DNA from: a virus
Lineage: Duplodnaviria > Caudoviricetes
IMG/VR virus record: IMGVR_UViG_3300047553_000334
Span: 1,875 to 65,874 of that record
Direction: 5' to 3' (one strand)
Length of the DNA stretch: 64,000 bases
Part shown: positions 1 to 64,000 of the stretch, one piece after another
Layout: each line of letters begins with the position of its first letter
Numbering within the stretch: the first letter of the stretch is position 1
Program-made: the position numbers and the translations under genes
The notes under the pieces: model-generated
Database searches by the model: none
What the model saw: the letters and a program-made list of their open reading frames with translations, nothing else
What the model was told of the DNA's origin: nothing

Positions 1-2
1 GT

Positions 3-332
3 ACAGTTTATCCTTCATTGATCTACTGGGATACATCCACGCTTGCAACACTGAATGCAGGCAGTTATTACAGACTGGTTTTCGCGCCTGCAACAACTAC
101 TGCAACGGGTGCGTTGTATGCATGGGATCTTGATTCAGCAGACGACAGAATATGCTTTCTAGGTGATGCTGCCGATATATCTGCCACAGAAAGAACAAAT
201 GCAGGTGCTTGGACAGAAACTAACACTAGACTGTGGGCAATGCAAGCATTGATAATTGACATTACCGCACCAACAGGTGGTGGCGGTGGAATGTTAGTTC
301 ATCCGGGAATGTCAGGAGGAATACGTGGCTAA
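3..332 (+). CDS. Tail fibre / receptor-binding protein, C-terminal part (5'-truncated by window edge)
   Basis: Frame is open from the window start. C-terminus (WTETNTRLW...DITAPTGGGGG) parallels that of 62418..63491 (WTESGTVRY...DFTPAAGASGGG). Lies in the tail module. Confidence 0.55.
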   Translation, partial: TVYPSLIYWDTSTLATLNAGSYYRLVFAPATTTATGALYAWDLDSADDRICFLGDAADISATERTNAGAWTETNTRLWAMQALIIDITAPTGGGGGMLVHPGMSGGIRG

Positions 333-1236
333 ACTTTTTATACAGGCTAACAGCACCGCACACAGTGAATACGTATTCATTCAGGATTCATCAAGTACGG
401 TTGGCAACGGTCTTACTGGTCTTGTTTTTAATAGTGCTGGATTGACAGCAAGTTATTGTGTAGAACGTGGGGCACGTACTGCAATTACACTTGTGACATT
501 AGCTAGTGCTACAGCAGCGTACACATCTGGTGGGTTTATCGCTGTTGATGGAACAAACATGCCGGGGCTTTACCGATTTGATGTTCCAAATGCATTGTTC
601 TCTGTAGCGGGCACTAACAATGTGGTTGTCATGCTGCGCGGTGCAACAAACATGGCGCCCGTGTTACTTGAGTATCAGATAGTTGCATTCGATCCAAATG
701 ATGCTGTTAGGCTTGGGTTAACAGCTTTACCGAATGCAAACGCTGGAGCATCCGGTGGACTGCCCACGGGTAACGCATCTGGTCAGGTTACAGTTGCTAC
801 AAATAACGATAAGACAGGGTATTCACTTAGCGCAACGCAGACGTTTAACGTTACTGGCAATATTACTGGTAACGTAACTGGATCTGTTGGCTCTGTAGCG
901 TCCGGTGGTATTACTTCAGGTTCGTTTGCTGCTGGCGCTATTAATGCTGCAGCCATAGCTACAGACGCTATTGGTAGTGATGAATTAGCTGCTAGTGCTA
1001 CGGCCGAAATAGCAGACGCTATTCTTGCTCGTAATCTAGACAGTTCTGGTAATGAAGTGTCCACCACATCAAGTGGCAGGACGGTACGAAATGCGTTACG
1101 CATCTTGCGCAATAAAGTTGATGCAAGTTCTGGAACGCAGGTTGATGTGTACAATGAAGCGGACACATCTGTTATATGGTCTCAAGCGATCACAACAAGT
1201 GTTAGCGCTGATCCGATTGTAAAGGTAGGTACATAA
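325..1236 (+). CDS. Virion tail-associated structural protein (fibre/adaptor)
   Basis: 303 aa, G/S/T/A-rich; NNDKTGYSL, GNVTGSVGSV and EIADAIL motifs typical of phage tail accessory proteins; start overlaps the upstream stop. Confidence 0.6.
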   Translation: MAKLFIQANSTAHSEYVFIQDSSSTVGNGLTGLVFNSAGLTASYCVERGARTAITLVTLASATAAYTSGGFIAVDGTNMPGLYRFDVPNALFSVAGTNNVVVMLRGATNMAPVLLEYQIVAFDPNDAVRLGLTALPNANAGASGGLPTGNASGQVTVATNNDKTGYSLSATQTFNVTGNITGNVTGSVGSVASGGITSGSFAAGAINAAAIATDAIGSDELAASATAEIADAILARNLDSSGNEVSTTSSGRTVRNALRILRNKVDASSGTQVDVYNEADTSVIWSQAITTSVSADPIVKVGT

Positions 1237-1237
1237 T

Positions 1238-1747
1238 ATGTCGAAGGCATTCACAAACTCTGTCGAGTCACAGTTATTAAATGTGACTTTGAGAACAGGA
1301 TGTTTAGTTCAAACAGGAACTGGATTATCCTACTCAACAGGAACAACGACGTATACAACAGGAACGTCAAACCCGTTGTATTTGGCATTTCTAACTAACT
1401 CAACTGATGATACATCTATTACCGAGTTAGCTGCTGGTGGAAGTTATACTGGTGCTGGACGACCAGCTTTTGTTGGTACAGCAGGTCAACAATTTTCTAC
1501 TAGTGCTGGAACAAACGTTGCTTCAACTGCAGGTGCTGCTCTTGTAAACGCAAATGCACTAACGTTTACCGCTACAGCAACGCATACTGGAATCGTTGGT
1601 ATTGCTATTTGTACTAGCCAGACTGTTGGTTCGTCTCTGGATACTACTGCAATTTATTATGGAGACCTTACAGGTGGATCGGTTACTTTAACTGCTGGTC
1701 AATCTATTACGTTTGCTGCGGGTGCAATTTCTGTTACCTTAAACTAA
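1238..1747 (+). CDS. Small virion/tail structural protein
   Basis: 169 aa, beta-rich, ends TLTAGQSITFAAGAISVTLN, a common ending for phage structural proteins; tightly packed in the operon. Confidence 0.6.
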   Translation: MSKAFTNSVESQLLNVTLRTGCLVQTGTGLSYSTGTTTYTTGTSNPLYLAFLTNSTDDTSITELAAGGSYTGAGRPAFVGTAGQQFSTSAGTNVASTAGAALVNANALTFTATATHTGIVGIAICTSQTVGSSLDTTAIYYGDLTGGSVTLTAGQSITFAAGAISVTLN

Positions 1748-1751
1748 TGTA

Positions 1752-3092
1752 ATGGCGACACCACTTGGCGCTGGCTATATAACAGTAGCCTTTATTGCTG
1801 CAAGACTTGCTGCACCTTCACTGGCACCAACCAATGGAGCAGCAAGTCTTACTGGTATTGCTACGCTTACAGCATTACCATCTATCCAAGCAAGCGCATC
1901 AATAAATGGTATTGCAAATGTTACGTCTAACATATCCTTTGTTAGATCATCCGACATAGCTGGCATCGCGCAACTTTCTGCATCGTCTGCATTTGTTGGT
2001 CAAGTCTCTAGTATTGGCATTGCCAGTTTAACTGCTAATCCATCATTCCCAAGAACTGCACAAATACTTGGCATTGCACAAGTTAATACGTCTGTTTCTT
2101 TTCCTAGATCAGCGGGCATAAATGGCATTGCATCCCTGCAGTCGTCAATACAATTTAACAGGTCGTCACAACTTACTGGTATTGCTAGTTTAACTGCAGC
2201 TCCAACGTATAGCATTACGTCTGACATACGAGGAATTGCAACTGTAGCAGCAACCGCTACTGGTAGTGCTGCATCTTCTATGACTGGTATTGCCAGTGTT
2301 TCAGCTACACCGCAATATTCTATTACTAGTCAACTTACTGGTATAGCCAATCTGTCGGCTACTGGTACTACAGCATCTGCTATACCGGCTGCATCAAACA
2401 TTGCAGGTATAGCACAACTTACTGCAGTTACGTCTACACAGGCGCAATCGGCTATTAATGGCATTGCATCTCTGAGTGCATTGCGGTCAACGCAAGTTCA
2501 GTCATCAATAAATGGCATTGCAACGGTAACTGCGCAAACGTCAACCCAATTACAATCTTCTATAGTTGGTATAGCGCAGTTAGCGTCATCTGGTACCGTA
2601 GCTAATCCTTTATATTTAAATAGTTCTATTCTTGGTGTAGCGTTTACACAAGCAGGTGTTTCTTTTGTACGCACCGCAAGCATCGTTGGTATTGCACGGA
2701 TAGATAATTATCCTTTCACTCCTAATACACCAACACAACCTTTATTTGCAAACATAGGTGGTATAGCAAGTCTTTCTGCTAATGGATTTATTCCTAATCT
2801 GTGTGAGTGCCCACCGTGGATACATGCTGATCAAACAACGTGTGGTTGGGAAGTATCACCATATGATGGACCAGTAATCACCCAGCAATTAAGTTACGAC
2901 TTACCGTTTACGTTACCTATGTTTAGGATGCACGTACTAGCAACGGGTACAACATCTACGACAACTGGTATCTCGACATATGATCGAGAGCCTACTCCAA
3001 ATTGTCAATATACTATTTCTACAGCAGTCAATGTAAACTACGTTGTTAACTCACCAGTTAAAAAATCATATTCACGAGGTGGTTGTATCTAA
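1752..3092 (+). CDS. Repeat-rich virion protein (about 19-22 aa GIAxLxA repeats)
   Basis: 446 aa with roughly 15 imperfect S-x-I-x-G-I-A-x-L/V-x-A repeats and a Cys-containing C-terminal domain. Confidence 0.6.
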   Translation: MATPLGAGYITVAFIAARLAAPSLAPTNGAASLTGIATLTALPSIQASASINGIANVTSNISFVRSSDIAGIAQLSASSAFVGQVSSIGIASLTANPSFPRTAQILGIAQVNTSVSFPRSAGINGIASLQSSIQFNRSSQLTGIASLTAAPTYSITSDIRGIATVAATATGSAASSMTGIASVSATPQYSITSQLTGIANLSATGTTASAIPAASNIAGIAQLTAVTSTQAQSAINGIASLSALRSTQVQSSINGIATVTAQTSTQLQSSIVGIAQLASSGTVANPLYLNSSILGVAFTQAGVSFVRTASIVGIARIDNYPFTPNTPTQPLFANIGGIASLSANGFIPNLCECPPWIHADQTTCGWEVSPYDGPVITQQLSYDLPFTLPMFRMHVLATGTTSTTTGISTYDREPTPNCQYTISTAVNVNYVVNSPVKKSYSRGGCI

Positions 3093-6000
3093 TGGCTTTA
3101 AGACAAGTACGCAATAACCAACAACCATTTACACTGGGTGACAGAAAGTTTCAAGGGATTGATACGTACAATGATCCATCCCGTGTTGATGCTGGTTTCT
3201 GTCAAAATGCAGAAAACTTATTTATTTATGGTGGCATAATACGTCCACGTAATGGCTGGGCTTCTGTTTGGTACAACACATCTGGCACACCAAGTTACAA
3301 TTTTGCATTAGCAAATCCTGTCCGTGAATTGACAGTATTACGTGATGCTGGACAGACATCTAGATTAGTCTTTGCTAGTGGAACATCGCTTTATACATAT
3401 GACACAGCGCAATATGTTAATGGTGGCACGCGTTATACGGCATCCAATCAGCCAGTTATTTTAAATGATCGACTAACTGGATCTCCAATTAATATTACCA
3501 ATGCTGATAATGTTCGTATGGTGCAGTACGGCCGTTATCTATATGGATGCAGTAGCGGAACTAATCCGTTGTTCCGTGTCAGAATGAATGGTAGTACTGT
3601 TGAAGCAGAGACATTACCAGATTTAAGCGCATCGCAATTAGCAGACGTAAAACCTGTCGCAACGGCATCTACATTACAGGTTATGGCTGGCACACAGATT
3701 AGTGCGAAGTACACAACACCTATACAAACAAGTGGTTTCAGTAATTTACCAAGCTCTTTATTTAGCAACCTTGTTGGTGATCCAAGCTTTGAGTTAAATG
3801 TCAATTCCGGTTTTAATAGATGGAATTACAATTCTACCGATGTACAAAATATAACTAGTGGAGCTACCAATAAATTCTCTACGACTGCAAAAAACCCAAT
3901 GGGGTTTATATCAACTCGTGACGGATCGACTGGAAAACGTTGTTTAAAAGTTGATCAAATACAGGATTATTTTTATCAAGATATAGATGTTCGATCAGTA
4001 AATGTCACATATGATTCTGAACCATATACGTACAGTGTTGCAGGTGGAGCACTAACTCAAGTTGTAACATCAACACCACATGGCTTAGCACTGGGCCAGA
4101 AACTTCAGTTTACTGCTGCTCTTGGTGGTGTTAGCACGTCAACTATTTATTACGTAAAAAGCATTGTCAATGTAACAACGTTTACCATGACGAGTGATAG
4201 TACATTGGTAGCTGCTGCATTTACATTCAGTGGTGCTGTTACTACTGGGCAATTCAACGTACTTAAAAATGTCGGCACATACGTATTTACTTGTTACCTA
4301 TGGAATGAGGATGACCTAACAAACTTTGTTAGTGGAAATACTCTTGACATCAAGATTATTGGATTTAAAAACACAGCAACCACGGCATTTGCAAGTACTG
4401 AAGTTATTGCGGGTGCTGAGGTTTATTACAATGCAAGACCGTCTGCAGCAAGGACATCAAGTGACTGGCAGCGTTTTGAGATTTTTGTTGACTTCCGTGA
4501 GTTTGCCAATTTACTGACTGGTATTCAGATCCGAGTGAGCACTGCTTTTGATAGAGGTGGTGCAAGTTATATGCTTGTAGAAGATACGTCGTTGTATGCA
4601 ATTAACAGCGCACTATCCATATCGCCAGTGCAAGATGACCCAAATGGATTAGCAAAATTAATTGGTACTCAGGACAACACAACTTTTGAGAATACAAGTC
4701 CCGTAGAATCGTACGCGCGATATCTTCAAAATGAATATATCAAGATTGACCTTGGTGCTAACTATTCATTTACTGAGACTGAAAGCTTAAGCATACGTGC
4801 GTATTTCAGTGAGGTGATTAATACATCCGTTCCTCCGTTCAGCTTAGGATTCAGGTTGAACAATAGGACTGAATGGACTGGTCAGTGTTCCTACGATAAA
4901 GATAAAGGCTATTTAACTTTCCAGTTATTCCCCATACCACAGGCCTACCGTACATCGGTTCGATATTTATACATCAAGCTGGATTACGATATTAGTGAGT
5001 TACGAAACAATGAATGGTGTATTTCACTTGGCGAGGTAACAAAACAAGGGGCGTTAACACCATCTAGCAAGTACTCGTATGGGTTTACATTGTGGCGCCC
5101 ATACACACTTCCTAGTAATCCAACTGCAGGAGTTGGCGTATCAGCATGGAGTACATTGCCTGAGTTACCTAGCGGTGATGGATTTGAGACGCCTGTTACT
5201 CAATTTAGTGCTGATGTAACCATAACGGCTGCTGTCAATCAGGTTACGCTTAAGCTTTATTCAGGCGATTTACGTAAAATTTCTGGCGGTAACTGTCAAT
5301 ATAAGTTTGCCCTTATATATCGCAAGAATGTACTTACAGGTGATGACCGTGGTCGATTGATAGCTATTGTTGATTTAGATACTGGTGCATCATACGCAGA
5401 TGGCAATAAATGGACCGGTGCATCATCATCATTTAGTAATACGGCAACAAACGAGATCACATTTACAGACCAAGTGCAAGATAGTTCGTTGTTATTTGAC
5501 AACGGGAGTGGGACGCGTGGTTATAGATTTCGTTTTGGTCGTGATCCATTCCCTACTGGGTGTGACTCTATTGCATCATTTAATGGCAGGTTATTTGTAT
5601 CAAAGAAAAATACAGTACATGCTAGTTGGCAATTAGATACGTCTAATGAATATGGTATTTACACAACACTGTATCCAGATTTTAATGATCCATTATTACC
5701 ACTCAAAGGATCTACATTTGATATCTCAAGTCGAACAGATGAAGAAAAGATTGTAGACATGTTACCCATTGGTGGTGATGGATTAATTAGAGAGAATAGT
5801 TCCAGCGCAGCATTAGCTATTTTACGCGAGCGATCAGCATATCTCCTTACGGGAGATAATCCAGCGCAGTTTGCAAGTCAAGGTTACTTACAAGGTGAAG
5901 GCACTGGGCTGTTGGCTAAGCGTGGGGCTTGCATTATAAACGGTCGTCTAGTTTATGCAACTGCTGGTGGAATTATGCAGTTGATGGGTGTCCAGTTACA

Positions 6001-6712
6001 GCCATTAGGTTTAGCACTAGAGGGTGTACTAAATGTTCGCAGTCAAGATTTTGGCCCTAGTGCTTCATCCAGCTATATTTCTGCAGCATCGTACGCTAAC
6101 GTCGAGTTATGTGTGCATGACAGACGGATACACGTATTGGCGCCAATAGCTGGAGAGGCTAGTGGTGCAACCTGCACAAGACAATATGTATACGACACAC
6201 GTATTGACGGATGGGTAAACTGGATCAACCCGGTTGCGTACACGTCACTAGTAAGTGTTGAGACGGCAGACGATACACAGGAACTTTATGCTGGTACACG
6301 TGATGGTCGATTAATGCGACTAGAAGGGTTTGCAGATAAGTCATACGGAGCTGCTACTCAAACTAGCACAGGTATTCAATGGCAATTTAAGTCACGTGCG
6401 TTTGGTCAATCAGCTGCTGAAGGAAACATGTATTACAGTGACAACAAAATACATAGCCTTAACATGCATTTTGAAAACACATCGGCTAGTAATCTAGTAG
6501 TTAACTGGTCACTCACATCTATGGAAGGTTATTCATCAACAGGTACGTATCAATGGTCACCGCAAAAAGAAAAGGTTGTTAGCATAAAGCACATACAGAG
6601 AACAAGTGATAAGCAAACATTTACGGTCACATTATCTGGTACTTCATCTTCTTTATGGAAGATGTTTAGTTATCATGTGCAAACAACCGAAGGTAATACA
6701 CCAAGGAATTAA
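3083..6712 (+). CDS. Tail nozzle / stabilisation protein (T7 gp12 / P22 gp10-like beta-propeller with inserted domains)
   Basis: 1209 aa. N-terminal FQGID...CQNAENL...GIIRPRNG pattern, propeller-like strands (FNGRLFV, YVYDTRIDGW, LYAGTRDGRL); sits just before the ejection genes. Start may be ATG 3092. Confidence 0.65.
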   Translation: MYLMALRQVRNNQQPFTLGDRKFQGIDTYNDPSRVDAGFCQNAENLFIYGGIIRPRNGWASVWYNTSGTPSYNFALANPVRELTVLRDAGQTSRLVFASGTSLYTYDTAQYVNGGTRYTASNQPVILNDRLTGSPINITNADNVRMVQYGRYLYGCSSGTNPLFRVRMNGSTVEAETLPDLSASQLADVKPVATASTLQVMAGTQISAKYTTPIQTSGFSNLPSSLFSNLVGDPSFELNVNSGFNRWNYNSTDVQNITSGATNKFSTTAKNPMGFISTRDGSTGKRCLKVDQIQDYFYQDIDVRSVNVTYDSEPYTYSVAGGALTQVVTSTPHGLALGQKLQFTAALGGVSTSTIYYVKSIVNVTTFTMTSDSTLVAAAFTFSGAVTTGQFNVLKNVGTYVFTCYLWNEDDLTNFVSGNTLDIKIIGFKNTATTAFASTEVIAGAEVYYNARPSAARTSSDWQRFEIFVDFREFANLLTGIQIRVSTAFDRGGASYMLVEDTSLYAINSALSISPVQDDPNGLAKLIGTQDNTTFENTSPVESYARYLQNEYIKIDLGANYSFTETESLSIRAYFSEVINTSVPPFSLGFRLNNRTEWTGQCSYDKDKGYLTFQLFPIPQAYRTSVRYLYIKLDYDISELRNNEWCISLGEVTKQGALTPSSKYSYGFTLWRPYTLPSNPTAGVGVSAWSTLPELPSGDGFETPVTQFSADVTITAAVNQVTLKLYSGDLRKISGGNCQYKFALIYRKNVLTGDDRGRLIAIVDLDTGASYADGNKWTGASSSFSNTATNEITFTDQVQDSSLLFDNGSGTRGYRFRFGRDPFPTGCDSIASFNGRLFVSKKNTVHASWQLDTSNEYGIYTTLYPDFNDPLLPLKGSTFDISSRTDEEKIVDMLPIGGDGLIRENSSSAALAILRERSAYLLTGDNPAQFASQGYLQGEGTGLLAKRGACIINGRLVYATAGGIMQLMGVQLQPLGLALEGVLNVRSQDFGPSASSSYISAASYANVELCVHDRRIHVLAPIAGEASGATCTRQYVYDTRIDGWVNWINPVAYTSLVSVETADDTQELYAGTRDGRLMRLEGFADKSYGAATQTSTGIQWQFKSRAFGQSAAEGNMYYSDNKIHSLNMHFENTSASNLVVNWSLTSMEGYSSTGTYQWSPQKEKVVSIKHIQRTSDKQTFTVTLSGTSSSLWKMFSYHVQTTEGNTPRN

Positions 6713-6714
6713 CT

Positions 6715-7170
6715 ATGCCAGCTGTTGCACCACTTACATATCCTGTTGATGGACGATATGGACAACCTGAAAGGTTGTCTGGGCGCGGTAAATCATCTGT
6801 AGCAATACGTGAGCAAAACTTGCGTGGTATAGATCCAGTTCCATATTCACCATCGTCTAATGTTTTGTATTACGCAAGTTCAGCATATACTGTGGATTAT
6901 GCGCCATGTGTTGTTTTATGTGATGCGAATACTGCTGGTTTTAGTATTACTCTTCCTATAGCAGCTTCATGTTATGGAAGATCAATAGATGTAATTAAGA
7001 CAGACGCCACTGTAAACGCTATTACATTTACAGCATCTGGATCAGATATTGTGTCATACAACGCAGCTTGGGTAGGTTTAAATGAGCAATGGGAAACGTG
7101 CAGAGTTCTCGCAACAGTAGATTCATCGGGTCAAGGTCGATGGATTATTATGATGACAAGGACGGTTTAA
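6715..7170 (+). CDS. Tail-associated protein
   Basis: 151 aa; VLCDANTAGFSITLP...IKTDATVNAITF pattern seen in phage tail proteins. Confidence 0.55.
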   Translation: MPAVAPLTYPVDGRYGQPERLSGRGKSSVAIREQNLRGIDPVPYSPSSNVLYYASSAYTVDYAPCVVLCDANTAGFSITLPIAASCYGRSIDVIKTDATVNAITFTASGSDIVSYNAAWVGLNEQWETCRVLATVDSSGQGRWIIMMTRTV

Positions 7171-7171
7171 C

Positions 7172-7903
7172 ATGATTGATCCAATGACTGGTTCGTTGAT
7201 TATGCAGGGTGTTGGTCAACTTGCTGGCGGGTTATTTAAACCACGTCGCAGTAAGACATTGCCTATGCAAGAGGCTTATGCTCGGTCAAAGATGGGATAC
7301 ATCCCGTACTTTGACAATATGATGAAGCAGGGTCAGCAACAGCAAAATATGTTTATGCCTGTTGCCCAGAAATCTGCAATGATGGGCATCGAGGCTGCTA
7401 ACAAACCACTTACACAGACAGATGTATTCAAGGGCACTGGTGCAACAAATGCTATCTTGCAGAACCAAGGCGACGCTCAGATGGCAGCAGCTGGAATGAA
7501 CGCTGCGCGATCTGGATTATATGGCCCAGCGCGTACATCTATGTTGCAAGGTACTGCTAATAACATTAACGCAGCACAAGCTGCAAACATTGCAAACTTT
7601 GGTGCTAACTATGAAGCCAACGCGCCACAGCGTATGTTTAACGCATCGCAGGTAGCAGGTGGAATGGCTGGTGCTGGTACTAACATGATGACTGGTGGAA
7701 TTAGTGGAGCCACTAATTTGTACAGTCAGGGAATGCAAGATCAAGCGAATATTGGTGCACAGTATCAAGCTGCTGATGACGCAGCCCGTGCTGAGCACGC
7801 ACAGTTCACACAGTTCTTGACGGGCCTTCCATTCCAAATGGAAAGCGCACGTAATATGCGTGCGCTTGCAAATAAGACTAACAACCCTACTGGTACAAGA
7901 TAG
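7172..7903 (+). CDS. Internal virion / DNA ejection (pilot-like) protein
   Basis: 243 aa, rich in M/Q/G/A; N-terminus MIDPMTGSLIMQGVGQLAGGLF typical of ejection proteins; position after the nozzle gene. Confidence 0.6.
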   Translation: MIDPMTGSLIMQGVGQLAGGLFKPRRSKTLPMQEAYARSKMGYIPYFDNMMKQGQQQQNMFMPVAQKSAMMGIEAANKPLTQTDVFKGTGATNAILQNQGDAQMAAAGMNAARSGLYGPARTSMLQGTANNINAAQAANIANFGANYEANAPQRMFNASQVAGGMAGAGTNMMTGGISGATNLYSQGMQDQANIGAQYQAADDAARAEHAQFTQFLTGLPFQMESARNMRALANKTNNPTGTR

Positions 7904-7912
7904 GAGACGAAC

Positions 7913-9676
7913 ATGCCTTTTAATTCATCCGCATTAAGTGCAGGTATTGGATCAATGTTACAGGGCATTCAACAGAATGCTCAAGAAAAACTACAGCTTG
8001 CACAAATGGCACGGCAGCAACGCATTGAAGACAAGCGACTTGCTGACGAACAAGCAATGAATGATATTAACAGGCAGATAGCTACCGAAGGTTTGAATCA
8101 AACCAGAGTAATTAATCCTATTACTGCTGATATGGCACGATCTCAGTTATCTTTAGCTAGAGGTTTAATGCCACATCAAATAGAAAGTGCAAGACTTGGT
8201 GTAGTTGGACAAGATATAGGGAACCGAGCAAATTTATTTCAGGTTGAAAAAATGCAACCAGAGCAGTTAATTTCTGCTCAAACTGGCAACAGATTCCAGA
8301 AAGCACAGGCAGACGTAGCTGAAGCCCTTGTGCCGACCAATATAAAAGCTGGAAAACAATCAGTAGAAGCAAACGAATTAACTGCGTCTGAGCGAGTACG
8401 TCAGCGATATCAAGGCGCATTAGGTCAAGTCAAAACTGCAGCATCTATATTAAAAAATCCGCAAGCTACTCATGCAGATAAGTTAGCAGCATATAACGAA
8501 TATCAAAAGGTGGTTCCTATCATTCGTGGTGCTATTGGCGATGTAGACGCAATGGCTCGTTTAGGTTCCTTGTTTGGTGATCGTGCCACTATTATGCAAG
8601 ATGTACGCACGTCATTGGGTATTCCTCCTACAGTTACTGATGACCAATTGCAGCAGTACTTAATGCAGTTGACGCCAGATGTAAATATGCCATCACCTGC
8701 GGATGACCCTGCGCGTTTTGCGCAGATACAAGGGATGCTTTCTGGTGTGTTAGGCCCACGTGCATTATCTCCAGCGGAAGGCTTTGTTGATTATGTACCA
8801 CCGACTTTATCTGGAAATAGGATAGTTGGTGGAGGACGTTTACCGCAAATCAATACATACAGACTTGCTGAAGCGTCGTTTGATGAGGTGTTGAACGAAA
8901 TACGTAAGGCAAAGTCACTTGGGTATACCCCTAAAGCAATTTGGCAAACGATAGGTAATTTTACAGATAAGGATTTTGATGCGTCTGGAAATTTAAACGT
9001 CCTTGATAAGGATATAAAGAAACGCGCCATACAGGCTATTGCTACGAACTTTAGAGCACCACAAGGCACACAAGACGCATTAATTAAATATCAGTCCGGT
9101 TATGAAGATAAAGTGAAAATGAATTTGCAGGCGCGGATTGCGGAGATGAATAGTGCAATGGGTAACGCTCAGGCTAATGCACAACTTAAAGCAGCAATGG
9201 CAACAACTAGTTTACCTTTAGTTAATGTATGGACAGACACATTTAGAAATGGTTATGCGCAACTAGACAAACTTGCGACTGATGGTATTGCTTTATTTGG
9301 ATTTGATATTAAGTCCGATTTACCGGGAGCGTTTTTAACGAAGATTAAAGACACCAAAGACGCAAAGACGATTGCCCAAGCTAAGCAATTTGTTGCGCGA
9401 TATGAGGCTATGCAAACTGCCTTAAAAGAATCCAATAGCATTTTTGGTAAAACGCAAGGTATTAATGACACAACGCGTGTTAGTAATGCACTCCACAGAC
9501 TTGTCAAAGTCGGTATTTCAATCGATCCTACATTGTTACAGCAATCTGGTTTAGCTGGTGGTGCACCAGCACCTGCTCCAGCACCAGCTAACAGTAATTT
9601 CGGTATTAGTGGTGGCAATAACATAAGCATTGACCCACTTACGCTGCCGGGCGGTGGCAAACCACCAATGCAGTAA
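7913..9676 (+). CDS. Internal virion / ejection protein
   Basis: 587 aa, helical, Q/A-rich; AGGAG RBS; lies between the pilot-like gene and the giant gene. Confidence 0.55.
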   Translation: MPFNSSALSAGIGSMLQGIQQNAQEKLQLAQMARQQRIEDKRLADEQAMNDINRQIATEGLNQTRVINPITADMARSQLSLARGLMPHQIESARLGVVGQDIGNRANLFQVEKMQPEQLISAQTGNRFQKAQADVAEALVPTNIKAGKQSVEANELTASERVRQRYQGALGQVKTAASILKNPQATHADKLAAYNEYQKVVPIIRGAIGDVDAMARLGSLFGDRATIMQDVRTSLGIPPTVTDDQLQQYLMQLTPDVNMPSPADDPARFAQIQGMLSGVLGPRALSPAEGFVDYVPPTLSGNRIVGGGRLPQINTYRLAEASFDEVLNEIRKAKSLGYTPKAIWQTIGNFTDKDFDASGNLNVLDKDIKKRAIQAIATNFRAPQGTQDALIKYQSGYEDKVKMNLQARIAEMNSAMGNAQANAQLKAAMATTSLPLVNVWTDTFRNGYAQLDKLATDGIALFGFDIKSDLPGAFLTKIKDTKDAKTIAQAKQFVARYEAMQTALKESNSIFGKTQGINDTTRVSNALHRLVKVGISIDPTLLQQSGLAGGAPAPAPAPANSNFGISGGNNISIDPLTLPGGGKPPMQ

Positions 9677-9695
9677 AATGTTTCAGGAGATATAA

Positions 9696-12600
9696 ATGCC
9701 ACAAACTAATTCATCGCGCAATAGAAGTGTCAGTGATGCATATTGGAAAAAGCGTTATCAGCAAGCAGGAGTTGTCCCAAAGGCTGGAGGTGGCGTCACT
9801 GTTACTAAACCAACTCAGCGCCTTGGATATGAAGCTCCACAAGACAAGCAATCGTGGATACAGCAAAACTATATTCCTATAACTAACCTTATCCAAAAAG
9901 GTGATACACGCGTTGTTTCATCTCAGGTTTTGGATATAGCACGTAGCGGTTTTAATTCTGGATACATTAATCAAAAACAGTACGACTACATTGCAGACAA
10001 TGTAGAGAGATTTAGAAAAGCTTTAACCACGCCAGTAACTAGTGGTGGTGAACAAATACCATTTACTACGTTAGGTCAAACTGGTGCACGTGGAAATTTC
10101 GGGGAAGTACAGAGATCACTAAAGCACTCCGACCTTATTCGTTACAACCCTGATGGTTCGTGGGAATATGATCCACGTGATGCAAATGCTGCAATTCGCG
10201 CCAATGTAGGTCGTACACAAGGATTAATTAAGGACGCTAATACAAACATCTTTCCGGATGTTGGTGCAACGGCTGCAGGTTTACTGGCAACTGTTCCTTT
10301 ACGCGTTGCGAAGTCATTTGGTTATCAGCCAACGTTTGACGAGAATACTTTTACTGGGCGTGTAGGACGAGCTGCTGAAGGTATAGAAGCTGGATTAAGT
10401 TCATTTGTGCCAACAGTTATGTCTGGCATTAGTAATAGAACTCGTTATGCTATGTCTCGCGCTTATGGTAGAACGCCAGAAGAAGCAGAACAAGACGCAG
10501 CAAATTTGATGATGGAGACCCCGTGGTATCAAGTTGCAAATGCAGAGTTAGCGCCTGCTCAAACAAGTCCTAACTTTCAACTTGGTTCTGTATTAGGAAT
10601 GGAAGCAGCTGCAGCTGTGCCTTCCTTATATACAAGTTTAGGATTACTAAATGCTGCATCTAGTTTAGGTGCGCGTGTATTGTCTCCATTTGGTTCACAG
10701 GCGTCCAGTATTGGTAGATATGCTGGTATTGGCGCAGCTGTCGCAGCACCTCCTACTATTACTGCGTTCCGTGATCAATTAACTGGCGGTCAGCCGGGTG
10801 TCCGTGAGGACATTGTTTCTGGTGTTGAATCCTTTATGGATCCTGTTCGTACTGCACAACAACGTGGCACAACAGAATCACAGATGCTTGGCCAGCAGGA
10901 GTTTGACCCTAAAGGTGTATATAACACGGCTGCACAACGTCTTGGCTTATTTACTATGGCAAGTGGTGGCGCACGTGAAATGTGGCGTGACGTCAAGAAT
11001 GAGGCAGCTCGTGGAATGTTTGCATTCCGAGGAAGACTCAAGGAAACTGGCAACCCATTTGTTGCTGCTAAGACTGGACTTGCAGCATCTGTAGAAACAG
11101 AAATCGGCAAGGCTGCTGCAGCAGATCTCGGTTTTGCTTTAACGCAACCATTGGGTGACATTGGTCGTCTCGTATATTCGCAGACTCGATTTGATAAATC
11201 AAAACCTGTAGATGTACCAAAAGCAGAAGACTTAGTTATTGATACATTACTAGGACTTTCGGCTAGTCGTCCCGGCAAAGGTGCTCAGTGGATTTTCCGT
11301 GGTAATCCATTAGAGCGGCTTGAGCCTAAGACAATGGCTATAGCAGCTGCTGTAGATACAGTCAATAAGCAAAGTCCTGAAATTAACTTACTCCGTCAAC
11401 GCATTGCAGAATTACGTGGGCCTGACTTCAAACCAAATGAGGCAGATTTACGGCGTGTAGCTAGTGAGTTAGCACGTACTAACTCTGCTAACTTAGAGTC
11501 ATTATCTAGGATGGATGAGATTCCAGAAGGTATCGCCATTCACAGAACGCCAGAAGAGCATATTAGAGCCTACGTAGAGAATCCAGATTCAATTTCAGTT
11601 GACGTACGCTCTAGATATGACAATCTTATTGAAAGTATGCGTGGAGCAAAAGATAAGATTGATATTGAAGATGGTAATCCATTAAACAATTTAGATATCT
11701 TAGACAATTACCGTACTGACTTAGCAACACGAAGACGTCGAATTAATGAACTGACTAAGGCATTGCTGCCAGAGTATGAGGCAATGTTTAAGTCAATGAA
11801 AAGTAATAAGCCTGTTGAACGTACTCCTGCAAAGTACTATGGATTAAAGCGTGGTGATGGAACCATGCTTGTATTTACCAGCGACTTTGAATCTGCGCGT
11901 ATTGTTCCAGAGCACGATAGCCCAGACATACAAATGCTTGGTCCTAACTATTATGGTGAGTCTAGCTCTCGTGAATTAACTGCTGAACGTACTGCGTTTC
12001 ATAGGAGTGTGGTAGCGTTGCGTGAAACACCTATTACTCTTGATGGAGTAGAAGGTGTACCAATTGCGTTTACTGGTAATTCGATTTACCTTAAGGATTC
12101 ACTTGGCAATGTAAGAGCATACACTGCAGATAAGTTACTTGACGCACAACGAAAAGCTAAATCTGAAGGCAAGAATGAATTAGTACAACAAATTCAAGAT
12201 GTAATTGATGTTGTAAACGAATCCAATAAGCTTTATAGAGAAGGCAAGATTAGTACATTCCAATCTGACGGTCGTGTCAGTGTGCTTACTCGTGATCGTG
12301 CAGTACGTGATTCTCGTTTTCAAGTACCGCTTATTGATTCACCTGACGATTCTCGTGGACGTTTAATTGACCGACAGAATGGCTATGGAATAGTTCAGTC
12401 TGATACTGGAATGTATTACATTGTTCCAGAAATAGATTTACGTGGCTCAGACGGAGAAATATATCCTGTAGAGAATGAGCTTGATGATATTCACATTACT
12501 GACCTTGACACTGAAAATAACAGAATAACTGTATTTCTGCCTAATGTTGACACTGGAGAATCATTTCCATTAACGTTACAACTTACACCGGATCAAGTAC

Positions 12601-15600
12601 AAGCGTTTAAAAACGATGGCGTTCCACCTGATGCATACGAATTCTTTAGAGAAGCCATGGATATGGCAGAACCATTTAAGCGTCAGGTTGGTGACATTGT
12701 TACAATAGAATCAAAGTATCTGGACGGCACAACGGCATCTCGTCGTTATGTCATTGTTCAGGCAAATGCTGATCATGGAGTAGGTTTACCTATTGATAAC
12801 TTAACTGGCACAGAGCCAAGTATGGTTATCTTTGATCACTCAGGGTTAAAGGTTGAGCGGACAAATACAGAGTTTCTTCTTAGGGAGATGCAGAACGCTC
12901 AACGCATTTCTGGATATGACCCAACATCTGATCGTCCGACTGATGACCCACTTGGTAATATTTTTAAGTATGCGTTCTGGTTGTCAAATCGAAACACCGA
13001 TACCACAGTTCCTGTAAAGTTAGTACCAGCTATTGTTAACGCTACGGCTGAAGAGTTACCGTCTATACTTCACGGACATATTCTTAGTTCTTTAGATGAC
13101 ACTGGACTATTGCAGAATGTCGTTGGCAGTATGCGTGAATGGTTAGCTAAGAACCCTGATTCTGCTGGCGACTTTGAGTTTATTGTTAATCAAGCACTAG
13201 CTACAGAGTTGTCTAAGGGTTCTGCAGATGTAAGTGCATTGGCCCTTGGTCACCTAACAAATATTGCACGCAATGCTGACTTAAATGATTTAGTTGATCT
13301 TCTTATAGGTCGTTTTGACGATGAGAAAGAAGTTAGCGGAGAGACATTCTTTAGTTCTAGTCCACGTCGTATAGGTAGATCACAAGGTCAATTTCAGATT
13401 ATGTTGTCTGCCGTAAACATGATCAACTCATTTATCCGACGTAAAGGACGCATTACAGATGAGCGCCTGACAAAAATCATTACTAATTTCTTAGGGACTA
13501 ACCCATCATTTGAGGGGAATCTTGAGAATGCAATTACCACAATTAAACGACTAGCCCAACTCTCCAGCTCTATCAATCATTTAGCGTATGGAGTTATTAG
13601 TGAGAAGGGCGCCATCTGGATGATGGAAAAATTATCTGCTCTCCCACATGAGGTACAGGTACTTTCTGCGTTACTACCATTTGATGGTGTTCGTGATATC
13701 TATCAAGATGATTTTGGTAATTGGTTTGCATCAAAAGAAAAATATGATGCTGCTGTACAACGCGCACGTGAATTATATGCGGATGCTGCTTCACGTGGTG
13801 AATCTGGTATAGACGACTTACGCAGTGCAATGTATGATGCACGTCTAGGATTTTTCTTTGAGATAGCTGCAGCAGGTTTAGAAGTAACAACACGACGGCC
13901 AATGGTCAACGTAACTGACCCAAGAGCAGTTGATGTAATACGAGCTAACGCCGAACGTGCAAGTAACGCTGTCAACGAGATGATTAAGCGTGTTGCTACT
14001 GCAAAGTTAGCGGTTCTCTCTAAGAGGTTGCAAGATAACGCTAGTGCGGATACGCCATCTGTACCAGTACGTCTTGATGAATTGGCAACTGCATCTCTAC
14101 TTGCTGCTCCAGATGGTGTATTGCATCCTGAACAGATTATTGATCAAAATGCAACAGAAGCTGCAGAAACAAGTCTTGTAACTATGCAGAGCGTAATAGA
14201 TAATGTGCGCCAGCAAATGGACAATATTGACGCAGCATCAGTGCTACCCGGCGTTGCTGTTTACACACCAGATGAGGCCACTACTGTAGGTACAACTGCA
14301 TTGGCAACAGCAGCAAAAGCACACGAAGGCAAGTTAGTGCTTGATGCGTCTAAACAAGCGTTTGATGCACTACCTCCTCAAGTACGTGACATAGTGTCTT
14401 CTTTGGCATCACCATTACTTTGGTTCTCTGATGTAGTTCGTGCTATTGATCGAACAGGTGATGACAATCTACGTGAAGCATTAGTGTTTGCGTTGATGAA
14501 TGCCCAAGGGACAGAAGGTGCATCTAGTCTATCTATTCGCCTGAATACATTATTTAGAACTGAAGAGGCATTCAACAGGTTTAATGATTTTGCTAGTGTG
14601 GTTTACGATAAAGTTAACAACACAGATACTGGTCGCAAAACTGCAGTTCGCGGAGCAATGGATCAGTTACTTAAGCTAGTTGATTCAATGGTCGGGGAAG
14701 AAGGAACGTCATTAGTAGATGATGCAGTTGCTTATTATCAAGGCCAAAACTTAAATCCTATTCTCCTTAAAACATTTATTGAATTAGCGTCGAAAGAACT
14801 TATTCAATCTTTAATATCTAATGCTACACGCGTTTCACCTGAAGCTGCATCTGATGTACTCGGAAGTATTAATACTTATGTAGAGAACAACAGAGAGCGT
14901 ATACGCAGAGCTGGCGCATTTGTAGGTGATAGTGCAGCCAAGGCTGAAGCGTTACGGCTGATTGAATCTGGTTCAACAGATGGCTTACGTTATTTAGGAT
15001 TCTCGTTTAACGGGCAACGACGTACGCTCATACAAGATGCAGTGCAGTCATTGGTCAACAATATGAGCACTCGCAAGTATGAAGGCAGTGCCATGGCACA
15101 AGCACAAGCATTGCTAAATGATGCACGTGAATTAGCTAGAACAGTAGCAGATTTTGTTTTAGGTGATGAAGGATTAGCTGTTGGTCAAGATCCCGCATCT
15201 GCTTATACTCCCGCTGTAGAGGTACAGTCTAGTTCATTTATTGATGCGCTACGTGGCGGTATGACGTTTGCTCGTACTTCTACTGGTCCTGACACAGCAC
15301 CATTGTTAATGGCTGGTAACAGGGCAGGACTTGAGAAGATCATCTTAGCAACATTGTTGGATGCAGCTAATAAAGCAGAACTAAATTACGAGTCTGTAGA
15401 CAAAGCTTTAATGGAAGCTGTTGTTGGACCAGAGATTGCTAAAAAATATTTTGAACGATTAAAGCAGGAAGATTTTGTAAAACGCAAAATCATATTTAGC
15501 AGAGAACCTGTGATGCGTGCTGCAATTATTCCGGGCGTTGACGGGCGTTACACATTACCTACTGGTATGGCTCGAAAAGAATTGATTGAGGGTCAGGCTA

Positions 15601-18600
15601 TGTTTAATAGCTATGTGACCAAGATGTTGAATCTATTAAAGCCACGTGACGCACAGCGCTTTAAGGATGCGTTAGCAGAGTATGTAAACAAAAAGCGAGC
15701 AGAAAGCGGTGATCAAGTATTTGTATTTGCTATGGCTGATTTACTTGCAATAGCAGAAGGTTTCAACGAAACTCGCGGTGTATTATTCCGCGCATCTGCT
15801 GATGCATCCGAGTTGTCATTTGGTGTAACTAATAAGGACGCTCATAATGCTGCATACAAAATAAAGTCGAGGCTGGCATCTATAGTTACAGATGTTGAAC
15901 GTGGAGTTATACCAAATCGATATGACTTGGCTGACCAGTTTGACAATCTTGGTGATGCAACTAGTTTCATTGATAAGTTTGAAGCAATAGATATTTACGA
16001 GCCGTTACCAGATGACATGGTAACAATGAATGACGCTGAGGCACTTGGCACTTTGTATTCGCAAATGTCACGAGACAATGCTTATACAGATGACCAGAAG
16101 AAAAAGTTTGACACACTAGCAAAATCATATCGTCGTGTTGCACGAAGTAAAGATGACTCACCAGCAAAGGTTATTAATAGATACTCTGATGCACGTGTCG
16201 TTTCTGCTAACTTAGCCAAGGTATATGACACCTATGCTGCACGTATGGCAACTCAAAAAGTCAGCAATGACATGAAGTTTAACTATGACCTTGATGACTA
16301 TAAGGCACTGACTGCTTTATTAGGAGTCAATGCTGAAGTTCAGTCAAAGGTTATGGCAGCTACAAGTGTCAATGAAATCTTTACAGAGGCTGTATTAGAT
16401 AAGGATCAGCAACGTCAGTTAGTTGCATTGCGAGCGGCTCAACTAAAGCAAGACTTCTATAACCAACATCACAAGTTATTCTTTGCACATGAAGCAATGA
16501 TGAACGAGATGGGATATCAACGCGTTGCTGATTCCGCACGTGATGTTGACGGCTTTATTACTCGCACTAAGATTGCAAATGCAACATCATCAATCTTGTT
16601 TATGGCTGCGTCTAAGAACTTTGGTAAGAGTGCTTTGACTGTTGCCCATGAAATATCTCACCACTTATTCTTCTCTTTGCCTGATGCACAGCAAGTACGT
16701 TGGTTAAAGGCTGTGATTCCACCACTCAACCGTGACAAGTCTGAAAAGGTTGTGCCAGAAGAAGAGCTGGTTCATGGTTATTTAAACAAGCAAGTTGATT
16801 TACTCAACGGATATTCCACACTACAGGATGTTTATTTATTTAGACGGCAGACAGTTGAGCAGTTTGCTGGAAGTAAATACACTCCCGAACAAATTCATAA
16901 CGCTAAGATGATTTTAGGAGAACTGTCTGCTACTAGCTTAATGAACTTTATTCTTAATAGTGGTGTTGTTCATATGCCTAATGACCGTGTGTCAATAGCA
17001 GAAGATTTAACTAGCTCACTTCTTAACCTGCAGAAAGTCTTGGCTCCTATTGCTAAAACGTTGAGCAGTGAATTTGGTCCGTGGGCAATGGTTGGAGATA
17101 AACCAACTAACGTATTCTATTATTCTCCATCATCAGTTGTGTATGAATCACCTAAAAAAACTGGTGTTAATCGTGTCTTCTATCCTTTAAAACACGGTAC
17201 GTACGTCCAGTTCATAAACAACATCGGTAAAAAGTTTAGTTCAGCAACACGTGTGGTTGATATTCACGACGTGATTATGGCTAACAAAGAATTTATTGAT
17301 GGGCGATCAGACAAACGGCAGCGATTAGTTGATGCGTTATCTAACGTCATTACAGATAGAGATGCGGTCAATGAAATTGTTGATAAGTTAATTGCATTAA
17401 AGACTGAAAATCCACGCGCTGAATACGGCAAGCATTACCGTATTAGTTTAAGTGGCGACAAGGCATTTCAGAAACAAGCAGACGGTACTACTGAGGAGCA
17501 AGGTTATCCTGTAGTTGGTCGCGTAGTTGGTATGGCTCACGAACGTGTGACTGCACGGTTTGATCGTGTTAGACCGTTTAAACTTAATGGTCGTGAGTGG
17601 TTTATTAGTAGTAAAAACAAAAATGACAACTCGCAGTGGTATGGTTTAAATGCCTACGAAAAGGCTAACGGACCAACTAAATTATTACAGAGTGGTATGC
17701 GTGGTGATTATGGGTATGTCGTAGAAAGTACTGCACAGATACGCTTACATACCCTGTTTGAGGGTAAGGATATTGACCTTGGCGATAATAAGATGTCGCG
17801 AGTTGATGTACCTGTTAGGTTTATTGTTGGTCATGACTATATTGATACAAGCCAGAATTTCCATTTAGTCGGTTCTGGTGATGCTGGTAATCCAGCATTT
17901 ATGTCAATCGTATACAACATGCTTGCCAAGATTGATCAGAATGTTATTCAAGCTGCTGGTCAACGCACGTATGAGTATGAGTTACGCATAAACAAAGCTT
18001 TGTCCGAGGCTATGCGAACAGGTGACTATAGCAAATGGGACGAGACTGTCACTGCCCCTCTTGCGTTATCAATGGACAAAGATATTAAAAATATCATTGC
18101 TCGTACACCTGTTTCTGAGATTCAAGCTGTAAGGCAAACTGCAACACATGCATGGTTACGTAATCAAAGTCATTCACGCAGTCTTTACAGATGGGCACGT
18201 AACATTAAGGATGAGGGTACACGTTCTACTGTATTAGGCTTGATTGATAGGATTACGGAACAGCACGCATTTACTGTTGGTGAATCTTTATCTGACTCAT
18301 CAATCACATCTGCGACCAAGCGATTACAGAGTGTTCTTAAAGATGGCAAGGGTTGGTATTCATTCATTCCATTTAGTGCAGATAAGTTTGCAAAGAACGG
18401 AATGGCACCAATTGTAACTGCCGTACACGAACAGTTGTTTACTTCATACGATGACCTCATAAGGTTTTACAATGAGGTTAAAGAATCTCGTGCAGAACTA
18501 TTTGCTAGTCGAGATCAAACATCACTTGTGCCATATCTTGCACAACCTACTGCATTAACAGTTGCTGGTGAAACTGCTTCTACTGCTGGACGATCGTTTG

Positions 18601-21600
18601 CTGTCGAAGTAGACGGCGTTAAGGTTGATTCAAGTTCATTGATTGAACAGATGTTTGGTTTACATGTTGATAACTTAGACGCCGCTTTCCAACAGTTTCA
18701 GATGCAATGGCTTGGTACACAGTTAACTAAATGGATTACAGAAAACCAGTCCGTTGTAAGTGGTACGAACAGATCGTTTAGCCAACGTCTGGCTGAACTT
18801 TATCAAGGATTAATGACAGGTGATCCAGATGCATATACTAAATCTGGTTTATCTAAAGACTTTGTTATTGGTGGCAAGCAGATTGACTTAGATAGTGCAT
18901 TGCGACTAGTTGCTCAAGCAGCTGGAACACCAGAAAACTTTGAAAACGGATTGCGGTATTACGCAGGTCAGAGTGATATTGCAATACAGTTTAGTGCGGA
19001 AACAGGGCTTAAGGTTGTACCACACGCAGTGCTGGATCACATTGCCAATAAGATATTTACTAATCAAGATGACATGATTAGATTTATGACAGCTGTTGCT
19101 GGAGATACTAGTGACACTGTTTCTCAAAGTGATGTTATTCGTGCTCGCAATTTATTCAATACTGTTGAGCATATTGTCCGCACAGATGCAAAGATACGTA
19201 GTTCTGCATTACGCAACTGGAAAAGTTACGAGTTGGTGAAAAGTGATCCTAACTCATACGAGGTTATTATTCGTTCTCCTGACAGGGATATTGCTGCAGA
19301 TGAAGTTGGAGCATCTAAGTCTGGTGCGCTGTATCGCGTCAATATGCAAACGGGTAAGACACATCTTGTTGCTGAGTCGAGACGTTATGATGCACAAACC
19401 AACAAGTGGGTTGAAACATACGAGAACATTCAGGATATAGATGACTATCTCCGTTACAACTGGGTACGCAAACCAAATGAAACAGCAAGACGTGATCCAT
19501 TTGCTTTTGATGCAAAACCACGAGCAATCAAATTGGATGCTAAACAGTTGTTTGGATTTGACGATTTCCTGAAAGTCAATGACACGTTAATGGCATTAGC
19601 TGGTGAATACGGTGTGTCTCATGGCGTAGTTAATGATGAGCCAGTGTACTTTATGCTTCCTATATCTATTGCTGAATTAGCTGCCAGCGAGATAAACATC
19701 TTTGATCCTGATGTTCCTATTCGTAATGCTGGAATGAATATTATTAAGGGCACTTACGATAAGAAAGAAAAACAATGGTCATTTGTAGATACGTCTAACA
19801 ACTGGCAAGATGCAAATAATTATAGGTCTCAAATGCCTATGGGTTTATTAGAGATGGTTATTAGTCCATTTGATAAATCTAGTGCAATGACTCTTACGTA
19901 TGATCGTCAACAAGAAATTGCCAAGCACAAAATGCTGCAAGAGGAATATCACATTGCAAAGTTATTGCTTGCCAAGGATAGGAATGTAGATAATCCACAG
20001 CATTCAGAATTCACAAAGGTAGGCAAACAAGCTTTGTTTAATAGTGAGTCTGATTTAATGCAGGATGCGAGTACTGGTACATGGTTCTCAAGTAGTCCTA
20101 AGTTTATGGATGAAACTCCAGACAACATACCTGAATTACGCAAGCCATCTGCATTACATGTTAACGATACTGAAGATCCTATTATTCAGTCAAGTATGGG
20201 TGTCCTTGATGATTTGGCTGCTGATGCAAAAGAAAAAGCATTCCAAGTTCCACAGGAAGTTACGTTCTACCGTGACCCTAAGACAAAGGGTGGAATGCTT
20301 CAATCTGGAACTAAAGACAAACTAGTACTACAGGTTAGTAGCGACATATATGACAAGTTGGTTACTGATCCATTAAAGGGTAGCCAGTGGGAAACCACAG
20401 TAAAAGATGGTCAGGCTATTACTTTAGATGGTGCTGATGCTGATGTATATTTTGCATCTACTCCTAAGTTTGTTGACACTGCGTACAATGTTTATGCATA
20501 CGGATTAAAACCTCTACAAGATTTTTTCCGTGGTGTACTTGGATTAGACCTTTCTGCATTTGCTATTCAGTTAGGCTCAATGATGGTGCGAGCACCGTAT
20601 CAAACGTTTAAGGCGTTAGTATTATCTGTCCCTGAGTTATTTGCTGGTAGCAGTGCGGACATTGGACTTGTGCTAGGTTCTCTGTGGCACGGGGCTAGAC
20701 AACAGCGCAGATTAAAAGGTGAGGGCCAATGGTTCAACCAGTCTTTAAACCTTGATGCTCGTTACTATGATTTCATCATGAACTCAGTGGTAGATAGATT
20801 TAATCAGACTAACATTGGTACTACAGTATCTATGTCTGAATTAATTGATGATTATTACATGCAGTCTAGTTACTCTGACTGGTATAAGCGATCAAAAGCT
20901 AACATGATTGCAGACCCTACTAAATACAAATCCATCATAGACACTCCTTGGGAAAGTCAGCGAGAGAACGTGTTTAGTGGTGGAATCATGGGTACTGTTG
21001 TACCCGGTTGGCGTAGAGCTGAAATGACAAGGCAGTTAATTTTGGATTTAGCTATGCTTCAACAATCATTGTCTGCAGTAAAAGATGCGCGAGCTAATCA
21101 AGCTAAAAATAAGGATCGCGATATCTCTGATAGTGAAGTTGATAAGGATATTAAAGCAGCACTTACCAACCTCGGTAAGGAGATTGGTATTGGGTCTCAT
21201 GCACGTAGTAAAACTCAGGCTCCTATATGGAGAGCGTTGTCAAATGTTGTGCAATATTTTATGACTGCACCTTCTTATACACGTAACTTTAATCAGTTTG
21301 TTGGCTTTACTCCTTTTGTAGGTACAAAAGAAAAGATTAACGAGTGGTCTAAAATTGCAACGCAAAATGGTCCAGCTTGGTTACGTGGTGAGGTATTTGA
21401 TATTGAAAGTGACCTCAGGCATCAAAACTTTGAGACTGCTTGGGCTGAAAAAAGAAGGATCAAATATAGAAATCAAGCTGCAATAACATGGGGAATTATT
21501 GCAGCATTAAATGCATGGGTTAATTTTCAACAGCATCAAAAGAATCGTCCATATGAAGAGGAAGATAAAACTTCATGGATGGACATCATGAGCAAGCGCT

Positions 21601-22460
21601 TTGGTTACGTTGAAGTAAACGATAACTGGGCTGTCCAAGTACCTGTGCTTGGTAGGTTTGCTGGATTAGTCAAGCCAATAGCAGAAGCTGCATCTGTGGA
21701 AAACTATGGTCCGCTTGAAAAAATTGAAGCTGGATTTAATGGGCTTACAAAACAGCTTATTAAAAACAAGATTCACAATGGTGGACAGTTTATTATGAGT
21801 GCGTTTAGTGGGAAGACTTTTAAAGGATTACCTGCAGGCGAACAAGACGCAGGTCTTAAGGTTGCTGTTGAAAATGATGTGCGAGCACCATTCTATTTCC
21901 ATCCAACTGGATACTTGTTTCCACAACAAAGTAAGTTGGCAATGGATACTATGACGCTTGCTCATCAAAGGGCGTATTATGATGACCTTTTGAAATTAGC
22001 TATCTATTCTGAAATGGCTAAGAAGGGTTTGAATGAACAGCAGATTATGCGTGAAGGTGGCGTATTACCATCTGTTCGTGTAAGTCGTCAAGCAGCAAAT
22101 GAACTGTGGTGGAAAGGTACTGTTCCACGTTTGCTTGGATTTAACGTAATGTATGAACCTTACGGATACAAGTACATAAACAAATTCCCAACGCAGTTTG
22201 GACAGAGTAGTACGACTCTTGGACGTATCGCATACATGAGTAAGGATTGGTATAACTATCCAAATTTATTTGAGACTATGCGTGATCATCCTCGTCAATT
22301 GATTAGTGGTTGGCCAATACAGGATGTAAGTGGGCCATCTTTAGGATTCCCATCAAGTGAATCTCAAGCACGTTCCACACCACGCGAACGCATCAGGTTA
22401 CCATTGAACAACGTTACACGAGCTTTGATTCAGTACAATAGCGACAATAGAGGCAAATAA
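9696..22460 (+). CDS. Giant (4254 aa) internal virion / large polyvalent-type protein with HExxH metallopeptidase-like motif
   Basis: Uninterrupted 12.8-kb ORF with AGGAG RBS; last gene of the ejection cluster; AHEISHH motif at about 16644-16664. Confidence 0.65.
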   Translation: MPQTNSSRNRSVSDAYWKKRYQQAGVVPKAGGGVTVTKPTQRLGYEAPQDKQSWIQQNYIPITNLIQKGDTRVVSSQVLDIARSGFNSGYINQKQYDYIADNVERFRKALTTPVTSGGEQIPFTTLGQTGARGNFGEVQRSLKHSDLIRYNPDGSWEYDPRDANAAIRANVGRTQGLIKDANTNIFPDVGATAAGLLATVPLRVAKSFGYQPTFDENTFTGRVGRAAEGIEAGLSSFVPTVMSGISNRTRYAMSRAYGRTPEEAEQDAANLMMETPWYQVANAELAPAQTSPNFQLGSVLGMEAAAAVPSLYTSLGLLNAASSLGARVLSPFGSQASSIGRYAGIGAAVAAPPTITAFRDQLTGGQPGVREDIVSGVESFMDPVRTAQQRGTTESQMLGQQEFDPKGVYNTAAQRLGLFTMASGGAREMWRDVKNEAARGMFAFRGRLKETGNPFVAAKTGLAASVETEIGKAAAADLGFALTQPLGDIGRLVYSQTRFDKSKPVDVPKAEDLVIDTLLGLSASRPGKGAQWIFRGNPLERLEPKTMAIAAAVDTVNKQSPEINLLRQRIAELRGPDFKPNEADLRRVASELARTNSANLESLSRMDEIPEGIAIHRTPEEHIRAYVENPDSISVDVRSRYDNLIESMRGAKDKIDIEDGNPLNNLDILDNYRTDLATRRRRINELTKALLPEYEAMFKSMKSNKPVERTPAKYYGLKRGDGTMLVFTSDFESARIVPEHDSPDIQMLGPNYYGESSSRELTAERTAFHRSVVALRETPITLDGVEGVPIAFTGNSIYLKDSLGNVRAYTADKLLDAQRKAKSEGKNELVQQIQDVIDVVNESNKLYREGKISTFQSDGRVSVLTRDRAVRDSRFQVPLIDSPDDSRGRLIDRQNGYGIVQSDTGMYYIVPEIDLRGSDGEIYPVENELDDIHITDLDTENNRITVFLPNVDTGESFPLTLQLTPDQVQAFKNDGVPPDAYEFFREAMDMAEPFKRQVGDIVTIESKYLDGTTASRRYVIVQANADHGVGLPIDNLTGTEPSMVIFDHSGLKVERTNTEFLLREMQNAQRISGYDPTSDRPTDDPLGNIFKYAFWLSNRNTDTTVPVKLVPAIVNATAEELPSILHGHILSSLDDTGLLQNVVGSMREWLAKNPDSAGDFEFIVNQALATELSKGSADVSALALGHLTNIARNADLNDLVDLLIGRFDDEKEVSGETFFSSSPRRIGRSQGQFQIMLSAVNMINSFIRRKGRITDERLTKIITNFLGTNPSFEGNLENAITTIKRLAQLSSSINHLAYGVISEKGAIWMMEKLSALPHEVQVLSALLPFDGVRDIYQDDFGNWFASKEKYDAAVQRARELYADAASRGESGIDDLRSAMYDARLGFFFEIAAAGLEVTTRRPMVNVTDPRAVDVIRANAERASNAVNEMIKRVATAKLAVLSKRLQDNASADTPSVPVRLDELATASLLAAPDGVLHPEQIIDQNATEAAETSLVTMQSVIDNVRQQMDNIDAASVLPGVAVYTPDEATTVGTTALATAAKAHEGKLVLDASKQAFDALPPQVRDIVSSLASPLLWFSDVVRAIDRTGDDNLREALVFALMNAQGTEGASSLSIRLNTLFRTEEAFNRFNDFASVVYDKVNNTDTGRKTAVRGAMDQLLKLVDSMVGEEGTSLVDDAVAYYQGQNLNPILLKTFIELASKELIQSLISNATRVSPEAASDVLGSINTYVENNRERIRRAGAFVGDSAAKAEALRLIESGSTDGLRYLGFSFNGQRRTLIQDAVQSLVNNMSTRKYEGSAMAQAQALLNDARELARTVADFVLGDEGLAVGQDPASAYTPAVEVQSSSFIDALRGGMTFARTSTGPDTAPLLMAGNRAGLEKIILATLLDAANKAELNYESVDKALMEAVVGPEIAKKYFERLKQEDFVKRKIIFSREPVMRAAIIPGVDGRYTLPTGMARKELIEGQAMFNSYVTKMLNLLKPRDAQRFKDALAEYVNKKRAESGDQVFVFAMADLLAIAEGFNETRGVLFRASADASELSFGVTNKDAHNAAYKIKSRLASIVTDVERGVIPNRYDLADQFDNLGDATSFIDKFEAIDIYEPLPDDMVTMNDAEALGTLYSQMSRDNAYTDDQKKKFDTLAKSYRRVARSKDDSPAKVINRYSDARVVSANLAKVYDTYAARMATQKVSNDMKFNYDLDDYKALTALLGVNAEVQSKVMAATSVNEIFTEAVLDKDQQRQLVALRAAQLKQDFYNQHHKLFFAHEAMMNEMGYQRVADSARDVDGFITRTKIANATSSILFMAASKNFGKSALTVAHEISHHLFFSLPDAQQVRWLKAVIPPLNRDKSEKVVPEEELVHGYLNKQVDLLNGYSTLQDVYLFRRQTVEQFAGSKYTPEQIHNAKMILGELSATSLMNFILNSGVVHMPNDRVSIAEDLTSSLLNLQKVLAPIAKTLSSEFGPWAMVGDKPTNVFYYSPSSVVYESPKKTGVNRVFYPLKHGTYVQFINNIGKKFSSATRVVDIHDVIMANKEFIDGRSDKRQRLVDALSNVITDRDAVNEIVDKLIALKTENPRAEYGKHYRISLSGDKAFQKQADGTTEEQGYPVVGRVVGMAHERVTARFDRVRPFKLNGREWFISSKNKNDNSQWYGLNAYEKANGPTKLLQSGMRGDYGYVVESTAQIRLHTLFEGKDIDLGDNKMSRVDVPVRFIVGHDYIDTSQNFHLVGSGDAGNPAFMSIVYNMLAKIDQNVIQAAGQRTYEYELRINKALSEAMRTGDYSKWDETVTAPLALSMDKDIKNIIARTPVSEIQAVRQTATHAWLRNQSHSRSLYRWARNIKDEGTRSTVLGLIDRITEQHAFTVGESLSDSSITSATKRLQSVLKDGKGWYSFIPFSADKFAKNGMAPIVTAVHEQLFTSYDDLIRFYNEVKESRAELFASRDQTSLVPYLAQPTALTVAGETASTAGRSFAVEVDGVKVDSSSLIEQMFGLHVDNLDAAFQQFQMQWLGTQLTKWITENQSVVSGTNRSFSQRLAELYQGLMTGDPDAYTKSGLSKDFVIGGKQIDLDSALRLVAQAAGTPENFENGLRYYAGQSDIAIQFSAETGLKVVPHAVLDHIANKIFTNQDDMIRFMTAVAGDTSDTVSQSDVIRARNLFNTVEHIVRTDAKIRSSALRNWKSYELVKSDPNSYEVIIRSPDRDIAADEVGASKSGALYRVNMQTGKTHLVAESRRYDAQTNKWVETYENIQDIDDYLRYNWVRKPNETARRDPFAFDAKPRAIKLDAKQLFGFDDFLKVNDTLMALAGEYGVSHGVVNDEPVYFMLPISIAELAASEINIFDPDVPIRNAGMNIIKGTYDKKEKQWSFVDTSNNWQDANNYRSQMPMGLLEMVISPFDKSSAMTLTYDRQQEIAKHKMLQEEYHIAKLLLAKDRNVDNPQHSEFTKVGKQALFNSESDLMQDASTGTWFSSSPKFMDETPDNIPELRKPSALHVNDTEDPIIQSSMGVLDDLAADAKEKAFQVPQEVTFYRDPKTKGGMLQSGTKDKLVLQVSSDIYDKLVTDPLKGSQWETTVKDGQAITLDGADADVYFASTPKFVDTAYNVYAYGLKPLQDFFRGVLGLDLSAFAIQLGSMMVRAPYQTFKALVLSVPELFAGSSADIGLVLGSLWHGARQQRRLKGEGQWFNQSLNLDARYYDFIMNSVVDRFNQTNIGTTVSMSELIDDYYMQSSYSDWYKRSKANMIADPTKYKSIIDTPWESQRENVFSGGIMGTVVPGWRRAEMTRQLILDLAMLQQSLSAVKDARANQAKNKDRDISDSEVDKDIKAALTNLGKEIGIGSHARSKTQAPIWRALSNVVQYFMTAPSYTRNFNQFVGFTPFVGTKEKINEWSKIATQNGPAWLRGEVFDIESDLRHQNFETAWAEKRRIKYRNQAAITWGIIAALNAWVNFQQHQKNRPYEEEDKTSWMDIMSKRFGYVEVNDNWAVQVPVLGRFAGLVKPIAEAASVENYGPLEKIEAGFNGLTKQLIKNKIHNGGQFIMSAFSGKTFKGLPAGEQDAGLKVAVENDVRAPFYFHPTGYLFPQQSKLAMDTMTLAHQRAYYDDLLKLAIYSEMAKKGLNEQQIMREGGVLPSVRVSRQAANELWWKGTVPRLLGFNVMYEPYGYKYINKFPTQFGQSSTTLGRIAYMSKDWYNYPNLFETMRDHPRQLISGWPIQDVSGPSLGFPSSESQARSTPRERIRLPLNNVTRALIQYNSDNRGK

Positions 22461-23251
22461 TGAATAGTAACGAGTTAGCAAAAGCGTTCTTAGAAATTGC
22501 AAACAAATATGTTGGGGTTGCTGAACAACCTCACGGCAGTAATCGTGGAACATTGATTGACAAATGGAATCTACAATGCAATGTTCCAGCAGGAAGTTTT
22601 TGGTGTTGTAGTTTTGTTTCTGGTGTTGGAAAGGAATTGCAGGACACACATGGTATTCAATGGCCGATTCCATTGACTGCAGATTGTGATGTTGTGTATG
22701 CATTTGCTAAGAGACGTCAATTGATTACATCGTCTCCTAGCCCCGGAGATCTTTTCCTGTGCCACAAAGGTGATGATGCATATCACATTGGGATTGTAGA
22801 TGTTGAAGGTAATGATGGTGTCATTGGTAGCATAGAAGGCAACAGTAATAATGATGGCAGCCGTAATGGTTATCAAGTAGCTCGACGTCCAAATGTATTT
22901 GGGAACAGATCGATAAGCACCTTAAAATTTGTGCGATGGACTTCTCTTGTACAAGATAAAGATAACTGGGTTGTTAAGGTGGGAGGTAAACAGGTTGAGT
23001 GTATTAATCACGGCAACCGAGTTTACGCTCCATTACGACAAACGTTGAATCTATTCTTTACACAACATGAAGTACTGGTAAACCTTAAGGCTACTGAAGA
23101 TGGTGCAATGTGGGGTGATGACATTATCCCTGCGCCACTTATCACTCGTGATGGCAAGAGATATATTGGCGTCAGGGATATTGCTATATGGATGCAATGC
23201 AATATTGCAATAAATGAAATAACTAAGACTGTTATTTTACTAAAGCCCTAA
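22460..23251 (+). CDS. Endolysin: CHAP amidase/peptidase domain plus C-terminal copper-amine-oxidase-N-like repeats
   Basis: YVGVAE..GSNRG, WCCSFVS (catalytic Cys), PGDL, HIGIV (His), IEGN; C-terminal RVYAPLR and RYIGVRDIA half-repeats. Confidence 0.85.
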   Translation: MNSNELAKAFLEIANKYVGVAEQPHGSNRGTLIDKWNLQCNVPAGSFWCCSFVSGVGKELQDTHGIQWPIPLTADCDVVYAFAKRRQLITSSPSPGDLFLCHKGDDAYHIGIVDVEGNDGVIGSIEGNSNNDGSRNGYQVARRPNVFGNRSISTLKFVRWTSLVQDKDNWVVKVGGKQVECINHGNRVYAPLRQTLNLFFTQHEVLVNLKATEDGAMWGDDIIPAPLITRDGKRYIGVRDIAIWMQCNIAINEITKTVILLKP

Positions 23252-24610
23252 TAAGTCAAATTCTGAGAACTTGGCGTACCGGGGTTCAAAATCTAATAGG
23301 GATACTCCGGTGCGCCCGTTACGGTTCTTTGCAGTGATAATCTCTGCTTTATCAGTACCGTAATCCTCTTCTCCGTCTTGCTTGCGATCGTAGTATGCAG
23401 ACCTATAGATAAACTGAATAACGTCTGCGTCTGATTCAATGTCTCCTGATTCACGTAAATCAGACATCATTGGACGCTTGTCTTGGCGTTGCTCTACTGC
23501 ACGAGATAGAGATGACAATGCAATAACCGGACAGTTAAACTCTCTGGCTATATCTTTCAGTCCACGACTGATAACACCAATGTCTCGCGTCCTGTTCTCA
23601 GACTTAACTGTAGCTGGCATACTAATCATCTGAAGATAGTCAACTACTATTAATCCGACTGCTGCCTTTTTACGCATGTTCTTAGCGCCGTCTCGTATAG
23701 ACTGCAATGTAACAGACTGGTCTGCCATAACGTCTATAGTTAATGTCTTTGCAGTACGTGACGTTGTTGCCAAGCAGTCCATCTCGTGACTAGATAGTTT
23801 CTTGGTTTGTATGGCTTGACTATCCACTCCACTATAGATGCTCAGCATACGTGCAGTTACCATGGCTTTAGACATCTCTGCGCTAACAACCAAGACGCCA
23901 GTACGCTGCTCTAAATTACGTAAAGCTACTGCTGCATTCCATGCATACTGCAATCCTAAACTAGACTTACCCATAGATGGTCGTCCGCCAACAATAATCA
24001 GTTCTCCGTCTCTCCATCCACCAGTAATGTGATCTATGTCAGTAAAGCCACTGCTAATACTGAAGTCAATCTTGTCTTCTTTTCTGTTGATTGCCGTATG
24101 AGTTAGATCAAAAATTAACTGAGATAAATCATCAGTTGCCTTTCCGGATTGAGTAAACGTAACAGAGTTATTTAAATCAGTGACAATAGAATCAACAGGA
24201 TCCTCACCTATAGATGCACGTTTACTTGCATACTCAGCAGCAAAAATGATCTCTCTACGCTTATGGTATTCCCATACAATGTCAGCATAACTGTTGCAGT
24301 GGCCTGTTGTAGGCAGTAGTTCCGCACATTGCATGATGTATCCCAGTCCACCACATGACTCCAGTGCGTTTCTCTTTGTTAGTTCTTCATTGACTGTGAC
24401 AATGTCAATCTCTTTTCCTGAATCATCTATCGCCTTATAAGCATCCCAGATTAGACTGTGTGCAACGCGATAGAACATTGACTTATCTATGCGCTGCATG
24501 TCTTTGAATAACTTATTACCACCTAAAAGAATAGATGCTATGAGCGATTGCTCGCTCATAACATCTGATGGGATTTCAATATTGAAGCCTAAGCTTTTAT
24601 TGTTGTTCAT
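23240..24610 (-). CDS. dnaB: Replicative DNA helicase DnaB
   Basis: GGRPSMGKS Walker A, VVDYLQM, LSSLSRAVEQRQDKRPMMSDLRESGDIESDAD, KNRNG. Confidence 0.97.
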   Translation of the reverse strand: MNNNKSLGFNIEIPSDVMSEQSLIASILLGGNKLFKDMQRIDKSMFYRVAHSLIWDAYKAIDDSGKEIDIVTVNEELTKRNALESCGGLGYIMQCAELLPTTGHCNSYADIVWEYHKRREIIFAAEYASKRASIGEDPVDSIVTDLNNSVTFTQSGKATDDLSQLIFDLTHTAINRKEDKIDFSISSGFTDIDHITGGWRDGELIIVGGRPSMGKSSLGLQYAWNAAVALRNLEQRTGVLVVSAEMSKAMVTARMLSIYSGVDSQAIQTKKLSSHEMDCLATTSRTAKTLTIDVMADQSVTLQSIRDGAKNMRKKAAVGLIVVDYLQMISMPATVKSENRTRDIGVISRGLKDIAREFNCPVIALSSLSRAVEQRQDKRPMMSDLRESGDIESDADVIQFIYRSAYYDRKQDGEEDYGTDKAEIITAKNRNGRTGVSLLDFEPRYAKFSEFDLLGL

Positions 24611-25025
24611 TGATTTCGTTGGTTAACCTTACAAGTAATATTTCACTGATGATTTCTGCAAGTTGCTGTCCTTTGACTGGTGGCTCCACTCTCCAAGCAC
24701 GTAAACCACCAGTCTTTTTTAGCACTAGCACAACAGTAGGATGAAGCTTGTTTGGATCAAGTCCAATCCTGATTGCCTCGGATATGTCATGAATAACCAT
24801 ATGTGGTTGTGCATCTCCGTACTTCTCTATAGCAATATTGAGTAGTACCTCTGATGGTGTGGGTCGGAACTTACACCTAGTTAAAATGCGTTGCATCCCA
24901 CGCTTGATGTCTTCATCTCCAATGTTGTTTACAGCAACTCTGTAAACGGTCTCACTTGTGTCATTCCAAGGTATAGAACTTGGTAACTGCGAGAGAACAG
25001 CCAGTAATTTATCAGTCAACGTCAT
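24597..25025 (-). CDS. Putative helicase loader/inhibitor (SPP1 G39P-like)
   Basis: 142 aa between initiator and DnaB; CKFRPTPSEV motif characteristic of such loaders. Confidence 0.6.
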   Translation of the reverse strand: MTLTDKLLAVLSQLPSSIPWNDTSETVYRVAVNNIGDEDIKRGMQRILTRCKFRPTPSEVLLNIAIEKYGDAQPHMVIHDISEAIRIGLDPNKLHPTVVLVLKKTGGLRAWRVEPPVKGQQLAEIISEILLVRLTNEINEQQ

Positions 25026-25725
25026 CGAACCATGCCTCTACTTTCTTTTGTATATCTGATGAAACCTGTGTTGGTTGTGCGTATGTATCCCAATGCTTCC
25101 ATAGTGATCGCACGGTTACCATTTCTGGCTTCCACTTTCCTAACAACTCTTTTGTACGAATATACACATCGTCACTTGTCACACCTGCCTTATGCATTTG
25201 CCAAATAGTGAGTCGCACATCCTTCCATTCTTTATCAGTAACATTCAATAACTCAAGTGTCGGTAACTTGTATCTAGCAATTTTAAACTGCTTATACAAT
25301 GCAAACGCAGGGTCATCTTCTTTTGCTGCATCCTTTTGTATTTGCTTGACTGCTTGAACTTTTACGTCTTCTGCGTGTACTACTGAATCAGGAAACAGCT
25401 TATAGCCATTGCTTGATGTTCTCCCGTTGGGAGATGTTCTTGCATTGATTGCTAGTAATCTTTTGCCGTTAATCTGCATACCGCATAGATACTTAAGGGC
25501 AGTCTTGACTGTTGCTTCTGAAAGACCTGTGCATTCAACTATGCGTCCTATGCTAGGCCAGCAATATCCCTCGTTGTCAACGTGCATGACAATGACCATA
25601 AACACGACAAACCCTGACGGAGTGAATGTAGCTATGTGGTCAACAAGTGATCGGTCCACCTGAACAAAGCCAGACGACTTTTCACCGGACAAGCCAAATG
25701 ACTTGCCGTTAAATACAGTAATCAT
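25012..25725 (-). CDS. Replication initiator with winged HTH
   Basis: GYCWPSIGRIVECTGLSEATVKTALKYL HTH followed by TSSNGY; upstream of loader and helicase. Confidence 0.8.
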   Translation of the reverse strand: MITVFNGKSFGLSGEKSSGFVQVDRSLVDHIATFTPSGFVVFMVIVMHVDNEGYCWPSIGRIVECTGLSEATVKTALKYLCGMQINGKRLLAINARTSPNGRTSSNGYKLFPDSVVHAEDVKVQAVKQIQKDAAKEDDPAFALYKQFKIARYKLPTLELLNVTDKEWKDVRLTIWQMHKAGVTSDDVYIRTKELLGKWKPEMVTVRSLWKHWDTYAQPTQVSSDIQKKVEAWFDDVD

Positions 25726-25734
25726 TGTAAATTC

Positions 25735-26355
25735 CTATTGGTTATATGGGCATTGATCGCAGTATCTGATTCGCTTGACATCATCCTCTTCTGCCAGCTT
25801 AGTAAGACCTGCGTCATATATTTCTTGTAGTGGTATTGGTGTTGTGCTGATTAAAGATAACGCCTTATTGACGTCATCGACTGACCAGCCTGACGGTATC
25901 TCTACTGCCTTAAGTTGTTTCTTTGGTTCTTCTTCTTTATCTCCCTTGAGTTCTCTTTCAAATTCTGTGATTGTTATTCCTCTTGCTTTTGCTGATTCAA
26001 GAATTTGTTTTTGCTGCTCGGTCCCCATATGTGCAACAAGCCTATGATGAGTCCAACTGAGACCTGCAACCCTGTTGCTAATAGGAACATTGTTAGAAAC
26101 CCAACTCCAGTTAGCAAGGCTTTGATAAGCGTAACCAGTAGCGTCCATTGCTTGTGAGTACTTCTCACCATAACGTTTTTGTCCATAGTTTAATGCGTCT
26201 CCAATGGAGAACTGAATACCTGTAGATAACTGTTGGAGTGTAGACATAAGGCGCAGCCACTGATCGTATTCAATATCGTGGTTGAAATATAAACCTACAT
26301 CAGTAACGCTAACTGCATCTGGGATGCTACCTATGTAAACTAATTCGTCTGCCAT
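25735..26355 (-). CDS. LmbU-like DNA-binding protein
   Basis: QFSIGDALNYGQKRYGEKYSQA...LSWTHHRLVA matches the LmbU-family pattern; likely start ATG 26355. Confidence 0.7.
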   Translation of the reverse strand: MADELVYIGSIPDAVSVTDVGLYFNHDIEYDQWLRLMSTLQQLSTGIQFSIGDALNYGQKRYGEKYSQAMDATGYAYQSLANWSWVSNNVPISNRVAGLSWTHHRLVAHMGTEQQKQILESAKARGITITEFERELKGDKEEEPKKQLKAVEIPSGWSVDDVNKALSLISTTPIPLQEIYDAGLTKLAEEDDVKRIRYCDQCPYNQ

Positions 26356-26375
26356 TCTCTTTCCTTTGTTGGGAC

Positions 26376-26405
26376 AAAAGACCACGGATTATTATCCGTG
26401 GTCTT
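26376..26405 (-). terminator. Intrinsic terminator-like hairpin
   Basis: Perfect 12-bp stem AAGACCACGGAT/ATCCGTGGTCTT, ending in a U-run on the minus strand, downstream of the Gam-like gene. Confidence 0.6.
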
Positions 26406-26459
26406 CCATTTGGTTGTTGTTGGCTTCTGTGTTGATATGGTTTCAGAAGCACTGCAATC

Positions 26460-27023
26460 TTACTCCTCGGTATCGTTTGCTGTCAATGCTTTGATAGTGA
26501 TATTTTCTGTTGGATTCGAGATACAGAATACGTCAGGGTATTGCTCTACAAGCGTAAGTTGAATCTCTTTAGGTATCCTGCTTTTATACACCTTGTATTG
26601 CTGCACTACAGCATCACACGACAGTGGGATAACTTCAGCTGCTCTCTGCTCATCCATAATTGTAAACGACGCAGGGACTGTGCGGAAAGATACTTGACCC
26701 CACGGGCACTTCCATGTCTTTGCCTTGCCAGTGAGTTGTTTCTCTGCAAAGTCTGCAATTTGTTCGCCATAGCGACTTTTGAACCATTCGACTTTGCGTT
26801 CTTTCTCTCTGACAAGTTGCTTGCATCGATCAACTACAGACTGCATAGCAAGTTGTTCTGCTTTAAGTTCTGTCTCATACTTGAGTAAGCGTTGCATTGC
26901 CAGAAGCACATCGTCTTCTGTGGTTAGTGTATCACCAAGCCAGCCATCGATAGGTCCAGCGTACTCACCTGTCTCGATGTCGTAATATGCGTCGCCGATA
27001 ATATCAAACTTAGATTTGTCCAT
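26460..27023 (-). CDS. Host-nuclease inhibitor Gam-like protein (Mu Gam family)
   Basis: Coiled-coil followed by KAKTWKCPWGQVSFR; adjacent to the SSAP gene. Confidence 0.7.
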   Translation of the reverse strand: MDKSKFDIIGDAYYDIETGEYAGPIDGWLGDTLTTEDDVLLAMQRLLKYETELKAEQLAMQSVVDRCKQLVREKERKVEWFKSRYGEQIADFAEKQLTGKAKTWKCPWGQVSFRTVPASFTIMDEQRAAEVIPLSCDAVVQQYKVYKSRIPKEIQLTLVEQYPDVFCISNPTENITIKALTANDTEE

Positions 27024-27615
27024 TGAGTCCCTCTTCCTCTACTGCTAAAAATACTGCTTCTGCTTCTTCTGGTTTGTTGAATCCTTGTAGTACTTCTATA
27101 ACTAACTTAAGGTTTTCTTCCGTAGTATTTGTGTGTCCAGCAAGACGCTCAAACACACGTTTCATGTCAGATGGTGTAATGTCTTTACCCCAGATACGTT
27201 TGCACTCAAAAGCAAACTGCTTACCAGCAGTGAGTGTAGATGCCTTAGCTTGTTGTGGTGCATCAACAATACGTATGTCACCAGATGGTGTTATTGGTTC
27301 TTCTAGTTCCTGAGCAAACAATGTGCCATATCCACACAGAGCTAGTGCTCGTCCAATAGCGCCTGTCTCTGCTTTCTCTCGGTAATCTGCAAAGTGTTTC
27401 TCATGTTCAGTCTTGTGTGCTTTAGCAATTAGTCGTCCTGTTACATCCTGAATCTCAGCAGCAAATGTACAGTAGTCAGCGCCCGAAAGTTCGGGCACTG
27501 CATACGTCATGATTGTCCAGTCTGGATGGTCTTCTCGAAACCATGCAATACGTGGAGCAACAGGCAAGTATTGCTTGCCTTTAAGATTTAGGAAATGGTC
27601 TTTGGGATTAAACAT
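27010..27615 (-). CDS. Single-strand annealing recombinase (Rad52/Sak/ERF-like)
   Basis: LKGKQYLPVAPRIAWFREDHP ... EKAETGAIGRALALCGYG; likely start ATG 27615 after GGAG. Confidence 0.7.
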   Translation of the reverse strand: MFNPKDHFLNLKGKQYLPVAPRIAWFREDHPDWTIMTYAVPELSGADYCTFAAEIQDVTGRLIAKAHKTEHEKHFADYREKAETGAIGRALALCGYGTLFAQELEEPITPSGDIRIVDAPQQAKASTLTAGKQFAFECKRIWGKDITPSDMKRVFERLAGHTNTTEENLKLVIEVLQGFNKPEEAEAVFLAVEEEGLNGQI

Positions 27616-28282
27616 TCTCTTCTCCAAACAATTCTTCTTTTGCTTCATCACTAAGTGATGTAATAACAGACTTGCTAGTTGACGATGCCATCAACATGTC
27701 ATAGATAGTCTCGTTGTTAATACCGTATCTGTACTTATTACTTAGTACCCCAAGAGGCAGTGCTCCAAACATTGTGTAGTTATCTTTAGGTGAAAACATA
27801 TCAACAACTTCATTGTGGTTACTGCCGATGATCGCACATATTTGTCCGTCAATATTGATAGTCTTGCAGTCTAGGTCATGCTTTGCATATTTTTGTGGAT
27901 CTAACAAGACTGTAATCATGGTTGTCTCGTTAGGATATATGTGGTTGCCGTTAGCTGCGTATATGTTTGACGGTACGTAGTTATCACATCCGTACACATA
28001 CATCGTTGTGCCGTTGTAACTAAGTGCTCTGAACTCATCTAGTACTGATTTCCATGTCATGATTTTTGGTTCGCGATTATTATTTGTAAAGTAATCAGGA
28101 TCGTCGTTTACCTCTAGAAATATCTTGTCGCCGATGCGTGATGCAAACCACGACACCGTGTTGTCTTCTTCTGTATATGAAACATATGTTGTCTCGTACC
28201 ATTTCTTTGGTATGTAAACATCCATTTGCTCTGGGTCTACAGGAAACAGGTAGCTCTTACGCCTACCGTTGTCTGAACTCAT
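27608..28282 (-). CDS. Hypothetical protein
   Basis: 224-aa ORF with GAGGAG RBS, overlapping both neighbours. Confidence 0.7.
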   Translation of the reverse strand: MSSDNGRRKSYLFPVDPEQMDVYIPKKWYETTYVSYTEEDNTVSWFASRIGDKIFLEVNDDPDYFTNNNREPKIMTWKSVLDEFRALSYNGTTMYVYGCDNYVPSNIYAANGNHIYPNETTMITVLLDPQKYAKHDLDCKTINIDGQICAIIGSNHNEVVDMFSPKDNYTMFGALPLGVLSNKYRYGINNETIYDMLMASSTSKSVITSLSDEAKEELFGEENV

Positions 28283-28694
28283 TATTAATAAACTCCTCTA
28301 TCTTTTTAATTGTTTGTTCGTTACCAATCACTAGTTCCACGGTGTGTATTTCATTGAGAACTTCATCTAATGATCTACACACACGTGTTACTTGCATATC
28401 TGAATAAATCTGTTGTTTTGTTTGCACTTTCCCTTTCTCTGTTTTCAATTCGATGCCAACACCAATAGGTATTTTCCACTTGGTATTGTGTACGTATAAG
28501 TCTGGTAGACCTATTGTGTTTCCTTGCCATCCTGTTGCGTAATGACGAGTACGACATGATGGACATGTAACTTTAGTTCTGGCTTTACCAGACTCAAATA
28601 CTGTGTAACCTAGCAGTTGCAACGATTGGACAACCAACTGTTGCAACTGCTTTTCTGTCATCGATTGAAGTAATATGCTGCTGCGATTAACCAT
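28263..28694 (-). CDS. VRR-NUC / PD-(D/E)xK endonuclease (resolvase-like)
   Basis: TEKQLQ..., GLPDL, GIELKTEKGKVQTKQ, RSLDEV; CPSC insert. Start probably ATG 28661. Confidence 0.8.
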   Translation of the reverse strand: MVNRSSILLQSMTEKQLQQLVVQSLQLLGYTVFESGKARTKVTCPSCRTRHYATGWQGNTIGLPDLYVHNTKWKIPIGVGIELKTEKGKVQTKQQIYSDMQVTRVCRSLDEVLNEIHTVELVIGNEQTIKKIEEFINNEFRQR

Positions 28695-28721
28695 AACAAT
28701 GCAAGTATAGGTGTGATGCAG

Positions 28722-29288
28722 CTATCTTGCAGTTTCTTCTTGTCGTCGTCGTTCATGTTGTAACTTTAAGAACTTCCAGCAAGTTACGACATGCGTTAGT
28801 GGTATTGATGTTGAGTTAATAGAATTGAGATACTTCATGGCAATTCTTGCTGATGATGCAGTCGGTGCTTGAAGTACCAATTTTAATATCTCAGGTGTAG
28901 ATAGTATGTAATTTAAAGTTTGCTTTTCTCCTTGTGTTAATGCGTCATGCATAAACTCAGCATGACGTTCGTAATGATCAGGTTTGTGATTTGATTTTGT
29001 GTAATCAATTACAGTCACTAGCTTGTTATCTTTATAGACGTATCGTGCTAGTAATGCTGAGTACCAGCAACCGTTTAGTAATGAGATGATGTGCCTACGT
29101 GACCACGTTGGCCATTGGTTTGGTGGAAATATAGACTTCATCTCAACAACATCATTACGAGATGCACCAGACACAAATAGCTCTAGTATTAATATTGCTG
29201 TGTATTTGTTTGATACGTGCACACCAACGTTATTGATGTGCACGTAATAAGCCACTGGCGCAATGTATTTCTTGCGATGTGATGCCAT
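28722..29288 (-). CDS. Hypothetical protein
   Basis: 188-aa ORF, start coupled to the upstream stop (TAATG). Confidence 0.6.
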   Translation of the reverse strand: MASHRKKYIAPVAYYVHINNVGVHVSNKYTAILILELFVSGASRNDVVEMKSIFPPNQWPTWSRRHIISLLNGCWYSALLARYVYKDNKLVTVIDYTKSNHKPDHYERHAEFMHDALTQGEKQTLNYILSTPEILKLVLQAPTASSARIAMKYLNSINSTSIPLTHVVTCWKFLKLQHERRRQEETAR

Positions 29289-29698
29289 TAGAATCTAGGC
29301 TTGTATTTACCAGATAACCGTGCCATGCAGTGACCACACTTCCAAGGTGGTGTCCACTCACCACTGAGGAATGCGTCTACAATATCAACAACCTTACCTT
29401 TTGGGTATTGGCTCCAATCCTTGTCATTTGCGTTCTTAAATGTCTTCCATACAAAATCTTCTTCAATGTCGTAGATATTATCTAATGCTTCTAAGTTCAC
29501 AGCGTATTCCTCCATAGAGGGTAGCTTTATGAAATCATTGGGATCTACTTTGAATGAAATAATCTTTAACTTCCATGATGGCCACGACAGCGTTACTATA
29601 TTTGCGTTTGTAACTGTTACTTCTAGCTTTGACCAACCAGCTTGATACTCACTGGTGACAGCCATCATCCTGATGATTTTCTCGATATCGCCTAACAT
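29288..29698 (-). CDS. Hypothetical protein
   Basis: 136 aa, AAGGAG RBS, C-terminal CGHC. Confidence 0.7.
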   Translation of the reverse strand: MLGDIEKIIRMMAVTSEYQAGWSKLEVTVTNANIVTLSWPSWKLKIISFKVDPNDFIKLPSMEEYAVNLEALDNIYDIEEDFVWKTFKNANDKDWSQYPKGKVVDIVDAFLSGEWTPPWKCGHCMARLSGKYKPRF

Positions 29699-29712
29699 AA
29701 TTCTCCTTGTGT

Positions 29713-29754
29713 AAAAAGTTTGTGGAGCCTGAAATGCGTTTTAGGCTCCACAAA
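29713..29754 (-). terminator. Terminator-like hairpin
   Basis: TTTGTGGAGCCT.../...AGGCTCCACAAA inverted repeat followed by CTTTTT on the minus strand. Confidence 0.6.
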
Positions 29755-29773
29755 AGCATGCAAAATACTGTGT

Positions 29774-29790
29774 ATAGTATACCGTAGGTA
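29774..29790 (-). promoter_or_regulatory. Phage promoter/operator motif TACCTACGGTATA overlapping a TATACT -10 box
   Basis: 13-mer identical to 41935..41947; upstream of the replication operon. Confidence 0.55.
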
Positions 29791-29792
29791 AT

Positions 29793-30290
29793 CTACTCAC
29801 AAGTACATTTGTGTTCCCAGTTCTCGCACTGAACACACGTTTCAGCACCCATAAGATGAAGGTCATCATCTTCTAGGTCATCATCTGATCGTTGCTTGTG
29901 GCTGTATCCTTTTGGACCTGCGTAGATATCACCAGCAAACATCATGCCGGGTTCAGCGTAACGGCAGTAAAACTCAAGATCAGGGAACATGTCTGACATA
30001 GTCTGTAGCCATATGTCAGCCGGACCCCACGCTGTATCAAAGCCAATAACAATGTGACCTTCTTTGAAGTCTAGGTAGCATGTGTCACAAGCTCCCCACT
30101 TAGTACCCCAGTTATTATATTGCCATTCGACATTGCCATAGCCATTCTCATCTAACGGTTCTGGCACAGACTTATTAAAGTCTAGTACTGACATGCTTGT
30201 CTCATAATGTGTAGTGTGCAACTCAGCCCAAGCAGACACTTTGTCTGCTGGGCCAGTGATTGTCAATTCATTCATACACCAATTAGGCAT
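29793..30290 (-). CDS. DUF1281 / YubB ferredoxin-like domain protein
   Basis: MPNWCMNEL, LDFNKSVPEP, NNWGTKW, FDTAWGP, YAEPGMMFAG motifs. Confidence 0.8.
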   Translation of the reverse strand: MPNWCMNELTITGPADKVSAWAELHTTHYETSMSVLDFNKSVPEPLDENGYGNVEWQYNNWGTKWGACDTCYLDFKEGHIVIGFDTAWGPADIWLQTMSDMFPDLEFYCRYAEPGMMFAGDIYAGPKGYSHKQRSDDDLEDDDLHLMGAETCVQCENWEHKCTCE

Positions 30291-30301
30291 TGTGTTATTC
30301 C

Positions 30302-30637
30302 CTATCCGTAAACTAGTTCACCAAAACATATCTCTTGTAACATTGTGTCAATGACATCTTGATCTACTTGTTGCTCTTCTTCAAACGAGCGATCTCCAAT
30401 TAACCATGCTTTTTGCAACCATGTCAGCACGTCAAGAGAAGATATTGTATGCACCTCCTCTTCTTCATCATGAATATCTATATGGAACAATGTTTTTGGA
30501 TCATCAAAACCAATCCAGCTGGCATGCCATTTAACAACCCATTCACAGTGCCGGATACCTTCAGTGATTTGGTCATACCAAAACTCTCGATTAATATCAC
30601 CTACTACCCACTTAATATGTGTGTCACTTGCTTGCAT
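30302..30637 (-). CDS. Hypothetical protein
   Basis: 111 aa, AGGAG RBS; ends DTMLQEICFGELVYG, a recurrent phage early-gene motif. Confidence 0.7.
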   Translation of the reverse strand: MQASDTHIKWVVGDINREFWYDQITEGIRHCEWVVKWHASWIGFDDPKTLFHIDIHDEEEEVHTISSLDVLTWLQKAWLIGDRSFEEEQQVDQDVIDTMLQEICFGELVYG

Positions 30638-30932
30638 TTTTTAACTCCTGTAATGTATTCCAAATCCTGTCCCAATTTGTGCCAAAGTTAGCGTCAAATC
30701 CTTCGTGTAGTTCATTGACTACGTCAGGCCATTTATCTATGTGTTTGATTATCTGACGGACAATCTCATTGTATGAAGGCAAATGGTCTTTTGCTTCACC
30801 AACTACAAAATCCCATGGCCCCCATACTTCAATGTAAAACTCCGGGTATTTCTCCCGGAGTTCACGCAGCTCTGTTTCAAACGCATTATCGCGTTTTGTC
30901 CATTCTTCTTCTGTCATTAATCTTCTCCCCAT
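30624..30932 (-). CDS. Hypothetical protein
   Basis: 102-aa acidic ORF in a tightly overlapped operon. Confidence 0.65.
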   Translation of the reverse strand: MGRRLMTEEEWTKRDNAFETELRELREKYPEFYIEVWGPWDFVVGEAKDHLPSYNEIVRQIIKHIDKWPDVVNELHEGFDANFGTNWDRIWNTLQELKNASK

Positions 30933-31339
30933 CCATCTGGTTGCAGTAGTGAGCCATCATCATACAAGTCTTGACCGCTGTACATATCTGTCCATTCACT
31001 GTATGTACAGTCATAGATGTACTCAAACATAGCGTCATTGAACTCGTCGATGTTTCGCTCATGATACGTAGATGCAACAAGTGCACAGAACTTCTCGATC
31101 TCATCACTTGTTGGTCTGTCAATGTTTAATTGCTCGACAGCTTTGTCAATGAACTTGATGACGCTTCTGTCGTCATACACGACGCTGACATCCGTAAACA
31201 ACATTTTGCCCACACGTGACATCAACTCTACACCAATGCACGGGGAGAGAAACTCCCCGTCTTCTGTGTAGTGCTGATCACGTGCATAATCGTAGTGGTC
31301 AGTTGACCATTCTTCGTACTCACATACTGAATAAAACAT
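30917..31339 (-). CDS. Hypothetical acidic protein
   Basis: 140 aa, D/E/Y-rich, GAGG RBS. Confidence 0.65.
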   Translation of the reverse strand: MFYSVCEYEEWSTDHYDYARDQHYTEDGEFLSPCIGVELMSRVGKMLFTDVSVVYDDRSVIKFIDKAVEQLNIDRPTSDEIEKFCALVASTYHERNIDEFNDAMFEYIYDCTYSEWTDMYSGQDLYDDGSLLQPDGWGED

Positions 31340-31372
31340 ATTGTGTTACCTCGTGTTTATTTGTTTGTTTAA

Positions 31373-32266
31373 TTAAACCCACGCAGCTGCACTGCCATGG
31401 GCGCGAATGACAACATGACTGTCGCCATCACATTGGAGAGATGCAGGACAACCTACACAGGTTGTATGCATTGGTAGCATATTGCGATACGCTCGCATCT
31501 CATTGATGAACGGGTCGCTTGGGCACTGCTTCATACCCTTGCTGTAGGCTACGTGCCGACGATTGACGTAGTCATGCTCAGGTAGAACTGTAAACGTACC
31601 CCAGCCAGCTTGCTCTGCCTCGTACTGGTCAGTGTAGTTGTCGCATGACGCTTGTAGCACACCCTTGAATGGTTGAGCTAACTGCATGCGCCATTGGTGT
31701 GTGTAGCCACGATGGCCAAGGCTGTAGCGTAGCAGGTCACCCCAGACAGGAAATGGCACGGCTACAGGATCACCATATGAACCAATACGTGTCTCCTTAC
31801 CAGCAACAATTTGTATGGTTGCAGCGACAGTGCTAGACACAACAGGTATGTTGCCGCGTTGGAATGACTCCCAGATTGCAGTGACACCCTTGCCAATATT
31901 GACGTAGCACGTACGCACAAGCTTGACTTTGCCATTGACAATGTGCCTCTTCCAACCCTTGCGATGTACACATTTGCCACAGATGCAGTCGTCAATCATA
32001 AAGTCAATGGCGTGTTGAGGATGGATATCACGCATGATGATATAAGTCTGCAACATGTCACCAGTCTTGATGTTGTAATCCTCTGGGTTGTACTGGCAGT
32101 TGGACATCACAGCAATGATAGGGTGGCGTCGATCAAGTTGTGATGGCCCATTGTAGAAGCAGTACGAGTTGTACTTCGGCTTCATATGCTTGCCGTTAGT
32201 TACGTTGGTGAAAAGGGCTGGATTTGCATCTAGCCCAAACTTGTTGAGATATTCTTTAGCTGTCAT
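31373..32266 (-). CDS. Conserved Cys-rich phage enzyme-like protein (possible Fe-S / radical-SAM-like fold)
   Basis: GPSQLD, KTGDMLQTYI, ICGKCVHR, CYVN, RIGSYGDP, GYTHQW, ASCD, QCP, CVGC..C motifs. Confidence 0.6.
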   Translation of the reverse strand: MTAKEYLNKFGLDANPALFTNVTNGKHMKPKYNSYCFYNGPSQLDRRHPIIAVMSNCQYNPEDYNIKTGDMLQTYIIMRDIHPQHAIDFMIDDCICGKCVHRKGWKRHIVNGKVKLVRTCYVNIGKGVTAIWESFQRGNIPVVSSTVAATIQIVAGKETRIGSYGDPVAVPFPVWGDLLRYSLGHRGYTHQWRMQLAQPFKGVLQASCDNYTDQYEAEQAGWGTFTVLPEHDYVNRRHVAYSKGMKQCPSDPFINEMRAYRNMLPMHTTCVGCPASLQCDGDSHVVIRAHGSAAAWV

Positions 32267-32643
32267 TTTGTTACTCCATCATTCCAAAACCAATATTTAC
32301 TGTATTTGTTGTCGTCTTTCTCAATAATCTCACATATGTAATGCGCCTCCTCTTCACTGATACCATCCCAGCCAATGTTTACACCGACGGTGCTAAGGTC
32401 ATCGCATTCGCCTTCACACTTCTTGCCTACACAGTCAAGTGCAAAACCACACTCAATACGGAATGTCCACGTGTAGTGTGGATCGACCTCATCAAGCACG
32501 TCAATGCTGTACGTACGATGTGCATTAACAGGACAGTCTTTCCACTCACTGTTATGCCATTGCAACTCCCATATGGTTGCTGCAGTTTTCATAATCATCT
32601 CAGCAGCTGCATGGTAATACTCTTCTTTGTATCGCTTATTCAT
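32263..32643 (-). CDS. Hypothetical protein
   Basis: 126-aa ORF overlapping both neighbours. Confidence 0.6.
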   Translation of the reverse strand: MNKRYKEEYYHAAAEMIMKTAATIWELQWHNSEWKDCPVNAHRTYSIDVLDEVDPHYTWTFRIECGFALDCVGKKCEGECDDLSTVGVNIGWDGISEEEAHYICEIIEKDDNKYSKYWFWNDGVTK

Positions 32644-33052
32644 AATGACTCTTTGTTGTTACTTGGTTTTCGCCCGGCATCGATTCTATTGTCATGTAGT
32701 ATGTTGATGGTCCGTCATATCCGTCATCACTAACGTCTTCACCACGCCGATCAGCGCGTTCCATGTGACGCAGACAATCTTCGCCATCAGCTATTTTTGC
32801 TTCGTTATTTAATTGCTCACAACGTTCCTGTAGTTTTTTCATTAGCATTTCTGCTGCCTCACGAGACGAGCATTTGCAATACTCTTTTAGTATGTGTAGA
32901 TAACCCCACCATCCTCCTTCCTCTGGTCCACCGTAGTAAGATTCGCATTGATAAATAGAAAGGTAGCACTCTTGTGCTACCTCGCGGTCCTCTATAATTT
33001 CATTCCATGCTTGCAGGAATATGTTGTCATCACTCATAACGATCCTCCTCAT
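32636..33052 (-). CDS. Conserved phage hypothetical protein (YGGPEEGGWW motif)
   Basis: ESYYGGPEEGGWW motif that I recognise from phage early proteins. Confidence 0.7.
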   Translation of the reverse strand: MRRIVMSDDNIFLQAWNEIIEDREVAQECYLSIYQCESYYGGPEEGGWWGYLHILKEYCKCSSREAAEMLMKKLQERCEQLNNEAKIADGEDCLRHMERADRRGEDVSDDGYDGPSTYYMTIESMPGENQVTTKSHYE

Positions 33053-33413
33053 TTGATTTTTTGTATATTGCTTTTCCGTACTTTACTGGCATGACTCGTT
33101 CACCATGGCATTTGTAACAAGCCACGTCGTACACGCCCTCAAAGTAGTCCTCTTCGTAACCACCGTAATACATATCTTCAGCTGTTAGACCATCGCAATC
33201 AACAGAAGGATTAACGTGATGGCCTTTACCATCACATGTATCGCAGGCTTCATATTTGAATTTGTACCAAACTTGTTTATTGGTCTTACTGTCATACTTG
33301 TGCCTCACTAGCATCTTGCGTTCATCAATATCAATCCACCAACGATCACGACCACCGCGTACACGGTGGTCGTTTTGATAGTTGCGGTCTTCCAAGCTAA
33401 ACCATTCACTCAT
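33030..33413 (-). CDS. Zn-finger (CxxCxGxG) phage protein
   Basis: CDTCDGKG...VNPSVD...YDVACYKCHG; GGAG RBS. Confidence 0.7.
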   Translation of the reverse strand: MSEWFSLEDRNYQNDHRVRGGRDRWWIDIDERKMLVRHKYDSKTNKQVWYKFKYEACDTCDGKGHHVNPSVDCDGLTAEDMYYGGYEEDYFEGVYDVACYKCHGERVMPVKYGKAIYKKSNEEDRYE

Positions 33414-33708
33414 ATTGTTTCTTCAGCTCCTTGTATGTTTTACCTGTGTTCTCAAATGCAAGTGAGCAGAACACAATCTCTTGATGGCGTTCGCTATACA
33501 TGCGGTGATTACTACCATCGTAGTAGTACTCAACACCACGACGTAGTCCTACACAGCCAAGCTCTTCTGCACATGCACGGCGTAGTTTGATTGGGCTAGG
33601 AGGTGTACGATACACCTCATAGCGTTCTCCTTGTTTGTTGTTTGGTGTGTTGTCCCACATGCAACCCCACACCTCAAACTTATACACAACAGGGTTTTCT
33701 GCTTTCAT
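33406..33708 (-). CDS. Hypothetical protein
   Basis: 100 aa, GAGGAG RBS. Confidence 0.65.
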   Translation of the reverse strand: MKAENPVVYKFEVWGCMWDNTPNNKQGERYEVYRTPPSPIKLRRACAEELGCVGLRRGVEYYYDGSNHRMYSERHQEIVFCSLAFENTGKTYKELKKQYE

Positions 33709-33947
33709 TTTGTCTCCTCAATTATTGTGATGGTCACAACGTCATCTTCCCACTCGATGAACGAGTCATCACATTCAAGGCAATACTTAGCTCGCTTGTC
33801 GTTGTTGACCCAAGCTTTGAGTATGCCAAGAAAGTACTTCTTGTCTTTCTTGGACGCACCGCTCATGCGGTAATAGTGACGTGCCCAGCGCAACATGCCG
33901 GGAGCGTTGAACATTGGGACTGATACTAAAGCGATTCTTGTTTTCAT
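33705..33947 (-). CDS. Hypothetical protein
   Basis: Likely start ATG 33947 (ATGA overlap with the upstream stop). Confidence 0.55.
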   Translation of the reverse strand: MKTRIALVSVPMFNAPGMLRWARHYYRMSGASKKDKKYFLGILKAWVNNDKRAKYCLECDDSFIEWEDDVVTITIIEETK

Positions 33948-34183
33948 ATTTTGTTTCCATTCATGTGATGATCGATGAGGGCTTGTTGATAGCCATACAG
34001 CCATGTCATGGCCTCACTAAACCCACAGGCTCTTGCTCCACAGTCGGCTGTAAAGTAATCACCGTACATACCTTTTGGTGCAAACTTGTAGCGTGTAACG
34101 CCATCGCCTGGGCTGTATGTAAATACGTCTAGGTTGCAGTGTTTAAGCACTGCATTCATGTGTTCTTTATCTCGCTTTGTCAT
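33944..34183 (-). CDS. Hypothetical protein (TYSPGDGVTRY motif)
   Basis: 79 aa, GAGG RBS, recurrent phage early-gene motif. Confidence 0.65.
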   Translation of the reverse strand: MTKRDKEHMNAVLKHCNLDVFTYSPGDGVTRYKFAPKGMYGDYFTADCGARACGFSEAMTWLYGYQQALIDHHMNGNKI

Positions 34184-34447
34184 TTAAATACCTCTTAGTG
34201 TTCTTGCTTCTGCGCTTGTAACAACTCGTACAATTGAGTCGATTACATCTTGTGGGCAGTCTCCTTCTTCAAGGACTGCCATGACAGCTTCCATAGCTGC
34301 CTCAAGGATTTCTTCCTGTGTATAGTCTTCCTCTGGGTCAAAGTAATCCCAAAGGCTCACGTCTGGTAAGTCATTGGTTGTTAATCCAATGTGGTCAATC
34401 ATAAGCTGATCGACGACAGCGCGGAATGTTTGAAGAGTGTATTTCAT
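34184..34447 (-). CDS. Hypothetical acidic protein
   Basis: 87 aa, DLPDVSLWDYFD; AAGGA RBS preceded by a pseudoknot motif. Confidence 0.7.
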   Translation of the reverse strand: MKYTLQTFRAVVDQLMIDHIGLTTNDLPDVSLWDYFDPEEDYTQEEILEAAMEAVMAVLEEGDCPQDVIDSIVRVVTSAEARTLRGI

Positions 34448-34467
34448 TTGTTTGTCCTTTGTTTGGT

Positions 34468-34498
34468 TGTGCGTTGTTGGTGAGACGCACCCCTCACA
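34468..34498 (-). ncRNA. Leader H-type pseudoknot motif, copy 1
   Basis: GUGAG-GGGUGCGU-CUCAC-CAACA-ACGCAC: 5-bp stem whose loop GUGCGU pairs with downstream ACGCAC. Confidence 0.65.
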
Positions 34499-34504
34499 TT
34501 GTCA

Positions 34505-34990
34505 CTAGGCGAGTTCGACTAGGTCGCTGTTGTCACGTGCAGTCGATGCCACACACTTATCGAACTGTGGCATTGAAGTAGCGACGTACTTCCAGAAGTC
34601 GAACGGAACCGCAGGAAGCTCAATGTCTTTGATGATTACATTGAACGCCTTGATAGCCTCCTGAATTTGGTCATCAAGTGTCTCAGATGTAGTCTTGACA
34701 GTGAACGTACGCAGCTTTCTACTGGATGGATCAGTGCGTTGGTTCTCGTCTTCGTACATATTCAGTGATACATCGATCTTGGCTACGACTCGGTCAAGCA
34801 ATGCCAAGTCTCGTGTTGCCACATCAATACGGAGATGAAAATTGAGGGCAACGCGATGACCATTGATGTTGAACTCTTTGTCATGGTGTGTTGTCTCATA
34901 ATAATCGTATGTATTGCCGATGCCTCCGCTAATACGGCGAATGTCATCAGAGAGACGAGAGACGAAATAGTCAAACGTAGGTGTAGACAT
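34505..34990 (-). CDS. Hypothetical protein
   Basis: 161 aa, preceded by pseudoknot motif copy 2. Confidence 0.7.
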   Translation of the reverse strand: MSTPTFDYFVSRLSDDIRRISGGIGNTYDYYETTHHDKEFNINGHRVALNFHLRIDVATRDLALLDRVVAKIDVSLNMYEDENQRTDPSSRKLRTFTVKTTSETLDDQIQEAIKAFNVIIKDIELPAVPFDFWKYVATSMPQFDKCVASTARDNSDLVELA

Positions 34991-35009
34991 AGTTGTTATG
35001 TTCTCTTTC

Positions 35010-35040
35010 TATGCGTTGTTAGTGAGACGCATCCCTCACA
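35010..35040 (-). ncRNA. Leader H-type pseudoknot motif, copy 2
   Basis: GUGAG-GGAUGCGU-CUCAC-UAACA-ACGCAU: compensatory G-C to A-U change in stem 2 relative to copy 1. Confidence 0.65.
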
Positions 35041-35047
35041 TAAAACA

Positions 35048-35302
35048 TTAGATAGCGATGTAGCAGTTTTTGATTTCTTTGATGCCAGCTTCTTTGATGA
35101 TGTGATTACGTACATCAGCAACTTGCGATTCGTCTAGATATTGAATAGCCTCGCCAAGCCAAAGCAAGACATAGTTGTTCTCATTACGTAGGTCATCAAA
35201 AACTTTTGTCAATCTGTCGTATTGACCTTGCGTTATTAGATTGTTATTAAATAGTGACTCAATAAGTATCTCGCCACTAATAACTTCAAACGGCATTTTC
35301 AT
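35048..35302 (-). CDS. Hypothetical protein
   Basis: 84 aa, ATGA overlap. Confidence 0.6.
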   Translation of the reverse strand: MKMPFEVISGEILIESLFNNNLITQGQYDRLTKVFDDLRNENNYVLLWLGEAIQYLDESQVADVRNHIIKEAGIKEIKNCYIAI

Positions 35303-35571
35303 TTGATTAGATTCTCTTTCTTTTTTGTTTGTGTTGGTTGTCCAGTTTTGTTATCAAACCAGACAAGCATGTACGGCTCATCAATGTATGTGCCAATTTT
35401 TCTACGTGTTATTCGTACGTGCATTACAGGTGTGGTCTCTTGCTGGATGATAACTCTATATCGAGACCAAGTCTTAGCCCATGCTGCAGTTCTCCAAACA
35501 ATAGGAGGGCCGAATTCTCGGCCCTCAAAGTCATAACATTGACAAAGGTAACTATATGGATAGTTAGCCAT
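35299..35571 (-). CDS. Hypothetical protein
   Basis: 90 aa, GAGGT RBS. Confidence 0.6.
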   Translation of the reverse strand: MANYPYSYLCQCYDFEGREFGPPIVWRTAAWAKTWSRYRVIIQQETTPVMHVRITRRKIGTYIDEPYMLVWFDNKTGQPTQTKKKENLIK

Positions 35572-35887
35572 TACTTGTATCTACCTCATCCCAACCTTTA
35601 GGGTTGACTGGTATTTCCTGTAGTGTTGCCATCCACTTATCAAACGCAAGCAGTTCTTCGTGTGTTGGCTCATCGTTAATCCAGTCATCAAAGCCCATGA
35701 CATTGCGCGTGTCATGTGGGACATGCGCATCTGCAAAGTCAAGGATCTCTGCAAGAAACATGCGAGCTTGCCCGTCAAGAAACTGTTGAAACTGCGGAAC
35801 TAACTTGATGAGTCGCTCAATGCCTCCACCCGGATGAATGTGAAGGTATGCAAATCTCAAGATGAGGATTTTGTAGTGTTTAGTCAT
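35564..35887 (-). CDS. Hypothetical protein
   Basis: 107 aa, GGAG RBS, ATGA overlap. Confidence 0.65.
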   Translation of the reverse strand: MTKHYKILILRFAYLHIHPGGGIERLIKLVPQFQQFLDGQARMFLAEILDFADAHVPHDTRNVMGFDDWINDEPTHEELLAFDKWMATLQEIPVNPKGWDEVDTSNG

Positions 35888-36255
35888 TTGTTATCGTTCT
35901 CCATTTCTTTCTGCATAAATGTGATGAATTGTGTTGCCCACAACCGGAGTGCTTCTGCGTTAGACTCAAACGTCCATTGCTCATGGATATTTGCTGCAGC
36001 AAGTCTAATTTGTCCATATGCGTTGTCAACAAGGTCAACATCAACACGGACTGTCACGTCTTGATATGGCCTTTCTCGATACAACTCAATGGTCATGGTC
36101 TGAGTCAGTTTTGTTGTACGACTAATTCTGGTGAAACTGTGTATGCCTCCACGCACTGTCATGTCAGTGAATGGATCAGTTGATTTACCTCTTAGCAATT
36201 CATACAGAGATGAAGCTACTTCTTGTGGGGACTCGTAACGATTATTCAGATTCAT
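35884..36255 (-). CDS. Hypothetical protein
   Basis: Likely start ATG 36255 after AAAGGA. Confidence 0.6.
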   Translation of the reverse strand: MNLNNRYESPQEVASSLYELLRGKSTDPFTDMTVRGGIHSFTRISRTTKLTQTMTIELYRERPYQDVTVRVDVDLVDNAYGQIRLAAANIHEQWTFESNAEALRLWATQFITFMQKEMENDNK

Positions 36256-36358
36256 TGTCAATCCTTTGTTGATACTCAGTAACTGAGTGAAAGAACCATC
36301 CAATCAAAAATAGAATGGATAGCAATGCGATGAGAGTGCAAATGATTATTGCAATCAT
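36242..36358 (-). CDS. Small single-TM membrane peptide (38 aa; not in ORF track)
   Basis: MIAIIICTLIALLSILFLIGWFFHSVTEYQQRIDNESE*; GAGGA RBS; overlaps the next gene. Confidence 0.65.
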   Translation of the reverse strand: MIAIIICTLIALLSILFLIGWFFHSVTEYQQRIDNESE

Positions 36359-36406
36359 GATTCGTTCCTCAATAATAACGTTCTAATTATTATTGTTCAA
36401 TGTAAT

Positions 36407-36474
36407 GAGGGGTACAATTTTTATACCCCTCTAGGGTACAAAATTTGAGGGGGCTAAATTTTATACCCCCTCAA
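36407..36474. repeat. Cluster of related palindromes GAGGGG(TA)-N9-12-(TA)CCCCTC
   Basis: Two full palindromes (36407-36431, 36445-36474) with a half copy AGGGTACAAAATTT between them, next to an AT-rich tract. Confidence 0.65.
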
Positions 36475-36477
36475 TTT

Positions 36478-36816
36478 TTATGCCATGTTTCGCACTCGAT
36501 TGATGATGTTGAGTGCCCGGCAGAGGACAACTTCCTCGCTTGGTGTGACCTTCACCTTGTCGAGTACACGCCTCCACAGGCGGTTGCGCCAGCGTGTGCT
36601 ATTGGTGTACGTGCTGTAGGTAGCAGGTCGTACGTCGATGAGATCCGCCAATACCTTGACTGGTAGTGCGTCCTCAAGAAGCATCATGCACATTTCCTCT
36701 TTGGGAGAAACTTGCACGTCCTCAATGAGTCCTGCTTCACGCAGGGCGTTGAACTGCTCGTACTTGATACCAGCAGCTCGTAAAGCGTCAATTTGTTCTT
36801 GTGTGAATGGTTTCAT
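36478..36816 (-). CDS. Hypothetical protein
   Basis: 112 aa, AGGAG RBS. Confidence 0.7.
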   Translation of the reverse strand: MKPFTQEQIDALRAAGIKYEQFNALREAGLIEDVQVSPKEEMCMMLLEDALPVKVLADLIDVRPATYSTYTNSTRWRNRLWRRVLDKVKVTPSEEVVLCRALNIINRVRNMA

Positions 36817-37040
36817 AGTTCACTCCTAAGTTTGTTTACCAACATACCAACGGGATTCTGCATTTTCTCAGCAGCGTGTGCCCCAAATCTGAGGATATCC
36901 TCATCATTGAGGTTGTTAAACCCAGACATAGCTTCGTTTACGTAGTCCTCTTGGGAGTATTGTGCCCAGAGGAGAATGTCTGTGTCATACATCCACAGTA
37001 CGTACGTCTTTATCGCGTCTAACGCTTGCTCTCTTGTCAT
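36813..37040 (-). CDS. Hypothetical protein
   Basis: 75 aa, ATGA overlaps. Confidence 0.65.
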   Translation of the reverse strand: MTREQALDAIKTYVLWMYDTDILLWAQYSQEDYVNEAMSGFNNLNDEDILRFGAHAAEKMQNPVGMLVNKLRSEL

Positions 37041-37246
37041 TTGATACCTAACCTTTTGTTTTTGCGTGTCTCACGATCGTCGTGAAACGTCTCGACGAGA
37101 AGTGTGTCAAGCTCCTCAACAAGTTGTCTAAGATGATTCTCCGGCGCTGGAAAAGTCACCCCATGTAATCGATATGTTTTATGCATAGCGCTTGAGACCT
37201 CAGCGATCTTGGCTTGCAGCTCATTGATTCTTTGTTGATTTTTCAT
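37037..37246 (-). CDS. Hypothetical coiled-coil protein (69 aa)
   Basis: Start re-assigned to ATG 37246, because the longer ORF-track version runs through a hammerhead ribozyme and the upstream gene. Confidence 0.6.
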   Translation of the reverse strand: MKNQQRINELQAKIAEVSSAMHKTYRLHGVTFPAPENHLRQLVEELDTLLVETFHDDRETRKNKRLGIK

Positions 37247-37260
37247 GGTTTGTATCCATA

Positions 37261-37326
37261 TGACCTGACTCATCAGTGCAAGGCGGTCAACTCTTACAGA
37301 CTTCTCCGCATGGGAGAAGTTTCGTC
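37261..37326 (-). ncRNA. Hammerhead ribozyme, type II (HH-D)
   Basis: GAC-GAAA-CUUCUCC[CAUGC]GGAGAAG-UC^UGUAAG[AGUUGACCGC]CUUGCA-CUGAUGA-GUC-A-GGUCA. Full core; loop I UGACC pairs with 3' GGUCA. Predicted cut 37299/37298. Confidence 0.88.
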
Positions 37327-37779
37327 TTACAAGAGTCCGGTTGCTTCCATACTCTTGAACACCTGCAAGTGGTAGATGCTCCGGTATGTGCCGTACCACA
37401 TGTGGAAGCCACAGTTCTTGATCGTCAACAACACATCCTTCTTGAATGGGAAGTTGTGCTCAGGTTGTACGACCTTAGCCTCCTTGCCAGTATGGGCAAA
37501 GAACATGGCGTTGATTTGCTCTGCCTCATCACGGTCAATGAAGAGGCAAAGCATCTGCTCTTTGCTGTCCTTCTCCATAGTGACAACATACTCACCGTCT
37601 GTTGTCTGGAGAACGTACGGCCACTGGGGGAAGTCAAGCATCTCATTGACATCGATGTTGTTCTCATCGGCATACTCGCGTACGCAAAGATGGAAGTTAG
37701 TCATCTCTTTCTTGACCTCCTTGGCAAGCCAAGCGGTTTCGATACGTTTGATCAGATTAGGTTTCTTGTTTGTTTTCAT
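37327..37779 (-). CDS. Hypothetical protein
   Basis: 150 aa, AGGAG RBS, directly downstream of the Csx16-like gene. Confidence 0.75.
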   Translation of the reverse strand: MKTNKKPNLIKRIETAWLAKEVKKEMTNFHLCVREYADENNIDVNEMLDFPQWPYVLQTTDGEYVVTMEKDSKEQMLCLFIDRDEAEQINAMFFAHTGKEAKVVQPEHNFPFKKDVLLTIKNCGFHMWYGTYRSIYHLQVFKSMEATGLL

Positions 37780-37788
37780 TTGTTTCTC

Positions 37789-38118
37789 CTAGTAGTAATT
37801 GACACCGACTTCGTCGCGGATGTCGTTCCATGCCTCAATAGTCATGACTTTGTAACCAACGAGGCTTGCACCGCACTGATCCATTTGCTCTGGAGTCAGC
37901 TCCTTGCCTCGCAGTTCCAATGGCAGGTTAGGTAAATCCACCGACCACACCTCACGGGCATGGCAGGCGAGGTGCATCGGGATGACACCGATGACCTTGC
38001 GTCCTCGCATCAGGTCAGGTGTTGCGTGGGCAACGACTGTTACATCCGGGCTAACGTGCCCGTGCAGTACTAGCCATTGCACCAAGCCAATATGTCGAGA
38101 GATAACTATTGTTTCCAT
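37789..38118 (-). CDS. csx16: Csx16-like (Cas_VVA1548 family) protein, candidate cyclic-oligoadenylate ring nuclease
   Basis: TIVISRHIGLVQWL...VVAHATP...VIGVIPMHLA...LPLELRGKELTPEQMDQCGASL matches the Csx16 pattern as I recall it (SRH.G..EW; H; VIG.LP.HLA; RG.ELS...GA.L). ATG 38118 after AAGGA. Confidence 0.8.
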   Translation of the reverse strand: METIVISRHIGLVQWLVLHGHVSPDVTVVAHATPDLMRGRKVIGVIPMHLACHAREVWSVDLPNLPLELRGKELTPEQMDQCGASLVGYKVMTIEAWNDIRDEVGVNYY

Positions 38119-38146
38119 AGTTTCTTTGTTTCCTTGTGTTTGAAGT

Positions 38147-38178
38147 ATGCGTTGTTCACCGAGTCGCACCCCTCGGTG
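38147..38178 (-). ncRNA. Leader H-type pseudoknot motif, copy 3 (upstream of csx16-like gene)
   Basis: CACCGAG-GGGUGCGA-CUCGGUG-AACA-ACGCAU: stem 1 covaries relative to copies 1 and 2. Confidence 0.6.
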
Positions 38179-38251
38179 AGTGAGATATGGCCACGTTGGC
38201 ACCACTCACTCGGTCAATGCGGTTACGCCTCTTCGTAACCTGTGATATCTG

Positions 38252-38308
38252 ACGTGTTTCGGCGTGACTGCCTCATCAGCCTATAGGAATCACCCTATAG
38301 GTACACGT
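38252..38308 (-). ncRNA. Hammerhead ribozyme, type III (HH-C)
   Basis: ACGUGUA^CCUAUAGG[GUGAUU]CCUAUAGG-CUGAUGA-GGC[AGUCAC]GCC-GAAA-CACGU. Canonical core; loops I and II are complementary. Predicted cut 38302/38301. Confidence 0.92.
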
Positions 38309-38340
38309 TGGGGTGGCACGTGAGCACCACCCCGTACTAC

Positions 38341-38451
38341 TTAGTGACCGTATCGATGCATCGGAAGCGTTGACAGCATCCAATACATAAGCACTAAGCC
38401 TCCGACGATAATGACGGCAGTGATGCCGTCCGTGATGAACTTCTTCTTCAT
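38341..38451 (-). CDS. Small single-TM membrane peptide (36 aa; not in ORF track)
   Basis: MKKKFITDGITAVIIVGGLVLMYWMLSTLPMHRYGH*; ATGA overlap with 38448..38687. Confidence 0.6.
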   Translation of the reverse strand: MKKKFITDGITAVIIVGGLVLMYWMLSTLPMHRYGH

Positions 38452-38687
38452 CTTCCACCCACCTTTCTTGCAAGGGCTACCACTTCAGGGTCGGTGTCGC
38501 CACCAACCAAGCGAGCAAGCCCCATCATGTGTCCCTCCAGCTCGCGGTAGCTGAAGATGTGCACGTTGACCATCATCTCCCCGCAAGCGGACTTAATGGA
38601 GATGGATGTCTTTGAAACGCTTGTCGGCGTAGAGATGGTGAAGGACCACTTTCGGTTTGCGGTCATGAAGGCGCCATTAAATTCCAT
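38448..38687 (-). CDS. Hypothetical protein
   Basis: 79 aa, AAAGGA RBS immediately after HH-B. Confidence 0.7.
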   Translation of the reverse strand: MEFNGAFMTANRKWSFTISTPTSVSKTSISIKSACGEMMVNVHIFSYRELEGHMMGLARLVGGDTDPEVVALARKVGGR

Positions 38688-38715
38688 GGCTCGTTGTTTC
38701 CTTTGTTTTTTGGTT

Positions 38716-38773
38716 ACGTGTTTCGCCTAGACTGGCCTCGTCAGCTCATTGCCATCACACAATGAGGACACGT
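38716..38773 (-). ncRNA. Hammerhead ribozyme, type III (HH-B)
   Basis: ACGUGUC^CUCAUUG[UGUGAUGG]CAAUGAG-CUGACGA-G-GCC[AGUCUA]GGC-GAAA-CACGU. Predicted cut 38767/38766. Confidence 0.88.
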
Positions 38774-38789
38774 TTAAAAGGGTGGGGGC

Positions 38790-39077
38790 TTACGCCCCCT
38801 TGGTGAAGGTGCAGTTGTCGTACTCGAAACTGCACGGTGTACCGTTCCACTGCCGGGAAATCCAGTACGCCCCTTCGATGTCGATTGGCTTGATGGTGTG
38901 CGAGCGACTTGCGCAAGCAAGCATCTGAAGCAGATATCCGTCTGTCCAGTTAGACATCTGATTCACGAACGTCTTACCGTCTTCGACTACGTATGGACCA
39001 CGCGTAGTGGTCAGCGTCCACGTACATACTACGTACGGTTCACTTGGGGTTGATTGTGTGTGTGTTGCGAATGACAT
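38790..39077 (-). CDS. Hypothetical protein
   Basis: 95 aa, AAAGGA RBS with an A/C-rich leader. Confidence 0.65.
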   Translation of the reverse strand: MSFATHTQSTPSEPYVVCTWTLTTTRGPYVVEDGKTFVNQMSNWTDGYLLQMLACASRSHTIKPIDIEGAYWISRQWNGTPCSFEYDNCTFTKGA

Positions 39078-39105
39078 GGCTCATTATCCTTTATGTGTTT
39101 TTTTG

Positions 39106-39141
39106 AAAAATAAAGCACCCGGTATCGTGTACCGGGTGCTT
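39106..39141 (-). terminator. Intrinsic terminator
   Basis: 12-bp stem AAGCACCCGGTA/TACCGGGTGCTT ending in UUUAUUUUU on the minus strand, just after the stop of 39149..39490. Confidence 0.75.
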
Positions 39142-39148
39142 CCGGGGA

Positions 39149-39490
39149 CTATTCGTCCCCTTCGTCCCCAGCCATGGCTGTCGCCATCGCCGTCTTGGTC
39201 ATCGCCTTCAACGATGCCATGAATGGGTCGATTGGCTTGGCAGCCTTGACTGCCACTTCGAGATTCGCGAGTTGAGTACCGATTCTGTCCAGAACCAAGC
39301 GGTAACTATCGGCATCGGTTTGCCGCTTCCGGAAACCGACCGCATACACCGTCTGAATGGACTGCCAGCCCTTATTGATTGTATCTTCGGTCATTGGCAG
39401 ACCGGTTGCGATGTGACCGGCGATATCGCTTTCAAACTTGCGAATCGCATTCATCGCGGGTTCGAATATCACGGGTTGTTTTGTTGACAT
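39149..39490 (-). CDS. Hypothetical protein (first gene of the minus-strand unit)
   Basis: 113 aa, AAAGGA RBS, GC-rich codons. Confidence 0.75.
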   Translation of the reverse strand: MSTKQPVIFEPAMNAIRKFESDIAGHIATGLPMTEDTINKGWQSIQTVYAVGFRKRQTDADSYRLVLDRIGTQLANLEVAVKAAKPIDPFMASLKAMTKTAMATAMAGDEGDE

Positions 39491-39524
39491 AATAAAGTTT
39501 CCTTTATCGGTATGTTAGATTGTA

Positions 39525-39588
39525 TTGATGTTTCGACATAGGTTTGTCATTATCAAGCGTACCGTTACCAGCGGTAACACGACATCAA
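39525..39588 (-). ncRNA. Hammerhead ribozyme, type III, U3-A8 core variant (HH-A)
   Basis: UUGAUGUC^GUGUUACCG[CUGGUAA]CGGUACGC-UUGAUAA-U-GACA[AACCUA]UGUC-GAAA-CAUCAA. Core C3-G8 replaced by U3-A8. Predicted cut 39581/39580. Confidence 0.75.
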
Positions 39589-39889
39589 GGTTTTGAAGGT
39601 TTCCAGCGGTGGAAACCAGCGGTACCGGACGACCCCGGAGGGCGTCCACACCATGTATGTAGGTCGGTTTTCAGGGCACAGTCACGTCGGGTGGTGGGGT
39701 GGCGGTAGTACCCGGCATGGCAAGGGGGTGGGTCGGTTGCCTCGGCACAGTAGGGACTCCAAACCATATATTCTCAGCTGATCTTTATCTATTTCTCCCA
39801 TCGCAGAAACTCATCTCCCCACGGAGAAAATGATTAGGATCCATATAGATTTGCTACAATCAGCTGGTTTAGATATACTTACGGTATGA

Positions 39890-39961
39890 TCCTACTTAGC
39901 TCAGCGGTAGAGCGTCCGGCTGTTAACCGGATGGTCGCTGGTTCGATCCCAGCAGTAGGAG
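39890..39961 (+). tRNA. tRNA-Asn (GTT)
   Basis: Cloverleaf: acceptor TCCTACT/AGTAGGA, D arm GCTCAGCGGTAGAGC, anticodon arm TCCGG-CTGTTAA-CCGGA, T loop GGTTCGATCC; CCA not encoded. Confidence 0.95.
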
Positions 39962-40039
39962 TCCCCCATGTATGTAAACGCACTGGGGATAGCGTTGCAC
40001 CCTGTGGTCCTTTCTCTTTCTCCTGCAGGGTGTAGCGTT

Positions 40040-40249
40040 ATGAAGCTTACTGTAGACCAAGTGATTGAAATACGCAGGTTGCACGCTTCTGGTATGAAGA
40101 CGGCATATCTTGCTATGAAGTATGGTGTGTCACAACAGCATATATATCGATTGCTAGATAACCAGCGCTGGGGTAAGCGTTTACGTCTTGAGTACGACCG
40201 TGCTACGCATAAAAAGTTACTGGATGCTATAGCTGGGCGCAAGCAGTAA
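40040..40249 (+). CDS. Small HTH DNA-binding protein
   Basis: KLTVDQVIEIRR...LAMKYGVSQQHIYRLLDNQRW; start re-assigned to ATG 40040. Confidence 0.7.
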   Translation: MKLTVDQVIEIRRLHASGMKTAYLAMKYGVSQQHIYRLLDNQRWGKRLRLEYDRATHKKLLDAIAGRKQ

Positions 40250-40269
40250 AATGTGGTAGGAGGGTTACC

Positions 40270-40836
40270 ATGCCACAGACGCCCAAAAAACAGAAAGATA
40301 CATATCCTGTATCATCACCACCCGCAAAGGTGAATCAGCGCACAGGAGATGCCGCGCCGGGACAGAGTAAATACCTTACACGTCTAGCAAACAACAGGGC
40401 ATCAATTACTGTAAATCGTCTCACTGACATTGGTACATTATATGATTCACCAAACAGGCCGTATAAAGGTTTTTATAAAAGAGACTATCTCAACGTACCG
40501 CGCACAGACGCATATTATGAAGAGATAAATCCACTACGAAAATTTAAATTGGATTCAGAAACTCTTCAAAAAGATTTAGTGCGTAATAACAAATTGACTG
40601 GCTCTACAAAATCGCCTAAATCTGAGGCGAGCAAGCCTTCACCTATGGAAACAGCTGGCAAGGCAGCCGTTGGTAGCAGTATGTTAGCAAGTCCTGCAGC
40701 TAAAGGTTTCGGTACCGTAGGTGCATTACTTGCATCACAAAAAGCAGCTGGTCAATCAAGAAAAGATGAGCAATCTGCAGTTGACAACTGGAATTCAAAG
40801 ACTAATTATGGGCGTTTATTGGGGTTAAAAAAATGA
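40270..40836 (+). CDS. Hypothetical basic protein
   Basis: 188 aa, AGGAGG RBS. Confidence 0.7.
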   Translation: MPQTPKKQKDTYPVSSPPAKVNQRTGDAAPGQSKYLTRLANNRASITVNRLTDIGTLYDSPNRPYKGFYKRDYLNVPRTDAYYEEINPLRKFKLDSETLQKDLVRNNKLTGSTKSPKSEASKPSPMETAGKAAVGSSMLASPAAKGFGTVGALLASQKAAGQSRKDEQSAVDNWNSKTNYGRLLGLKK

Positions 40837-41219
40837 GTTCGGCTGTTAAACGTGACCCGGAAAAGTGGAAGCGCATTGTTGCTAGTGTAAAAGCTGGGAC
40901 AAAAGGTGGCGATCCCGGTGAATGGTCTGCTCGTAAAGCACAGTTAGCTACGCAGAAGTACAAATCATCAGGCGGTGGGTACGTAGGCCCTAAAAAGGCT
41001 GATAATAGCCTAGCAAAATGGACTGATCAGAAGTGGCGCACAAGCGATGGAACGCCTAGTGAGGGCAAAAAAAGGTACTTACCAGACAAAGCGTGGGGTT
41101 CATTGTCTAAAGGTGAAATAGCAGCCACTAATAGGGCTAAAGCTGCAGGTAATCGCGCTGGTAAACAGTTTGTACCACAACCAAAAACGATCGCACAGAA
41201 GGCAGCAAGGCATAGATAA
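40833..41219 (+). CDS. Conserved basic phage protein (DUF5872-like)
   Basis: KAGTKGGDPGEWSARKAQLA...GGGY...WTDQKWRT...RYLPDKAW...GKQFVPQP. Confidence 0.8.
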   Translation: MSSAVKRDPEKWKRIVASVKAGTKGGDPGEWSARKAQLATQKYKSSGGGYVGPKKADNSLAKWTDQKWRTSDGTPSEGKKRYLPDKAWGSLSKGEIAATNRAKAAGNRAGKQFVPQPKTIAQKAARHR

Positions 41220-41602
41220 TGTACGAATATGGCATACGATTCAAAAGACTTATTGATGGCGATACCTTTGTTTGTGATATTGATCTTGGTTTTGGTATTT
41301 GGCTTGTGGATCAGCACTGTCGTCTCTTTGGCGTGGATACACCAGAGAAAAACACTGAAACAGGTAAGGCAGCTGCGGACACAGCAAGGGAATGGTTCAC
41401 ATCAAGACAAAATACAGCCGAACGATTTAGCATTCAAGTACTACAAAAAGCAGATAAATACGGACGACGACTAGTACACGTACGTACAGACAAATCACCG
41501 TGCACACTTAACGATGAAATACTTAAGACTATGGGCACATATCAGTATTTTGGTGGGACTAAACGCAAAAAGGTAACTGCAGTAGCTGAGGTAACTCAAT
41601 GA
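41219..41602 (+). CDS. Thermonuclease (SNase-like) family protein
   Basis: RLIDGDT...DIDLGF...RLFGVDTPE...DKYGR. Confidence 0.85.
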   Translation: MYEYGIRFKRLIDGDTFVCDIDLGFGIWLVDQHCRLFGVDTPEKNTETGKAAADTAREWFTSRQNTAERFSIQVLQKADKYGRRLVHVRTDKSPCTLNDEILKTMGTYQYFGGTKRKKVTAVAEVTQ

Positions 41603-41844
41603 CACCCATTGCAGCATTTATATGCGGAATTGCCGTTACTTCACTTGCGTTCTACATTATTGATCACATTATGTCGTTTCTTGAATATTGCAAATTTAAG
41701 CGCTGGCTAGTGTCTATGAATGTTGACCCAAAAGAAGTAGACGATAAAGCCTTTGATAAGTTCTACGCAATGTACGAAATTAGTAAATTACCTAACGTAG
41801 AAATACAGGAAGTAACAAATAAAACAGAAGAAGCCCCTAAATAG
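41599..41844 (+). CDS. Small membrane-anchored hypothetical protein
   Basis: 81 aa with an N-terminal hydrophobic helix; GAGG RBS. Confidence 0.65.
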   Translation: MTPIAAFICGIAVTSLAFYIIDHIMSFLEYCKFKRWLVSMNVDPKEVDDKAFDKFYAMYEISKLPNVEIQEVTNKTEEAPK

Positions 41845-41851
41845 GGGCTTC
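41822..41851 (-). terminator. Hairpin terminator (U-tract on minus strand; possibly bidirectional)
   Basis: GAAGCCCCTA-AA-TAGGGGCTTC inverted repeat, followed by UUCUGUUUU on the minus strand. Confidence 0.6.
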
Positions 41852-41932
41852 AGTTCGCTCGACTTAAAATTATCTAAGGCATGATGGGCGGACTTTTAAG
41901 TTTTCATCGCGTTCTGCATCCATACTACCACA

Positions 41933-41949
41933 TATACCTACGGTATAAT
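41933..41949 (+). promoter_or_regulatory. Promoter/operator TATACC-TAC-GGTATAAT upstream of tRNA-Leu
   Basis: Palindrome fused to a consensus TATAAT, 10 nt before the tRNA. Confidence 0.65.
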
Positions 41950-41958
41950 AATGCGTCA

Positions 41959-42039
41959 GCCTCGGTGGTGAAACGGTAGACACGACAGACTTAAAATCTG
42001 TTGTCGCAAGACGTACGGGTTCGAGTCCCGTCTGAGGCA
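41959..42039 (+). tRNA. tRNA-Leu (TAA)
   Basis: Acceptor GCCTCGG/CTGAGGC, anticodon arm ACAGA-CTTAAAA-TCTGT, variable arm GTC-GCAA-GAC, T loop GGTTCGAGTCC. Confidence 0.95.
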
Positions 42040-42050
42040 TAGGAGAAGAG

Positions 42051-42683
42051 ATGGCAGCAACACTTAAGTATATTCAACCTGACGCAGAAGCTTTTATGAT
42101 TCACTTGGCTCGTGTATCGTCAAGTAATGAGGATAACCCAGAATACATACGATTACTCAATAAGTGTATGCGTGACGGACATTGGTCTGTATTTGAAATG
42201 GTTGACGTAGTAATGGAGATCTATACGTCAAGGGCTGTATCTGCCCAGATTTTGCGCCACAGAAGCTTTCATTTCCAAGAGTTTAGCCAGCGCTATGCTG
42301 ATCCATCAAAGATTGAAATGGACCTGCCTACAATGCGTAAAAAGGGCAGCAGTAATAGGCAAGGTAGTTTGCCATACACAGACTCTGAAATGCAGTTCAC
42401 AATGGACAACAAGGCGCTTGCGTCCGTGCTTTATGCGGTGCGCACATACCAAGAGTTAGTGGACAGCGGTGTTGCATTAGAGTCAGCACGGTTAATATTG
42501 CCTATGTGTGTAGGCACACGACTGTACATGAAAGGTACTGTGCGAGACTGGTTACACTACTGCCGTGTACGCATGGATGGCCACACTCAAAAAGAACATC
42601 AACTGGTAGCAACAGATTGCTGGAATGTTTTGAAGGAAGTGTTACCTAACACCACTGCAGCATTTGAGGAGTATCACATGTAA
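42051..42683 (+). CDS. thyX: FAD-dependent thymidylate synthase ThyX
   Basis: GHWSVFEM, QILRHRSFHFQEFSQRY, ESARLILP, TQKEH. Confidence 0.95.
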   Translation: MAATLKYIQPDAEAFMIHLARVSSSNEDNPEYIRLLNKCMRDGHWSVFEMVDVVMEIYTSRAVSAQILRHRSFHFQEFSQRYADPSKIEMDLPTMRKKGSSNRQGSLPYTDSEMQFTMDNKALASVLYAVRTYQELVDSGVALESARLILPMCVGTRLYMKGTVRDWLHYCRVRMDGHTQKEHQLVATDCWNVLKEVLPNTTAAFEEYHM

Positions 42684-42949
42684 TGGATTCTATGGGAAAT
42701 GTAGAGACATTACTGATTGCTAAATGTAACGATTCTGACGTAAGCGTTACACATAAAGCAGATGGTACGTATCTCGTAGAATGGGCAGATCAATGGAGGC
42801 AGGTGGCAACATTACCAGCAACGGTGTTGCTACTGGATTTCATACAAGGCACAGGTATGAAAATACCGTGGCGATTTATGCAGGACATTGCAATACAAGC
42901 AATAAGCAGAATGTTGGAGGAAGAAAATGACAATCATCAAGAAGAGTAA
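42683..42949 (+). CDS. Hypothetical protein (apparent paralog of the next gene)
   Basis: 88 aa, start coupled to the thyX stop. Confidence 0.65.
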   Translation: MDSMGNVETLLIAKCNDSDVSVTHKADGTYLVEWADQWRQVATLPATVLLLDFIQGTGMKIPWRFMQDIAIQAISRMLEEENDNHQEE

Positions 42950-43163
42950 TGTGTCGGATATCGAAGTGCAGCAGGTAACACCAGAGCTTTATGTACTTAC
43001 AGTACTTGGCGAGAACAAAGGTGAATACAAGCTAGAAGATCTTGCAGTTGAGGTAATCAAGCTTAAGCAGTCTGTAAAGATCCCAAGTAAGTGGTGCAAC
43101 GAGTTGGCATATGTAGCACTTACACATCTAATGAATAAGCAGAAAGCACTGAATGAAATCTAA
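42927..43163 (+). CDS. Hypothetical protein (apparent paralog of the previous gene)
   Basis: 78 aa, GGAGG RBS. Confidence 0.65.
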   Translation: MTIIKKSNVSDIEVQQVTPELYVLTVLGENKGEYKLEDLAVEVIKLKQSVKIPSKWCNELAYVALTHLMNKQKALNEI

Positions 43164-43623
43164 GAGTCTTGAATTTCAGTGGTGCGGTAGTGACGAACAT
43201 TTAAGCGGACACGAGCCAGTAAGGAAAACTACGTTATCTTCTGGCTTAGATGTCAAAGCTTACGTGAAGAAACCAGTCACAATAAAGCCCGGACAAACTA
43301 CGTTAATACCAACAGGCTGGAAAGTAAAAATGGATCCAGCATACGAGCTACAGGTTAGATCCAGAAGTGGACTAGCCTTAAAGTATGGAGTCCATGTACT
43401 TAACTCACCCGGAACAGTAGATGCCGACTATCAAGGTGAAGTAGGTGTAGTACTGCACAATGCAGGACAAGAACCATTTGTAGTGATCGACTGTATGGCA
43501 ATTGCACAGTTAGTTCTGTGTCCAGTAGAGCGATGTCATGTAACTATCGTGCAGACAGGTAACTTGTTTGACGAAACTACAGATCGTGGATCTGGCGGGT
43601 TTGGTTCCACTGGAGAGTTTTAA
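43153..43623 (+). CDS. dut: dUTPase (trimeric)
   Basis: SGLD, RSRSGLALK, GTVDADYQGE, IAQLV, RGSGGFGSTG (motifs 1-5). Confidence 0.95.
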   Translation: MKSKSLEFQWCGSDEHLSGHEPVRKTTLSSGLDVKAYVKKPVTIKPGQTTLIPTGWKVKMDPAYELQVRSRSGLALKYGVHVLNSPGTVDADYQGEVGVVLHNAGQEPFVVIDCMAIAQLVLCPVERCHVTIVQTGNLFDETTDRGSGGFGSTGEF

Positions 43624-43877
43624 TGGACAACGGTCATTATCGAAAACATAAAATACAGACCGTCCATTGTGCTTGGGAATGGGATTTGACGTGGGCAGAG
43701 TTCAATGCCGTTAAATATATTGAACGAGCTGGAGATAAACCCGGTTCAACATATAACGACGACATTAATAAGGCAATATGGTATCTAGTAGCAACAGTCA
43801 CTCACAGTGACACGTTTGCTCAGACCATTGTAAATATGATTGAAGAGTATTCTAAAGGTAAGACTCAATCGTCGTAG
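43623..43877 (+). CDS. DUF3310-like protein
   Basis: GHY...IQ...FNAVKYIERAGDK...DINKAIWYL. Confidence 0.8.
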   Translation: MDNGHYRKHKIQTVHCAWEWDLTWAEFNAVKYIERAGDKPGSTYNDDINKAIWYLVATVTHSDTFAQTIVNMIEEYSKGKTQSS

Positions 43878-44029
43878 TCGCAACCACACTCGGATTTCAT
43901 CTTTCCACAATCAGGGCATTTGCTGTCGGACTCGACGCGCTTGCCCTTTTTCATTCCCTTTTTCATGCCCTTCATCATGCTTGTCTTGTACATGCCTTCA
44001 GGTTTCATTTGCTTAAGATCTCTTGCCAT
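43865..44029 (-). CDS. Small K/M-rich protein with C-terminal CxxC...CxC (54 aa; not in ORF track)
   Basis: MARDLKQMKPEGMYKTSMMKGMKKGMKKGKRVESDSKCPDCGKMKSECGCDYDD*; divergent from ssb. Confidence 0.6.
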   Translation of the reverse strand: MARDLKQMKPEGMYKTSMMKGMKKGMKKGKRVESDSKCPDCGKMKSECGCDYDD

Positions 44030-44063
44030 AGCCGTAGTTTACTATAAATGAAAACAACGTGCA

Positions 44064-44084
44064 TATACCGTATTACGGTATAAT
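44064..44084. promoter_or_regulatory. Perfect palindrome TATACCGTA-T-TACGGTATA merged with TATAAT, between divergent genes
   Basis: 19-bp palindrome directly upstream of the ssb RBS (AAGGAGG). Confidence 0.7.
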
Positions 44085-44100
44085 GTAAAAGGAGGAAGTT

Positions 44101-44481
44101 ATGTTTAATAACGTGTCATTAGTTGGTAGGTTAACAGATGATCCTGTTACAAAAGAATCGCAACTTGGTAAAAGTTACACAAGTTTTTGCATTGCAGTTG
44201 ATCGCAGGACAAAAGATAAAGAAGCTGATTTCTTTAACTGCACGTTATTTGGTAATTCTGGTGTAGCACTAAACGAGTATGCACAAAAAGGCCGAATGAT
44301 TGCGGTAAGTGGCAAGGTGCAGATTGATAAGTACACAAACAAGGAAGGTGTTAAGACTCAGTCTGTTAAGGTTATTGTAGATAACTGGTCACTATTGGAT
44401 AGCCGTAAAGAACAAGTCGAAGCACCTGCACAAAAACAAGTTAAGGTGGACGATATTGAAGATCCGTTTGCAGATGATTAA
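44101..44481 (+). CDS. ssb: Single-stranded DNA-binding protein
   Basis: NNVSLVGRLTDDP, IAVDR, ADFFNC, KGRMIAVSG, acidic DIEDPFADD tail. Confidence 0.95.
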   Translation: MFNNVSLVGRLTDDPVTKESQLGKSYTSFCIAVDRRTKDKEADFFNCTLFGNSGVALNEYAQKGRMIAVSGKVQIDKYTNKEGVKTQSVKVIVDNWSLLDSRKEQVEAPAQKQVKVDDIEDPFADD

Positions 44482-44681
44482 TCTAATAGGTTGTTAAGTA
44501 ACGCTACGTTATATGCTTTTAATCTAGCTCCTACTCCGCTTACACCTAGTTTAAAGTAGGCGTTCTCTAGATAAAAATGAACAGTCCTTGGGCTAATGTT
44601 TAGCTCAAGGGCTATTTGTTTGGATGTCTTCTTTTTACCTACTAAGGCAATGACTTCCTTTTCGCGTTTAGATAATTCCAT
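44478..44681 (-). CDS. LuxR/GerE-type HTH regulator
   Basis: LSKREKEVI...TSKQIALELNISPRTVHFYLENAYFKLGV. Confidence 0.9.
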   Translation of the reverse strand: MELSKREKEVIALVGKKKTSKQIALELNISPRTVHFYLENAYFKLGVSGVGARLKAYNVALLNNLLD

Positions 44682-44752
44682 AGTGCTGTCATTTTACCGC
44701 AAGTAATGTATTGCCACGTTAGGCGGTGTATGATAGGGAAGAGGTGTAGCAA

Positions 44753-45004
44753 ATGGGAGTTATCAAAAAGTACCAAAATCCTGCAGGTGGATTAAACGCA
44801 GCAGGTCGCGCACATTTTAATCGCACTACTGGATCTAATTTAAAACCACCAGCTCCTAATCCAAAAACACCAAAAGATGCTGCGCGACGTAAATCCTTTT
44901 GTGCTCGTATGGAAGGCATGAAACGTTCGCGTACTAGCGCAAAAACCGCTAACGATCCAAATAGCCGAATTAATAAATCGTTACGTGCATGGAATTGTAA
45001 CTAG
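44753..45004 (+). CDS. Conserved basic phage protein (DUF6321-like)
   Basis: NPAGGLNAAGR...LKPP...RRKSFCARMEG...DPNSRINKSLRAWNC. Confidence 0.85.
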   Translation: MGVIKKYQNPAGGLNAAGRAHFNRTTGSNLKPPAPNPKTPKDAARRKSFCARMEGMKRSRTSAKTANDPNSRINKSLRAWNCN

Positions 45005-45221
45005 CATGCTTAATCAAATGCATAAATACGTCAATCATCTATCACGCAACAAGATTTTTGCGGTTGAAAAAGATGAACATAATCTGAAGAATACACCTAC
45101 TGAAAAACAATTGTTGGCCATGGAGAAAAGGGAGCATAAGTTAAAAACTATTCCCACGATGTCTCAGTTACTAAAAATAGAAAAGAAAGAGCATGGCAAC
45201 AAAAAAGCACCCCGGTTTTAA
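44985..45221 (+). CDS. Small basic repeat protein
   Basis: Three repeats of ..EKxEH; true start may be ATG 45007 or 45018. Confidence 0.55.
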   Translation: MHGIVTSMLNQMHKYVNHLSRNKIFAVEKDEHNLKNTPTEKQLLAMEKREHKLKTIPTMSQLLKIEKKEHGNKKAPRF

Positions 45222-45354
45222 AGCTGTTCAACAAAAGATAGCGTCGCAACAAGGCGTATCTTTAAAGTCCGCTGGAGCAATCCTAGCGTCTTCTACCCGT
45301 AAAGCGTCAGCTGCGGCTAAGAAGAAAAATCCACGACTCAATAGAGTCAAGTAG
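45193..45354 (+). CDS. Small basic phage protein (53 aa; not in ORF track)
   Basis: MATKKHPGFKAVQQKIASQQGVSLKSAGAILASSTRKASAAAKKKNPRLNRVK*, a motif I recognise from phage genomes. Confidence 0.8.
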   Translation: MATKKHPGFKAVQQKIASQQGVSLKSAGAILASSTRKASAAAKKKNPRLNRVK

Positions 45355-45366
45355 AGGTGTACAATT

Positions 45367-45561
45367 ATGATGAGAAACGCAGCTGCATCGCGTGGTAAAG
45401 CGATGGGCATGGCAGCATTACTAGGTATGGCTAAGCAAGCTAAAGGCAGTGCAAAGCCAGCACCAAAGAAAAAGGCTGCACCAGCACGTGGTAAGGCACG
45501 CGGTAAGGCTCCAATGCCTCCGATGGGTCCGGGTGGCCCAATGGGACCAATGGGTTATTAG
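45367..45561 (+). CDS. Small basic low-complexity protein
   Basis: 64 aa, K/A/P/M-rich; GAGGT RBS. Confidence 0.65.
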   Translation: MMRNAAASRGKAMGMAALLGMAKQAKGSAKPAPKKKAAPARGKARGKAPMPPMGPGGPMGPMGY

Positions 45562-45571
45562 GTAGGTAAAT

Positions 45572-48500
45572 ATGGCATCGTTACTGTCTAGTTTAATCAT
45601 GGGGCAACCCGGTCAAGCAACGGATAAAGATAAAGTTAATCAAGGTGCGCAACCACCAGTGCCTCCAACTCCTCCAGCTGGTGGTGCGCCAGGATTACCG
45701 TCTATTCCACCTGTTGCACAGCAGCAACCAACTGGACAGCAACCGCCATCAAATCAGCCATCCGGAGGACCAGTATTTCCTGCTCCTCCGGGTTTTAATC
45801 CAATTCAATTTGACCCTATTGCAAGTATGTCAAAGGTTTTTGGAAACCTTCCACAAGCCACAGGAGGTGCACCGGGATCTGTACTTGGACAAACAAAGGC
45901 TGAAACAGTAACAAAGATTGATCCTAATACATGGGATATGGCAGCCATTCAGCCAAAGGCTGCGCGACTAGATTGGTATTTACGTTCGCAGAAATCTGGA
46001 TCACTTACTAGTGGTGCTGATTTATTAAAAGGTATGCAGTCGTTTCTGCAAAGTGAGGCATCTGGTAAATCACAGACAGCAGGTACAACTCGTGCAGATA
46101 TAACTGGTGATGATCCATTTTTAAAGACAGTTAGTTATGCTACGTCGTTGTACAACAATGGCGGAACCGTTGAGCGTAAGATGGCTGATGCTTATGCTAA
46201 TGGATTGATGTACATGACATCTGCATTAGCACGTAATGATCAGCAAGGTGTTGATGCAGCTAAGTTTTATTTAAGTGACTTAAGCGATTACACAGTAGAA
46301 GATTTCCGAAGTCCTAAAACACAAACGTATTTTGCCAAGCAAGCTGCGTCAGTAGTAAAACCGTACGTATTAAATAAATCATCCGACGAACTTACTAAGA
46401 TGTCGGAAGAAGTTAAACCGGAAGCTGTACGGAAAAAATTACTAGGTAACGTTTTATACGACTACGTACAAAGTCGTTTCACGGATTTACGAACCGAAGC
46501 ACAATCGGGAAGTCCAACTGCAAATGCTGCTCGTAAAACATTAAATACATTTACTAAGATGTATGGTGACTTGGCACGTCCAGCAATCGAAGGGCAGCGT
46601 GACAAACAAGTTGAAATGTTTATGGAGTCACCGCAAGGTCGTGCTCTTATTGACGATGCCTACGATCAATTCGATGGCCAAGGCTTATTTAATACACAAA
46701 AAGCAAAAGACCTTGTTACACGCATGGGTCAGAAAATTAAGTCAACTCAAGGTACTGGTTCTTTTGATCCAGCTAATGACGTTACTCCACAAGAATTAAA
46801 AGATTTCTTTGGTCAAACAAAAATGAAGCGCTATATATCTAGCGCAATTGACATTGATCCAAATATTAGTGATGAGGCATTACGTCGGTTTGAATTAGAC
46901 CCGTCAAATGTAGATGACGATGAAATGTATGGTGCACTGACACCATCCGGTGTTGCTGCACTTTATGGCAAGAAGGACGACTCTCTTGTTGGAGACGTAG
47001 GTCGTGCTGGGCGTCCAGACCCATATATGTATGATCTATCGTCTAACTTCTCGGCTAATCAAACACAAGCACCATCTACATTGTCTGGTGGTAATACAGG
47101 GCGTATTAGGTCACGTGCTGAGCTTGCAGGTGCAATGGCATCTGGATTAGGTTTAAGTGAAGCACAGTTAGAGCAAGCAGCCCGTAAGTTATTCTCTAAT
47201 ACAGACGATATTTCTGAGTTTGTAAATGCGGGTATGAATGATTACGACATTGAGTCGGATATTCTGCCAAAGGTACAGACCGACATTAAGTCGTCCCGCA
47301 TTTCGCAAACAGGTGGCATAAAAACAGCTGGTACATCCACGGGTACATATAACTTACTTACTGATACGTTTAAAGCCGTAGATGAAGTCATGCCGGGTGG
47401 ACCACAGCAATCATCATGGTTAAACAAAAAACGCGCCCTTAACGATATTGCTGTGCAGGCTCGTAATCTTGAAGGCACTGCTGTATCTGCTGCTGGTTCT
47501 AGGTTTGCTAAGACTGCTACCGGTGAACCAGATTACTTTAATCCAATATTGCCTGACCGTGGTGATCAGGTAGGACGCATACAAATCCTGCAAGATATTT
47601 TTAAACATGCAAGTGAGAATTCCAAGTACCGAACTGATTTACAAAATCTTATTCGCAGTGCAATAGATGGCAGGCCATACACAGGCGACATTAAGATGAC
47701 TCCATCGCAGTTGTCTTCCGTTGTTAGTATTTATGCAAAGCACCTAGAAGAAGCTGCGTCAGCAAATCCAACAGCAGCTGGAAGCCCAAACCAGTTATTT
47801 AATTCCATGTTTGGCATCCTGCCATCCGACTATAACAAACGCGATTTGCGCATGAAGATTTTGAAGTCATTGCAATCAGCAAGTCCTTCTAAGTTTAAAA
47901 CAATGTCGAGCACAATGGAAGTTGAACCCAGTGGAAACACTAGGTTAATACCAGTTGCTAATGCTGGACAGGTTATGGAAAATGCGTCTAGCATTCCGGG
48001 AGACACTGGAGCAAAAGGTGGACGTAGTAGTAAAACTGAGAATGCTGCACTAAACAGAGTTGAACGTAGTCAGCAAATTTTAGGCGATATTTTTAAAACT
48101 GCTAAAGATTCTATTCTTTCGTATACCAATGATATTGGTTTAGGTGAATCAATTGGTGCAACAACTGCTCCATCAAAATTTAAGGATGGCGTAGTCGCAG
48201 CGTTTGATAAAGCTATTGGTGATTCTTTAGCTAAGTACAAAATTGACCCAAATGATAAACCAAAGTTTGACCGCATGGTCGAAAAAATTAAAGAGCAGTT
48301 AGTTGATCAGGCATCTACTGAATGGATGAAGGGTACTGTAACTGGTCAAGAAGTCGACAATATATTTAAACAATTTGGACAAGTCCAAAGATCCATTGGC
48401 GCAACGGGTATGTCTGATGCTGCAGCACCAGCAGTAGGACGAAATGTGCCTACTAGAGATGATGCTAATGCAGCTAAAGTAACTGAGGGTCGTAAGATTT

Positions 48501-51500
48501 ATGCTGATGCAGTTGCAGCTCTAGGTGGTAATTTACCAGCCAAACAGGAGAGTGTAGATGCACTAGAGGCTAAAGTTCAAGGTGTTATTGATCAGGCAAC
48601 GAAGCGTGGCAAACCTGATTACGCAGACTTTGTTCGTAACTGGCAAACACACTCTAACACAATGTTAGTAGAAGCCAAGCGTGATACTGACAGATATGCA
48701 GAGAAGATTAAAAACGCACAACAAGACATTGCAACATTAACTAAAGAGTCTAATGCTGAAGGCACCACACCTGCCCGAAAAGCAGAAATACAAAAGCAAA
48801 TTACACGCCTTACGACTGGTATTAACGCAGATGCAAAAAAGGGAAGTCAAGCATTACGCAAATTACAAATGCGTGTGGCGACGTATGGAAAAATCCCAAC
48901 TCCAGAAGACTATGCTGCTTTACTTGAAAAGGGTGACGAGCAAACACAGCAGAAGAATCAAGTAGATCTTGAATTCAGGCGCGTACGTGCAAAAGTAAGG
49001 GCAGGTGGATTTAAGTCACTAACTGCAAATGAAAAAGCTTTCTGGCTTGATGAGGGCGTAAAACGTTACGACATCGGTGAGGAAAACTCCATCGGCATCG
49101 GACGTAGTACACGTCTAGGATTTAATAGTTTCCTTGCTAGTATTGCTGGTACTAACTGGACTATTGTTAATCCTGAGTACGAATTGTTTGATGACAATGA
49201 ACGTGCACCTAAATATTTAACTGAAATTCTTGACCCAAAAACCAATCAGATTATTGGCCACAAATTAAATGACAATGTCAAATTTGCATTCCAGTGGAAA
49301 AAAGATGAAAAAACAGGGATGTTTACGGATGTAAGCGTCGTTGCTACAGAGTTTGTAAAGCAAGGTAACAATGCAAATAAACCTTTGCGTAAACAGATAA
49401 TAGAAACTGGCGTCGAACGAGCGATTGTAAGAGCACGTAACTTTTACGTTGCGTTAGAAGATGACCTAAAAAATATTGATGCACGTGTAAAAGGTGAAAC
49501 ATTTGGTTTACTTAAAACTGACACGCGTGTAAATAGAAATGCATCCAAATTATCTGGCGTCATTCGTGACATTATGGAATTGGAAGGGCGCGGTTCACTA
49601 AATAAAGCAAATCAAACAAATATTGGAGAGTTAAAGAAAGAAGCCATAAAAGGTTTAACAGCAGCTGGTTATGACCAACCACAAACGTTTCTTAATGAGC
49701 TTCTTGCTAAAGATAAAGCTGCAAGACAGGTTTTAAATTTCTCAGACACATTACGTACTCGAATGGCAGATCGTATTAATACGTTTGCTGGTAAGACTGT
49801 GCGTACGCCACAAGAAATACAAGATGACATATCTAGTTATTTTGGCACACAGGAAGCGTCATCTGAAGAATTTAAAAAAATAGAGGATCAGACACGGCTA
49901 GAGAAAATTGACTTACTTGATAAGTTAGGTATTGATGTACGTAGATCCAAAGACAGAGCAGGCAATGTAACAGATGTATCTGTCCCAACGAATGCTGTAG
50001 GACTTGCGTTAGATAAGATTGACACAAAAGGCAAGGTGCGTTTTACAACAACAAAAGAAAACGTTGCCAGTTTACGACAATCAGTAATTGCGAAATTACG
50101 ACCACTACAAGAACGACTACAAAAAGAAGTTGATGGTGGTGCATTAGTTGGTCGCGATAGATTACAGAAAATTGCAGAGGCAAAGAAGCTTTCAAAGTTA
50201 GCAGGAGATATTAATACTGCTACATCAGAAGGTGAGTTATCTGGAGTTGTACTGGCATTTACATCTAATGATCCAGCTGTTAAGGCAGCGCAAGATGTAG
50301 CAAGAGGGTGGTCAACTAGATCGGATAAGCTACCATCAGAAATGTATGCTGCTTATAAACGGTTAGCAGATAAGCAATTAGATGGATCTATCTCTGAGGC
50401 AGATGGCAATAAGCTAAAAGCAATTAGTATTCAATTAAACAAACATCTGCGTGATGTAGCTCCTGAACTCGGTAATAACCCATTGGATAAGTTATATAAC
50501 TTAGACAACATGGAAACACAGATTGCACAAGGATATTTAGATCAAACAACAAAGTCAGACAAGAATCCTTTTAAAGTAATTTTTGGTGAGGCTGCATATA
50601 AGATTGCGCGTGTGGATTTGCCACGCGGTAGATCATCTGAAGGTGACGCAGAATTCATCAAGAAGTGGACGAGTAAATGGAAGCGCAAGGACAAAGATCG
50701 TCTAGAAAGAGAAATGGATATTGCTAAGACATTAGGTCTTAGTGTTAACAAATTAGAACTTGGAGACGTTTGGCGACAGCTTGAAAAGAGATTTAATAGT
50801 ATGTCTCCAAAACAATGGCTAGAGTACACATATGGATTACCTGAAGATGCACGTAATCTTGTGTTGCGAGAATATCCATTGCAGTCGCAATCATTGATGC
50901 CAAATCAATTAGGTGAGGGCGACGGATTATCACGTCGTGAAATTAACAGACGTCTTCTTACTGTAACGCCGGATGGACATGTTGTTCCTGCAGCTAAAGA
51001 AACAAAAACAGCTCCGCAGGTGGTTAAAGAAAACCGGATGCCATTTAGTGAGAAGTATGATGACGCACTTATGTGGAAGATACGTAACAATGCAGTTGAA
51101 TACACTGACATTCTGCATGATTCACTTAAATCCTATAAGTATGAAGTAAAAGGCCCAGACGGTAAAACTGTAAAGGTAAATGGTGATGCATCATTTACCG
51201 TAGAAAAAACTATAACCCAAAATGGTAAACAAGTTACAGTTAAGGAACTCAAACCCGGATATACCGTACTTGGTGCTACTGAGTCAGTTACAAATACACT
51301 TACTGGGGAACGTACAACTCGTGAAGTTCCAACACAATCTGACTATATGGTCAATGGTAAAAAGATAACTGTTCCGTTGTTTAACCGACAAGCACTTTTG
51401 CTGTCTACTAGACTTCCTGCGTCGATAGATGTAGACATAGTTGATAAGAAGTTAGTTAAAGTTGAGCCAGTATTTAAACCAAGGGCACTGCCATCAACAA

Positions 51501-51952
51501 CTGTTGAACCAGAAGGTAGATTAGGTTTTAGGTATGAAGGAAAAGACTACTGGATTGGCAGACGTGATTACAAAGCATTTGTAGATAAAATCAATAGTGG
51601 CGAAATTGATAAGAAGAATATACGTCAATTAGTTACGGAACTTGTAACACGTGTGCGAATGAATCCAGAGTTTCCGGGTGAAGTGCAGAAGTACACAAAG
51701 ATTAGCGCAAGTGTTCGCGGAGCTGATGCTAAGAAAGAAGAAGAAGGTGTCAAGATACCCGCAGATGTACAACAAAGGCTTATTGCAGATTCTGAAAACA
51801 AGGGTCTTGGTGGAATTGTCACAAATAAGGGTGCACGTCACAGTGTTAGTTTCTTAGGTGCATTAATGCTTGCATTTAAAACATATGGCAAAAAATTTAT
51901 TAGTAGTTATGTTGAGGCTGAACGTAAAGCTGCAGAAGGAGACAAAAAATGA
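45572..51952 (+). CDS. Large (2126 aa) hypothetical protein, possibly virion-packaged
   Basis: Long ORF with a Pro/Gln-rich N-terminus and coiled-coil segments; no recognisable catalytic motif. Confidence 0.75.
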   Translation: MASLLSSLIMGQPGQATDKDKVNQGAQPPVPPTPPAGGAPGLPSIPPVAQQQPTGQQPPSNQPSGGPVFPAPPGFNPIQFDPIASMSKVFGNLPQATGGAPGSVLGQTKAETVTKIDPNTWDMAAIQPKAARLDWYLRSQKSGSLTSGADLLKGMQSFLQSEASGKSQTAGTTRADITGDDPFLKTVSYATSLYNNGGTVERKMADAYANGLMYMTSALARNDQQGVDAAKFYLSDLSDYTVEDFRSPKTQTYFAKQAASVVKPYVLNKSSDELTKMSEEVKPEAVRKKLLGNVLYDYVQSRFTDLRTEAQSGSPTANAARKTLNTFTKMYGDLARPAIEGQRDKQVEMFMESPQGRALIDDAYDQFDGQGLFNTQKAKDLVTRMGQKIKSTQGTGSFDPANDVTPQELKDFFGQTKMKRYISSAIDIDPNISDEALRRFELDPSNVDDDEMYGALTPSGVAALYGKKDDSLVGDVGRAGRPDPYMYDLSSNFSANQTQAPSTLSGGNTGRIRSRAELAGAMASGLGLSEAQLEQAARKLFSNTDDISEFVNAGMNDYDIESDILPKVQTDIKSSRISQTGGIKTAGTSTGTYNLLTDTFKAVDEVMPGGPQQSSWLNKKRALNDIAVQARNLEGTAVSAAGSRFAKTATGEPDYFNPILPDRGDQVGRIQILQDIFKHASENSKYRTDLQNLIRSAIDGRPYTGDIKMTPSQLSSVVSIYAKHLEEAASANPTAAGSPNQLFNSMFGILPSDYNKRDLRMKILKSLQSASPSKFKTMSSTMEVEPSGNTRLIPVANAGQVMENASSIPGDTGAKGGRSSKTENAALNRVERSQQILGDIFKTAKDSILSYTNDIGLGESIGATTAPSKFKDGVVAAFDKAIGDSLAKYKIDPNDKPKFDRMVEKIKEQLVDQASTEWMKGTVTGQEVDNIFKQFGQVQRSIGATGMSDAAAPAVGRNVPTRDDANAAKVTEGRKIYADAVAALGGNLPAKQESVDALEAKVQGVIDQATKRGKPDYADFVRNWQTHSNTMLVEAKRDTDRYAEKIKNAQQDIATLTKESNAEGTTPARKAEIQKQITRLTTGINADAKKGSQALRKLQMRVATYGKIPTPEDYAALLEKGDEQTQQKNQVDLEFRRVRAKVRAGGFKSLTANEKAFWLDEGVKRYDIGEENSIGIGRSTRLGFNSFLASIAGTNWTIVNPEYELFDDNERAPKYLTEILDPKTNQIIGHKLNDNVKFAFQWKKDEKTGMFTDVSVVATEFVKQGNNANKPLRKQIIETGVERAIVRARNFYVALEDDLKNIDARVKGETFGLLKTDTRVNRNASKLSGVIRDIMELEGRGSLNKANQTNIGELKKEAIKGLTAAGYDQPQTFLNELLAKDKAARQVLNFSDTLRTRMADRINTFAGKTVRTPQEIQDDISSYFGTQEASSEEFKKIEDQTRLEKIDLLDKLGIDVRRSKDRAGNVTDVSVPTNAVGLALDKIDTKGKVRFTTTKENVASLRQSVIAKLRPLQERLQKEVDGGALVGRDRLQKIAEAKKLSKLAGDINTATSEGELSGVVLAFTSNDPAVKAAQDVARGWSTRSDKLPSEMYAAYKRLADKQLDGSISEADGNKLKAISIQLNKHLRDVAPELGNNPLDKLYNLDNMETQIAQGYLDQTTKSDKNPFKVIFGEAAYKIARVDLPRGRSSEGDAEFIKKWTSKWKRKDKDRLEREMDIAKTLGLSVNKLELGDVWRQLEKRFNSMSPKQWLEYTYGLPEDARNLVLREYPLQSQSLMPNQLGEGDGLSRREINRRLLTVTPDGHVVPAAKETKTAPQVVKENRMPFSEKYDDALMWKIRNNAVEYTDILHDSLKSYKYEVKGPDGKTVKVNGDASFTVEKTITQNGKQVTVKELKPGYTVLGATESVTNTLTGERTTREVPTQSDYMVNGKKITVPLFNRQALLLSTRLPASIDVDIVDKKLVKVEPVFKPRALPSTTVEPEGRLGFRYEGKDYWIGRRDYKAFVDKINSGEIDKKNIRQLVTELVTRVRMNPEFPGEVQKYTKISASVRGADAKKEEEGVKIPADVQQRLIADSENKGLGGIVTNKGARHSVSFLGALMLAFKTYGKKFISSYVEAERKAAEGDKK

Positions 51953-52581
51953 CAGAGAATGAGTTTGCTAAATTTCTTATGTCAAAACTCGGTGCAATCC
52001 GTGCCGACCCCAAGAAAGCACTTGGTAAAACGGCTGGTGGATTTGTCGAGCCACTGTCTTGGTATTACAACAGAGCACCAGATCAAGCAGACATGTTGTC
52101 ACGCCCCGGTATACGAAACAAGATAAACGCTGGTGTTGGAACAGCTCTTGCAGAAGGTGTTAACTGGGCAAAAGATACTGCTAGTGACATGCTGGTTGAT
52201 TTGATGGGTGTTGCTGGTGCTCCAGAATCTGGTGGTACTAGTCTCGGTCTTTTAGCACCACGAGCTGTAAATCCTGCAAAAGCTATATTGAACTTTGCAG
52301 GTGATTATTTATTAGACGAGTATGTTAACCCCATGCTTTACGATATTGCCGATAATGATATTAATCTTGGCGGTAGATTACCAAAGGCGCCATCTTGGTA
52401 CAAAGGTAGTCCAGTACAGAAAGCCGTAAATGCAGCAGATAAAAAAGTAACTGATATAGCAAGTTTTGTTTCACGTACTCATCCGCAAAACATTATGTTG
52501 AATAAAGCAGGAGAAACGGGTGGGTCACATGGAGCAATAGCAAGCAAGATTAAACAGCAAATATTTCCGTCCCGTAAGTAG
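51949..52581 (+). CDS. Hypothetical protein
   Basis: 210 aa, AAGGAG RBS, ATGA overlap; GAPESGGTSL glycine-rich segment. Confidence 0.7.
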   Translation: MTENEFAKFLMSKLGAIRADPKKALGKTAGGFVEPLSWYYNRAPDQADMLSRPGIRNKINAGVGTALAEGVNWAKDTASDMLVDLMGVAGAPESGGTSLGLLAPRAVNPAKAILNFAGDYLLDEYVNPMLYDIADNDINLGGRLPKAPSWYKGSPVQKAVNAADKKVTDIASFVSRTHPQNIMLNKAGETGGSHGAIASKIKQQIFPSRK

Positions 52582-52586
52582 GTATA

Positions 52587-53318
52587 ATGCAAGTTATGCC
52601 AACTAATGAACCTAGATTTATAACTAATGCTAAAAACAAACAAGTTAAATTATGCGCTGCAGAATTAGGTGATGGGCGCAAATGTAATGCTGCTGCAATG
52701 CGTGACAAAGATTTTTGCAAACACCATGGCGGTAAAGCTTTAGTCGGACCAGACTCACCCACGTTTAAAACAGGACTGTGGTCACATCAACGCAAAAGAT
52801 TTTCTACAGTAGCACCTGAGTTACTGGAACGTATTGAACAACTACGTGAGGATCCTGAGTTACTGTCTTTGCGTGACGATACAGCTTATATAACAGCAGT
52901 GCTTGATGTTCGTGCAGAAGCAGCGTCCTACGGAATAAGCAAAGAACTATACGAGGAATTACGCGATCAATACAATGTATGTAAAATTGCACCAGAAGAA
53001 GCTTTTAGTAAAGAATTTAAAAAGCTAGGTTCATTGATAGCCGATGGCATTGATGCTGTTCGTGCTAGTGACGATGTTATTTCATTGATAAAAAAACGTG
53101 CCGATGTGATTGAGATTGAGCAACGCATGGCACATGCTAAGTCATACACATTAGAAGTTGATCAAGCATATAGTTTAATTATGCAAGTCCTTGATGTTGT
53201 AAAGAAGACAGTTCGTGATCCAGAACAAGTACGTGCCATATCAGACGGCTTTGCTAAACTATTGCGAGTCCATCAAAACGTTGACGAGGAAGTAATAGAT
53301 GCAGAAGTTGTCAGTTAA
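52587..53318 (+). CDS. terS: Terminase small subunit (C..C..C.HGG zinc-finger type)
   Basis: LCAA...KCNAAA...FCKHHGGK...FKTGLWS, immediately upstream of terL. Confidence 0.7.
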   Translation: MQVMPTNEPRFITNAKNKQVKLCAAELGDGRKCNAAAMRDKDFCKHHGGKALVGPDSPTFKTGLWSHQRKRFSTVAPELLERIEQLREDPELLSLRDDTAYITAVLDVRAEAASYGISKELYEELRDQYNVCKIAPEEAFSKEFKKLGSLIADGIDAVRASDDVISLIKKRADVIEIEQRMAHAKSYTLEVDQAYSLIMQVLDVVKKTVRDPEQVRAISDGFAKLLRVHQNVDEEVIDAEVVS

Positions 53319-55047
53319 TACTCGTGCTACACCACGTAATCTAAAACGGTTTGTCCGTCCCGGTAAAGATTTATCATTAGCTTTATTGGAGGCATTGACA
53401 GACAACCTAAATGAGTATGCCGATACAGGTGCATTTGATGGTGGCACGGCTTATCCAATACAAGGTTCGGAAATGTCTTACTCCGATTGGTTGCGTGTAT
53501 ATGCACCGCAAGCTGCATCATCTAAGATGGGCGACCATCACATTCGCGCATGGGAGTGGGCTGAAAAACTGGAAGCTGGTGTTGCTCCTCCAGCACTTAT
53601 TGAATGTTGGTTTCGTGGTGGTGGGAAAAGTACTACCATGGAACTTATCTCTAGTCGCCTTGCAGTTAAAGCAAGCCGTAGATTTTTGTTGTATGTCTGC
53701 GCTACACAGGATGCTGCAAATAGACACGTCAGTGATATTGCGTCAGTGATGGAACGTTGTGGTATTGAACGTGCTGTAAACCAGTATGGTTTTTCACGTG
53801 GTTGGAATGCACAGAAATTACGCACTGCTAATGGGTTTAATGTTTTAGCATTTGGATTAGATACTGGTGCTCGTGGTGTTAAGTTAGATCATCTACGTCC
53901 AGATATGATTATTCTTGACGACATAGATGAATTGGATGATTCAGTAAATGCCGTTGAAAAAAAGATACGTACTATTACTGCAACAATTCTTCCAGCTAAA
54001 AGTGTTGACTGTGCAATTGTTTTTGTGCAGAATCGAATTCATGCTAACAGTGTAATGTCTCGTGTTTTGTCTGGCGAGCTGGATATGCTTCAGGATCGCA
54101 TACAGTCACCAATTATTCCAGCTATTTATGATCTTCTGTATGAACCAGTTGAGAAAGAAGATGGTCGCATGGGCTGGAAGATTACATCCGGAACTGCAGC
54201 GTGGGAGCATAAAAATATTGCAGTATGCCAAAAGGAAATTGATGACTTTGGATTAATATCGTTCCTACGTGAGTGTCAACACGAGGTTGGTGTTGGTGGT
54301 TTATTCTTCCCTCAGTTTAAACCGATTGACAGCAATGGTAAAGATTGGCATGTTGTTGATCATATTGATGTTCAACCATGGTGGAGGTTCTGGGGAAGTC
54401 ATGACTTTGGAACCGGGGCGCCAGCTTGTTTTATTTTGTATGCAAGTGATGAGCGAGAAAACATATACGTCCTACACGAATGGTATGAGGCAGGTAAGAC
54501 AAGTAGTATGCAGGTCGATGGCGTACTTGAGTTATTGAAGAAGTACAAAATAGCAGAACCTAAAAACAAAAATGCTATGAGTGGCGCATATAACACCAAG
54601 CTTGAGGCAATTGCTTTTGACTGGGCAAGTACATTTCCACCTGAAAAAGTTGATCAGCGAGTTGGTGAGTATCCAGTAGAAATATGGTGGGAACGTGGGT
54701 TACCAGCTGTACGTGCTGTAAAAGATCGTAAGGCTGGGTGGAGTCGCGTGAAAGAATGGCTTATGGCAACAGAGATGTCTGATGGTCAAGTGAAGCCAAA
54801 GTTTGTTATTCATCGTGGTGGTTGTCCAAATTTAATCAAGCAATTATCAGACACAATGACACACACAAAAGACGCTGATGAAATTGATTCTGGTACACGC
54901 AATGACCATGCTATTGATAGCTTACGTTATGGATTGATGTGGCGTGAACACCCCGTACGATGCCCAGAAGTAGAAGAAAAAGAAAAGAGAAACCTAAACA
55001 ATAAACCATCTTGGTTAAGGGAAAGGAAGTTGGATGAATGGTTGTAA
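53299..55047 (+). CDS. terL: Terminase large subunit
   Basis: Walker A FRGGGKST, Walker B RPDMIILDDID, nuclease SHDFG and DHAIDSLRY. Confidence 0.93.
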   Translation: MQKLSVNTRATPRNLKRFVRPGKDLSLALLEALTDNLNEYADTGAFDGGTAYPIQGSEMSYSDWLRVYAPQAASSKMGDHHIRAWEWAEKLEAGVAPPALIECWFRGGGKSTTMELISSRLAVKASRRFLLYVCATQDAANRHVSDIASVMERCGIERAVNQYGFSRGWNAQKLRTANGFNVLAFGLDTGARGVKLDHLRPDMIILDDIDELDDSVNAVEKKIRTITATILPAKSVDCAIVFVQNRIHANSVMSRVLSGELDMLQDRIQSPIIPAIYDLLYEPVEKEDGRMGWKITSGTAAWEHKNIAVCQKEIDDFGLISFLRECQHEVGVGGLFFPQFKPIDSNGKDWHVVDHIDVQPWWRFWGSHDFGTGAPACFILYASDERENIYVLHEWYEAGKTSSMQVDGVLELLKKYKIAEPKNKNAMSGAYNTKLEAIAFDWASTFPPEKVDQRVGEYPVEIWWERGLPAVRAVKDRKAGWSRVKEWLMATEMSDGQVKPKFVIHRGGCPNLIKQLSDTMTHTKDADEIDSGTRNDHAIDSLRYGLMWREHPVRCPEVEEKEKRNLNNKPSWLRERKLDEWL

Positions 55048-55178
55048 TTCAAGTTATTGGTTTATTGTGCATGTTAATATCAACGTGCGTAGGTGTTATG
55101 ACATATAGAGTATTGAACGATATTAAAAACATAAAGATATACTCAAAGGAACTGTACGATCGTGAGGGCTGGCTATAA
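55038..55178 (+). CDS. Small membrane peptide between terL and portal (46 aa; not in ORF track)
   Basis: MVVIQVIGLLCMLISTCVGVMTYRVLNDIKNIKIYSKELYDREGWL*; overlaps the terL stop and portal start (TAATG). Confidence 0.6.
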   Translation: MVVIQVIGLLCMLISTCVGVMTYRVLNDIKNIKIYSKELYDREGWL

Positions 55179-57376
55179 TGTTTGATCTTAGTAAACTTTC
55201 TTCTGATGTACGAGGTTCTGGTCCACGCATCTCTGCATTTAAGAAACCTTCAAATCGTGGCACTGTTGGCTCGAATGAATTACTTAATGACAAGTTAGAA
55301 GATAAAGACAATCTTGAATTAGACGTACAGCCAAAAGCTTGGAAGGTTAATCAATTAGATCAACCCGAAGAGGCGCAAAAGATTGTAAAGTTTATCCAGC
55401 AACAATTCGACAGTGCTCAAAAATCACGAATAGACATGGAGCTGGAATGGGCACTTGCAACAGCATTCTTTGAGGGACGTCAGTGGTTGCGCATTGCTAG
55501 TCAAGGTCGAAACATAATTCGTTTGCAAAATCCTAACGAACCTAATCGGTACATGACGGTTAACAAGCTTAGGCCACTGATTGATGGCGTTGTTGGAAAA
55601 TTAACGCAATGTGCGCCAGACGCAACTGCTGTTCCTTTATCGGATAGCCCACAAGATCGAGCTGCAAGCGATGAAGCTAATTTTATTGCAAAGCATTACA
55701 ATCGTAAGTTTGGTCGTGAAACACAAACTAAAGAACGTGTACGTTGGGCTTGTGTTTGTGGGACATCATTCTTAAAGGTTTTTTGGGACAGCCGTAAAAC
55801 GCAGGTTGTGCCACAGTTAGATGTTGATGGAGAAACTGTTGTTGGGCACGTAGAGATGCGTGTAGGTGACGTTGTAGAACAAATACTTCCAGCGTTCGAC
55901 GTATACATTGATCCATCAGCAAAACGAGACGATGATATCCGTTGGATGATACATGCCATGATTAAACCACTTTCATGGTTTGTAGACGCATATGGCGAAG
56001 TTGGTAAACGCGTAGAGGCAGATGCTCTAACTGGACAGTATTCTGGTTATGTAGATGCGTATCTTGATGGTGCAAATGCGGGTGGGCGCGGTTGGGTTCC
56101 ACCAGCATCTGCAACTACAAGCACAACAGAAAAGCGCAAGAACGCTGCAGTAGTTTATGAGTATTGGGAAAAACCAACTAAACTTTACCCCGATGGGAGA
56201 TATATCGTTGCTACGCAAAGCACGCTTCTGTATGCAGGTGTTTGGCCGTACAACAAAAAAGATTCATTTCCATTTATTCCGTTACGATGGCAACCACGTG
56301 CTGGTACACCATACGGATATAGTCTTGGGTTTGACTTAGTATCACTACAAAGTACATACAATCGTATTTACAGTCGCCTACTAGAACAATTTGAAGCACA
56401 AAAAGATTACCTGCTTATTGAACGTCTATCATCTGTTGGAGCAGATGCTTACGACAAAGAGAGCGATACGATTGAAGATAAGAATCGTATCTACCGTAAG
56501 GTTTACTACGATCGTGGGAGTCGCCCACCAGCTGTTCAGCGTGCACCGGGCATTGGAGCAGATTTATTTCCTTTACTACAGATGATTGAAAAGGACATGA
56601 TGGATGTTGCTGGGTTACACGACGTCAGTCAAGGTATGGCACAAGCAGGAACACCAGCCGAATCTGTACGACTATTGCAGAAAGCGGACAACACTCAGCA
56701 TTCATATGTTAGAGCCGACATCGAAATTAGCAACGCATGTATCAAAGAATGGGAAGTGAGTCTAATTGAGCAATTTGCAATTGTCCCCTTTATCGGAAAT
56801 ATCGAAGGAGGAATGCTCCCCAGAGACCAAATACAGCAGGGCGTTATGCGCTTTGATGCTTTGCGCAATGGTGGCAGGTATAGGATTGTTTATGTGCCCG
56901 GATCTAGTATGGATGAAGGGCCAGACCAACGATTAAACAAGTACGCTACATTACGTCAAATGGGTGTATTTGGTGACCCAATGGATCCCGCTACAAACCG
57001 ACTGTTTGTTCAGTTAGTCAATATGCCAGAGACAACCAAGATTCTTGACCATTTAGATGAACAAGAACAAAAGATGGCAGAAGCACAGCAACAGCAAATG
57101 ATGATGCAGCAACAGGCACAAGCAGCACAGATGCAGCAACAAACAGAAGTTCTTCAATTCAATATGCAAGTTGAACAAACCAAGGCACAGATTGAAATTG
57201 AAAAGATGAAGGCTGAAGTAGCAGCAAAACTTGAGGCAGACATTGCGCTGGCAACCGCAAAGGCTGGACTTGAGGCGCAGTCAAATGAAGACTACGCAAT
57301 GGTAGATATTGGAAAACAGTTTGCCATGAATGATTTAGGCCCTGAATCTGGCATAAATCCTAATGAAGGAGTATAG
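55178..57376 (+). CDS. Portal protein (P22-like)
   Basis: 732 aa after terL; AFFEGRQW, VNKLRPLIDG, FDVYIDPSA, VYEYW, FPFIP; Q-rich C-terminal barrel. Confidence 0.88.
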   Translation: MFDLSKLSSDVRGSGPRISAFKKPSNRGTVGSNELLNDKLEDKDNLELDVQPKAWKVNQLDQPEEAQKIVKFIQQQFDSAQKSRIDMELEWALATAFFEGRQWLRIASQGRNIIRLQNPNEPNRYMTVNKLRPLIDGVVGKLTQCAPDATAVPLSDSPQDRAASDEANFIAKHYNRKFGRETQTKERVRWACVCGTSFLKVFWDSRKTQVVPQLDVDGETVVGHVEMRVGDVVEQILPAFDVYIDPSAKRDDDIRWMIHAMIKPLSWFVDAYGEVGKRVEADALTGQYSGYVDAYLDGANAGGRGWVPPASATTSTTEKRKNAAVVYEYWEKPTKLYPDGRYIVATQSTLLYAGVWPYNKKDSFPFIPLRWQPRAGTPYGYSLGFDLVSLQSTYNRIYSRLLEQFEAQKDYLLIERLSSVGADAYDKESDTIEDKNRIYRKVYYDRGSRPPAVQRAPGIGADLFPLLQMIEKDMMDVAGLHDVSQGMAQAGTPAESVRLLQKADNTQHSYVRADIEISNACIKEWEVSLIEQFAIVPFIGNIEGGMLPRDQIQQGVMRFDALRNGGRYRIVYVPGSSMDEGPDQRLNKYATLRQMGVFGDPMDPATNRLFVQLVNMPETTKILDHLDEQEQKMAEAQQQQMMMQQQAQAAQMQQQTEVLQFNMQVEQTKAQIEIEKMKAEVAAKLEADIALATAKAGLEAQSNEDYAMVDIGKQFAMNDLGPESGINPNEGV

Positions 57377-57381
57377 TTAAA

Positions 57382-58263
57382 ATGTCTGAAGAGATGGTGA
57401 TGCGCACCTCAGACTCACCAGCTGAGGCGTCAGACAATGTTGGTCTTAGTAGTTTATTGACACAGGATAGTTCATACGCCAATGAACCTGAAACTGCACC
57501 GGCGTTAAACACTGCAGAAGATGCGTCAGAAACATTAGACTTTTCTTGGTTAGATGATATTGCAAGCGAGCCACCTGACCCACAGGAGCTTATTCGGCAG
57601 AAATTAACGGAATCGTTATCTGCTCAGAAGACCCCAGAAAATGTCCCATACGACAGGTTTCGGGAGGTAAATGAGCAAGCAAAAGCTGCCAAAGATATTG
57701 CTGCGCAATATGAAAAATGGGCCGACGTAATTCAGGCTTTAGAATCTGATGGTTATACATCAGGCGAGCAACTACGTAATGCGTGGGCACAACAACAACA
57801 ACAAGCGAACGAAGATCAGATTCGACAGAAATATCAGACAATGTCTGAGGCTAATCTTCTTTCAGAAGATGCTGCACGTATTTCTGCGGATTATGAAATT
57901 CAACGTATGAAATATGAGGAATTGCTTTCGCAGGTAGAAGCCCAGAAGCGTTCCCAAAGTTTAGAACAAGCTTTTCGCGAATACCCATATGCAAGGCGTG
58001 GCGAACAAATCGTTAACAACTTAGTAGCACGTGGTGTAGATCCAATTGAAGCAGTTTCATACGTTCACACCGAGTTGGCTAACATGGCCGAATCGCTTGT
58101 CCCAGAACTTGCATCTATGTTTGAAGCACAGAAGCAAGTGCCTATCCCCATCGACACTTCCGAATCTGCACAGCCTGTTGTCCAAGAAGCAACACCGACG
58201 CGTGGCCTTGGTGGAGTCTTTAGTAGATTAATGGGTATTGGCAGAAACAACAACGGTATCTAA
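57382..58263 (+). CDS. Capsid scaffolding protein
   Basis: Acidic coiled-coil with VPYDRFREVNE motif, between portal and MCP. Confidence 0.8.
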   Translation: MSEEMVMRTSDSPAEASDNVGLSSLLTQDSSYANEPETAPALNTAEDASETLDFSWLDDIASEPPDPQELIRQKLTESLSAQKTPENVPYDRFREVNEQAKAAKDIAAQYEKWADVIQALESDGYTSGEQLRNAWAQQQQQANEDQIRQKYQTMSEANLLSEDAARISADYEIQRMKYEELLSQVEAQKRSQSLEQAFREYPYARRGEQIVNNLVARGVDPIEAVSYVHTELANMAESLVPELASMFEAQKQVPIPIDTSESAQPVVQEATPTRGLGGVFSRLMGIGRNNNGI

Positions 58264-58274
58264 GGAGCTAAGAA

Positions 58275-59345
58275 ATGGCTATTGATTTCAATGGTGCCCT
58301 TACATTAGCGGATCAGGCAATCTTGTCAAATGACCCGCTTGTCAAGGAAATCACCAAGAGTTTGCATCAGACGTGGAACGCTGTAAAGGATATTCCTTTC
58401 TATACTTCCCCATCTTTACGACAGATTGGTATGCGTTATACCAACAGTGGTATTCCTACTCCTAACTGGACAGGTATTAACTCTGAGCCACAGGCAGTTA
58501 AGGGTAAACCAAAGCAGTACGAAGAGCAGATGTTCTTACTGCGCAACAAGATCACTATTGATAAGGTTCTTCTCGATCAGCCTAACAATATTATTGATCC
58601 TGTAGATGCACAGGTACAGATGTTCTTAGAGGGTTTTGCTTATGACTTCAATGACAAGTTCATTAACAATGACCCTACAAGTTCTGCACCGGGTAACTCA
58701 CCAGATTGTTTCCCTGGTTTAAAGTATCGATTGTCTAACCCTCAGCAGTTTGATATGGCATCTGATATGACTATCAACTCAGCAGCAAACATGTCGTTGG
58801 CAAACCTGTTAGCTGGTGCTTCAGCAACTGCTGGGTCTGGTGCTGCAAACCGCTTCATGTATGATATTCAGACGTTGTTTGACAATATGAATGCTCCAGA
58901 TGGAGACGGCATCGTCTTGTATGTATCCGAGGTTGGCAAGCGTATTATTGAAGCTGCAATCCGTGTAATGGGTATTGGTAGTGGTTTTGATATTACTCAG
59001 GACAACTATGATCGCCCAGTTGAGATGTACAAGAATGCAAAGATCCGTGTTGTAGGTCGTAAGGCAGATGGCTTAACGTCGGTTATTCCAAATGATGTAT
59101 CGCTTCCTGCAACAACAGTTCTTTCTGACGGTACTACTGGCGCACTGACTAATACCACCACTATGTATGCAGTTCGTTATGGAACTGGATATGTTCAGGG
59201 TTGGCAGCCAAAGCCATTCAAGCCAGAGAATCTTGGACGATCGCAAGAGAACGGAATTATGCACAACATCCTCTTTGAGTGGGGTTGTGGTCTGTGGATT
59301 CCACACACTCGTGCAATTGGACGCCTGAACTTTAAGGTAGCTTAA
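58275..59345 (+). CDS. Major capsid protein (HK97 fold)
   Basis: 356 aa, strong AAGGAG RBS; LTLAD, DIPF, FPGLKYRL, TTMYAVRYG, W.CGL...RAIGRL. Confidence 0.88.
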   Translation: MAIDFNGALTLADQAILSNDPLVKEITKSLHQTWNAVKDIPFYTSPSLRQIGMRYTNSGIPTPNWTGINSEPQAVKGKPKQYEEQMFLLRNKITIDKVLLDQPNNIIDPVDAQVQMFLEGFAYDFNDKFINNDPTSSAPGNSPDCFPGLKYRLSNPQQFDMASDMTINSAANMSLANLLAGASATAGSGAANRFMYDIQTLFDNMNAPDGDGIVLYVSEVGKRIIEAAIRVMGIGSGFDITQDNYDRPVEMYKNAKIRVVGRKADGLTSVIPNDVSLPATTVLSDGTTGALTNTTTMYAVRYGTGYVQGWQPKPFKPENLGRSQENGIMHNILFEWGCGLWIPHTRAIGRLNFKVA

Positions 59346-59357
59346 CGAGGAGAAATT

Positions 59358-60251
59358 ATGGCAAGAGATTTCAAATTAAATTTCCGTTTTGGATCTGGCG
59401 TACTTGGTGCGTCAGGTGGAACGGTAGCCTTACCCGGAACTAACATTACGGCATTTACTACGTCGTTTGTTGGATTAACTGGTACCGCTGCACCAACTGG
59501 TAATACAGCAACCAACCAAGTGTTTTCATGTCCACTAGCGTGGGGTGGGTACACTCAGACGGCTGTTGGTACTGGTGCTCCATATGCTGAAGATGTTCCA
59601 AATAATGGACAGGTTCTTCATGGTCACACAAGTCGCAACGATATGTTTGTGATTGTTGATGCATGTGCAGCAACTGCACTTGTAACACCACAATCATTTG
59701 TCGTTCAGGCATCTGACGATCTTATCAACTGGTCTACAATTGGCACAGGTGAAACAACATTGCCGGGTACGAACCCATCGAATGGCACGGTTGTATGTAC
59801 AATTGCTGCTGGTACATTCCCGGTACTGACGGCAAACGCTAATCATGGATTACAGCCCGGAGACTTACTCGTTGTAACTGCTGCGACTACGGTCAACCTC
59901 AATAACAACCATGAGTCTGTAGCTGCTGTTGTAGGTAACGTTGTGGAAGTTGCAACAGTGCCATCTGCGACAACATTTAGTATTCGTTATCCGGGTCCAC
60001 AGGGCACAACACTTAAAAGTAATATGTTTCCATTGTCAAACTTGACTGTGGTTGCAACTGGTACGCCAGCGCTTACGTTTACTAAGTGTGCAACGTCTGG
60101 TGCTAGTGTAGGTGGACAGATTATGATCCCTGTTGCTCCATCCGCAAAACCATATGTTCGCCTTGCAGCATTTGGTGGAGCCAGTGCTGCTGGTATTGCA
60201 GTACTGCGTGATGCTTATCTCGCAATCGCTCGTACTGGCGTAGCTAGGTAA
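59358..60251 (+). CDS. Minor capsid / decoration (cement-like) protein with insertion
   Basis: Follows MCP; MARD start, VQASDD..W and PYVRL motifs typical of jelly-roll cement proteins. Confidence 0.6.
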   Translation: MARDFKLNFRFGSGVLGASGGTVALPGTNITAFTTSFVGLTGTAAPTGNTATNQVFSCPLAWGGYTQTAVGTGAPYAEDVPNNGQVLHGHTSRNDMFVIVDACAATALVTPQSFVVQASDDLINWSTIGTGETTLPGTNPSNGTVVCTIAAGTFPVLTANANHGLQPGDLLVVTAATTVNLNNNHESVAAVVGNVVEVATVPSATTFSIRYPGPQGTTLKSNMFPLSNLTVVATGTPALTFTKCATSGASVGGQIMIPVAPSAKPYVRLAAFGGASAAGIAVLRDAYLAIARTGVAR

Positions 60252-60256
60252 CTAAT

Positions 60257-60904
60257 ATGACTCTAGGTCAAATCAAACAACGCATACGTATGATGGGTCG
60301 AAACTATTTTGGCTCGGAAGCTGACCGTGACCCATTTGGCCTAGAGTTTGTTATTTTTGAAACTGCCAATCAGATTTGTCGTAAAACCGACTGTCTGGTT
60401 GGCAGAAGATATTTAGATCTGGATGCTGGCACAACTGATTACTGTGCGCCAGATATTTACAAAATTCGTGTTGTTAAAATTAAAGACAACGACGGAGATT
60501 ATTTTCAGCCACAGTTATATAACTTCAGTAATCAGATGGTTGATGAGTACAGGTATCGCACTGATCAAGCCACCCCTGAAGTTGTTGCTGTCCGTGGTAT
60601 GAATGCGATTAGTATATATCCTGCACCACTTGCTAATATTACACAAGGTTTGCTAATTGAAGGTTATGCACAACCGGGTGAGTTCTGGGTGTATGATTCG
60701 ACTGGTACGGCGTTACCAAACAATGATTCATCTGAGTGTCCATTACCTGATGTAGCGCAGGACTGTCTTGTTTATGGATCTTTATACATGCGTTGTCTGC
60801 AAATGCGTGATGGCGATGGAATTCAATTATTTAAAACAGAATACTTAGATCGTCTTGGCGCAGTAGAATCATACGCAGCTACATATACACGGAGGGCAAT
60901 CTAA
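60257..60904 (+). CDS. Head-tail adaptor protein
   Basis: MTLGQIKQRIR, ISIYPAP, LVYGSL. Confidence 0.7.
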   Translation: MTLGQIKQRIRMMGRNYFGSEADRDPFGLEFVIFETANQICRKTDCLVGRRYLDLDAGTTDYCAPDIYKIRVVKIKDNDGDYFQPQLYNFSNQMVDEYRYRTDQATPEVVAVRGMNAISIYPAPLANITQGLLIEGYAQPGEFWVYDSTGTALPNNDSSECPLPDVAQDCLVYGSLYMRCLQMRDGDGIQLFKTEYLDRLGAVESYAATYTRRAI

Positions 60905-61614
60905 TGGCTGTTGGATTTACCGATCTCCGATTTGAAACACTACGTCTGTTAAATGAAACAAACCTTTCTGTTGTAGGAGAAATTGCTACAGGTGATGGAG
61001 CTACGGGCACAGCTGGTGCAACATTTACCGTTTCTTCTAATGAAGGCTTAGTAGACTATTTAAATGAAGGTGCGATAGAGATGTGTCGCACTTGTTGTTA
61101 TATTGCTGGGACTGACACACTTGCTGTTACGTCACGCACAACATCTTATGCATCTACGAGTGTGTGGTTTCCGACAACCGCAAGAACTGCATCTGGTCGC
61201 CTAACGCATTGTGGTGAACAAGAACTTGCTATGTATGATCAGGACTACATGACAACTACCGGTACACCTGCGTACTGGTATCGACATGGTCCGTATGACA
61301 TTGGCGTTTATCCAGTACCAACTACAAGTACTAACGTAATAATTAGTGGCGCTGCTATACCAACGCCTATAACAACTGCATCTGGAACGTTCAGTTTTGC
61401 CCCAGATGATTTACTACTAAAGGCATTACCAGCTTATGCTGCAGCTAAATTAGCACTTAAGAATTTTGATGACCCGTCATTAGTTGGGCGTTCCTTCTGG
61501 AAAGATTGGTACGACATGACTAGATTGACTTTATGGCAACAACTTGACACATCATTAAAAATGCCCGGTGGCATATTCGCCGTACCGCCTGTGAACATTT
61601 CGTCTGGTAAATGA
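60904..61614 (+). CDS. Second head-tail adaptor-like protein
   Basis: LRFETLRLLNE, DYLNEG, GTPAYWY, IGVYPVP, ALPAYAAAKL. Confidence 0.7.
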   Translation: MAVGFTDLRFETLRLLNETNLSVVGEIATGDGATGTAGATFTVSSNEGLVDYLNEGAIEMCRTCCYIAGTDTLAVTSRTTSYASTSVWFPTTARTASGRLTHCGEQELAMYDQDYMTTTGTPAYWYRHGPYDIGVYPVPTTSTNVIISGAAIPTPITTASGTFSFAPDDLLLKALPAYAAAKLALKNFDDPSLVGRSFWKDWYDMTRLTLWQQLDTSLKMPGGIFAVPPVNISSGK

Positions 61615-61919
61615 GGTGCGTAATGAAAATTGCATGGGGTCGTTTAATTTTAATTGTTTTGGGAGCATTTACTGCAAGTGCAGCCCCAGAGTTTGACGCT
61701 GCGTGGAAAGCGCAACATGTTCCGGATTCCGCATCTTTTGGCACGGTGACTCGTGCGCTACTTTTATCTAGCATAGAAGGTCTACGTGCTGGTATACCAG
61801 CAATGACAACTGCGTTGATTGCCTTCTTTATGCGACAAGATAGCAGCCTTCCAGTGTTTTCAATAAACGTGCCGGAGGTGAGAAAAGTCAGTGAAACGAC
61901 GAGGGACATCGATGGATAA
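61611..61919 (+). CDS. Membrane protein, holin-like
   Basis: Two hydrophobic segments; start may be ATG 61623. Confidence 0.5.
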   Translation: MRCVMKIAWGRLILIVLGAFTASAAPEFDAAWKAQHVPDSASFGTVTRALLLSSIEGLRAGIPAMTTALIAFFMRQDSSLPVFSINVPEVRKVSETTRDIDG

Positions 61920-62190
61920 AGAGCAACTTATTGCAGGTGCTGTTGGAGCGGTTGCAGGTACAGACTGGTGGGACAAAACTAAAGTCAAAAATATTTGGCA
62001 TGGTTTATCTGGTGTTATTGCTGGCACCTTCTCAGCCGTTTATTTAACTCCAATTATTGCTAAGCAAGTAGGCTGGAATACGCCAGATCAAGTTGTAGGA
62101 GTTGCATTTGCAGTTGGAATTTTAGGTCTTAGATCTGTTCAATTAGTAAATGCTATAGCAGAAAAATTAATTAAAAAGATTGAAGTGTAA
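61891..62190 (+). CDS. Holin
   Basis: IAGAVGAV...GVIAGTFSAVYLTP...GVAFAVGILG, 2-3 TM helices; probable start ATG 61912. Confidence 0.7.
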   Translation: MKRRGTSMDKEQLIAGAVGAVAGTDWWDKTKVKNIWHGLSGVIAGTFSAVYLTPIIAKQVGWNTPDQVVGVAFAVGILGLRSVQLVNAIAEKLIKKIEV

Positions 62191-62421
62191 TGACGTACTC
62201 AGCATCAGCGCAAATACTAAACGCAGAAGAATTACCGGATGGGCGCATTGTAATTTGAAAATGAAGAATCATTTCAAAGCTACTGTCACATCATGTCGTT
62301 GCAGATAGATTCTTTATTACGAACGTTACTACTTATGGATTATTCAGAACAACGAGTGGCAGGTAAAACGGCTTCATTATCTATTAGTGATCCAGATAAT
62401 AACTGGGTGGTCGTGACGTGA
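62190..62421 (+). pseudogene. Frameshifted small gene upstream of the fibre gene
   Basis: MTYSASAQILNAEELPDGRIVI* (stop near 62256), continuing in the +1 frame as FENEESFQSY...NNWVVVT*, whose stop overlaps the next start (GTGA). Confidence 0.5.
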
Positions 62422-63491
62422 TACTAACTTTTCTTGGTCGTTATAGTACTGGTTATCAAGGCCCATTTGGATATTCCCAATGGACTTTTAATGCTACCGG
62501 ACAATACATTGTGAATGTATTTACGGCAGAAAAAACTATGACTATTACGCAACTTGGTATGTGTGTGAGTAGTTCAACAGGAACACCACCTGTGCGGATT
62601 GCAATGTGGCAATATACCGGAGGTAGAGATTTACCATCAAACCCACTAACAGCAAAGATATACACAGACCCTAATCCAATAAGTGTTACTGCTGGTATTA
62701 CGCAACCTACATTTATATGGTGGGATCTTACAACGCCACAAGTAATAACTAAGGGTACTACAATTGCAATTGGACTAGAAACATATGGAACATGGAGCGG
62801 AGGATTGTCGCTTGTTAGTACGCAAGATCAAAGTAAGCGTGACTACACATCAATGTCAGGTCAACCATATGCCAGAACATGGACACAAAATACTGGGCCT
62901 TTTAGATTTGGTGTTGCGTCAACAACTGAATCTTATGGTTATCCAGTTCAGACTTCTACGCTTACAAATAGAAATAATACTTTCTCAGGCACGGCATTTA
63001 CTATTCCAACATCAATGGGTGGAACTTGTTTACTGCAAGGTATATTGGCACCATTAAACGCTGAGTCAAGTTTTATTAATCTGTCGTTGCGCTTATACAA
63101 TGCAACGTCATACCCGCCTACTCTTATTACGTCTAGATCATTTGCTGATGGTAGTGCAACGTCATGGCTTAATGCGATGAATCAAGATGCCGGACAAGTT
63201 TATTTTCCATTTAATACACCACAAACGCTAACTACAGGCGTTAAGTATGCTGTCGGATTTAATCATAGTGGAAATAACTTTAACTTAGCTAGATTTACAT
63301 TTAATAGGGCACAAGATGCTAATTGCCTGTCAGATATACCATCGTTCGGTCTTGAGGCTGATTCTACATTGACAACATGGACTGAATCTGGAACAGTGCG
63401 ATATGCAATGAGTTTAGATGTTACTGATTTTACACCAGCTGCTGGTGCATCTGGCGGTGGGCCTGTAATTGGCGGAAGGTTGATCAATTGA
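62418..63491 (+). CDS. Tail fibre / receptor-binding protein
   Basis: 357 aa, T/S/aromatic beta-rich with two similar halves (TPQVITKG; TPQTLTTG); Gly-rich C-terminal tail. Confidence 0.6.
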   Translation: MILTFLGRYSTGYQGPFGYSQWTFNATGQYIVNVFTAEKTMTITQLGMCVSSSTGTPPVRIAMWQYTGGRDLPSNPLTAKIYTDPNPISVTAGITQPTFIWWDLTTPQVITKGTTIAIGLETYGTWSGGLSLVSTQDQSKRDYTSMSGQPYARTWTQNTGPFRFGVASTTESYGYPVQTSTLTNRNNTFSGTAFTIPTSMGGTCLLQGILAPLNAESSFINLSLRLYNATSYPPTLITSRSFADGSATSWLNAMNQDAGQVYFPFNTPQTLTTGVKYAVGFNHSGNNFNLARFTFNRAQDANCLSDIPSFGLEADSTLTTWTESGTVRYAMSLDVTDFTPAAGASGGGPVIGGRLIN

Positions 63492-64000
63492 TTCCATATA
63501 TAGGTGACTTTGTTATCAACTCAACACTGCGTTATTACTATGCGTCAAACGCAGCTGGTGGTGCATCAGCAGCGCGAACGACTGCTGGCACGTATCGTGT
63601 TTATAAGAACATATCGACTACTGAACGAACATCTTCTGCTGGTATTACTGACTACAGTGGATTTGACTCTGTTACAGGATTGAATGCAGTAACGATCGAT
63701 CTCAGTAACAACACCGACGCTGGGTTCTACGCTGCTGGCAATGATTACGTTGTAGTGTTAGTAGGCGCAGTTGTAGATAGCTTGACAGTCAATGTGCCAT
63801 TGTTTCAATTTAGTATTGAGAACAGAGTTCCTACTGTTGCACTAACATCAGGAGTATGGGGTAATGCAACACGCACACTGACAGCCTCTTTAGACCCAAC
63901 AGCTGCACAGATTGCTGATGCTGTCTGGGATGAGGCATATGCTGACCATGTGGCAGCTGGTACGTTTGGCAAGCTAATGGATATATTGCGTAAATCGAAT
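63488..64000 (+). CDS. Tail-associated protein (3'-truncated; not in ORF track)
   Basis: TTG start overlapping the upstream stop; open to the window end: IPYIGDF...YRVYKN...IDLSNNTDAGFY...FSIENR...AQIADAVWDEAYADHV. Confidence 0.7.
   Translation, partial: MIPYIGDFVINSTLRYYYASNAAGGASAARTTAGTYRVYKNISTTERTSSAGITDYSGFDSVTGLNAVTIDLSNNTDAGFYAAGNDYVVVLVGAVVDSLTVNVPLFQFSIENRVPTVALTSGVWGNATRTLTASLDPTAAQIADAVWDEAYADHVAAGTFGKLMDILRKSN

What the first reader, a model, noticed from the sequence alone, without database searches (positions are those of the whole stretch)
34468..38178. Three covarying H-type pseudoknots in 5' leaders of early genes (RNA motif I cannot assign)
Seen at 34468-34498, 35010-35040 and 38147-38178 (minus strand): stem1-GG(G/A)UGCG(U/A)-stem1'-AACA-ACGCA(C/U), then an unstructured A/C-rich run, RBS and ATG about 20-30 nt downstream. 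Stem 1 covaries (GUGAG/CUCAC vs CACCGAG/CUCGGUG) and stem 2 covaries (GUGCGU/ACGCAC vs AUGCGU/ACGCAU). The architecture recalls the T-even gene 32 leader pseudoknot, but I match it to no named family. Inference: translational enhancer/operator, exonuclease block or small riboswitch.
Basis: partly seen in the sequence, partly recalled or inferred. Interest (0 to 1): 0.75.

Follow-up and report, generated by a model that had tools for sequence, protein, structure and literature searches.

The report
Widespread phage intercistronic RNA pseudoknot
The three sites are real copies of a tiny, highly conserved RNA pseudoknot that sits at gene boundaries in hundreds of unrelated phages, matches no catalogued RNA family that I could search, and has no known function.

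Summary
Observation confirmed and much enlarged. The three minus-strand sites (34469-34497, 35011-35039, 38147-38178) are the only copies in this 65.9-kb phage genome. They fold as stem1-GG-RUGCG-N-stem1'-(N)nAA-CGCAY.

A covariance model finds 78 copies in the window plus 37 related contigs, all on the gene strand. Pattern scans show that a 25-nt core version is very common in phage contigs. It occurs in E. coli phage phi92 and relatives, Microbacterium phage Pumpernickel, crAss-like phages and a Microviridae genome, but hardly at all in bacterial genomes.

Both helices are supported by compensated-versus-uncompensated counts:
- Stem 1: GAG/CUC >=120 and CAG/CUG >=119 stretches, against 6 and 1 for the mixed forms.
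- Stem 2: U-A changes to C-G in 102 of 109 cases.

No Rfam 15 family matches, and my literature searches found nothing.

The wider family argues against a gene-specific translational operator or a riboswitch. The knot starts at least 6 nt after the upstream stop codon in 217 of 218 cases, can lie 3-6 nt before a tRNA, and can sit between two tRNAs.

Best guess (about 0.3): an autonomous "punctuation" knot acting on RNA processing and stability, mainly as a 3'-end exonuclease barrier. A new self-cleaving ribozyme is not excluded. Three hammerhead ribozymes occupy equivalent junctions in the same operon.

The parts
38147..38178 (-). Pseudoknot copy C: stem 1 of 7 bp (38178-38172 with 38163-38157), loop 1 GG (38171-38170), stem 2 of 5 bp (38169-38165 with 38151-38147), junction A (38164), loop 3 AACAA (38156-38152). 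It lies upstream of the Csx16-like gene 37789-38118.
   Evidence: Sequence; covariance model R1 39.0 bits, E 5.7e-10; exact pattern match.
35011..35039 (-). Pseudoknot copy A: stem 1 of 5 bp (35039-35035 with 35026-35022), GG (35034-35033), stem 2 AUGCG/CGCAU (35032-35028 with 35015-35011), junction U (35027), loop 3 UAACAA (35021-35016). It starts 8 nt after the TAA of ORF 35048-35302 and ends 20 nt before the ATG of the 161-aa ORF 34505-34990.
   Evidence: Sequence; R1 61.5 bits; pattern match.
34469..34497 (-). Pseudoknot copy B: stem 1 of 5 bp (34497-34493 with 34484-34480), GG (34492-34491), stem 2 GUGCG/CGCAC (34490-34486 with 34473-34469), junction U (34485), loop 3 CAACAA (34479-34474). 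It starts 7 nt after the TAG of ORF 34505-34990 and ends 21 nt before the ATG of the 87-aa ORF 34184-34447.
   Evidence: Sequence; R1 51.4 bits; pattern match.
38716..38773 (-). Associated element, not the motif: a hammerhead ribozyme with stems I and II closed, in the spacer before ORF 38448-38687.
   Evidence: Rfam Hammerhead_II 25 bits, below the gathering score. My descriptor finds the core boxes plus stems of 5, 8 and at least 3 bp. Conserved in L011, L023 and L024.
38252..38308 (-). Associated element: a second hammerhead with stems I and II closed, about 75 nt upstream of pseudoknot copy C.
   Evidence: My own descriptor only; Rfam did not report it at E<=10. Conserved in L011, L024 and, in variant form, L019.
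37267..37326 (-). Associated element: a type II hammerhead that starts at the stop codon of ORF 37327-37779.
   Evidence: Rfam Hammerhead_II 37.5 bits against a gathering score of 37, E 1.4e-5. Also found by my descriptor, and conserved in L011, L019 and L023.

Best explanation
What it is (shown, about 0.95): three copies of a compact H-type RNA pseudoknot. Its layout is N(1-4)-[G/C]AG - GG - RUGCG - N - CU[C/G]-N'(1-4) - N(2-4)AA - CGCAY, 25-36 nt in all. It belongs to a very large phage-specific family that is not in Rfam 15. It is transcribed inside polycistronic RNAs.

How it most likely works (inferred, about 0.3): it is an autonomous intercistronic 'punctuation' element acting on RNA processing and stability, not on the translation of one particular gene.
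- It sits just outside the footprint of a ribosome terminating on the upstream cistron, so it can stay folded.
- The polycistronic RNA is then cut downstream. RNase P would cut where a tRNA follows 3-6 nt later. Another endonuclease would cut in the G-poor, A/C-rich leader elsewhere.
- The knot is left at the new 3' end of the upstream RNA with only a few unpaired nucleotides, and stalls 3'->5' exonucleases.
- The invariant loop nucleotides (GG, AA) and helix cores would be explained by base triples that make such a small fold unusually resistant.
- In this operon, hammerhead ribozymes punctuate other gene junctions in the same way.

As a by-product, the repeated 35-45-nt units flank a spot where early accessory genes are exchanged among relatives.
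For: Structure:
- 78 of 78 strong model hits lie on the gene strand in the window plus 37 related loci. The next-best score is 21 bits, and the rest are at most 13.7.
- 99.8% of cells are paired over 62 distinct rows, with 3 covarying pairs.
- Stem 1 core pair: GAG..CTC in >=120 stretches and CAG..CTG in >=119, against CAG..CTC in 6, five of them identical, and GAG..CTG in 1.
- The pair next to the stem 1 core is UA 57, CG 50, AU 9, GC 7 and non-pairs 9, out of 132 distinct strings.
- Stem 2 end pair: GC 103, AU 15, GU 14, AC 0 of 132. With a pyrimidine on the 5' side, 6 of 7 hits are compensated.
- Stem 2 second pair: with C on the 5' side the partner is G in 102 of 109 distinct cases.

RNA level and link to the upstream cistron:
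- The upstream stop codon ends at least 6 nt before the GAG/CAG in 217 of 218 contexts that have an upstream ORF. In one class 98 of 121 fall at 6-10 nt. In the other 94 of 97 fall at 6-21 nt and none below 6.
- All three stop codons are used: TAA 95, TAG 19, TGA 7.
- The distance to the next start codon is loose, 7-117 nt.

Independence from the downstream gene:
- The knot-to-tRNA gap is 3, 4, 4, 5 and 6 nt in L287, L128, cr50_1, L392 and L133.
- It follows VP1 in a Microviridae genome that has only five annotated features, so it probably has no phage-encoded partner.
- It follows terminase- and portal-sized ORFs in L066.

Phage specificity: match lengths in viral contigs peak at 23, 24 and 26 nt (133 of 138). 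In bacterial genomes they are flat, and only about 4 of 120 hits look genuine.

Punctuation context: three hammerheads lie at other junctions of the same operon.
Against: - No RNA data at all. No RNA end, half-life or cleavage has been observed, so the mechanism is pure inference.
- A simple exonuclease block should not need this much sequence conservation. With the GAG/CUC stem, a change at the third nucleotide of stem 2 was found 0 times, with any partner.
- Some contexts have no upstream cistron to protect. In phi92 the order is tRNA, 51 nt, knot, CDS. In L392 it is tRNA, 42 nt, knot, 5 nt, tRNA. In the second case a 3' block would even hinder trimming of the upstream tRNA.
- phi92, Pumpernickel and two large phi92-like contigs (97 and 153 kb) carry a single copy each. 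That is odd for a general stabiliser.
- The tight spacing after stop codons could also be genome compaction plus a lower limit set by the ribosome footprint.
Confidence: 0.3

Rival explanations
1. A new class of small self-cleaving ribozyme, or a dedicated recognition site for a universal endonuclease such as RNase P. It would cut the polycistronic RNA at or beside the knot and separate neighbouring cistrons or tRNAs.
For: - It works without any shared phage protein and across very different hosts: E. coli, Microbacterium, the crAss-like group and Microviridae. This fits an autonomous RNA.
- The loop nucleotides are invariant and one junction nucleotide is fully free (T 54, A 42, G 27, C 9 of 132).
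- Three hammerheads hold equivalent intercistronic positions in the same operon.
- Other small ribozymes in phages lie next to tRNAs (theta ribozymes, PMC10879173, passages seen).
Against: - At 25 nt it would be smaller than any natural self-cleaving ribozyme I know of (recalled).
- No cleavage data exist.
- It matches no ribozyme model in Rfam.
- I found no orthologous junction where a hammerhead and the knot replace each other.
Confidence: 0.2
2. A translation-level element. It would be an enhancer, standby site or insulator placed before the ribosome-binding site, or an operator for a repressor.
For: - In this clade all 78 copies are followed by a start codon, mostly 13-26 nt downstream.
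- The leader after the knot is unstructured and A/C-rich.
- The knot lies where a 30S subunit bound at the start codon would touch it.
Against: - The same knot lies 3-6 nt before tRNAs and between tRNAs.
- The knot-to-start distance is 7-117 nt in the CAG class.
- No common downstream gene family: 12 clusters in this clade and many more elsewhere.
- A Microviridae genome carries it, and no RNA-binding regulator is annotated there.
Confidence: 0.12
3. A trans-acting small RNA. The knot would be released by tRNA-processing enzymes or other cuts, and would act as an aptamer or decoy for a conserved host enzyme or defence protein.
For: - It is embedded in or beside tRNA arrays in phi92-like phages, L392, L133, L128, Pumpernickel and cr50_1. 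That would give ready excision.
- The core is invariant across host phyla.
- In this window it accompanies accessory early genes, one of them Csx16-like.
- Phage pseudoknot RNAs that neutralise a host toxin are known (PMC3475682, listing and abstract seen).
Against: - Most copies lie between two protein genes, with no obvious excision signal.
- No target is known.
- There is only one copy in a 148-kb genome.
Confidence: 0.08
4. An RNA element that acts on the transcribing RNA polymerase, giving processive antitermination in the manner of put or nut sites. It would keep transcription going across untranslated stretches.
For: - RNA polymerase is a universal partner.
- The element lies in early operons and before untranslated tRNA arrays.
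- Like lambdoid nutR, it follows a stop codon (recalled).
Against: - This clade has three to four (up to six, counting divergent variants in L006) copies per operon, some only about 540 nt apart.
- No terminators follow copies A and B.
- I judge the resemblance of part of the long variant to the rRNA-operon boxA (recalled) to be chance. The matching nucleotides vary in the short variants and are paired in the knot.
Confidence: 0.07
5. A DNA-level signal: a single-strand priming or recombination site, or a promoter for a phage RNA polymerase.
For: - It is strand-specific, and hairpin promoters are known for N4 virion RNA polymerase (recalled).
- This phage has unexplained ORFs of 4254 and 2126 aa.
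- In Microviridae the packaged strand is the sense strand.
- Gene content varies next to the repeats.
Against: - G.U is tolerated on the sense strand at the stem 2 end (14 of 132) and A.C never occurs.
- A DNA site would not keep at least 6 nt from stop codons in 217 of 218 contexts.
- Microviridae and Erf/SSB-type phages encode no RNA polymerase.
- No -35/-10-like conservation lies upstream.
Confidence: 0.06
6. A small riboswitch or aptamer for a universal metabolite.
For: Its size and topology recall the smallest pseudoknot riboswitches. The unpaired nucleotides cluster at the helix junction and are invariant.
Against: - There is no expression platform: no terminator, and the ribosome-binding site is not part of the knot.
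- It occurs before tRNAs.
- It occurs only in phages.
- It matches no riboswitch model.
Confidence: 0.04

Closest known systems
Intercistronic mRNA processing and stabilising structures of phages (T7 RNase III sites; the 3' stabilising hairpins between phiX174 genes). Recalled, not tested here.
   Same: They sit between cistrons of polycistronic phage RNAs, close behind stop codons, in both early and late regions. They are thought to leave a protective structure at the 3' end of the upstream RNA. One Microviridae genome carries the knot after its major capsid gene.
   Different: Those are long irregular hairpins specific to one phage group and to one host enzyme. This is a 25-36-nt pseudoknot with an almost fixed core, shared by phages of unrelated hosts.
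Exoribonuclease-resistant RNAs (xrRNA) of flaviviruses and plant viruses. Recalled.
   Same: A compact pseudoknotted fold whose conserved nucleotides serve tertiary contacts. The proposed role is a mechanical block to an exonuclease.
   Different: xrRNAs are about 45-70 nt three-way-junction rings that stop the 5'->3' enzyme Xrn1. E. coli, the host of phi92, has no comparable 5'->3' exonuclease (recalled). The block proposed here faces 3'->5' enzymes.
T-even gene 32 leader pseudoknot
   Same: An H-type pseudoknot in a phage 5' leader, followed by an unstructured stretch and the ribosome-binding site.
   Different: The gene 32 knot is one copy per genome, tied to one gene and to its own product as repressor (recalled; mentioned in PMC10690425, passage seen). 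Here there are many unrelated downstream genes and tRNAs.
preQ1-I riboswitch, the smallest pseudoknot aptamer
   Same: Same topology and size class, with an A-rich third loop.
   Different: No match to the Rfam model. The 3' strand of stem 2 does not contain the Shine-Dalgarno sequence. Found in phages only.
Small self-cleaving ribozymes of phages (hammerhead; HDV-like theta ribozymes, PMC10879173)
   Same: Short, autonomous and common in phage intergenic spacers and next to tRNAs. Three hammerheads share the operon with the knot.
   Different: The knot lacks the hammerhead core and the nested double pseudoknot with a third hairpin that defines HDV-like ribozymes. Theta ribozymes abut the 3' end of tRNAs, whereas this knot abuts the 5' end. 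Cleavage is untested.
Compact triple-stranded frameshifting pseudoknots of luteoviruses. Recalled.
   Same: Very similar dimensions: 4-5-bp stem 1, 2-nt loop 1, one junction nucleotide and an A-rich loop 3. Placed about 6-8 nt after a decoding site.
   Different: All three frames close within a few codons after the stop at copies A and B (read), and some copies have no ORF on either side.

Membership tests
Any Rfam 15 family | Score against the family covariance model | tested here: not met
   No match at any motif site: window 33900-40300 at E<=10; five diverse loci at E<=1; an 81-nt and a 71-nt slice at E<=10. The only line returned was a 6.5-bit chance hit.
H-type pseudoknot (architecture) | Two helices, with the loop of the first pairing to sequence 3' of it, both supported by compensatory change | tested here: met
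   Stem 1. Stem 2. Merged alignment: 98.2% of cells paired against 14-58% for slid controls. That alignment was harvested with patterns that fix most positions.
T4 gene 32-type autoregulatory leader | One copy upstream of the ssDNA-binding protein gene that represses it (recalled) | tested here: not met
   There are 12 different downstream gene clusters in this clade and tRNAs downstream elsewhere. No gp32-like gene follows any of the three window copies.
preQ1-I or other pseudoknot riboswitch | An aptamer joined to an expression platform (terminator or sequestered ribosome-binding site) upstream of ligand-related genes (recalled) | tested here: not met
   No terminator-like site follows copies A or B. 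The ribosome-binding site lies 1-12 nt beyond the knot. Downstream genes are unrelated, and no Rfam hit was found.
Riboswitch | Binding of a ligand | not testable with these tools
   Needs in-line probing or calorimetry.
Hammerhead ribozyme | The conserved catalytic core boxes around a three-way junction | tested here: not met
   The knot has neither the boxes nor a three-way junction. The true hammerheads nearby are separate elements.
HDV-like / theta ribozyme | A nested double pseudoknot with an extra hairpin (P3) between the 5' strands and the return strand of P1, and cleavage at the ribozyme's 5' end next to a tRNA 3' end (PMC10879173 passages, plus recall) | tested here: not met
   Only one nucleotide separates the 5' strand of stem 2 from the 3' strand of stem 1, so there is no room for P3. 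The knot lies at tRNA 5' ends.
Self-cleaving ribozyme (any class) | Site-specific self-scission | not testable with these tools
   Needs in vitro transcription and a cleavage assay. No RNA run that holds the locus was listed.
N4-type hairpin promoter for a virion RNA polymerase | Template-strand hairpin with a 3-nt loop, and a phage-encoded giant RNA polymerase (recalled) | tested here: not met
   The loop is 8 nt. Wobble tolerance at the stem 2 end is on the sense strand (GU 14, AC 0 of 132). The motif occurs in a Microviridae genome and in Erf/SSB-type phages. The giant ORFs match no family or solved structure. A scan of them for a few short polymerase motifs that I recalled found no convincing set.
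Type III toxin-antitoxin antitoxin RNA (ToxI-like) | Tandem direct repeats of a roughly 36-nt pseudoknot unit next to an endoribonuclease toxin gene (recalled; PMC3475682 abstract seen) | tested here: not met
   The copies are 540-3100 nt apart, one per intergenic spacer, and never tandem.

The most novel reading that the evidence does not exclude
The knot is a new and by far the smallest natural self-cleaving ribozyme class, with a core of about 25 nt. Alternatively it is a universal RNA aptamer that phages of Proteobacteria, Actinobacteria and Bacteroidota, and even Microviridae, use against one conserved host enzyme. In the ribozyme case it would cut polycistronic phage RNAs at gene and tRNA boundaries, as the hammerheads in the same operon do.
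Probability: 0.17. Interest if true: 0.95.

Novelty: categorically new. Interest (0 to 1): 0.82.

Why it matters
A 25-36-nt RNA fold with an almost invariant core is shared by tailed phages of E. coli and Microbacterium, by crAss-like gut phages, by many freshwater and marine phages and by a single-stranded DNA Microviridae. It is absent from Rfam 15, and I found no description of it.

An element this common and this host-independent must touch something basic in how phage RNAs are made, cut or protected. Either it works alone (an exonuclease-proof knot or a ribozyme) or it engages a universal host machine.

It is directly testable, because close relatives of phi92 that carry it grow on E. coli K-12.

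It would also be a useful compact part for RNA engineering, as an insulator or stabiliser, and a marker for annotating transcript units in uncultured phage genomes.

Tried and rejected
Rfam: six searches found nothing at the motif.

Literature:
- Sequence strings of the motif returned only unrelated papers (27 papers).
- Keyword searches gave no description of it.
- PMC10690425 lists 8,495 candidate structured RNAs from IMG/VR. I saw only passages of its main text. Its supplementary tables, which I could not open, may already contain this motif. My claim that it is not in print therefore rests on these searches only.

RNA evidence: no RNA holder was listed for the locus, and read laying was not used.

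Phage-polymerase promoter idea: rejected, see rivals. The giant ORFs match no PHROG, Pfam or PDB sequence, and a scan for a few recalled short polymerase motifs was not convincing.

Host sigma-70 promoter just upstream: no -35/-10-like conservation in 80 aligned flanks, and the promoter scan did not exceed its shuffles.

Stop-codon read-through or frameshift signal: rejected, because all frames close within a few codons after the stop at copies A and B.

CsrA-type GGA site: rejected, because the A of GGA covaries with its stem 2 partner and is usually G.

boxA/Nus site: rejected as chance, see rivals.

Hammerhead-for-knot swaps at orthologous junctions: none found.

A partner protein shared by motif-bearing contigs: all-against-all clustering of 5,259 ORFs found none. 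The commonest neighbours outside the clade were Erf, SSB, a DnaD-like loader, an exonuclease and terminase.

Nested folding alone does not single out the sites. It picks stem 1 or stem 2, with z-scores of -0.5 to -3.3. Pseudoknot energies could not be computed.

Close relatives by protein: the 161-aa gene found none, and megablast of the region against cultured phages found none.

blastn of three other variants found nothing, or only chance hits apart from Pumpernickel.

Full report
THE OBSERVATION

Exact sub-coordinates are listed under 'parts'.

They are the only three matches in the whole 65,874-bp virus record of which the window is bases 1875-65874. All three are on the minus strand, and the reversed control pattern gives none. 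The shared 9-mer occurs 4 times against 1.08 expected, and 0 of 100 shuffles reach 4.

Each copy fills a short spacer:
- Copies A and B start 8 and 7 nt after the stop codon of the preceding ORF. They end 20 and 21 nt before the next ATG.
- Copy C lies in a longer spacer and ends 28 nt before its ATG.

THE GENOME

The window is a phage.
- The plus strand carries terminase, portal and major head genes (53299-59345) and two giant ORFs of 2126 and 4254 aa. The giant ORFs match no PHROG, Pfam or PDB sequence.
- The minus strand, from about 39.8 kb down to 23.2 kb, carries many small ORFs followed by a replication initiator and a DnaB-like helicase. 'Early' is therefore a reasonable label for the motif-bearing genes.
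- No cultured phage is close.

RELATIVES AND STRUCTURE

A conserved 297-aa protein (31373-32266) retrieved 37 related IMG/VR loci at 73-95% identity.
- A regular expression found 83 motif instances in the window plus these loci.
- A covariance model built from 62 of them found 78 hits of at least 31 bits, every one on the gene strand. The next-best hit scored 21 bits at a contig end, and the rest scored at most 13.7 bits.
- On the 62 distinct rows, 99.8% of cells form standard pairs, against 14-58% for slid controls.
- The two outer pairs of stem 1 and the outer pair of stem 2 covary. The other seven pairs never vary in this clade.
- The stem 2 end pair is G-C 53, A-U 16, G.U 12 and A/C 2 of 83. 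Both A/C cases are the same coding-region sequence, which lacks stem 1.

THE FAMILY IS FAR WIDER THAN THIS CLADE

- The 138 matches have lengths sharply peaked at 23 (74), 24 (21) and 26 (38) nt.
- The 23-24-nt forms are a minimal knot: a 4-bp stem 1 (N-GAG/CUC-N'), GG, a 5-bp stem 2, one free junction nucleotide and a loop 3 of NNAA.
- They occur in contigs of very different base composition.
- The same pattern in 596 Gb of bacterial and archaeal genomes gave a flat length distribution, with 4-16 hits at each length from 23 to 33 nt. Only about four of those hits look genuine, one of them in a Flavobacterium MAG.
- So the motif is essentially phage-specific.

TESTS OF PAIRING THAT DO NOT DEPEND ON AN ALIGNMENT

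- The pair flanking the GAG/CUC core is U-A 57, C-G 50, A-U 9, G-C 7, C/A 6 and other 3, of 132 distinct strings.
The mixed forms gave 6, five of them one sequence, and 1.
- The stem 2 end pair: G-C 103, A-U 15, G.U 14 and A.C 0 of 132. When the 5' base is a pyrimidine, 6 of 7 hits have the matching purine, C-G five times and U-A once.
- The second pair of stem 2: with C instead of U on the 5' side, the partner is G in 102 of 109 distinct metagenome matches, A in 2, C in 3 and U in 2.
- By contrast, a change at the third stem 2 nucleotide was found 0 times with any partner. So part of stem 2 is constrained in sequence, not only in pairing.
- A merged sample of 131 sequences gives 98.2% paired cells and four covarying pairs. 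It was harvested with patterns that fix most positions, so its invariant columns say little.
- Rarer variants change the middle A-U of stem 1 to G-C (L135, L100, L006).

The long-range pair with G.U allowed and A.C absent points to folding of the sense strand. Stem 1 is less clear on this point: its flanking pair shows 10 G.U in the CAG class and 6 C/A in the GAG class.

NAMED PHAGES THAT CARRY THE KNOT

- phi92 group. blastn with a 33-nt copy hit 122 records of the phi92/phAPEC8 group at 23 of 25 nt, many of them isolated on E. coli K-12. In phi92 the single copy in 148.6 kb lies 51 nt after the last tRNA of the tRNA array and 34 nt before gp114.
- Microbacterium phage Pumpernickel has one copy. 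It uses the CAG/CUG stem, and lies 16 nt after the stop of an AAA-ATPase gene and 3 nt before tRNA-Arg.
- The crAss-like phage cr50_1 has the copy with the C-G variant of stem 2. It lies 20 nt after a stop codon and 4 nt before tRNA-Ser, which precedes the DNA polymerase gene.
- A 5.8-kb Microviridae genome has a copy with a 3-bp stem 1, between its VP1 gene and the next ORF.

CONTEXT STATISTICS

- GAG class: of 132 distinct contexts, 121 have an upstream same-strand ORF of at least 60 codons. Its stop ends 6-10 nt before the GAG in 98, 4 nt before in 1, and 11-178 nt before in 22. The stops are TAA 95, TAG 19 and TGA 7.
- CAG class: of 104 contexts, 97 have such an ORF. The distance is 6-21 nt in 94 and never below 6.
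- Overall, 217 of 218 contexts keep at least 6 nt. This is about the length of mRNA hidden in a terminating ribosome (established knowledge, recalled). A DNA site would have no reason to respect such a limit.
- The distance to the next start codon is much looser, 7-117 nt.
- Flanking genes are co-directional and tightly packed.
- Downstream genes are diverse. This clade alone has 12 clusters, ten with no Pfam family among the ones tested. An Erf-like gene follows in 10 outside loci.
- In L066-type contigs the knot follows terminase- and portal-sized ORFs.
- Knot-to-tRNA gaps are 3, 4, 4, 5 and 6 nt in five separate cases. In L392 the knot lies between two tRNAs.

WHAT THIS RULES OUT

- A gene-specific translational operator, or an element that needs the downstream ribosome-binding site, cannot be the general function.
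- A riboswitch lacks any expression platform.
- A phage-polymerase promoter or a phage-encoded partner protein is hard to reconcile with the Microviridae copy and with the lack of any shared protein among motif-bearing contigs.
- Recoding is excluded by closed frames at copies A and B.

WHAT REMAINS

The element must either work alone or work with a universal host machine.

I favour a role in punctuating polycistronic RNA. The knot stays folded just beyond the terminating ribosome. After a downstream cut (RNase P where a tRNA follows, another endonuclease in the G-poor leader elsewhere), it ends the upstream RNA with too short a tail for 3'->5' exonucleases to grip.

The same operon in this window holds three hammerhead ribozymes at other gene junctions: 38773-38716, 38308-38252 and 37326-37267. 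They are conserved in relatives L011, L019, L023 and L024. This shows that this phage lineage does process its early RNA at cistron boundaries.

The weak points of this reading:
- No RNA data of any kind.
- More sequence conservation than a plain block should need.
- Contexts with no upstream cistron (phi92, L392).
- Single copies in large genomes.

For these reasons a self-cleaving or enzyme-recruiting function remains a serious rival.

COMPARISON WITH KNOWN SYSTEMS

No Rfam 15 model matches. The knot shares topology and size with the preQ1-I aptamer and with luteoviral frameshift knots. It shares position with phage intercistronic stabilisers. It shares neighbourhood with phage ribozymes. 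It meets the defining features of none of them (see the membership table).

Seven literature searches returned nothing that describes it. A 2023 catalogue of candidate structured RNAs from IMG/VR (PMC10690425, passages seen) might list it in supplements that I could not read.

VERDICT

The structure is real and strongly supported. The family is new to the catalogues I could search and is very widespread. The function is open. My ranking is: RNA-end protection or punctuation (about 0.3), ribozyme or processing signal (0.2), translation (0.12), trans-acting decoy (0.08), antitermination (0.07), a DNA-level signal (0.06) and riboswitch (0.04).

Noticed in passing
window 38716-38773, 38252-38308, 37267-37326 (minus strand): Three hammerhead ribozymes lie in intercistronic spacers of the same early operon, each directly before the leader of the next gene. 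Only one reaches the Rfam gathering score (37.5 against 37). One is below it (25 bits). One was found only by my own descriptor. Counterparts occur in L011, L019, L023 and L024.
   Followed up: partly
window 37789-38118 (minus strand): The 109-aa gene behind pseudoknot copy C matches Pfam PF09652 Cas_VVA1548 (Csx16-like CRISPR-associated protein), E 3.4e-17. It is found in this phage only among the 38 clade members examined. It could be an early anti-CRISPR of the ring-nuclease kind, which is my inference.
   Followed up: no
window 9696-22460 and 45572-51952 (plus strand): ORFs of 4254 aa and 2126 aa in the late-gene arm have no hit in PHROGs, Pfam or PDB sequences. Their function is unknown.
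   Followed up: partly
window 34184-34447 and orthologous positions in L004-L040: The slot after the third conserved knot holds at least seven unrelated small genes in different relatives, and the number of knots per operon varies from 3 to 6. The repeated 35-45-nt units may serve as recombination points for swapping accessory early genes.
   Followed up: partly
window 39112-39142 (minus strand): A strong terminator-like hairpin of 13 pairs followed by a T run lies after ORF 39149-39490, inside the early arm.
   Followed up: no
window 39890-39961 and 41959-42039 (plus strand): tRNA-Asn(GTT) and tRNA-Leu(TAA) lie at the divergent junction between the early and late arms. No knot is next to them.
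   Followed up: no
L298, L301, L303, L317, L394-L396 and similar loci: In a subgroup of the CAG-class copies, a run of C just upstream could pair with the GGGG of the knot and form an alternative hairpin. It is not present in the window's copies.
   Followed up: no

What the first reader, a model, noticed from the sequence alone, without database searches (positions are those of the whole stretch)
37261..39588. Four hammerhead ribozymes punctuate the first 2.3 kb of the minus-strand (early) transcription unit
Seen: four complete hammerhead folds on the coding strand, each in an intergenic space upstream of a gene: HH-A 39525-39588, HH-B 38716-38773, HH-C 38252-38308 (type III) and HH-D 37261-37326 (type II). 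All have CUGANGA-type and GAAA cores and GUH cleavage triplets, while their stem I and II sequences differ, so structure rather than sequence is conserved. Known: hammerhead cleavage leaves 5'-OH and 2',3'-cyclic phosphate ends, and 5'-OH RNAs resist 5'-monophosphate-dependent decay. Inference: the phage processes its polycistronic early RNA without proteins into stabilised mRNAs of 814, 465 and 1003 nt plus a downstream piece. This would be a ribozyme analogue of T7 early-mRNA processing by RNase III.
Basis: partly seen in the sequence, partly recalled or inferred. Interest (0 to 1): 0.92.

Follow-up and report, generated by a model that had tools for sequence, protein, structure and literature searches.

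The report
Four hammerhead ribozymes between phage genes
A 66-kb uncultured phage carries four self-cleaving hammerhead RNA motifs between its first leftward genes, conserved in its closest relatives; this arrangement was already described for prophages in 2011, so it is a well-supported new example, not a new mechanism.

Summary
All four motifs are at the stated coordinates on the minus (coding) strand, in gaps between ORFs. A strict hammerhead descriptor finds HH-B, HH-C and HH-D and nothing else in the 65,874-bp genome (200 shuffles, mean 0.05). HH-A appears only when the U3/A8 core variant and one stem bulge are allowed (4 observed against 0.26 expected).

Only HH-D reaches an Rfam cut-off. 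Eight related viral contigs carry hammerheads at the same gene boundaries. Stems, and HH-D's pseudoknot, covary. The flanking proteins are only 29-81% identical. Nine more distant relatives have no convincing copy.

Self-cleavage at module boundaries is the likely mechanism, but no RNA data could be obtained. A strong conserved terminator lies inside the predicted 814-nt piece. mRNA stabilisation is inference.

Perreault et al. 2011 (PMC3088659) already reported clustered hammerheads flanking prophage genes and proposed transcript processing.

Features seen here:
- A GC hairpin sits before every type III copy.
- A terminator replaces HH-C in one relative.
- The first position carries core variants.
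- A Csx16-like gene sits in a variable slot.

Verdict: new member of a known kind.

The parts
39525..39588 (-). HH-A, a type III hammerhead. Core is UUGAUAA (U3/A8 covariant) with one extra U after A9. Cut after C39581. It lies 34 nt upstream of the gene 1 ATG.
   Evidence: Found by the relaxed descriptor. The MFE fold is a three-way junction. R1 gives 11.0 bits, rank 3 in the window. Position-A homologues show 10 of 13 pairs with compensatory changes.
38716..38773 (-). HH-B, a type III hammerhead. Core is CUGACGA plus one extra or bulged G. Cut after C38767.
   Evidence: Found by the strict descriptor. Fold. Covariation.
38252..38308 (-). HH-C, a canonical type III hammerhead. Core is CUGAUGA. 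Cut after A38302.
   Evidence: (z = -2.97).
37261..37326 (-). HH-D, a type II hammerhead with a pseudoknot between loop I and the 3' tail. Cut after C37299. Stem II starts directly after the stop codon of gene 6.
   Evidence: RF02276 scores 37.5 bits against a cut-off of 37. Found by the descriptor. 126 of 126 cells are paired, and 2 stem I pairs and 2 pseudoknot pairs covary.
39627..39647 (-). Conserved GC hairpin (the 'anchor') 38 nt upstream of HH-A. A second, window-specific hairpin lies at 39598-39617.
38784..38799 (-). GC hairpin GGGGGC-GUAA-GCCCCC 10 nt upstream of HH-B. The gene 2 stop codon lies in its loop.
   Evidence: Present before every position-B copy, with loops that vary.
38310..38333 (-). 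10-bp GC hairpin 1 nt upstream of HH-C.
39112..39142 (-). Intrinsic terminator-like hairpin (13 bp plus a T-run) right after gene 1.
   Evidence: Similar hairpins follow gene 1 in L086, L083 and G001, read by eye.
39149..39490 (-). Gene 1, 113 aa, unknown function.
38790..39077 (-). Gene 2, 95 aa, unknown function.
38341..38687 (-). Genes 3 (79 aa) and 4 (36 aa, hydrophobic), which overlap by 4 nt. This is the module between HH-B and HH-C.
37327..38118 (-). Genes 5 (109 aa, Csx16-like) and 6 (150 aa), 9 nt apart. This is the module between HH-C and HH-D.
37037..37246 (-). Gene 7 (69 aa), the first gene after HH-D. Genes 7-9 overlap by 4 nt.

Best explanation
The window holds four genuine hammerhead ribozymes in the first 2.3 kb of the phage's leftward (minus-strand) gene block. 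Three are type III and one is a pseudoknotted type II.

As the RNA is made, each ribozyme folds and cuts itself after its GUH triplet. The cuts fall only in gaps between translationally coupled gene modules:
- leader | HH-A | gene 1 + terminator
- gene 2 | HH-B | genes 3-4
- genes 3-4 | HH-C | genes 5-6
- genes 5-6 | HH-D | genes 7-9 and onward

Each cut leaves the upstream RNA ending a few bases after a stable hairpin, with a 2',3'-cyclic phosphate. For the type III copies this is a GC hairpin. For HH-D it is the ribozyme's own stem III. The downstream RNA starts with a 5'-OH and the folded ribozyme body, followed by an A-rich leader and a Shine-Dalgarno site.

The likely effect is to uncouple neighbouring modules in stability and translation. 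In this view the ribozymes act as insulators and 3'-end-forming devices that do not stop the polymerase.

Shown here: the motifs, their strand and placement, their conservation and their covariation. Inferred: cleavage itself, one transcript spanning all four, and every downstream consequence.
For: Motifs beyond chance:
- 3 strict hits against 0.05 expected.
- 4 relaxed hits against 0.26 expected.
- No other hit on either strand of the genome.

Folding and family score:
- All four fold into the expected junction at minimum free energy.
- HH-D reaches the Rfam RF02276 cut-off.

Conservation across 8 related contigs:
- Position A is present in 8 of 8.
- Position B, or a single B/C-like copy, is present in 7 of the 7 that reach that far.
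- Position C is present in 5 of 7.
- Position D is present in 5 of the 5 that reach that far.

Covariation:
- HH-D: 126 of 126 cells paired, 4 pairs changed on both sides, 2 of them in the pseudoknot.
- HH-B/C: 139 of 139 cells paired, 12 of 17 pairs compensatory.
- Position A: 94.4% paired, 10 of 13 pairs compensatory.
- In all three alignments, 0 of 500 shuffles reached the observed covariation score.

The ribozymes (80-85% column identity) are better conserved than the flanking proteins (29-81% identity).

Placement:
- Same strand as all ORFs from 23240 to 39490.
- All four cuts lie outside ORFs.
- Genes inside a module overlap by 4 nt or lie 9 nt apart.

Upstream hairpins:
- All 19 type III instances listed fold at -12.7 kcal/mol or lower in the 45 nt upstream.
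- Only 70 of 1463 genome windows (4.8%) fold that well.
- In L091 a hairpin plus U-run terminator occupies the HH-C boundary.

Precedent (Perreault 2011, PMC3088659, passages read):
- Triple hammerhead arrangements cleave in vitro, and one cleaves in E. coli.
- The U3/A8, U4C and A6a core variants occur in nature.
Against: - No RNA ends, expression data or cleavage assay.
- Rfam thresholds are not met by HH-A, HH-B or HH-C. HH-D passes by only 0.5 bit, and only when a short stretch is searched.
- HH-A has a non-consensus core and one extra base. It scores E about 0.9 with a model built from HH-B and HH-C.
- Seven of the 8 position-A copies in relatives have core variants, and Perreault et al. 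report some of these as slow. Position A may cut poorly.
- No convincing leftward promoter was located. One search found 4 promoter-like sites against 4.0 expected.
- The terminator after gene 1 may limit how much RNA reaches HH-B, HH-C and HH-D.
- 5'-OH protection and hairpin protection are general knowledge, not tested here.
- Nine more distant relatives manage without hammerheads.
Confidence: 0.72

Rival explanations
1. HH-B, HH-C and HH-D are active ribozymes. The position-A element, HH-A included, is attenuated or inactive. It is kept as a structured 5'-UTR element, or as a slow, condition-dependent switch, rather than as a constitutive cutter.
For: Position A carries a non-consensus core in the window and in 7 of 8 related contigs:
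- UUGAUAA in the window.
- CCGACGA in 6 contigs.
- CUGAAUGA in 1 contig.
- Consensus CUGACGA only in L093.

All copies have one extra base after A9. Perreault 2011 reports that U4C 'considerably decreases activity in vitro' and that an insertion after A6 gives low activity. R1 gives HH-A only 11 bits.
Against: - The hammerhead fold at position A is strongly maintained by compensatory changes.
- The invariant G5, A6, A9, G12-A14, A15.1-U16.1 and C17 are kept in all 7 distinct sequences.
- The loop I / loop II complementarity switches sides between subgroups: GGU(U)/(A)ACC against ACC(U)/(A)GGU. I read this.
- U3/A8 is reported as active, and U4C as sufficient in vivo.
Confidence: 0.3
2. The ribozymes cut, but the purpose is down-regulation, not stabilisation. 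Cleavage separates genes from their promoter-proximal context and exposes ends that speed decay, which sets a graded or short-lived expression of early genes.
For: - The function of bacterial and phage hammerheads is unresolved according to the 2019 review PMC6765202 (passages read). That review mentions different stabilities or translation efficiencies as possibilities.
- The terminator after gene 1 already suggests graded expression along the block.
Against: - A stable hairpin sits just upstream of every type III cut.
- The structured 5' end of each downstream piece looks protective.
- No cut falls inside an ORF.
Confidence: 0.2
3. Pieces released between two hammerheads are re-joined. This could be by the ribozyme's reverse reaction or by a host RtcB-type ligase. 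The result would be circular or spliced RNAs, as in viroids and retrozymes.
For: - HH-B and HH-C have identical stem III strands (ACGUGU/ACACGU) in the window, L083 and L086. The two ends of the 465-nt piece could therefore pair within a hybrid hammerhead.
- The ends carry a 5'-OH and a 2',3'-cyclic phosphate.
Against: - In L082 and L088 the two stems III differ. By my reading the hybrid would have only about 4 pairs, two of them wobble.
- L091 lacks HH-C altogether.
- Perreault et al. looked for spliced or circular products and found none.
Confidence: 0.05
4. The motifs are chance matches to a short consensus.
For: - The hammerhead consensus is short.
- Weak chance-like hits do occur in distant relatives: G004 with stems of 4/3/3-4 bp and G010 with 5/3/3 bp.
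Against: - Shuffle controls.
- All four are on one strand within 2.3 kb.
- They are conserved and covary in relatives.
Confidence: 0.01

Closest known systems
Clustered hammerhead ribozymes flanking genes in prophages (Perreault et al. 2011, PMC3088659; Agrobacterium tumefaciens, Azorhizobium caulinodans and Clostridium scindens triple arrangements)
   Same: - Several hammerheads of mixed types lie within about 2 kb on the coding strand, flanking single genes or short gene blocks.
- The gene content between them is variable.
- Pseudoknot tertiary contacts are present.
- One flanked gene there is anti-restriction ardA. Here one flanked gene is Csx16-like.
- The proposed role is the same: processing of a long phage transcript.
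   Different: - Here there are four copies in an apparently complete 66-kb phage contig with no close cultured relative. Only 5 weak terminase matches were found.
- An orthologous set is tracked across 8 contigs.
- A GC hairpin precedes each type III copy.
- A terminator substitutes for one copy in one relative.
- Core variants are concentrated at the first position.
- Their supplementary figures and alignments could not be opened, so I cannot say whether this clade is already in their dataset.
HHphage of haloviruses HF1/HF2 (described in PMC3088659, passage read)
   Same: A hammerhead sits in the 5' UTR of the first ORF of an early polycistronic transcript, 13 nt before the start codon there and 34 nt here for HH-A. 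It is a non-standard variant. A mapped 5' end lies within 3 nt of its cleavage site.
   Different: The host is archaeal and the variant architecture differs. It is a single ribozyme, not a series.
RNase III processing of phage T7 early mRNA
   Same: A polycistronic early RNA is cut in intergenic regions into smaller mRNAs that end in hairpins.
   Different: The T7 system uses a protein enzyme that recognises double-stranded stems and leaves 5'-phosphate and 3'-OH ends. No RNase III sites were tested here. This is an analogy of outcome, not membership.
Synthetic ribozyme insulators such as RiboJ (recalled, no paper read)
   Same: A hammerhead placed before a gene removes upstream context and gives a defined 5' end.
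   Different: RiboJ is an engineered part. A natural insulating role here is only a hypothesis.

Membership tests
Hammerhead ribozyme | Conserved core: C3 U4 G5 A6 N7 G8 A9, G12 A13 A14, A15.1-U16.1, H17 | tested here: met
   Met exactly by HH-C and HH-D. Met by HH-B with one extra or bulged G next to stem II. HH-A departs from it, with U3/A8 and one extra U. Perreault 2011 lists U3/A8 as a natural active covariation.
Hammerhead ribozyme | Three helices around the core, supported by compensatory changes in homologues | tested here: met
   Folds. Covariation (HH-D; HH-B/C, 12 of 17 pairs; position A, 10 of 13 pairs).
Hammerhead ribozyme | Tertiary contact between stem I and stem II regions (loop-loop or pseudoknot) | tested here: met
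   HH-D has a 4-5 bp pseudoknot with 2 covarying pairs. For position A, the complementary loop triplets or quadruplets swap sides between subgroups, read. For HH-B/C, UGAU/GUCA-type complementarity is present but invariant, so it is uninformative.
Hammerhead ribozyme | Score at or above the Rfam gathering threshold of a hammerhead family | tested here: inconclusive
   HH-D scores 37.5 against 37 for RF02276 on a 4-kb stretch, but it is not listed in the whole-window gathering run. HH-B scores 25.0 and HH-C 17.4 bits for RF02276, both misregistered. RF00008 gives at best 16 bits against 48.5. HH-A is not reported by any Rfam search.
Hammerhead ribozyme | Site-specific self-cleavage giving 5'-OH and 2',3'-cyclic phosphate ends | not testable with these tools
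   This needs an in vitro transcription assay or end-specific RNA-seq.
Clustered phage/prophage hammerheads (Perreault 2011) | Two or more hammerheads in close proximity on the coding strand, flanking genes or short gene blocks of a phage | tested here: met
   Four lie within 2.33 kb, all on the minus strand and all intergenic. Phage identity comes from the portal, terminase and major head protein hits.
T7-type RNase III mRNA processing | RNase III recognition hairpins at the cut sites, and dependence on host RNase III | not tested
   Considered only as an analogy. Nothing in the calls addresses RNase III sites.

The most novel reading that the evidence does not exclude
Hairpin-plus-hammerhead units are polymerase-transparent 3'-end formers and insulators. 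They are functionally interchangeable with intrinsic terminators at fixed cassette boundaries. This would let the phage clade swap early accessory or anti-defence genes, such as the Csx16-like ring-nuclease candidate, without disturbing the neighbours. The first ribozyme would be tuned by tolerated core variants (U3/A8, U4C, A6a-type insertion) to set how much leader-free mRNA is made.
Probability: 0.2. Interest if true: 0.65.

Novelty: new member of a known kind. Interest (0 to 1): 0.4.

Why it matters
The biological role of genome-encoded hammerheads in bacteria and phages is still open, according to the review PMC6765202 (passages read). This clade offers a clean comparative system with these properties:
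- Four orthologous ribozyme positions across at least 8 contigs.
- Sister lineages without convincing copies.
- Ribozymes better conserved than the proteins they flank.
- A natural swap of a terminator for a ribozyme at one boundary.
- A natural series of core variants at one position.

These properties make the processing and insulation hypothesis directly testable with short synthetic constructs. The arrangement itself was published in 2011, so the finding does not change what is known.

Tried and rejected
Rfam on the whole window at gathering thresholds found only two tRNAs. RF00008 is a poor detector for these type III copies. I therefore wrote a descriptor with shuffle controls.

Nucleotide and protein searches of GenBank phages gave no close relative:
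- The nucleotide search matched only the tRNA-Asn.
- The terminase protein search gave 5 weak partial matches.

Searching viral contigs with gene 6 found nothing. Homologues do exist, at 42-63% identity, so that blank came from the method.

The 18-nt anchor pattern hit 9 stretches. Two of them, L090 and L092, are unrelated high-GC contigs, and I dropped them from all counts. From the pattern scan, L081, L085 and L087 are not relatives of this phage. L081 has its own type III hammerhead, and L085 and L087 did not pass the descriptor. They were not used further, except that L081 was one row of alignment A2.

A single MAFFT alignment of all type III copies (A1 and A2) was out of register between position A and positions B/C. 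A4 was off by one base for two rows. I used A5 and the re-trimmed A7 instead. For A7 only 3 outer stem I pairs could be scored, because the bulges differ between sequences.

Model R1, built from B/C copies, found no further copy in the window or in five distant relatives.

The conserved leader upstream of HH-A gave a consensus fold with only 1 covarying pair among 47. I make no structural claim for it.

PHROGs gave no hit for the 10 early ORFs tested. Pfam and NCBIfam gave none above threshold apart from the Csx16-like match of gene 5. Pfam gave nothing for the two giant ORFs.

Supplementary files of PMC3088659 (alignments, Figures S1-S8) were not opened. They may already contain relatives of these ribozymes.


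Full report
**What the window is.** The window is 64,000 bases of a single 65,874-bp virus contig.
- The plus strand encodes terminase, portal and major head protein, two tRNAs, and two giant ORFs of 4254 and 2126 aa with no Pfam match.
- The minus strand from about 39,500 down to 23,240 is a run of small ORFs ending in a DnaB-type helicase.
- None of the 10 leftward ORFs tested has a PHROG hit.
- No cultured phage is close. Nucleotide similarity is limited to the tRNA-Asn. The terminase finds only 5 partial matches below 30% identity.
- IMG/VR holds many relatives: 272 of 274 candidate stretches encode a terminase relative.

**The observation.**
- HH-C (38308->38252) is a textbook type III hammerhead: ACGUGU-A, an 8-9 bp stem I, CUGAUGA, a 3-bp stem II, GAAA, ACACGU.
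- HH-B (38773->38716) has the same architecture with CUGACGA and one extra or bulged G beside stem II.
- HH-D (37326->37267) is type II. Stems I and III are closed and the 3-bp stem II is open. Loop I UGACC is complementary to GGUCA just 3' of stem II.
- HH-A (39588->39525) has a 7-bp stem III, GUC, an 8-bp stem I with one bulged U, stem II GAC/GUC and GAAA. Its core reads UUGAUAA followed by an extra U. This is the U3/A8 covariant of the C3-G8 pair. Perreault et al. 2011 describe that variant as occurring naturally and as active (PMC3088659, section 8 read).

**Chance.**
- A strict descriptor (consensus core, at most one extra base after A9, stems of at least 4, 3 and 3 bp, all three topologies, both strands) finds HH-B, HH-C and HH-D and nothing else in the whole genome. 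Two hundred dinucleotide shuffles gave a mean of 0.05 hits, with 10 of 200 shuffles giving one.
- Allowing U3/A8 or U4C cores and one stem I bulge adds only HH-A. That gives 4 loci, all with at least 17 bp. Shuffles gave a mean of 0.26 loci, and 0.02 with at least 17 bp.
- Minimum-energy folds give the hammerhead junction for HH-A, HH-B and HH-C. For HH-D they give stems I and III, with the 5' GAC paired to the downstream GUC of the tail.

**Rfam is less kind.**
- The whole-window gathering run lists no hammerhead.
- HH-D reaches 37.5 bits against a cut-off of 37 for RF02276 when 4 kb are searched.
- HH-B and HH-C are matched only by a permuted misalignment to RF02276, at 25.0 and 17.4 bits.
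- RF00008 gives at best 16 bits against 48.5.
- A covariance model built from HH-B/C homologues (R1) ranks HH-A third in the window in the correct register, but at 11 bits and E about 0.9. HH-A therefore rests on the descriptor and on comparative evidence.

**Relatives.** I collected related early regions in three ways: a pattern scan for the shared stem III, a scan for an 18-nt conserved hairpin upstream of HH-A (with two unrelated high-GC hits dropped), and whole-record fetches.

This gave eight related contigs.

| Contig (locus) | Positions found |
|---|---|
| L086 | A, B, C, D |
| L088 | A, B, C, D |
| L089 + L084 (one contig) | A, B, C, D |
| L082 | A, B, C; locus ends before D |
| L083 | A, B, C; locus ends before D |
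| L091 | A, B, D; position C holds a hairpin plus U-run terminator |
| L093 | A; contig ends there |
| G001 | variant A, one type III at the B-like boundary, D |

- G001's position-A copy has an 8-nt core (CUGAAUGA). I found it by eye, not with the descriptor.
- Nine larger genomes with only about 68-74% terminase identity have no convincing copy. Seven have none at all. G004 has one weak locus (stems 4/3/3-4 bp) and G010 another (5/3/3 bp). Both are in line with the false-positive rate.
- The ribozyme set therefore marks one sub-clade.

**Covariation.**
- For HH-D (6 sequences) all 126 cells pair. Two stem I pairs and two pseudoknot pairs change on both sides. None of 500 shuffles reaches the covariation score.
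- For HH-B/C (9 sequences) all 139 cells pair and 12 of 17 pairs show compensatory change.
- For position A (7 distinct sequences) 94.4% of 89 cells pair and 10 of 13 scored pairs are compensatory. Only the outer three stem I pairs could be scored, because the bulges differ.
- Reading, the loop I / loop II complementarity at position A switches sides between subgroups: GGU(U) with (A)ACC, against ACC(U) with (A)GGU.
- Perreault et al. state that pseudoknots of four or more pairs between loop I and the bases after stem II are common, and that pseudoknots occur in all three types.
- A crystal structure of a pseudoknotted hammerhead has been published (PMC11300833, abstract seen).
- The flanking proteins are only 29-81% identical between the window and these relatives, and some slots hold unrelated genes. 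The ribozymes are 80-85% identical by column. Selection is on the RNAs.

**Anatomy around the ribozymes.**
- All four cuts lie outside ORFs.
- HH-A ends 34 nt before the gene 1 start.
- HH-B lies 16 nt after the gene 2 stop and 28 nt before the gene 3 start.
- HH-C lies 32 nt after the gene 4 stop.
- HH-D begins on the base after the gene 6 stop. The same abutment holds in all five relatives that have HH-D.
- Genes within a ribozyme-bounded module overlap by 4 nt or are 9 nt apart.
- Every type III copy listed (19 of 19, some from near-identical loci) has a hairpin folding at -12.7 kcal/mol or lower in the 45 nt upstream. Only 70 of 1463 genome windows (4.8%) fold that well.
- For type II HH-D, the ribozyme's own 8-bp stem III ends the upstream product.
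- A 13-bp terminator with a T-run follows gene 1. By eye, a similar hairpin with a T/A-rich tail follows gene 1 in L086, L083 and G001.
- No leftward promoter stood out. One search found 4 promoter-like sites against 4.0 expected.

**Most likely mechanism.**
- The ribozymes cut the nascent leftward RNA at module boundaries.
- Each cut leaves a hairpin-capped 3' end with a cyclic phosphate upstream.
- It also leaves a 5'-OH, ribozyme-structured 5' end downstream, ahead of an A-rich leader and a Shine-Dalgarno site.
- That should uncouple neighbouring modules while letting the polymerase continue.
- A true terminator sits at the HH-C boundary in L091. This fits the idea that both devices define a 3' end there.
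- The motifs, placement and selection are shown. Cleavage, transcript continuity, timing ('early') and any stabilising effect are inferred.
- The terminator inside the 814-nt piece means that piece needs read-through. Termination would instead give a gene 1 RNA of about 470 nt.

**Position A deserves caution.** The window and seven of the eight related copies have non-consensus cores. Perreault et al. report that U4C strongly lowers activity in vitro yet suffices in vivo, and that an insertion after A6 gives low activity. The extra base after A9 recalls a viroid hammerhead with an extra core nucleotide. I saw that paper only as a title in a reference list, and the exact position is from my recall. 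Position A may be a deliberately slow ribozyme, or it may have drifted toward a purely structural role.

**Comparison with what is known.**
- Perreault et al. [quoted passage not shown] - They reported that three triple arrangements cleave as expected in vitro, and one does so in E. coli. One of those flanks the anti-restriction gene ardA.
- They also describe a hammerhead 13 nt upstream of the first early ORF of haloviruses HF1/HF2, with a mapped 5' end within 3 nt of the cut.
- The 2019 review PMC6765202 still calls the purpose unresolved.
- The T7 RNase III analogy is about outcome only.
- This finding is therefore a new, well-documented member of a known kind.

**What I could not do.** The supplements of PMC3088659 were not opened, so I cannot exclude that this clade is already in their alignments.

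Noticed in passing
window 37789-38118 (-): Gene 5, in the variable slot between HH-C and HH-D, matches Pfam PF09652 Cas_VVA1548 (62.8 bits against a cut-off of 25). It also matches NCBIfam TIGR02620 Csx16, but below the cut-off (35.9 against 46.35). A passage in PMC12830947 says Csx16 is a cA4-specific ring nuclease and that phage-borne ring nucleases can act as anti-CRISPRs. This is therefore a candidate anti-type III CRISPR gene. Relatives carry unrelated ORFs in this slot.
   Followed up: partly
window 39589-39860 (-): About 270 nt of non-coding leader lie between the tRNA-Asn gene and HH-A. It has blocks conserved across 7 sequences, for example GAGAATATATGGTTTGGAGTC, CACCCCCTTGCCATG and CACGTGACT. 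The consensus fold has only 1 covarying pair of 47. It may hold the divergent promoters: a plus-strand TTGCTA-17-TATACT lies at 39851-39879.
   Followed up: partly
L091, boundary after the gene 4 homologue: Where the other relatives have a GC hairpin plus HH-C, this contig has a GC hairpin followed by a U-run (a terminator-like element) and no hammerhead.
   Followed up: partly
window 39112-39142 (-): A strong intrinsic terminator-like hairpin (13 bp, 7 of them GC, then a T-run) lies directly after gene 1. By eye, similar hairpins with T/A-rich tails follow gene 1 in L086, L083 and G001. Gene 2 starts about 35 nt later with no promoter-like site between.
   Followed up: partly
window 38119-38251 (-): The spacer between HH-C and gene 5 is 133 nt and contains several hairpins, for example GGUUACG...CGUAACC and GAGUGAG...CUCACUC. 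In relatives this spacer is only about 30-40 nt. It may have arrived with the gene 5 cassette.
   Followed up: no
window 36405-36471 (-): Two tandem copies, 40 nt apart, of a hairpin with a G/C-rich stem (GAGGGG...CCCCTC) and a TATAAAA(A)TT loop lie in a gap between ORFs. Part of this region is similar in relatives. It may be an internal regulatory region that ends the ribozyme-bearing unit.
   Followed up: no
window 35000-35059 (-): A 40-55-nt element containing a GUGAG...CUCAC hairpin is over 90% identical to 2 or 3 places each in the distant relatives G002, G003 and G004 and to one place in the closer relative G001. The window itself has a single copy.
   Followed up: no
window 9696-22460 (+) and 45572-51952 (+): Two giant ORFs of 4254 aa and 2126 aa have no Pfam match. 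The 2126-aa ORF also has no PHROG match.
   Followed up: no
L081 7576-7632 (-): An unrelated 81.6-kb viral contig carries a type III hammerhead with the same stem III sequence (ACGUGU/ACACGU) but different stems I and II.
   Followed up: no

Follow-up and report, generated by a model that had tools for sequence, protein, structure and literature searches.

The closest described relatives of the gene reported here are the Csx16 proteins that accompany type III CRISPR loci. In the passages of Hoikkala et al. (2025; PMC12409355) that deal with this family, CRISPR-associated Csx16 fully degraded cyclic tetra-adenylate (cA4) in EDTA buffer and did not degrade cA3 or cA6, the tested protein staying specific for cA4 even at tenfold more enzyme; a legend in the same paper records that some standards and products bear a 2',3'-cyclic phosphate, and the published AF3 model of Csx16 is a dimer. 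The same passages place Csx16 in 68 type III loci and, among 28,114 phage genomes of the Millard database, list AcrIII-1 in 36, Csx20 in 4 and Csx16 in 2. Phage-borne Csx16 is already in print there, and the idea is not new.

Later papers count eight extrinsic ring-nuclease families and treat viral AcrIII-1, AcrIII-2 (a SAVED protein) and the phage- or plasmid-borne Crn4b as likely anti-CRISPRs. According to a review, the sequence of Csx16 partially resembles that of DUF1874, the family of AcrIII-1. In the literature on Csx16 as a ring nuclease or anti-CRISPR, we found no experimental test of any viral Csx16. Here, we describe a Csx16-like gene in a complete bacteriophage-like genome, its predicted protein, its relatives in viruses and cells and its RNA surroundings, and we weigh the gene as a candidate anti-CRISPR.

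Results

The window (the whole stretch of DNA that was analysed, 64,000 nt) comprises bases 1875-65874 of the 65,874-base virus record IMGVR_UViG_3300047553_000334, which is 100% complete (CheckV) and has genes for a portal protein, a large terminase and a DnaB-like helicase. When the phage collection was searched by megablast with a 4-kb piece of the window, no close cultured relative was retrieved; the portal protein shares no more than 25% identity with that of any cultured phage, and for that reason no host is named. No Cas10/Csm1 match was found across the whole 65,874-base record and no CRISPR-like array within the window, in agreement with the first-pass annotation of this DNA, which had placed the gene outside any CRISPR locus. 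For a viral copy, a location outside a type III CRISPR-Cas locus is to be expected.

The gene lies in a minus-strand block (23240..39490) that carries the helicase gene and many small open reading frames (ORFs) and diverges from a plus-strand block, which starts with a tRNA-Asn gene at 39890. It stands about 1.4 kb from the start of this leftward block and is the fifth ORF in it, counting a 36-codon ORF for a hydrophobic peptide that was read from the sequence (38341..38451). The gene content of the block suggests that it is early. That the gene is expressed immediately on entry, as had been proposed, is unsupported: a strong terminator-like hairpin of 13 pairs followed by a T run (39112..39142, minus strand; a pattern match from a consensus scan) follows the gene that opens the leftward unit and stands upstream of the Csx16-like gene. 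None of the ten ORFs neighbouring the gene (0/10) had a match in Pfam or PHROGs. Directly downstream, a 150-aa ORF (37327..37779, minus strand) starts 9 nt after the Csx16-like stop codon; it had no Pfam or PHROG match and no relative in the 68 viral loci described below.

The Csx16-like gene itself (37789..38118 including the stop codon, minus strand) is a genuine ORF, running from an ATG at 38118 to a TAG at 37791..37789 and encoding a protein of 109 aa, here called P0001. Homologues in a 64-sequence family alignment share the N terminus M-x-T-I-V-(I/V)-(S/T)-R-H, which marks the ATG at 38118 as the right start and rules out an upstream GTG at 38205. A Shine-Dalgarno-like stretch, AAGGAAA, is found about 13 nt before the ATG.

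Profile searches assigned P0001 to Pfam PF09652 (Cas_VVA1548) with a score of 62.8 bits (cut-off, 25; E value, 3.4e-17; 62.6 bits in a whole-genome search), the alignment spanning model positions 2-90 of 91, and PF09652 was the single Pfam family matched at E<=1. Four Csx16 models of PADLOC also matched (best, 6.2e-18), and P0001 aligned with the Csx16 end of the PADLOC CARF-HEPN-Csx16 fusion model (2e-8), a match that ties the Csx16 domain to type III ancillary effectors. With NCBIfam TIGR02620, a stricter Csx16 model, P0001 scored 35.9 bits, below the cut-off of 46.35, and is by that model a divergent member. A PHROGs search found no family for P0001, and a HMMER search of 1.84 billion representatives returned 1,328 relatives at E<=1e-3, 304 of them reaching E<=1e-10. 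Judged by these profile comparisons, it is a near certainty that P0001 belongs to the Csx16 family; the Csx16/Cas_VVA1548 identity first read from the letters alone holds up in the HMM search, with TIGR02620 remaining sub-threshold.

The 64-sequence alignment consisted of P0001, the word-search relatives P0002 to P0006 and 58 sequences hand-picked from 150 listed representatives, most long or multi-domain representatives being left out; across it, the columns R8, H9, G44, P47, L50, R70 and G71 are invariant, and P0001 keeps 7/7. The four motifs named at first pass (SRH, H, VIG.IP.HLA and RG.ELT) are all present in P0001, as S7-R8-H9, H31, V42-I-G-V-I-P-M-H-L-A51 and R70-G-K-E-L-T75, and are the family's own. 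They recur in 18 ORFs recovered from a sample of Pseudomonadota genomes, 12 of which have a match to Cas10 or a Cas10-like protein nearby in their locus; P0001 shares 29-40% identity with the cellular Csx16 proteins of this sample, and the family-invariant residues are identical in viral and Cas10-linked members. After the G-x-L-P-x-H-L-A motif, a stretch of four to five residues (RGARY-like) is present in the cellular sequences and absent from the viral ones.

The family profile also matched designed ankyrin proteins (DARPins) in the PDB, up to E 2.3e-8. An ankyrin-repeat reading was ruled out: these matches all run through the repeated short motif G-x-x-P-L-H-L-A-A, and P0001 forms a single alpha/beta domain that matches Csx16 over its full length.

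The AlphaFold2 model of P0001, built from the 64-sequence alignment, is confident (pLDDT, 95.2; pTM, 0.83) and has five strands alternating with helices. A symmetric homodimer, the form in which a structure prediction had been proposed as a check, was predicted with an ipSAE of 0.66 against 0.05 for the best control, a mark that 20 of 30 proteins with a solved structure of one-chain pairs attained, as did 1 of 23 solved as a single chain. The dimer runs share at least 88% of contacts, with a partner pLDDT of at least 85, and the predicted interface (residues 47-52, 56-61 and 87-104) takes in the conserved P47-A51. A phmmer search with P0001 against PDB sequences gave 0 matches, and with no solved relative by sequence the dimer score is unlikely to be a memory of a solved Csx16. 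Foldseek with the P0001 model returned nothing at E<=1e-3 from the PDB or BFVD. P0001 has a fold of a common, Rossmann-like type, which many structures match weakly.

Three hammerhead or hammerhead-like elements, all on the minus strand and intergenic, lie around the gene, each with a conserved core and three stems (CUGANGA, GAAA and a cleavage triplet). Hammerhead C (type II; 37259..37327) matched Rfam RF02276 (Hammerhead_II) over model positions 1-66 of 66 with 37.5 bits against a gathering score of 37 (E, 4.7e-5 over 6 kb), a match seen with permissive filters, recovered a second time and missed by the default gathering run; its sequence would place cleavage after GUC, between 37299 and 37298. 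Element A (38716..38773) has type III topology, with the core CUGACGA ... CGAAAC located by core pattern and minimum-free-energy (MFE) fold; its three-way junction is the minimum-energy fold, its match to the Rfam hammerhead clan reaches 25 bits against a threshold of 37, and its cleavage would be expected after GUC, between 38767 and 38766. Element B (38252..38308), likewise of type III topology (core, CUGAUGA ... CGAAAC) and read from the sequence, has stems I and II in its MFE fold and 16 bits against a threshold of 48.5 with Rfam Hammerhead_3 (RF00008); cleavage here would fall after GUA, between 38302 and 38301. When A and B were aligned, the cores were identical and the loops similar, and the stem I arms differed on both sides yet still paired (covariation).

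Hammerheads are common in phage-like sequence. Compared with the type II (RF02276) and type III (RF00008) hammerheads, those described here have the same conserved CUGANGA and GAAA cores and three stems, and C reaches the Rfam threshold; they differ in that two copies are sub-threshold and that three follow one another among short phage genes. B and C enclose the Csx16-like gene and the 150-aa ORF, so that self-cleavage at the hammerheads would free these genes as a two-gene RNA, and the 150-aa ORF is probably on the same processed RNA segment as the Csx16-like gene. The description of the segment as ribozyme-bounded stands in part: it is carried on one side by C, just over its gathering score, and on the other by the cores and paired stem I of A and B, which are hammerheads in the analyst's reading of the sequence and sub-threshold in Rfam. 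The pseudoknot once assigned to the 5' leader (38119..38251, minus strand, between hammerhead B and the start codon) is not supported by folding; three plain hairpins are predicted for the 138-nt leader, and they are not significant (z = -1.45).

The idea that hammerheads generally accompany viral Csx16 genes was rejected: RF02276 passed its cut-off in just 2 of 50 viral records. In one of the two, L033, the match follows the Csx16-like gene at a distance of about 50 nt. In the sister phages (L002, L006 and L009), no hammerhead was found at E<=1 nor by core pattern, the single pattern match in L009 being in coding-like sequence. The core pattern also gave candidate matches in other loci.

These three contigs (L002, L006 and L009) are syntenic with the leftward unit of the window, and all of them (3/3) carry a Csx16-like gene; in L009, the one sister checked for it, the gene is about 2 kb from a tRNA-Asn gene, as in the window. 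In L002, the neighbouring proteins are 89-99% identical to those of the window and the Csx16-like protein is only 49% identical, so the gene has been kept and its allele exchanged; the Csx16-like proteins of L002, L006 and L009 group together in the tree without P0001. Retention of a gene with a swapped allele is a pattern typical of counter-defence genes.

Natural variants were found in contigs from four runs (X3, X4, X5 and X10) of freshwater sediment, freshwater, soil and aquatic metagenomes. The X3 contig shows no difference across 37547-38162, whereas 65 of 1,589 bases differ in X4 and 45 of 1,447 in X5, and the gene is kept in all three, which come from three other studies (about 96-100% identity); some bins of the stretch have no depth in X3 and X5. 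The runs listed for the stretch include none of RNA, which is neutral as to expression. Several variants occur in X10, where shorter pieces of about 88-95% identity cover parts of the gene. P0002, from another assembly, differs from P0001 at 4 of 109 residues, all of them changes to similar residues. One X10 contig joins 37792 to 38252, exactly omitting the gene and its leader, and is offered as a weak hint that the hammerheads act as break points.

A search of IMG/VR with patterns from a 12-sequence, P0001-like alignment, which makes for a narrow search, found 68 viral loci encoding relatives of P0001 with 30-53% identity; the gene is present in related and unrelated phages. Of these 68 records, 16 are at least 90% complete (17 when the genome of the window, G000, is counted) and 13 have direct terminal repeats. 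No Csm1/Cas10 match was found in any of the 69 viral records bearing the gene (0/50 and 0/19; the 68 plus G000), in a search that gave a match in 6 of 14 control genomes. A tblastn search of the phage collection with P0001 returned a single match, Methanobacterium virus Drs3 (34% identity), which is filed twice.

In cells, 401 Pseudomonadota genomes were sampled, and 19 of them gave a PF09652 match above the cut-off, with 81-140 bits. Twelve of the 19 have a Cas10 or Cas10-like match 2-13 kb away on the same contig (7 over the family cut-off and 5 weaker); among the remaining 7 genomes, 6 have a Cas10-type match on another contig of a fragmented assembly and 1 has none. The P0001-like patterns also found 9 cellular loci, the 5 most distant of which (30-34% identity) have a Cas10 or Cas10-like ORF 2-7 kb away, and the 4 closest to P0001 (37-49% identity) have no such adjacent ORF. 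One of the 4 closest, L070, adjoins genes for a DnaB helicase, a Ro60/TROVE protein and TnpB.

A tree of 95 rows and 94 columns was made with a quick search; L030 (no start codon within the locus) and L084 (ORF running off the contig end) were dropped from this and the smaller tree mentioned below. One branch (SH-aLRT, 74) has on one side all 23 Cas10-linked or sampled Pseudomonadota sequences and one viral row, L058, and on the other 67 viral rows, including that of the window, and 4 cellular rows. In a smaller tree, 5 Cas10-adjacent rows and L058 group with an SH-aLRT of 98. The grouping of cellular Csx16 genes apart from viral ones is weakly supported, and the two-sided split may be partly a sampling effect, the viral loci having been found by P0001-like patterns and the Cas10-linked sequences coming from one phylum, Pseudomonadota.

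Discussion

Set beside CRISPR-associated Csx16, P0001 has the same motifs (S/T-R-H, H, G-x-L/I-P-x-H-L-A and R-G-x-E-L-T/S), a similar size, a full-length match and a predicted dimer, but it is encoded by a phage without Cas10 or an array and does not stand beside a type III locus. From the cellular Csx16 proteins it differs by its 29-40% identity, by lacking the short insert after the central motif and by its place on the other side of the branch. The nearest match in the phage collection, annotated in Drs3 as a "putative CRISPR-associated protein", is likewise a stand-alone Csx16 homologue in a virus genome, at 34% identity; Drs3 is an archaeal virus, whereas P0001 is borne by a bacteriophage-like genome with sequence in freshwater and soil runs.

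With AcrIII-1/Crn2 (DUF1874), P0001 would share its proposed job by analogy, that of a small, dimeric, metal-independent viral cA4 nuclease; unlike that family, it has no DUF1874 profile match at E<=1, and the structural scores between the two are at a level that may reflect no more than a common arrangement. The first-pass annotation had spoken of a family different from AcrIII-1/DUF1874. In view of the partial Csx16-DUF1874 similarity reported in the review, Csx16 may not be a wholly different family. The annotation's further claim of a second family of viral anti-type III ring nuclease comes too late, as the passages of PMC12409355 on phages already count Csx16 (2) and Csx20 (4) there, and later papers list AcrIII-2 and Crn4b; Csx20, AcrIII-2 (viral SAVED) and Crn4b are, like the candidate described here, ring nucleases on mobile elements that have been interpreted as anti-CRISPRs.

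We put at roughly 60% the probability that P0001 cleaves cA4 and disarms type III CRISPR signalling as a phage anti-CRISPR. This is the reading that the annotation had proposed and is the best supported: the match to Csx16 is full-length, all invariant residues are present, and a member of the family degrades cA4 according to the passages on Csx16 in PMC12409355. The mechanism would be as follows. A type III CRISPR complex of the host would recognise phage RNA, and its Cas10 would make cA4, which the phage dimer would bind in a pocket lined by the conserved arginines and histidines R8, H9, H31 and R70. Metal-free cutting by the dimer would then yield linear products, and cA4-dependent effectors (Csx1/Csm6, Can1/Can2, Cam1 and the like) would never be switched on. 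The substrate, the catalysis and the anti-CRISPR effect are each put forward here by extension from the family. Counting against this reading are the TIGR02620 score below its cut-off and the identity of only 29-40% to the Pseudomonadota Csx16 proteins.

Given their opposite sides of the branch, the substrate or activity of viral Csx16 could have shifted relative to that of the Cas10-linked proteins. P0001 might then be a ring nuclease or phosphodiesterase with another substrate (cA3, cA6, or a CBASS or other cyclic-nucleotide signal), countering another or an additional defence. Besides the separation in the tree, the lack in viral sequences of the RGARY-like stretch of the cellular ones would fit this, as would two reports on other ring nucleases, that Csx20 also cuts cA3 at high enzyme concentration (PMC12409355, in its passages on that protein) and that Crn4b acts on cA3 and cA4 (in the later accounts cited above). 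We nonetheless consider it rather unlikely, the family-invariant residues being all the same in viral and Cas10-linked members and the tested Csx16 having kept to cA4 at the tenfold enzyme level noted above. A protein that binds cA4, hardly cleaves it and soaks up the signal is decidedly unlikely, even though Csx15, which was predicted together with Csx16 to be a ring nuclease, is described in the passages on its activity as a good cA4 binder and a very slow nuclease, so that family likeness alone is no proof of turnover. Phage sponges for other cyclic nucleotides are also known (cited in PMC12409355 and in the Csx15 paper). In P0001, however, the arginines and histidines conserved in the active Csx16 enzymes are intact, and the Csx15 authors hold that the signal from type III systems is too abundant for sponging to pay, and report Csx15 as not found in phages.

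The neighbourhood of the gene, ten ORFs that match no described family, is no help in assigning a function, and a Rossmann-like fold with many weak matches is common enough to suit a nucleotide-binding regulator of phage or host metabolism, or indeed a functionless passenger gene. Such a role outside defence is very unlikely when set against the retention of the gene in 3/3 syntenic sister contigs despite allele replacement, its persistence in the variants from three other studies, the relatives on 68 other viral contigs and the presence in P0001 of every family-invariant residue; moreover, cA4 cleavage is the sole activity demonstrated for the family in the source consulted (PMC12409355). Cleavage of cA4 as an anti-CRISPR activity remains our preferred function for P0001.

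Beyond this single gene, Csx16-type proteins may be chiefly viral counter-defence, although we hold this wider reading to be doubtful. It would take them as a large and diverse phage clade (at least 68 contigs), distinct from the CRISPR-linked enzymes, perhaps sharing ancestry with AcrIII-1/DUF1874 and swapped between near-identical phages; in the present genome, the gene would sit on a ribozyme-delimited two-gene RNA module, with the hammerhead repeats serving, maybe, as break points for cassette exchange.

New here are the 68 further viral contigs, the linkage of the cellular genes to Cas10 or Cas10-like matches in 12 of 19 sampled genomes set against none in the viral records, and the weakly supported separation of the two in the tree. 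Set against what the survey of cultured phages had suggested, viral Csx16-type genes appear to be much commoner and more distinct from their CRISPR-linked counterparts: 68 uncultivated viral contigs from a narrow search compare with 2 cultured genomes in the count given in PMC12409355, and cultured collections may therefore badly under-report Csx16. A 109-residue, probably metal-independent cA4 nuclease would, if active, be a handy off-switch for type III based tools. If the hammerheads cleave, they would show how the phage divides the polycistronic RNA made from its leftward, replication-side genes into short units. And if P0001 is active, it and its viral relatives would be a common phage tool against cA4-signalling type III CRISPR, alongside AcrIII-1.

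Several of the viral open reading frames (ORFs) resembling Csx16 carry CxxC...CxxC additions at the N or C end (loci L005, L015, L031, L033, and L059, and P0003, a relative of the Csx16-like protein of the window), which look like zinc ribbons. Long extensions were found on the Csx16-like ORFs of L015, L034, L048, and L055 to L057. In two Sphaerotilaceae genomes, the Csx16 of cellular loci L074 (9995 to 11719) and L075 (5919 to 7643), located beside Cas10, is a fused form, as the domain makes up the N-terminal part of a 574-amino-acid (aa) protein. A second Csx16 gene was found 2.5 kb distant in G055, a cellular genome of the Pseudomonadota sample. The metagenome-assembled contig of L070 probably belongs to a phage or another mobile element; a Ro60/TROVE-vWA gene (6156 to 7772) lies immediately upstream of its Csx16-like gene, with DnaB helicase and TnpB genes close by.

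Pfam and PHROG searches returned no match for two giant ORFs of the window, which encode 4,254 aa (9696 to 22460, plus strand) and 2,126 aa (45572 to 51952, plus strand), or for two others of 1,209 aa and 587 aa. Between the divergent units lies a GC-richer noncoding stretch of 390 bases (39500 to 39890) with several inverted repeats, adjoining a tRNA-Asn (39890 to 39961); a second tRNA, Leu-UAA, is located at 41959 to 42039. On the minus strand, the start of a 36-codon ORF (38341 to 38451) overlaps the stop of a 79-aa ORF (ATGA), and its hydrophobic peptide probably spans the membrane.

Three consecutive, intergenic hammerhead-like ribozymes, A (38716 to 38773), B (38252 to 38308), and C (37259 to 37327), were located on the minus strand of the leftward unit, where they would cleave the transcript into two-gene pieces. 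Ribozyme A is a paralogue of ribozyme B, and the two differ by compensating changes within stem I. In L033, a viral contig unrelated to the window, a Hammerhead_II match (47 bits, above the Rfam cutoff; 3613 to 3666) was identified downstream of the Csx16-like gene (3222 to 3611), on the same strand and within ~50 nucleotides.

Contigs from X10, a single metagenome run from another study, contained two junctions (likeness threshold, 85; short sides of only 30 and 62 letters). In window coordinates, junction 37792/38252 skips 459 bases that correspond precisely to the leader and coding sequence of the Csx16-like gene, and junction 38336/38728 skips 391 bases, the stretch separating hammerhead A from hammerhead B. 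These junctions weakly hint that ribozyme-bounded segments are exchanged or lost as cassettes.
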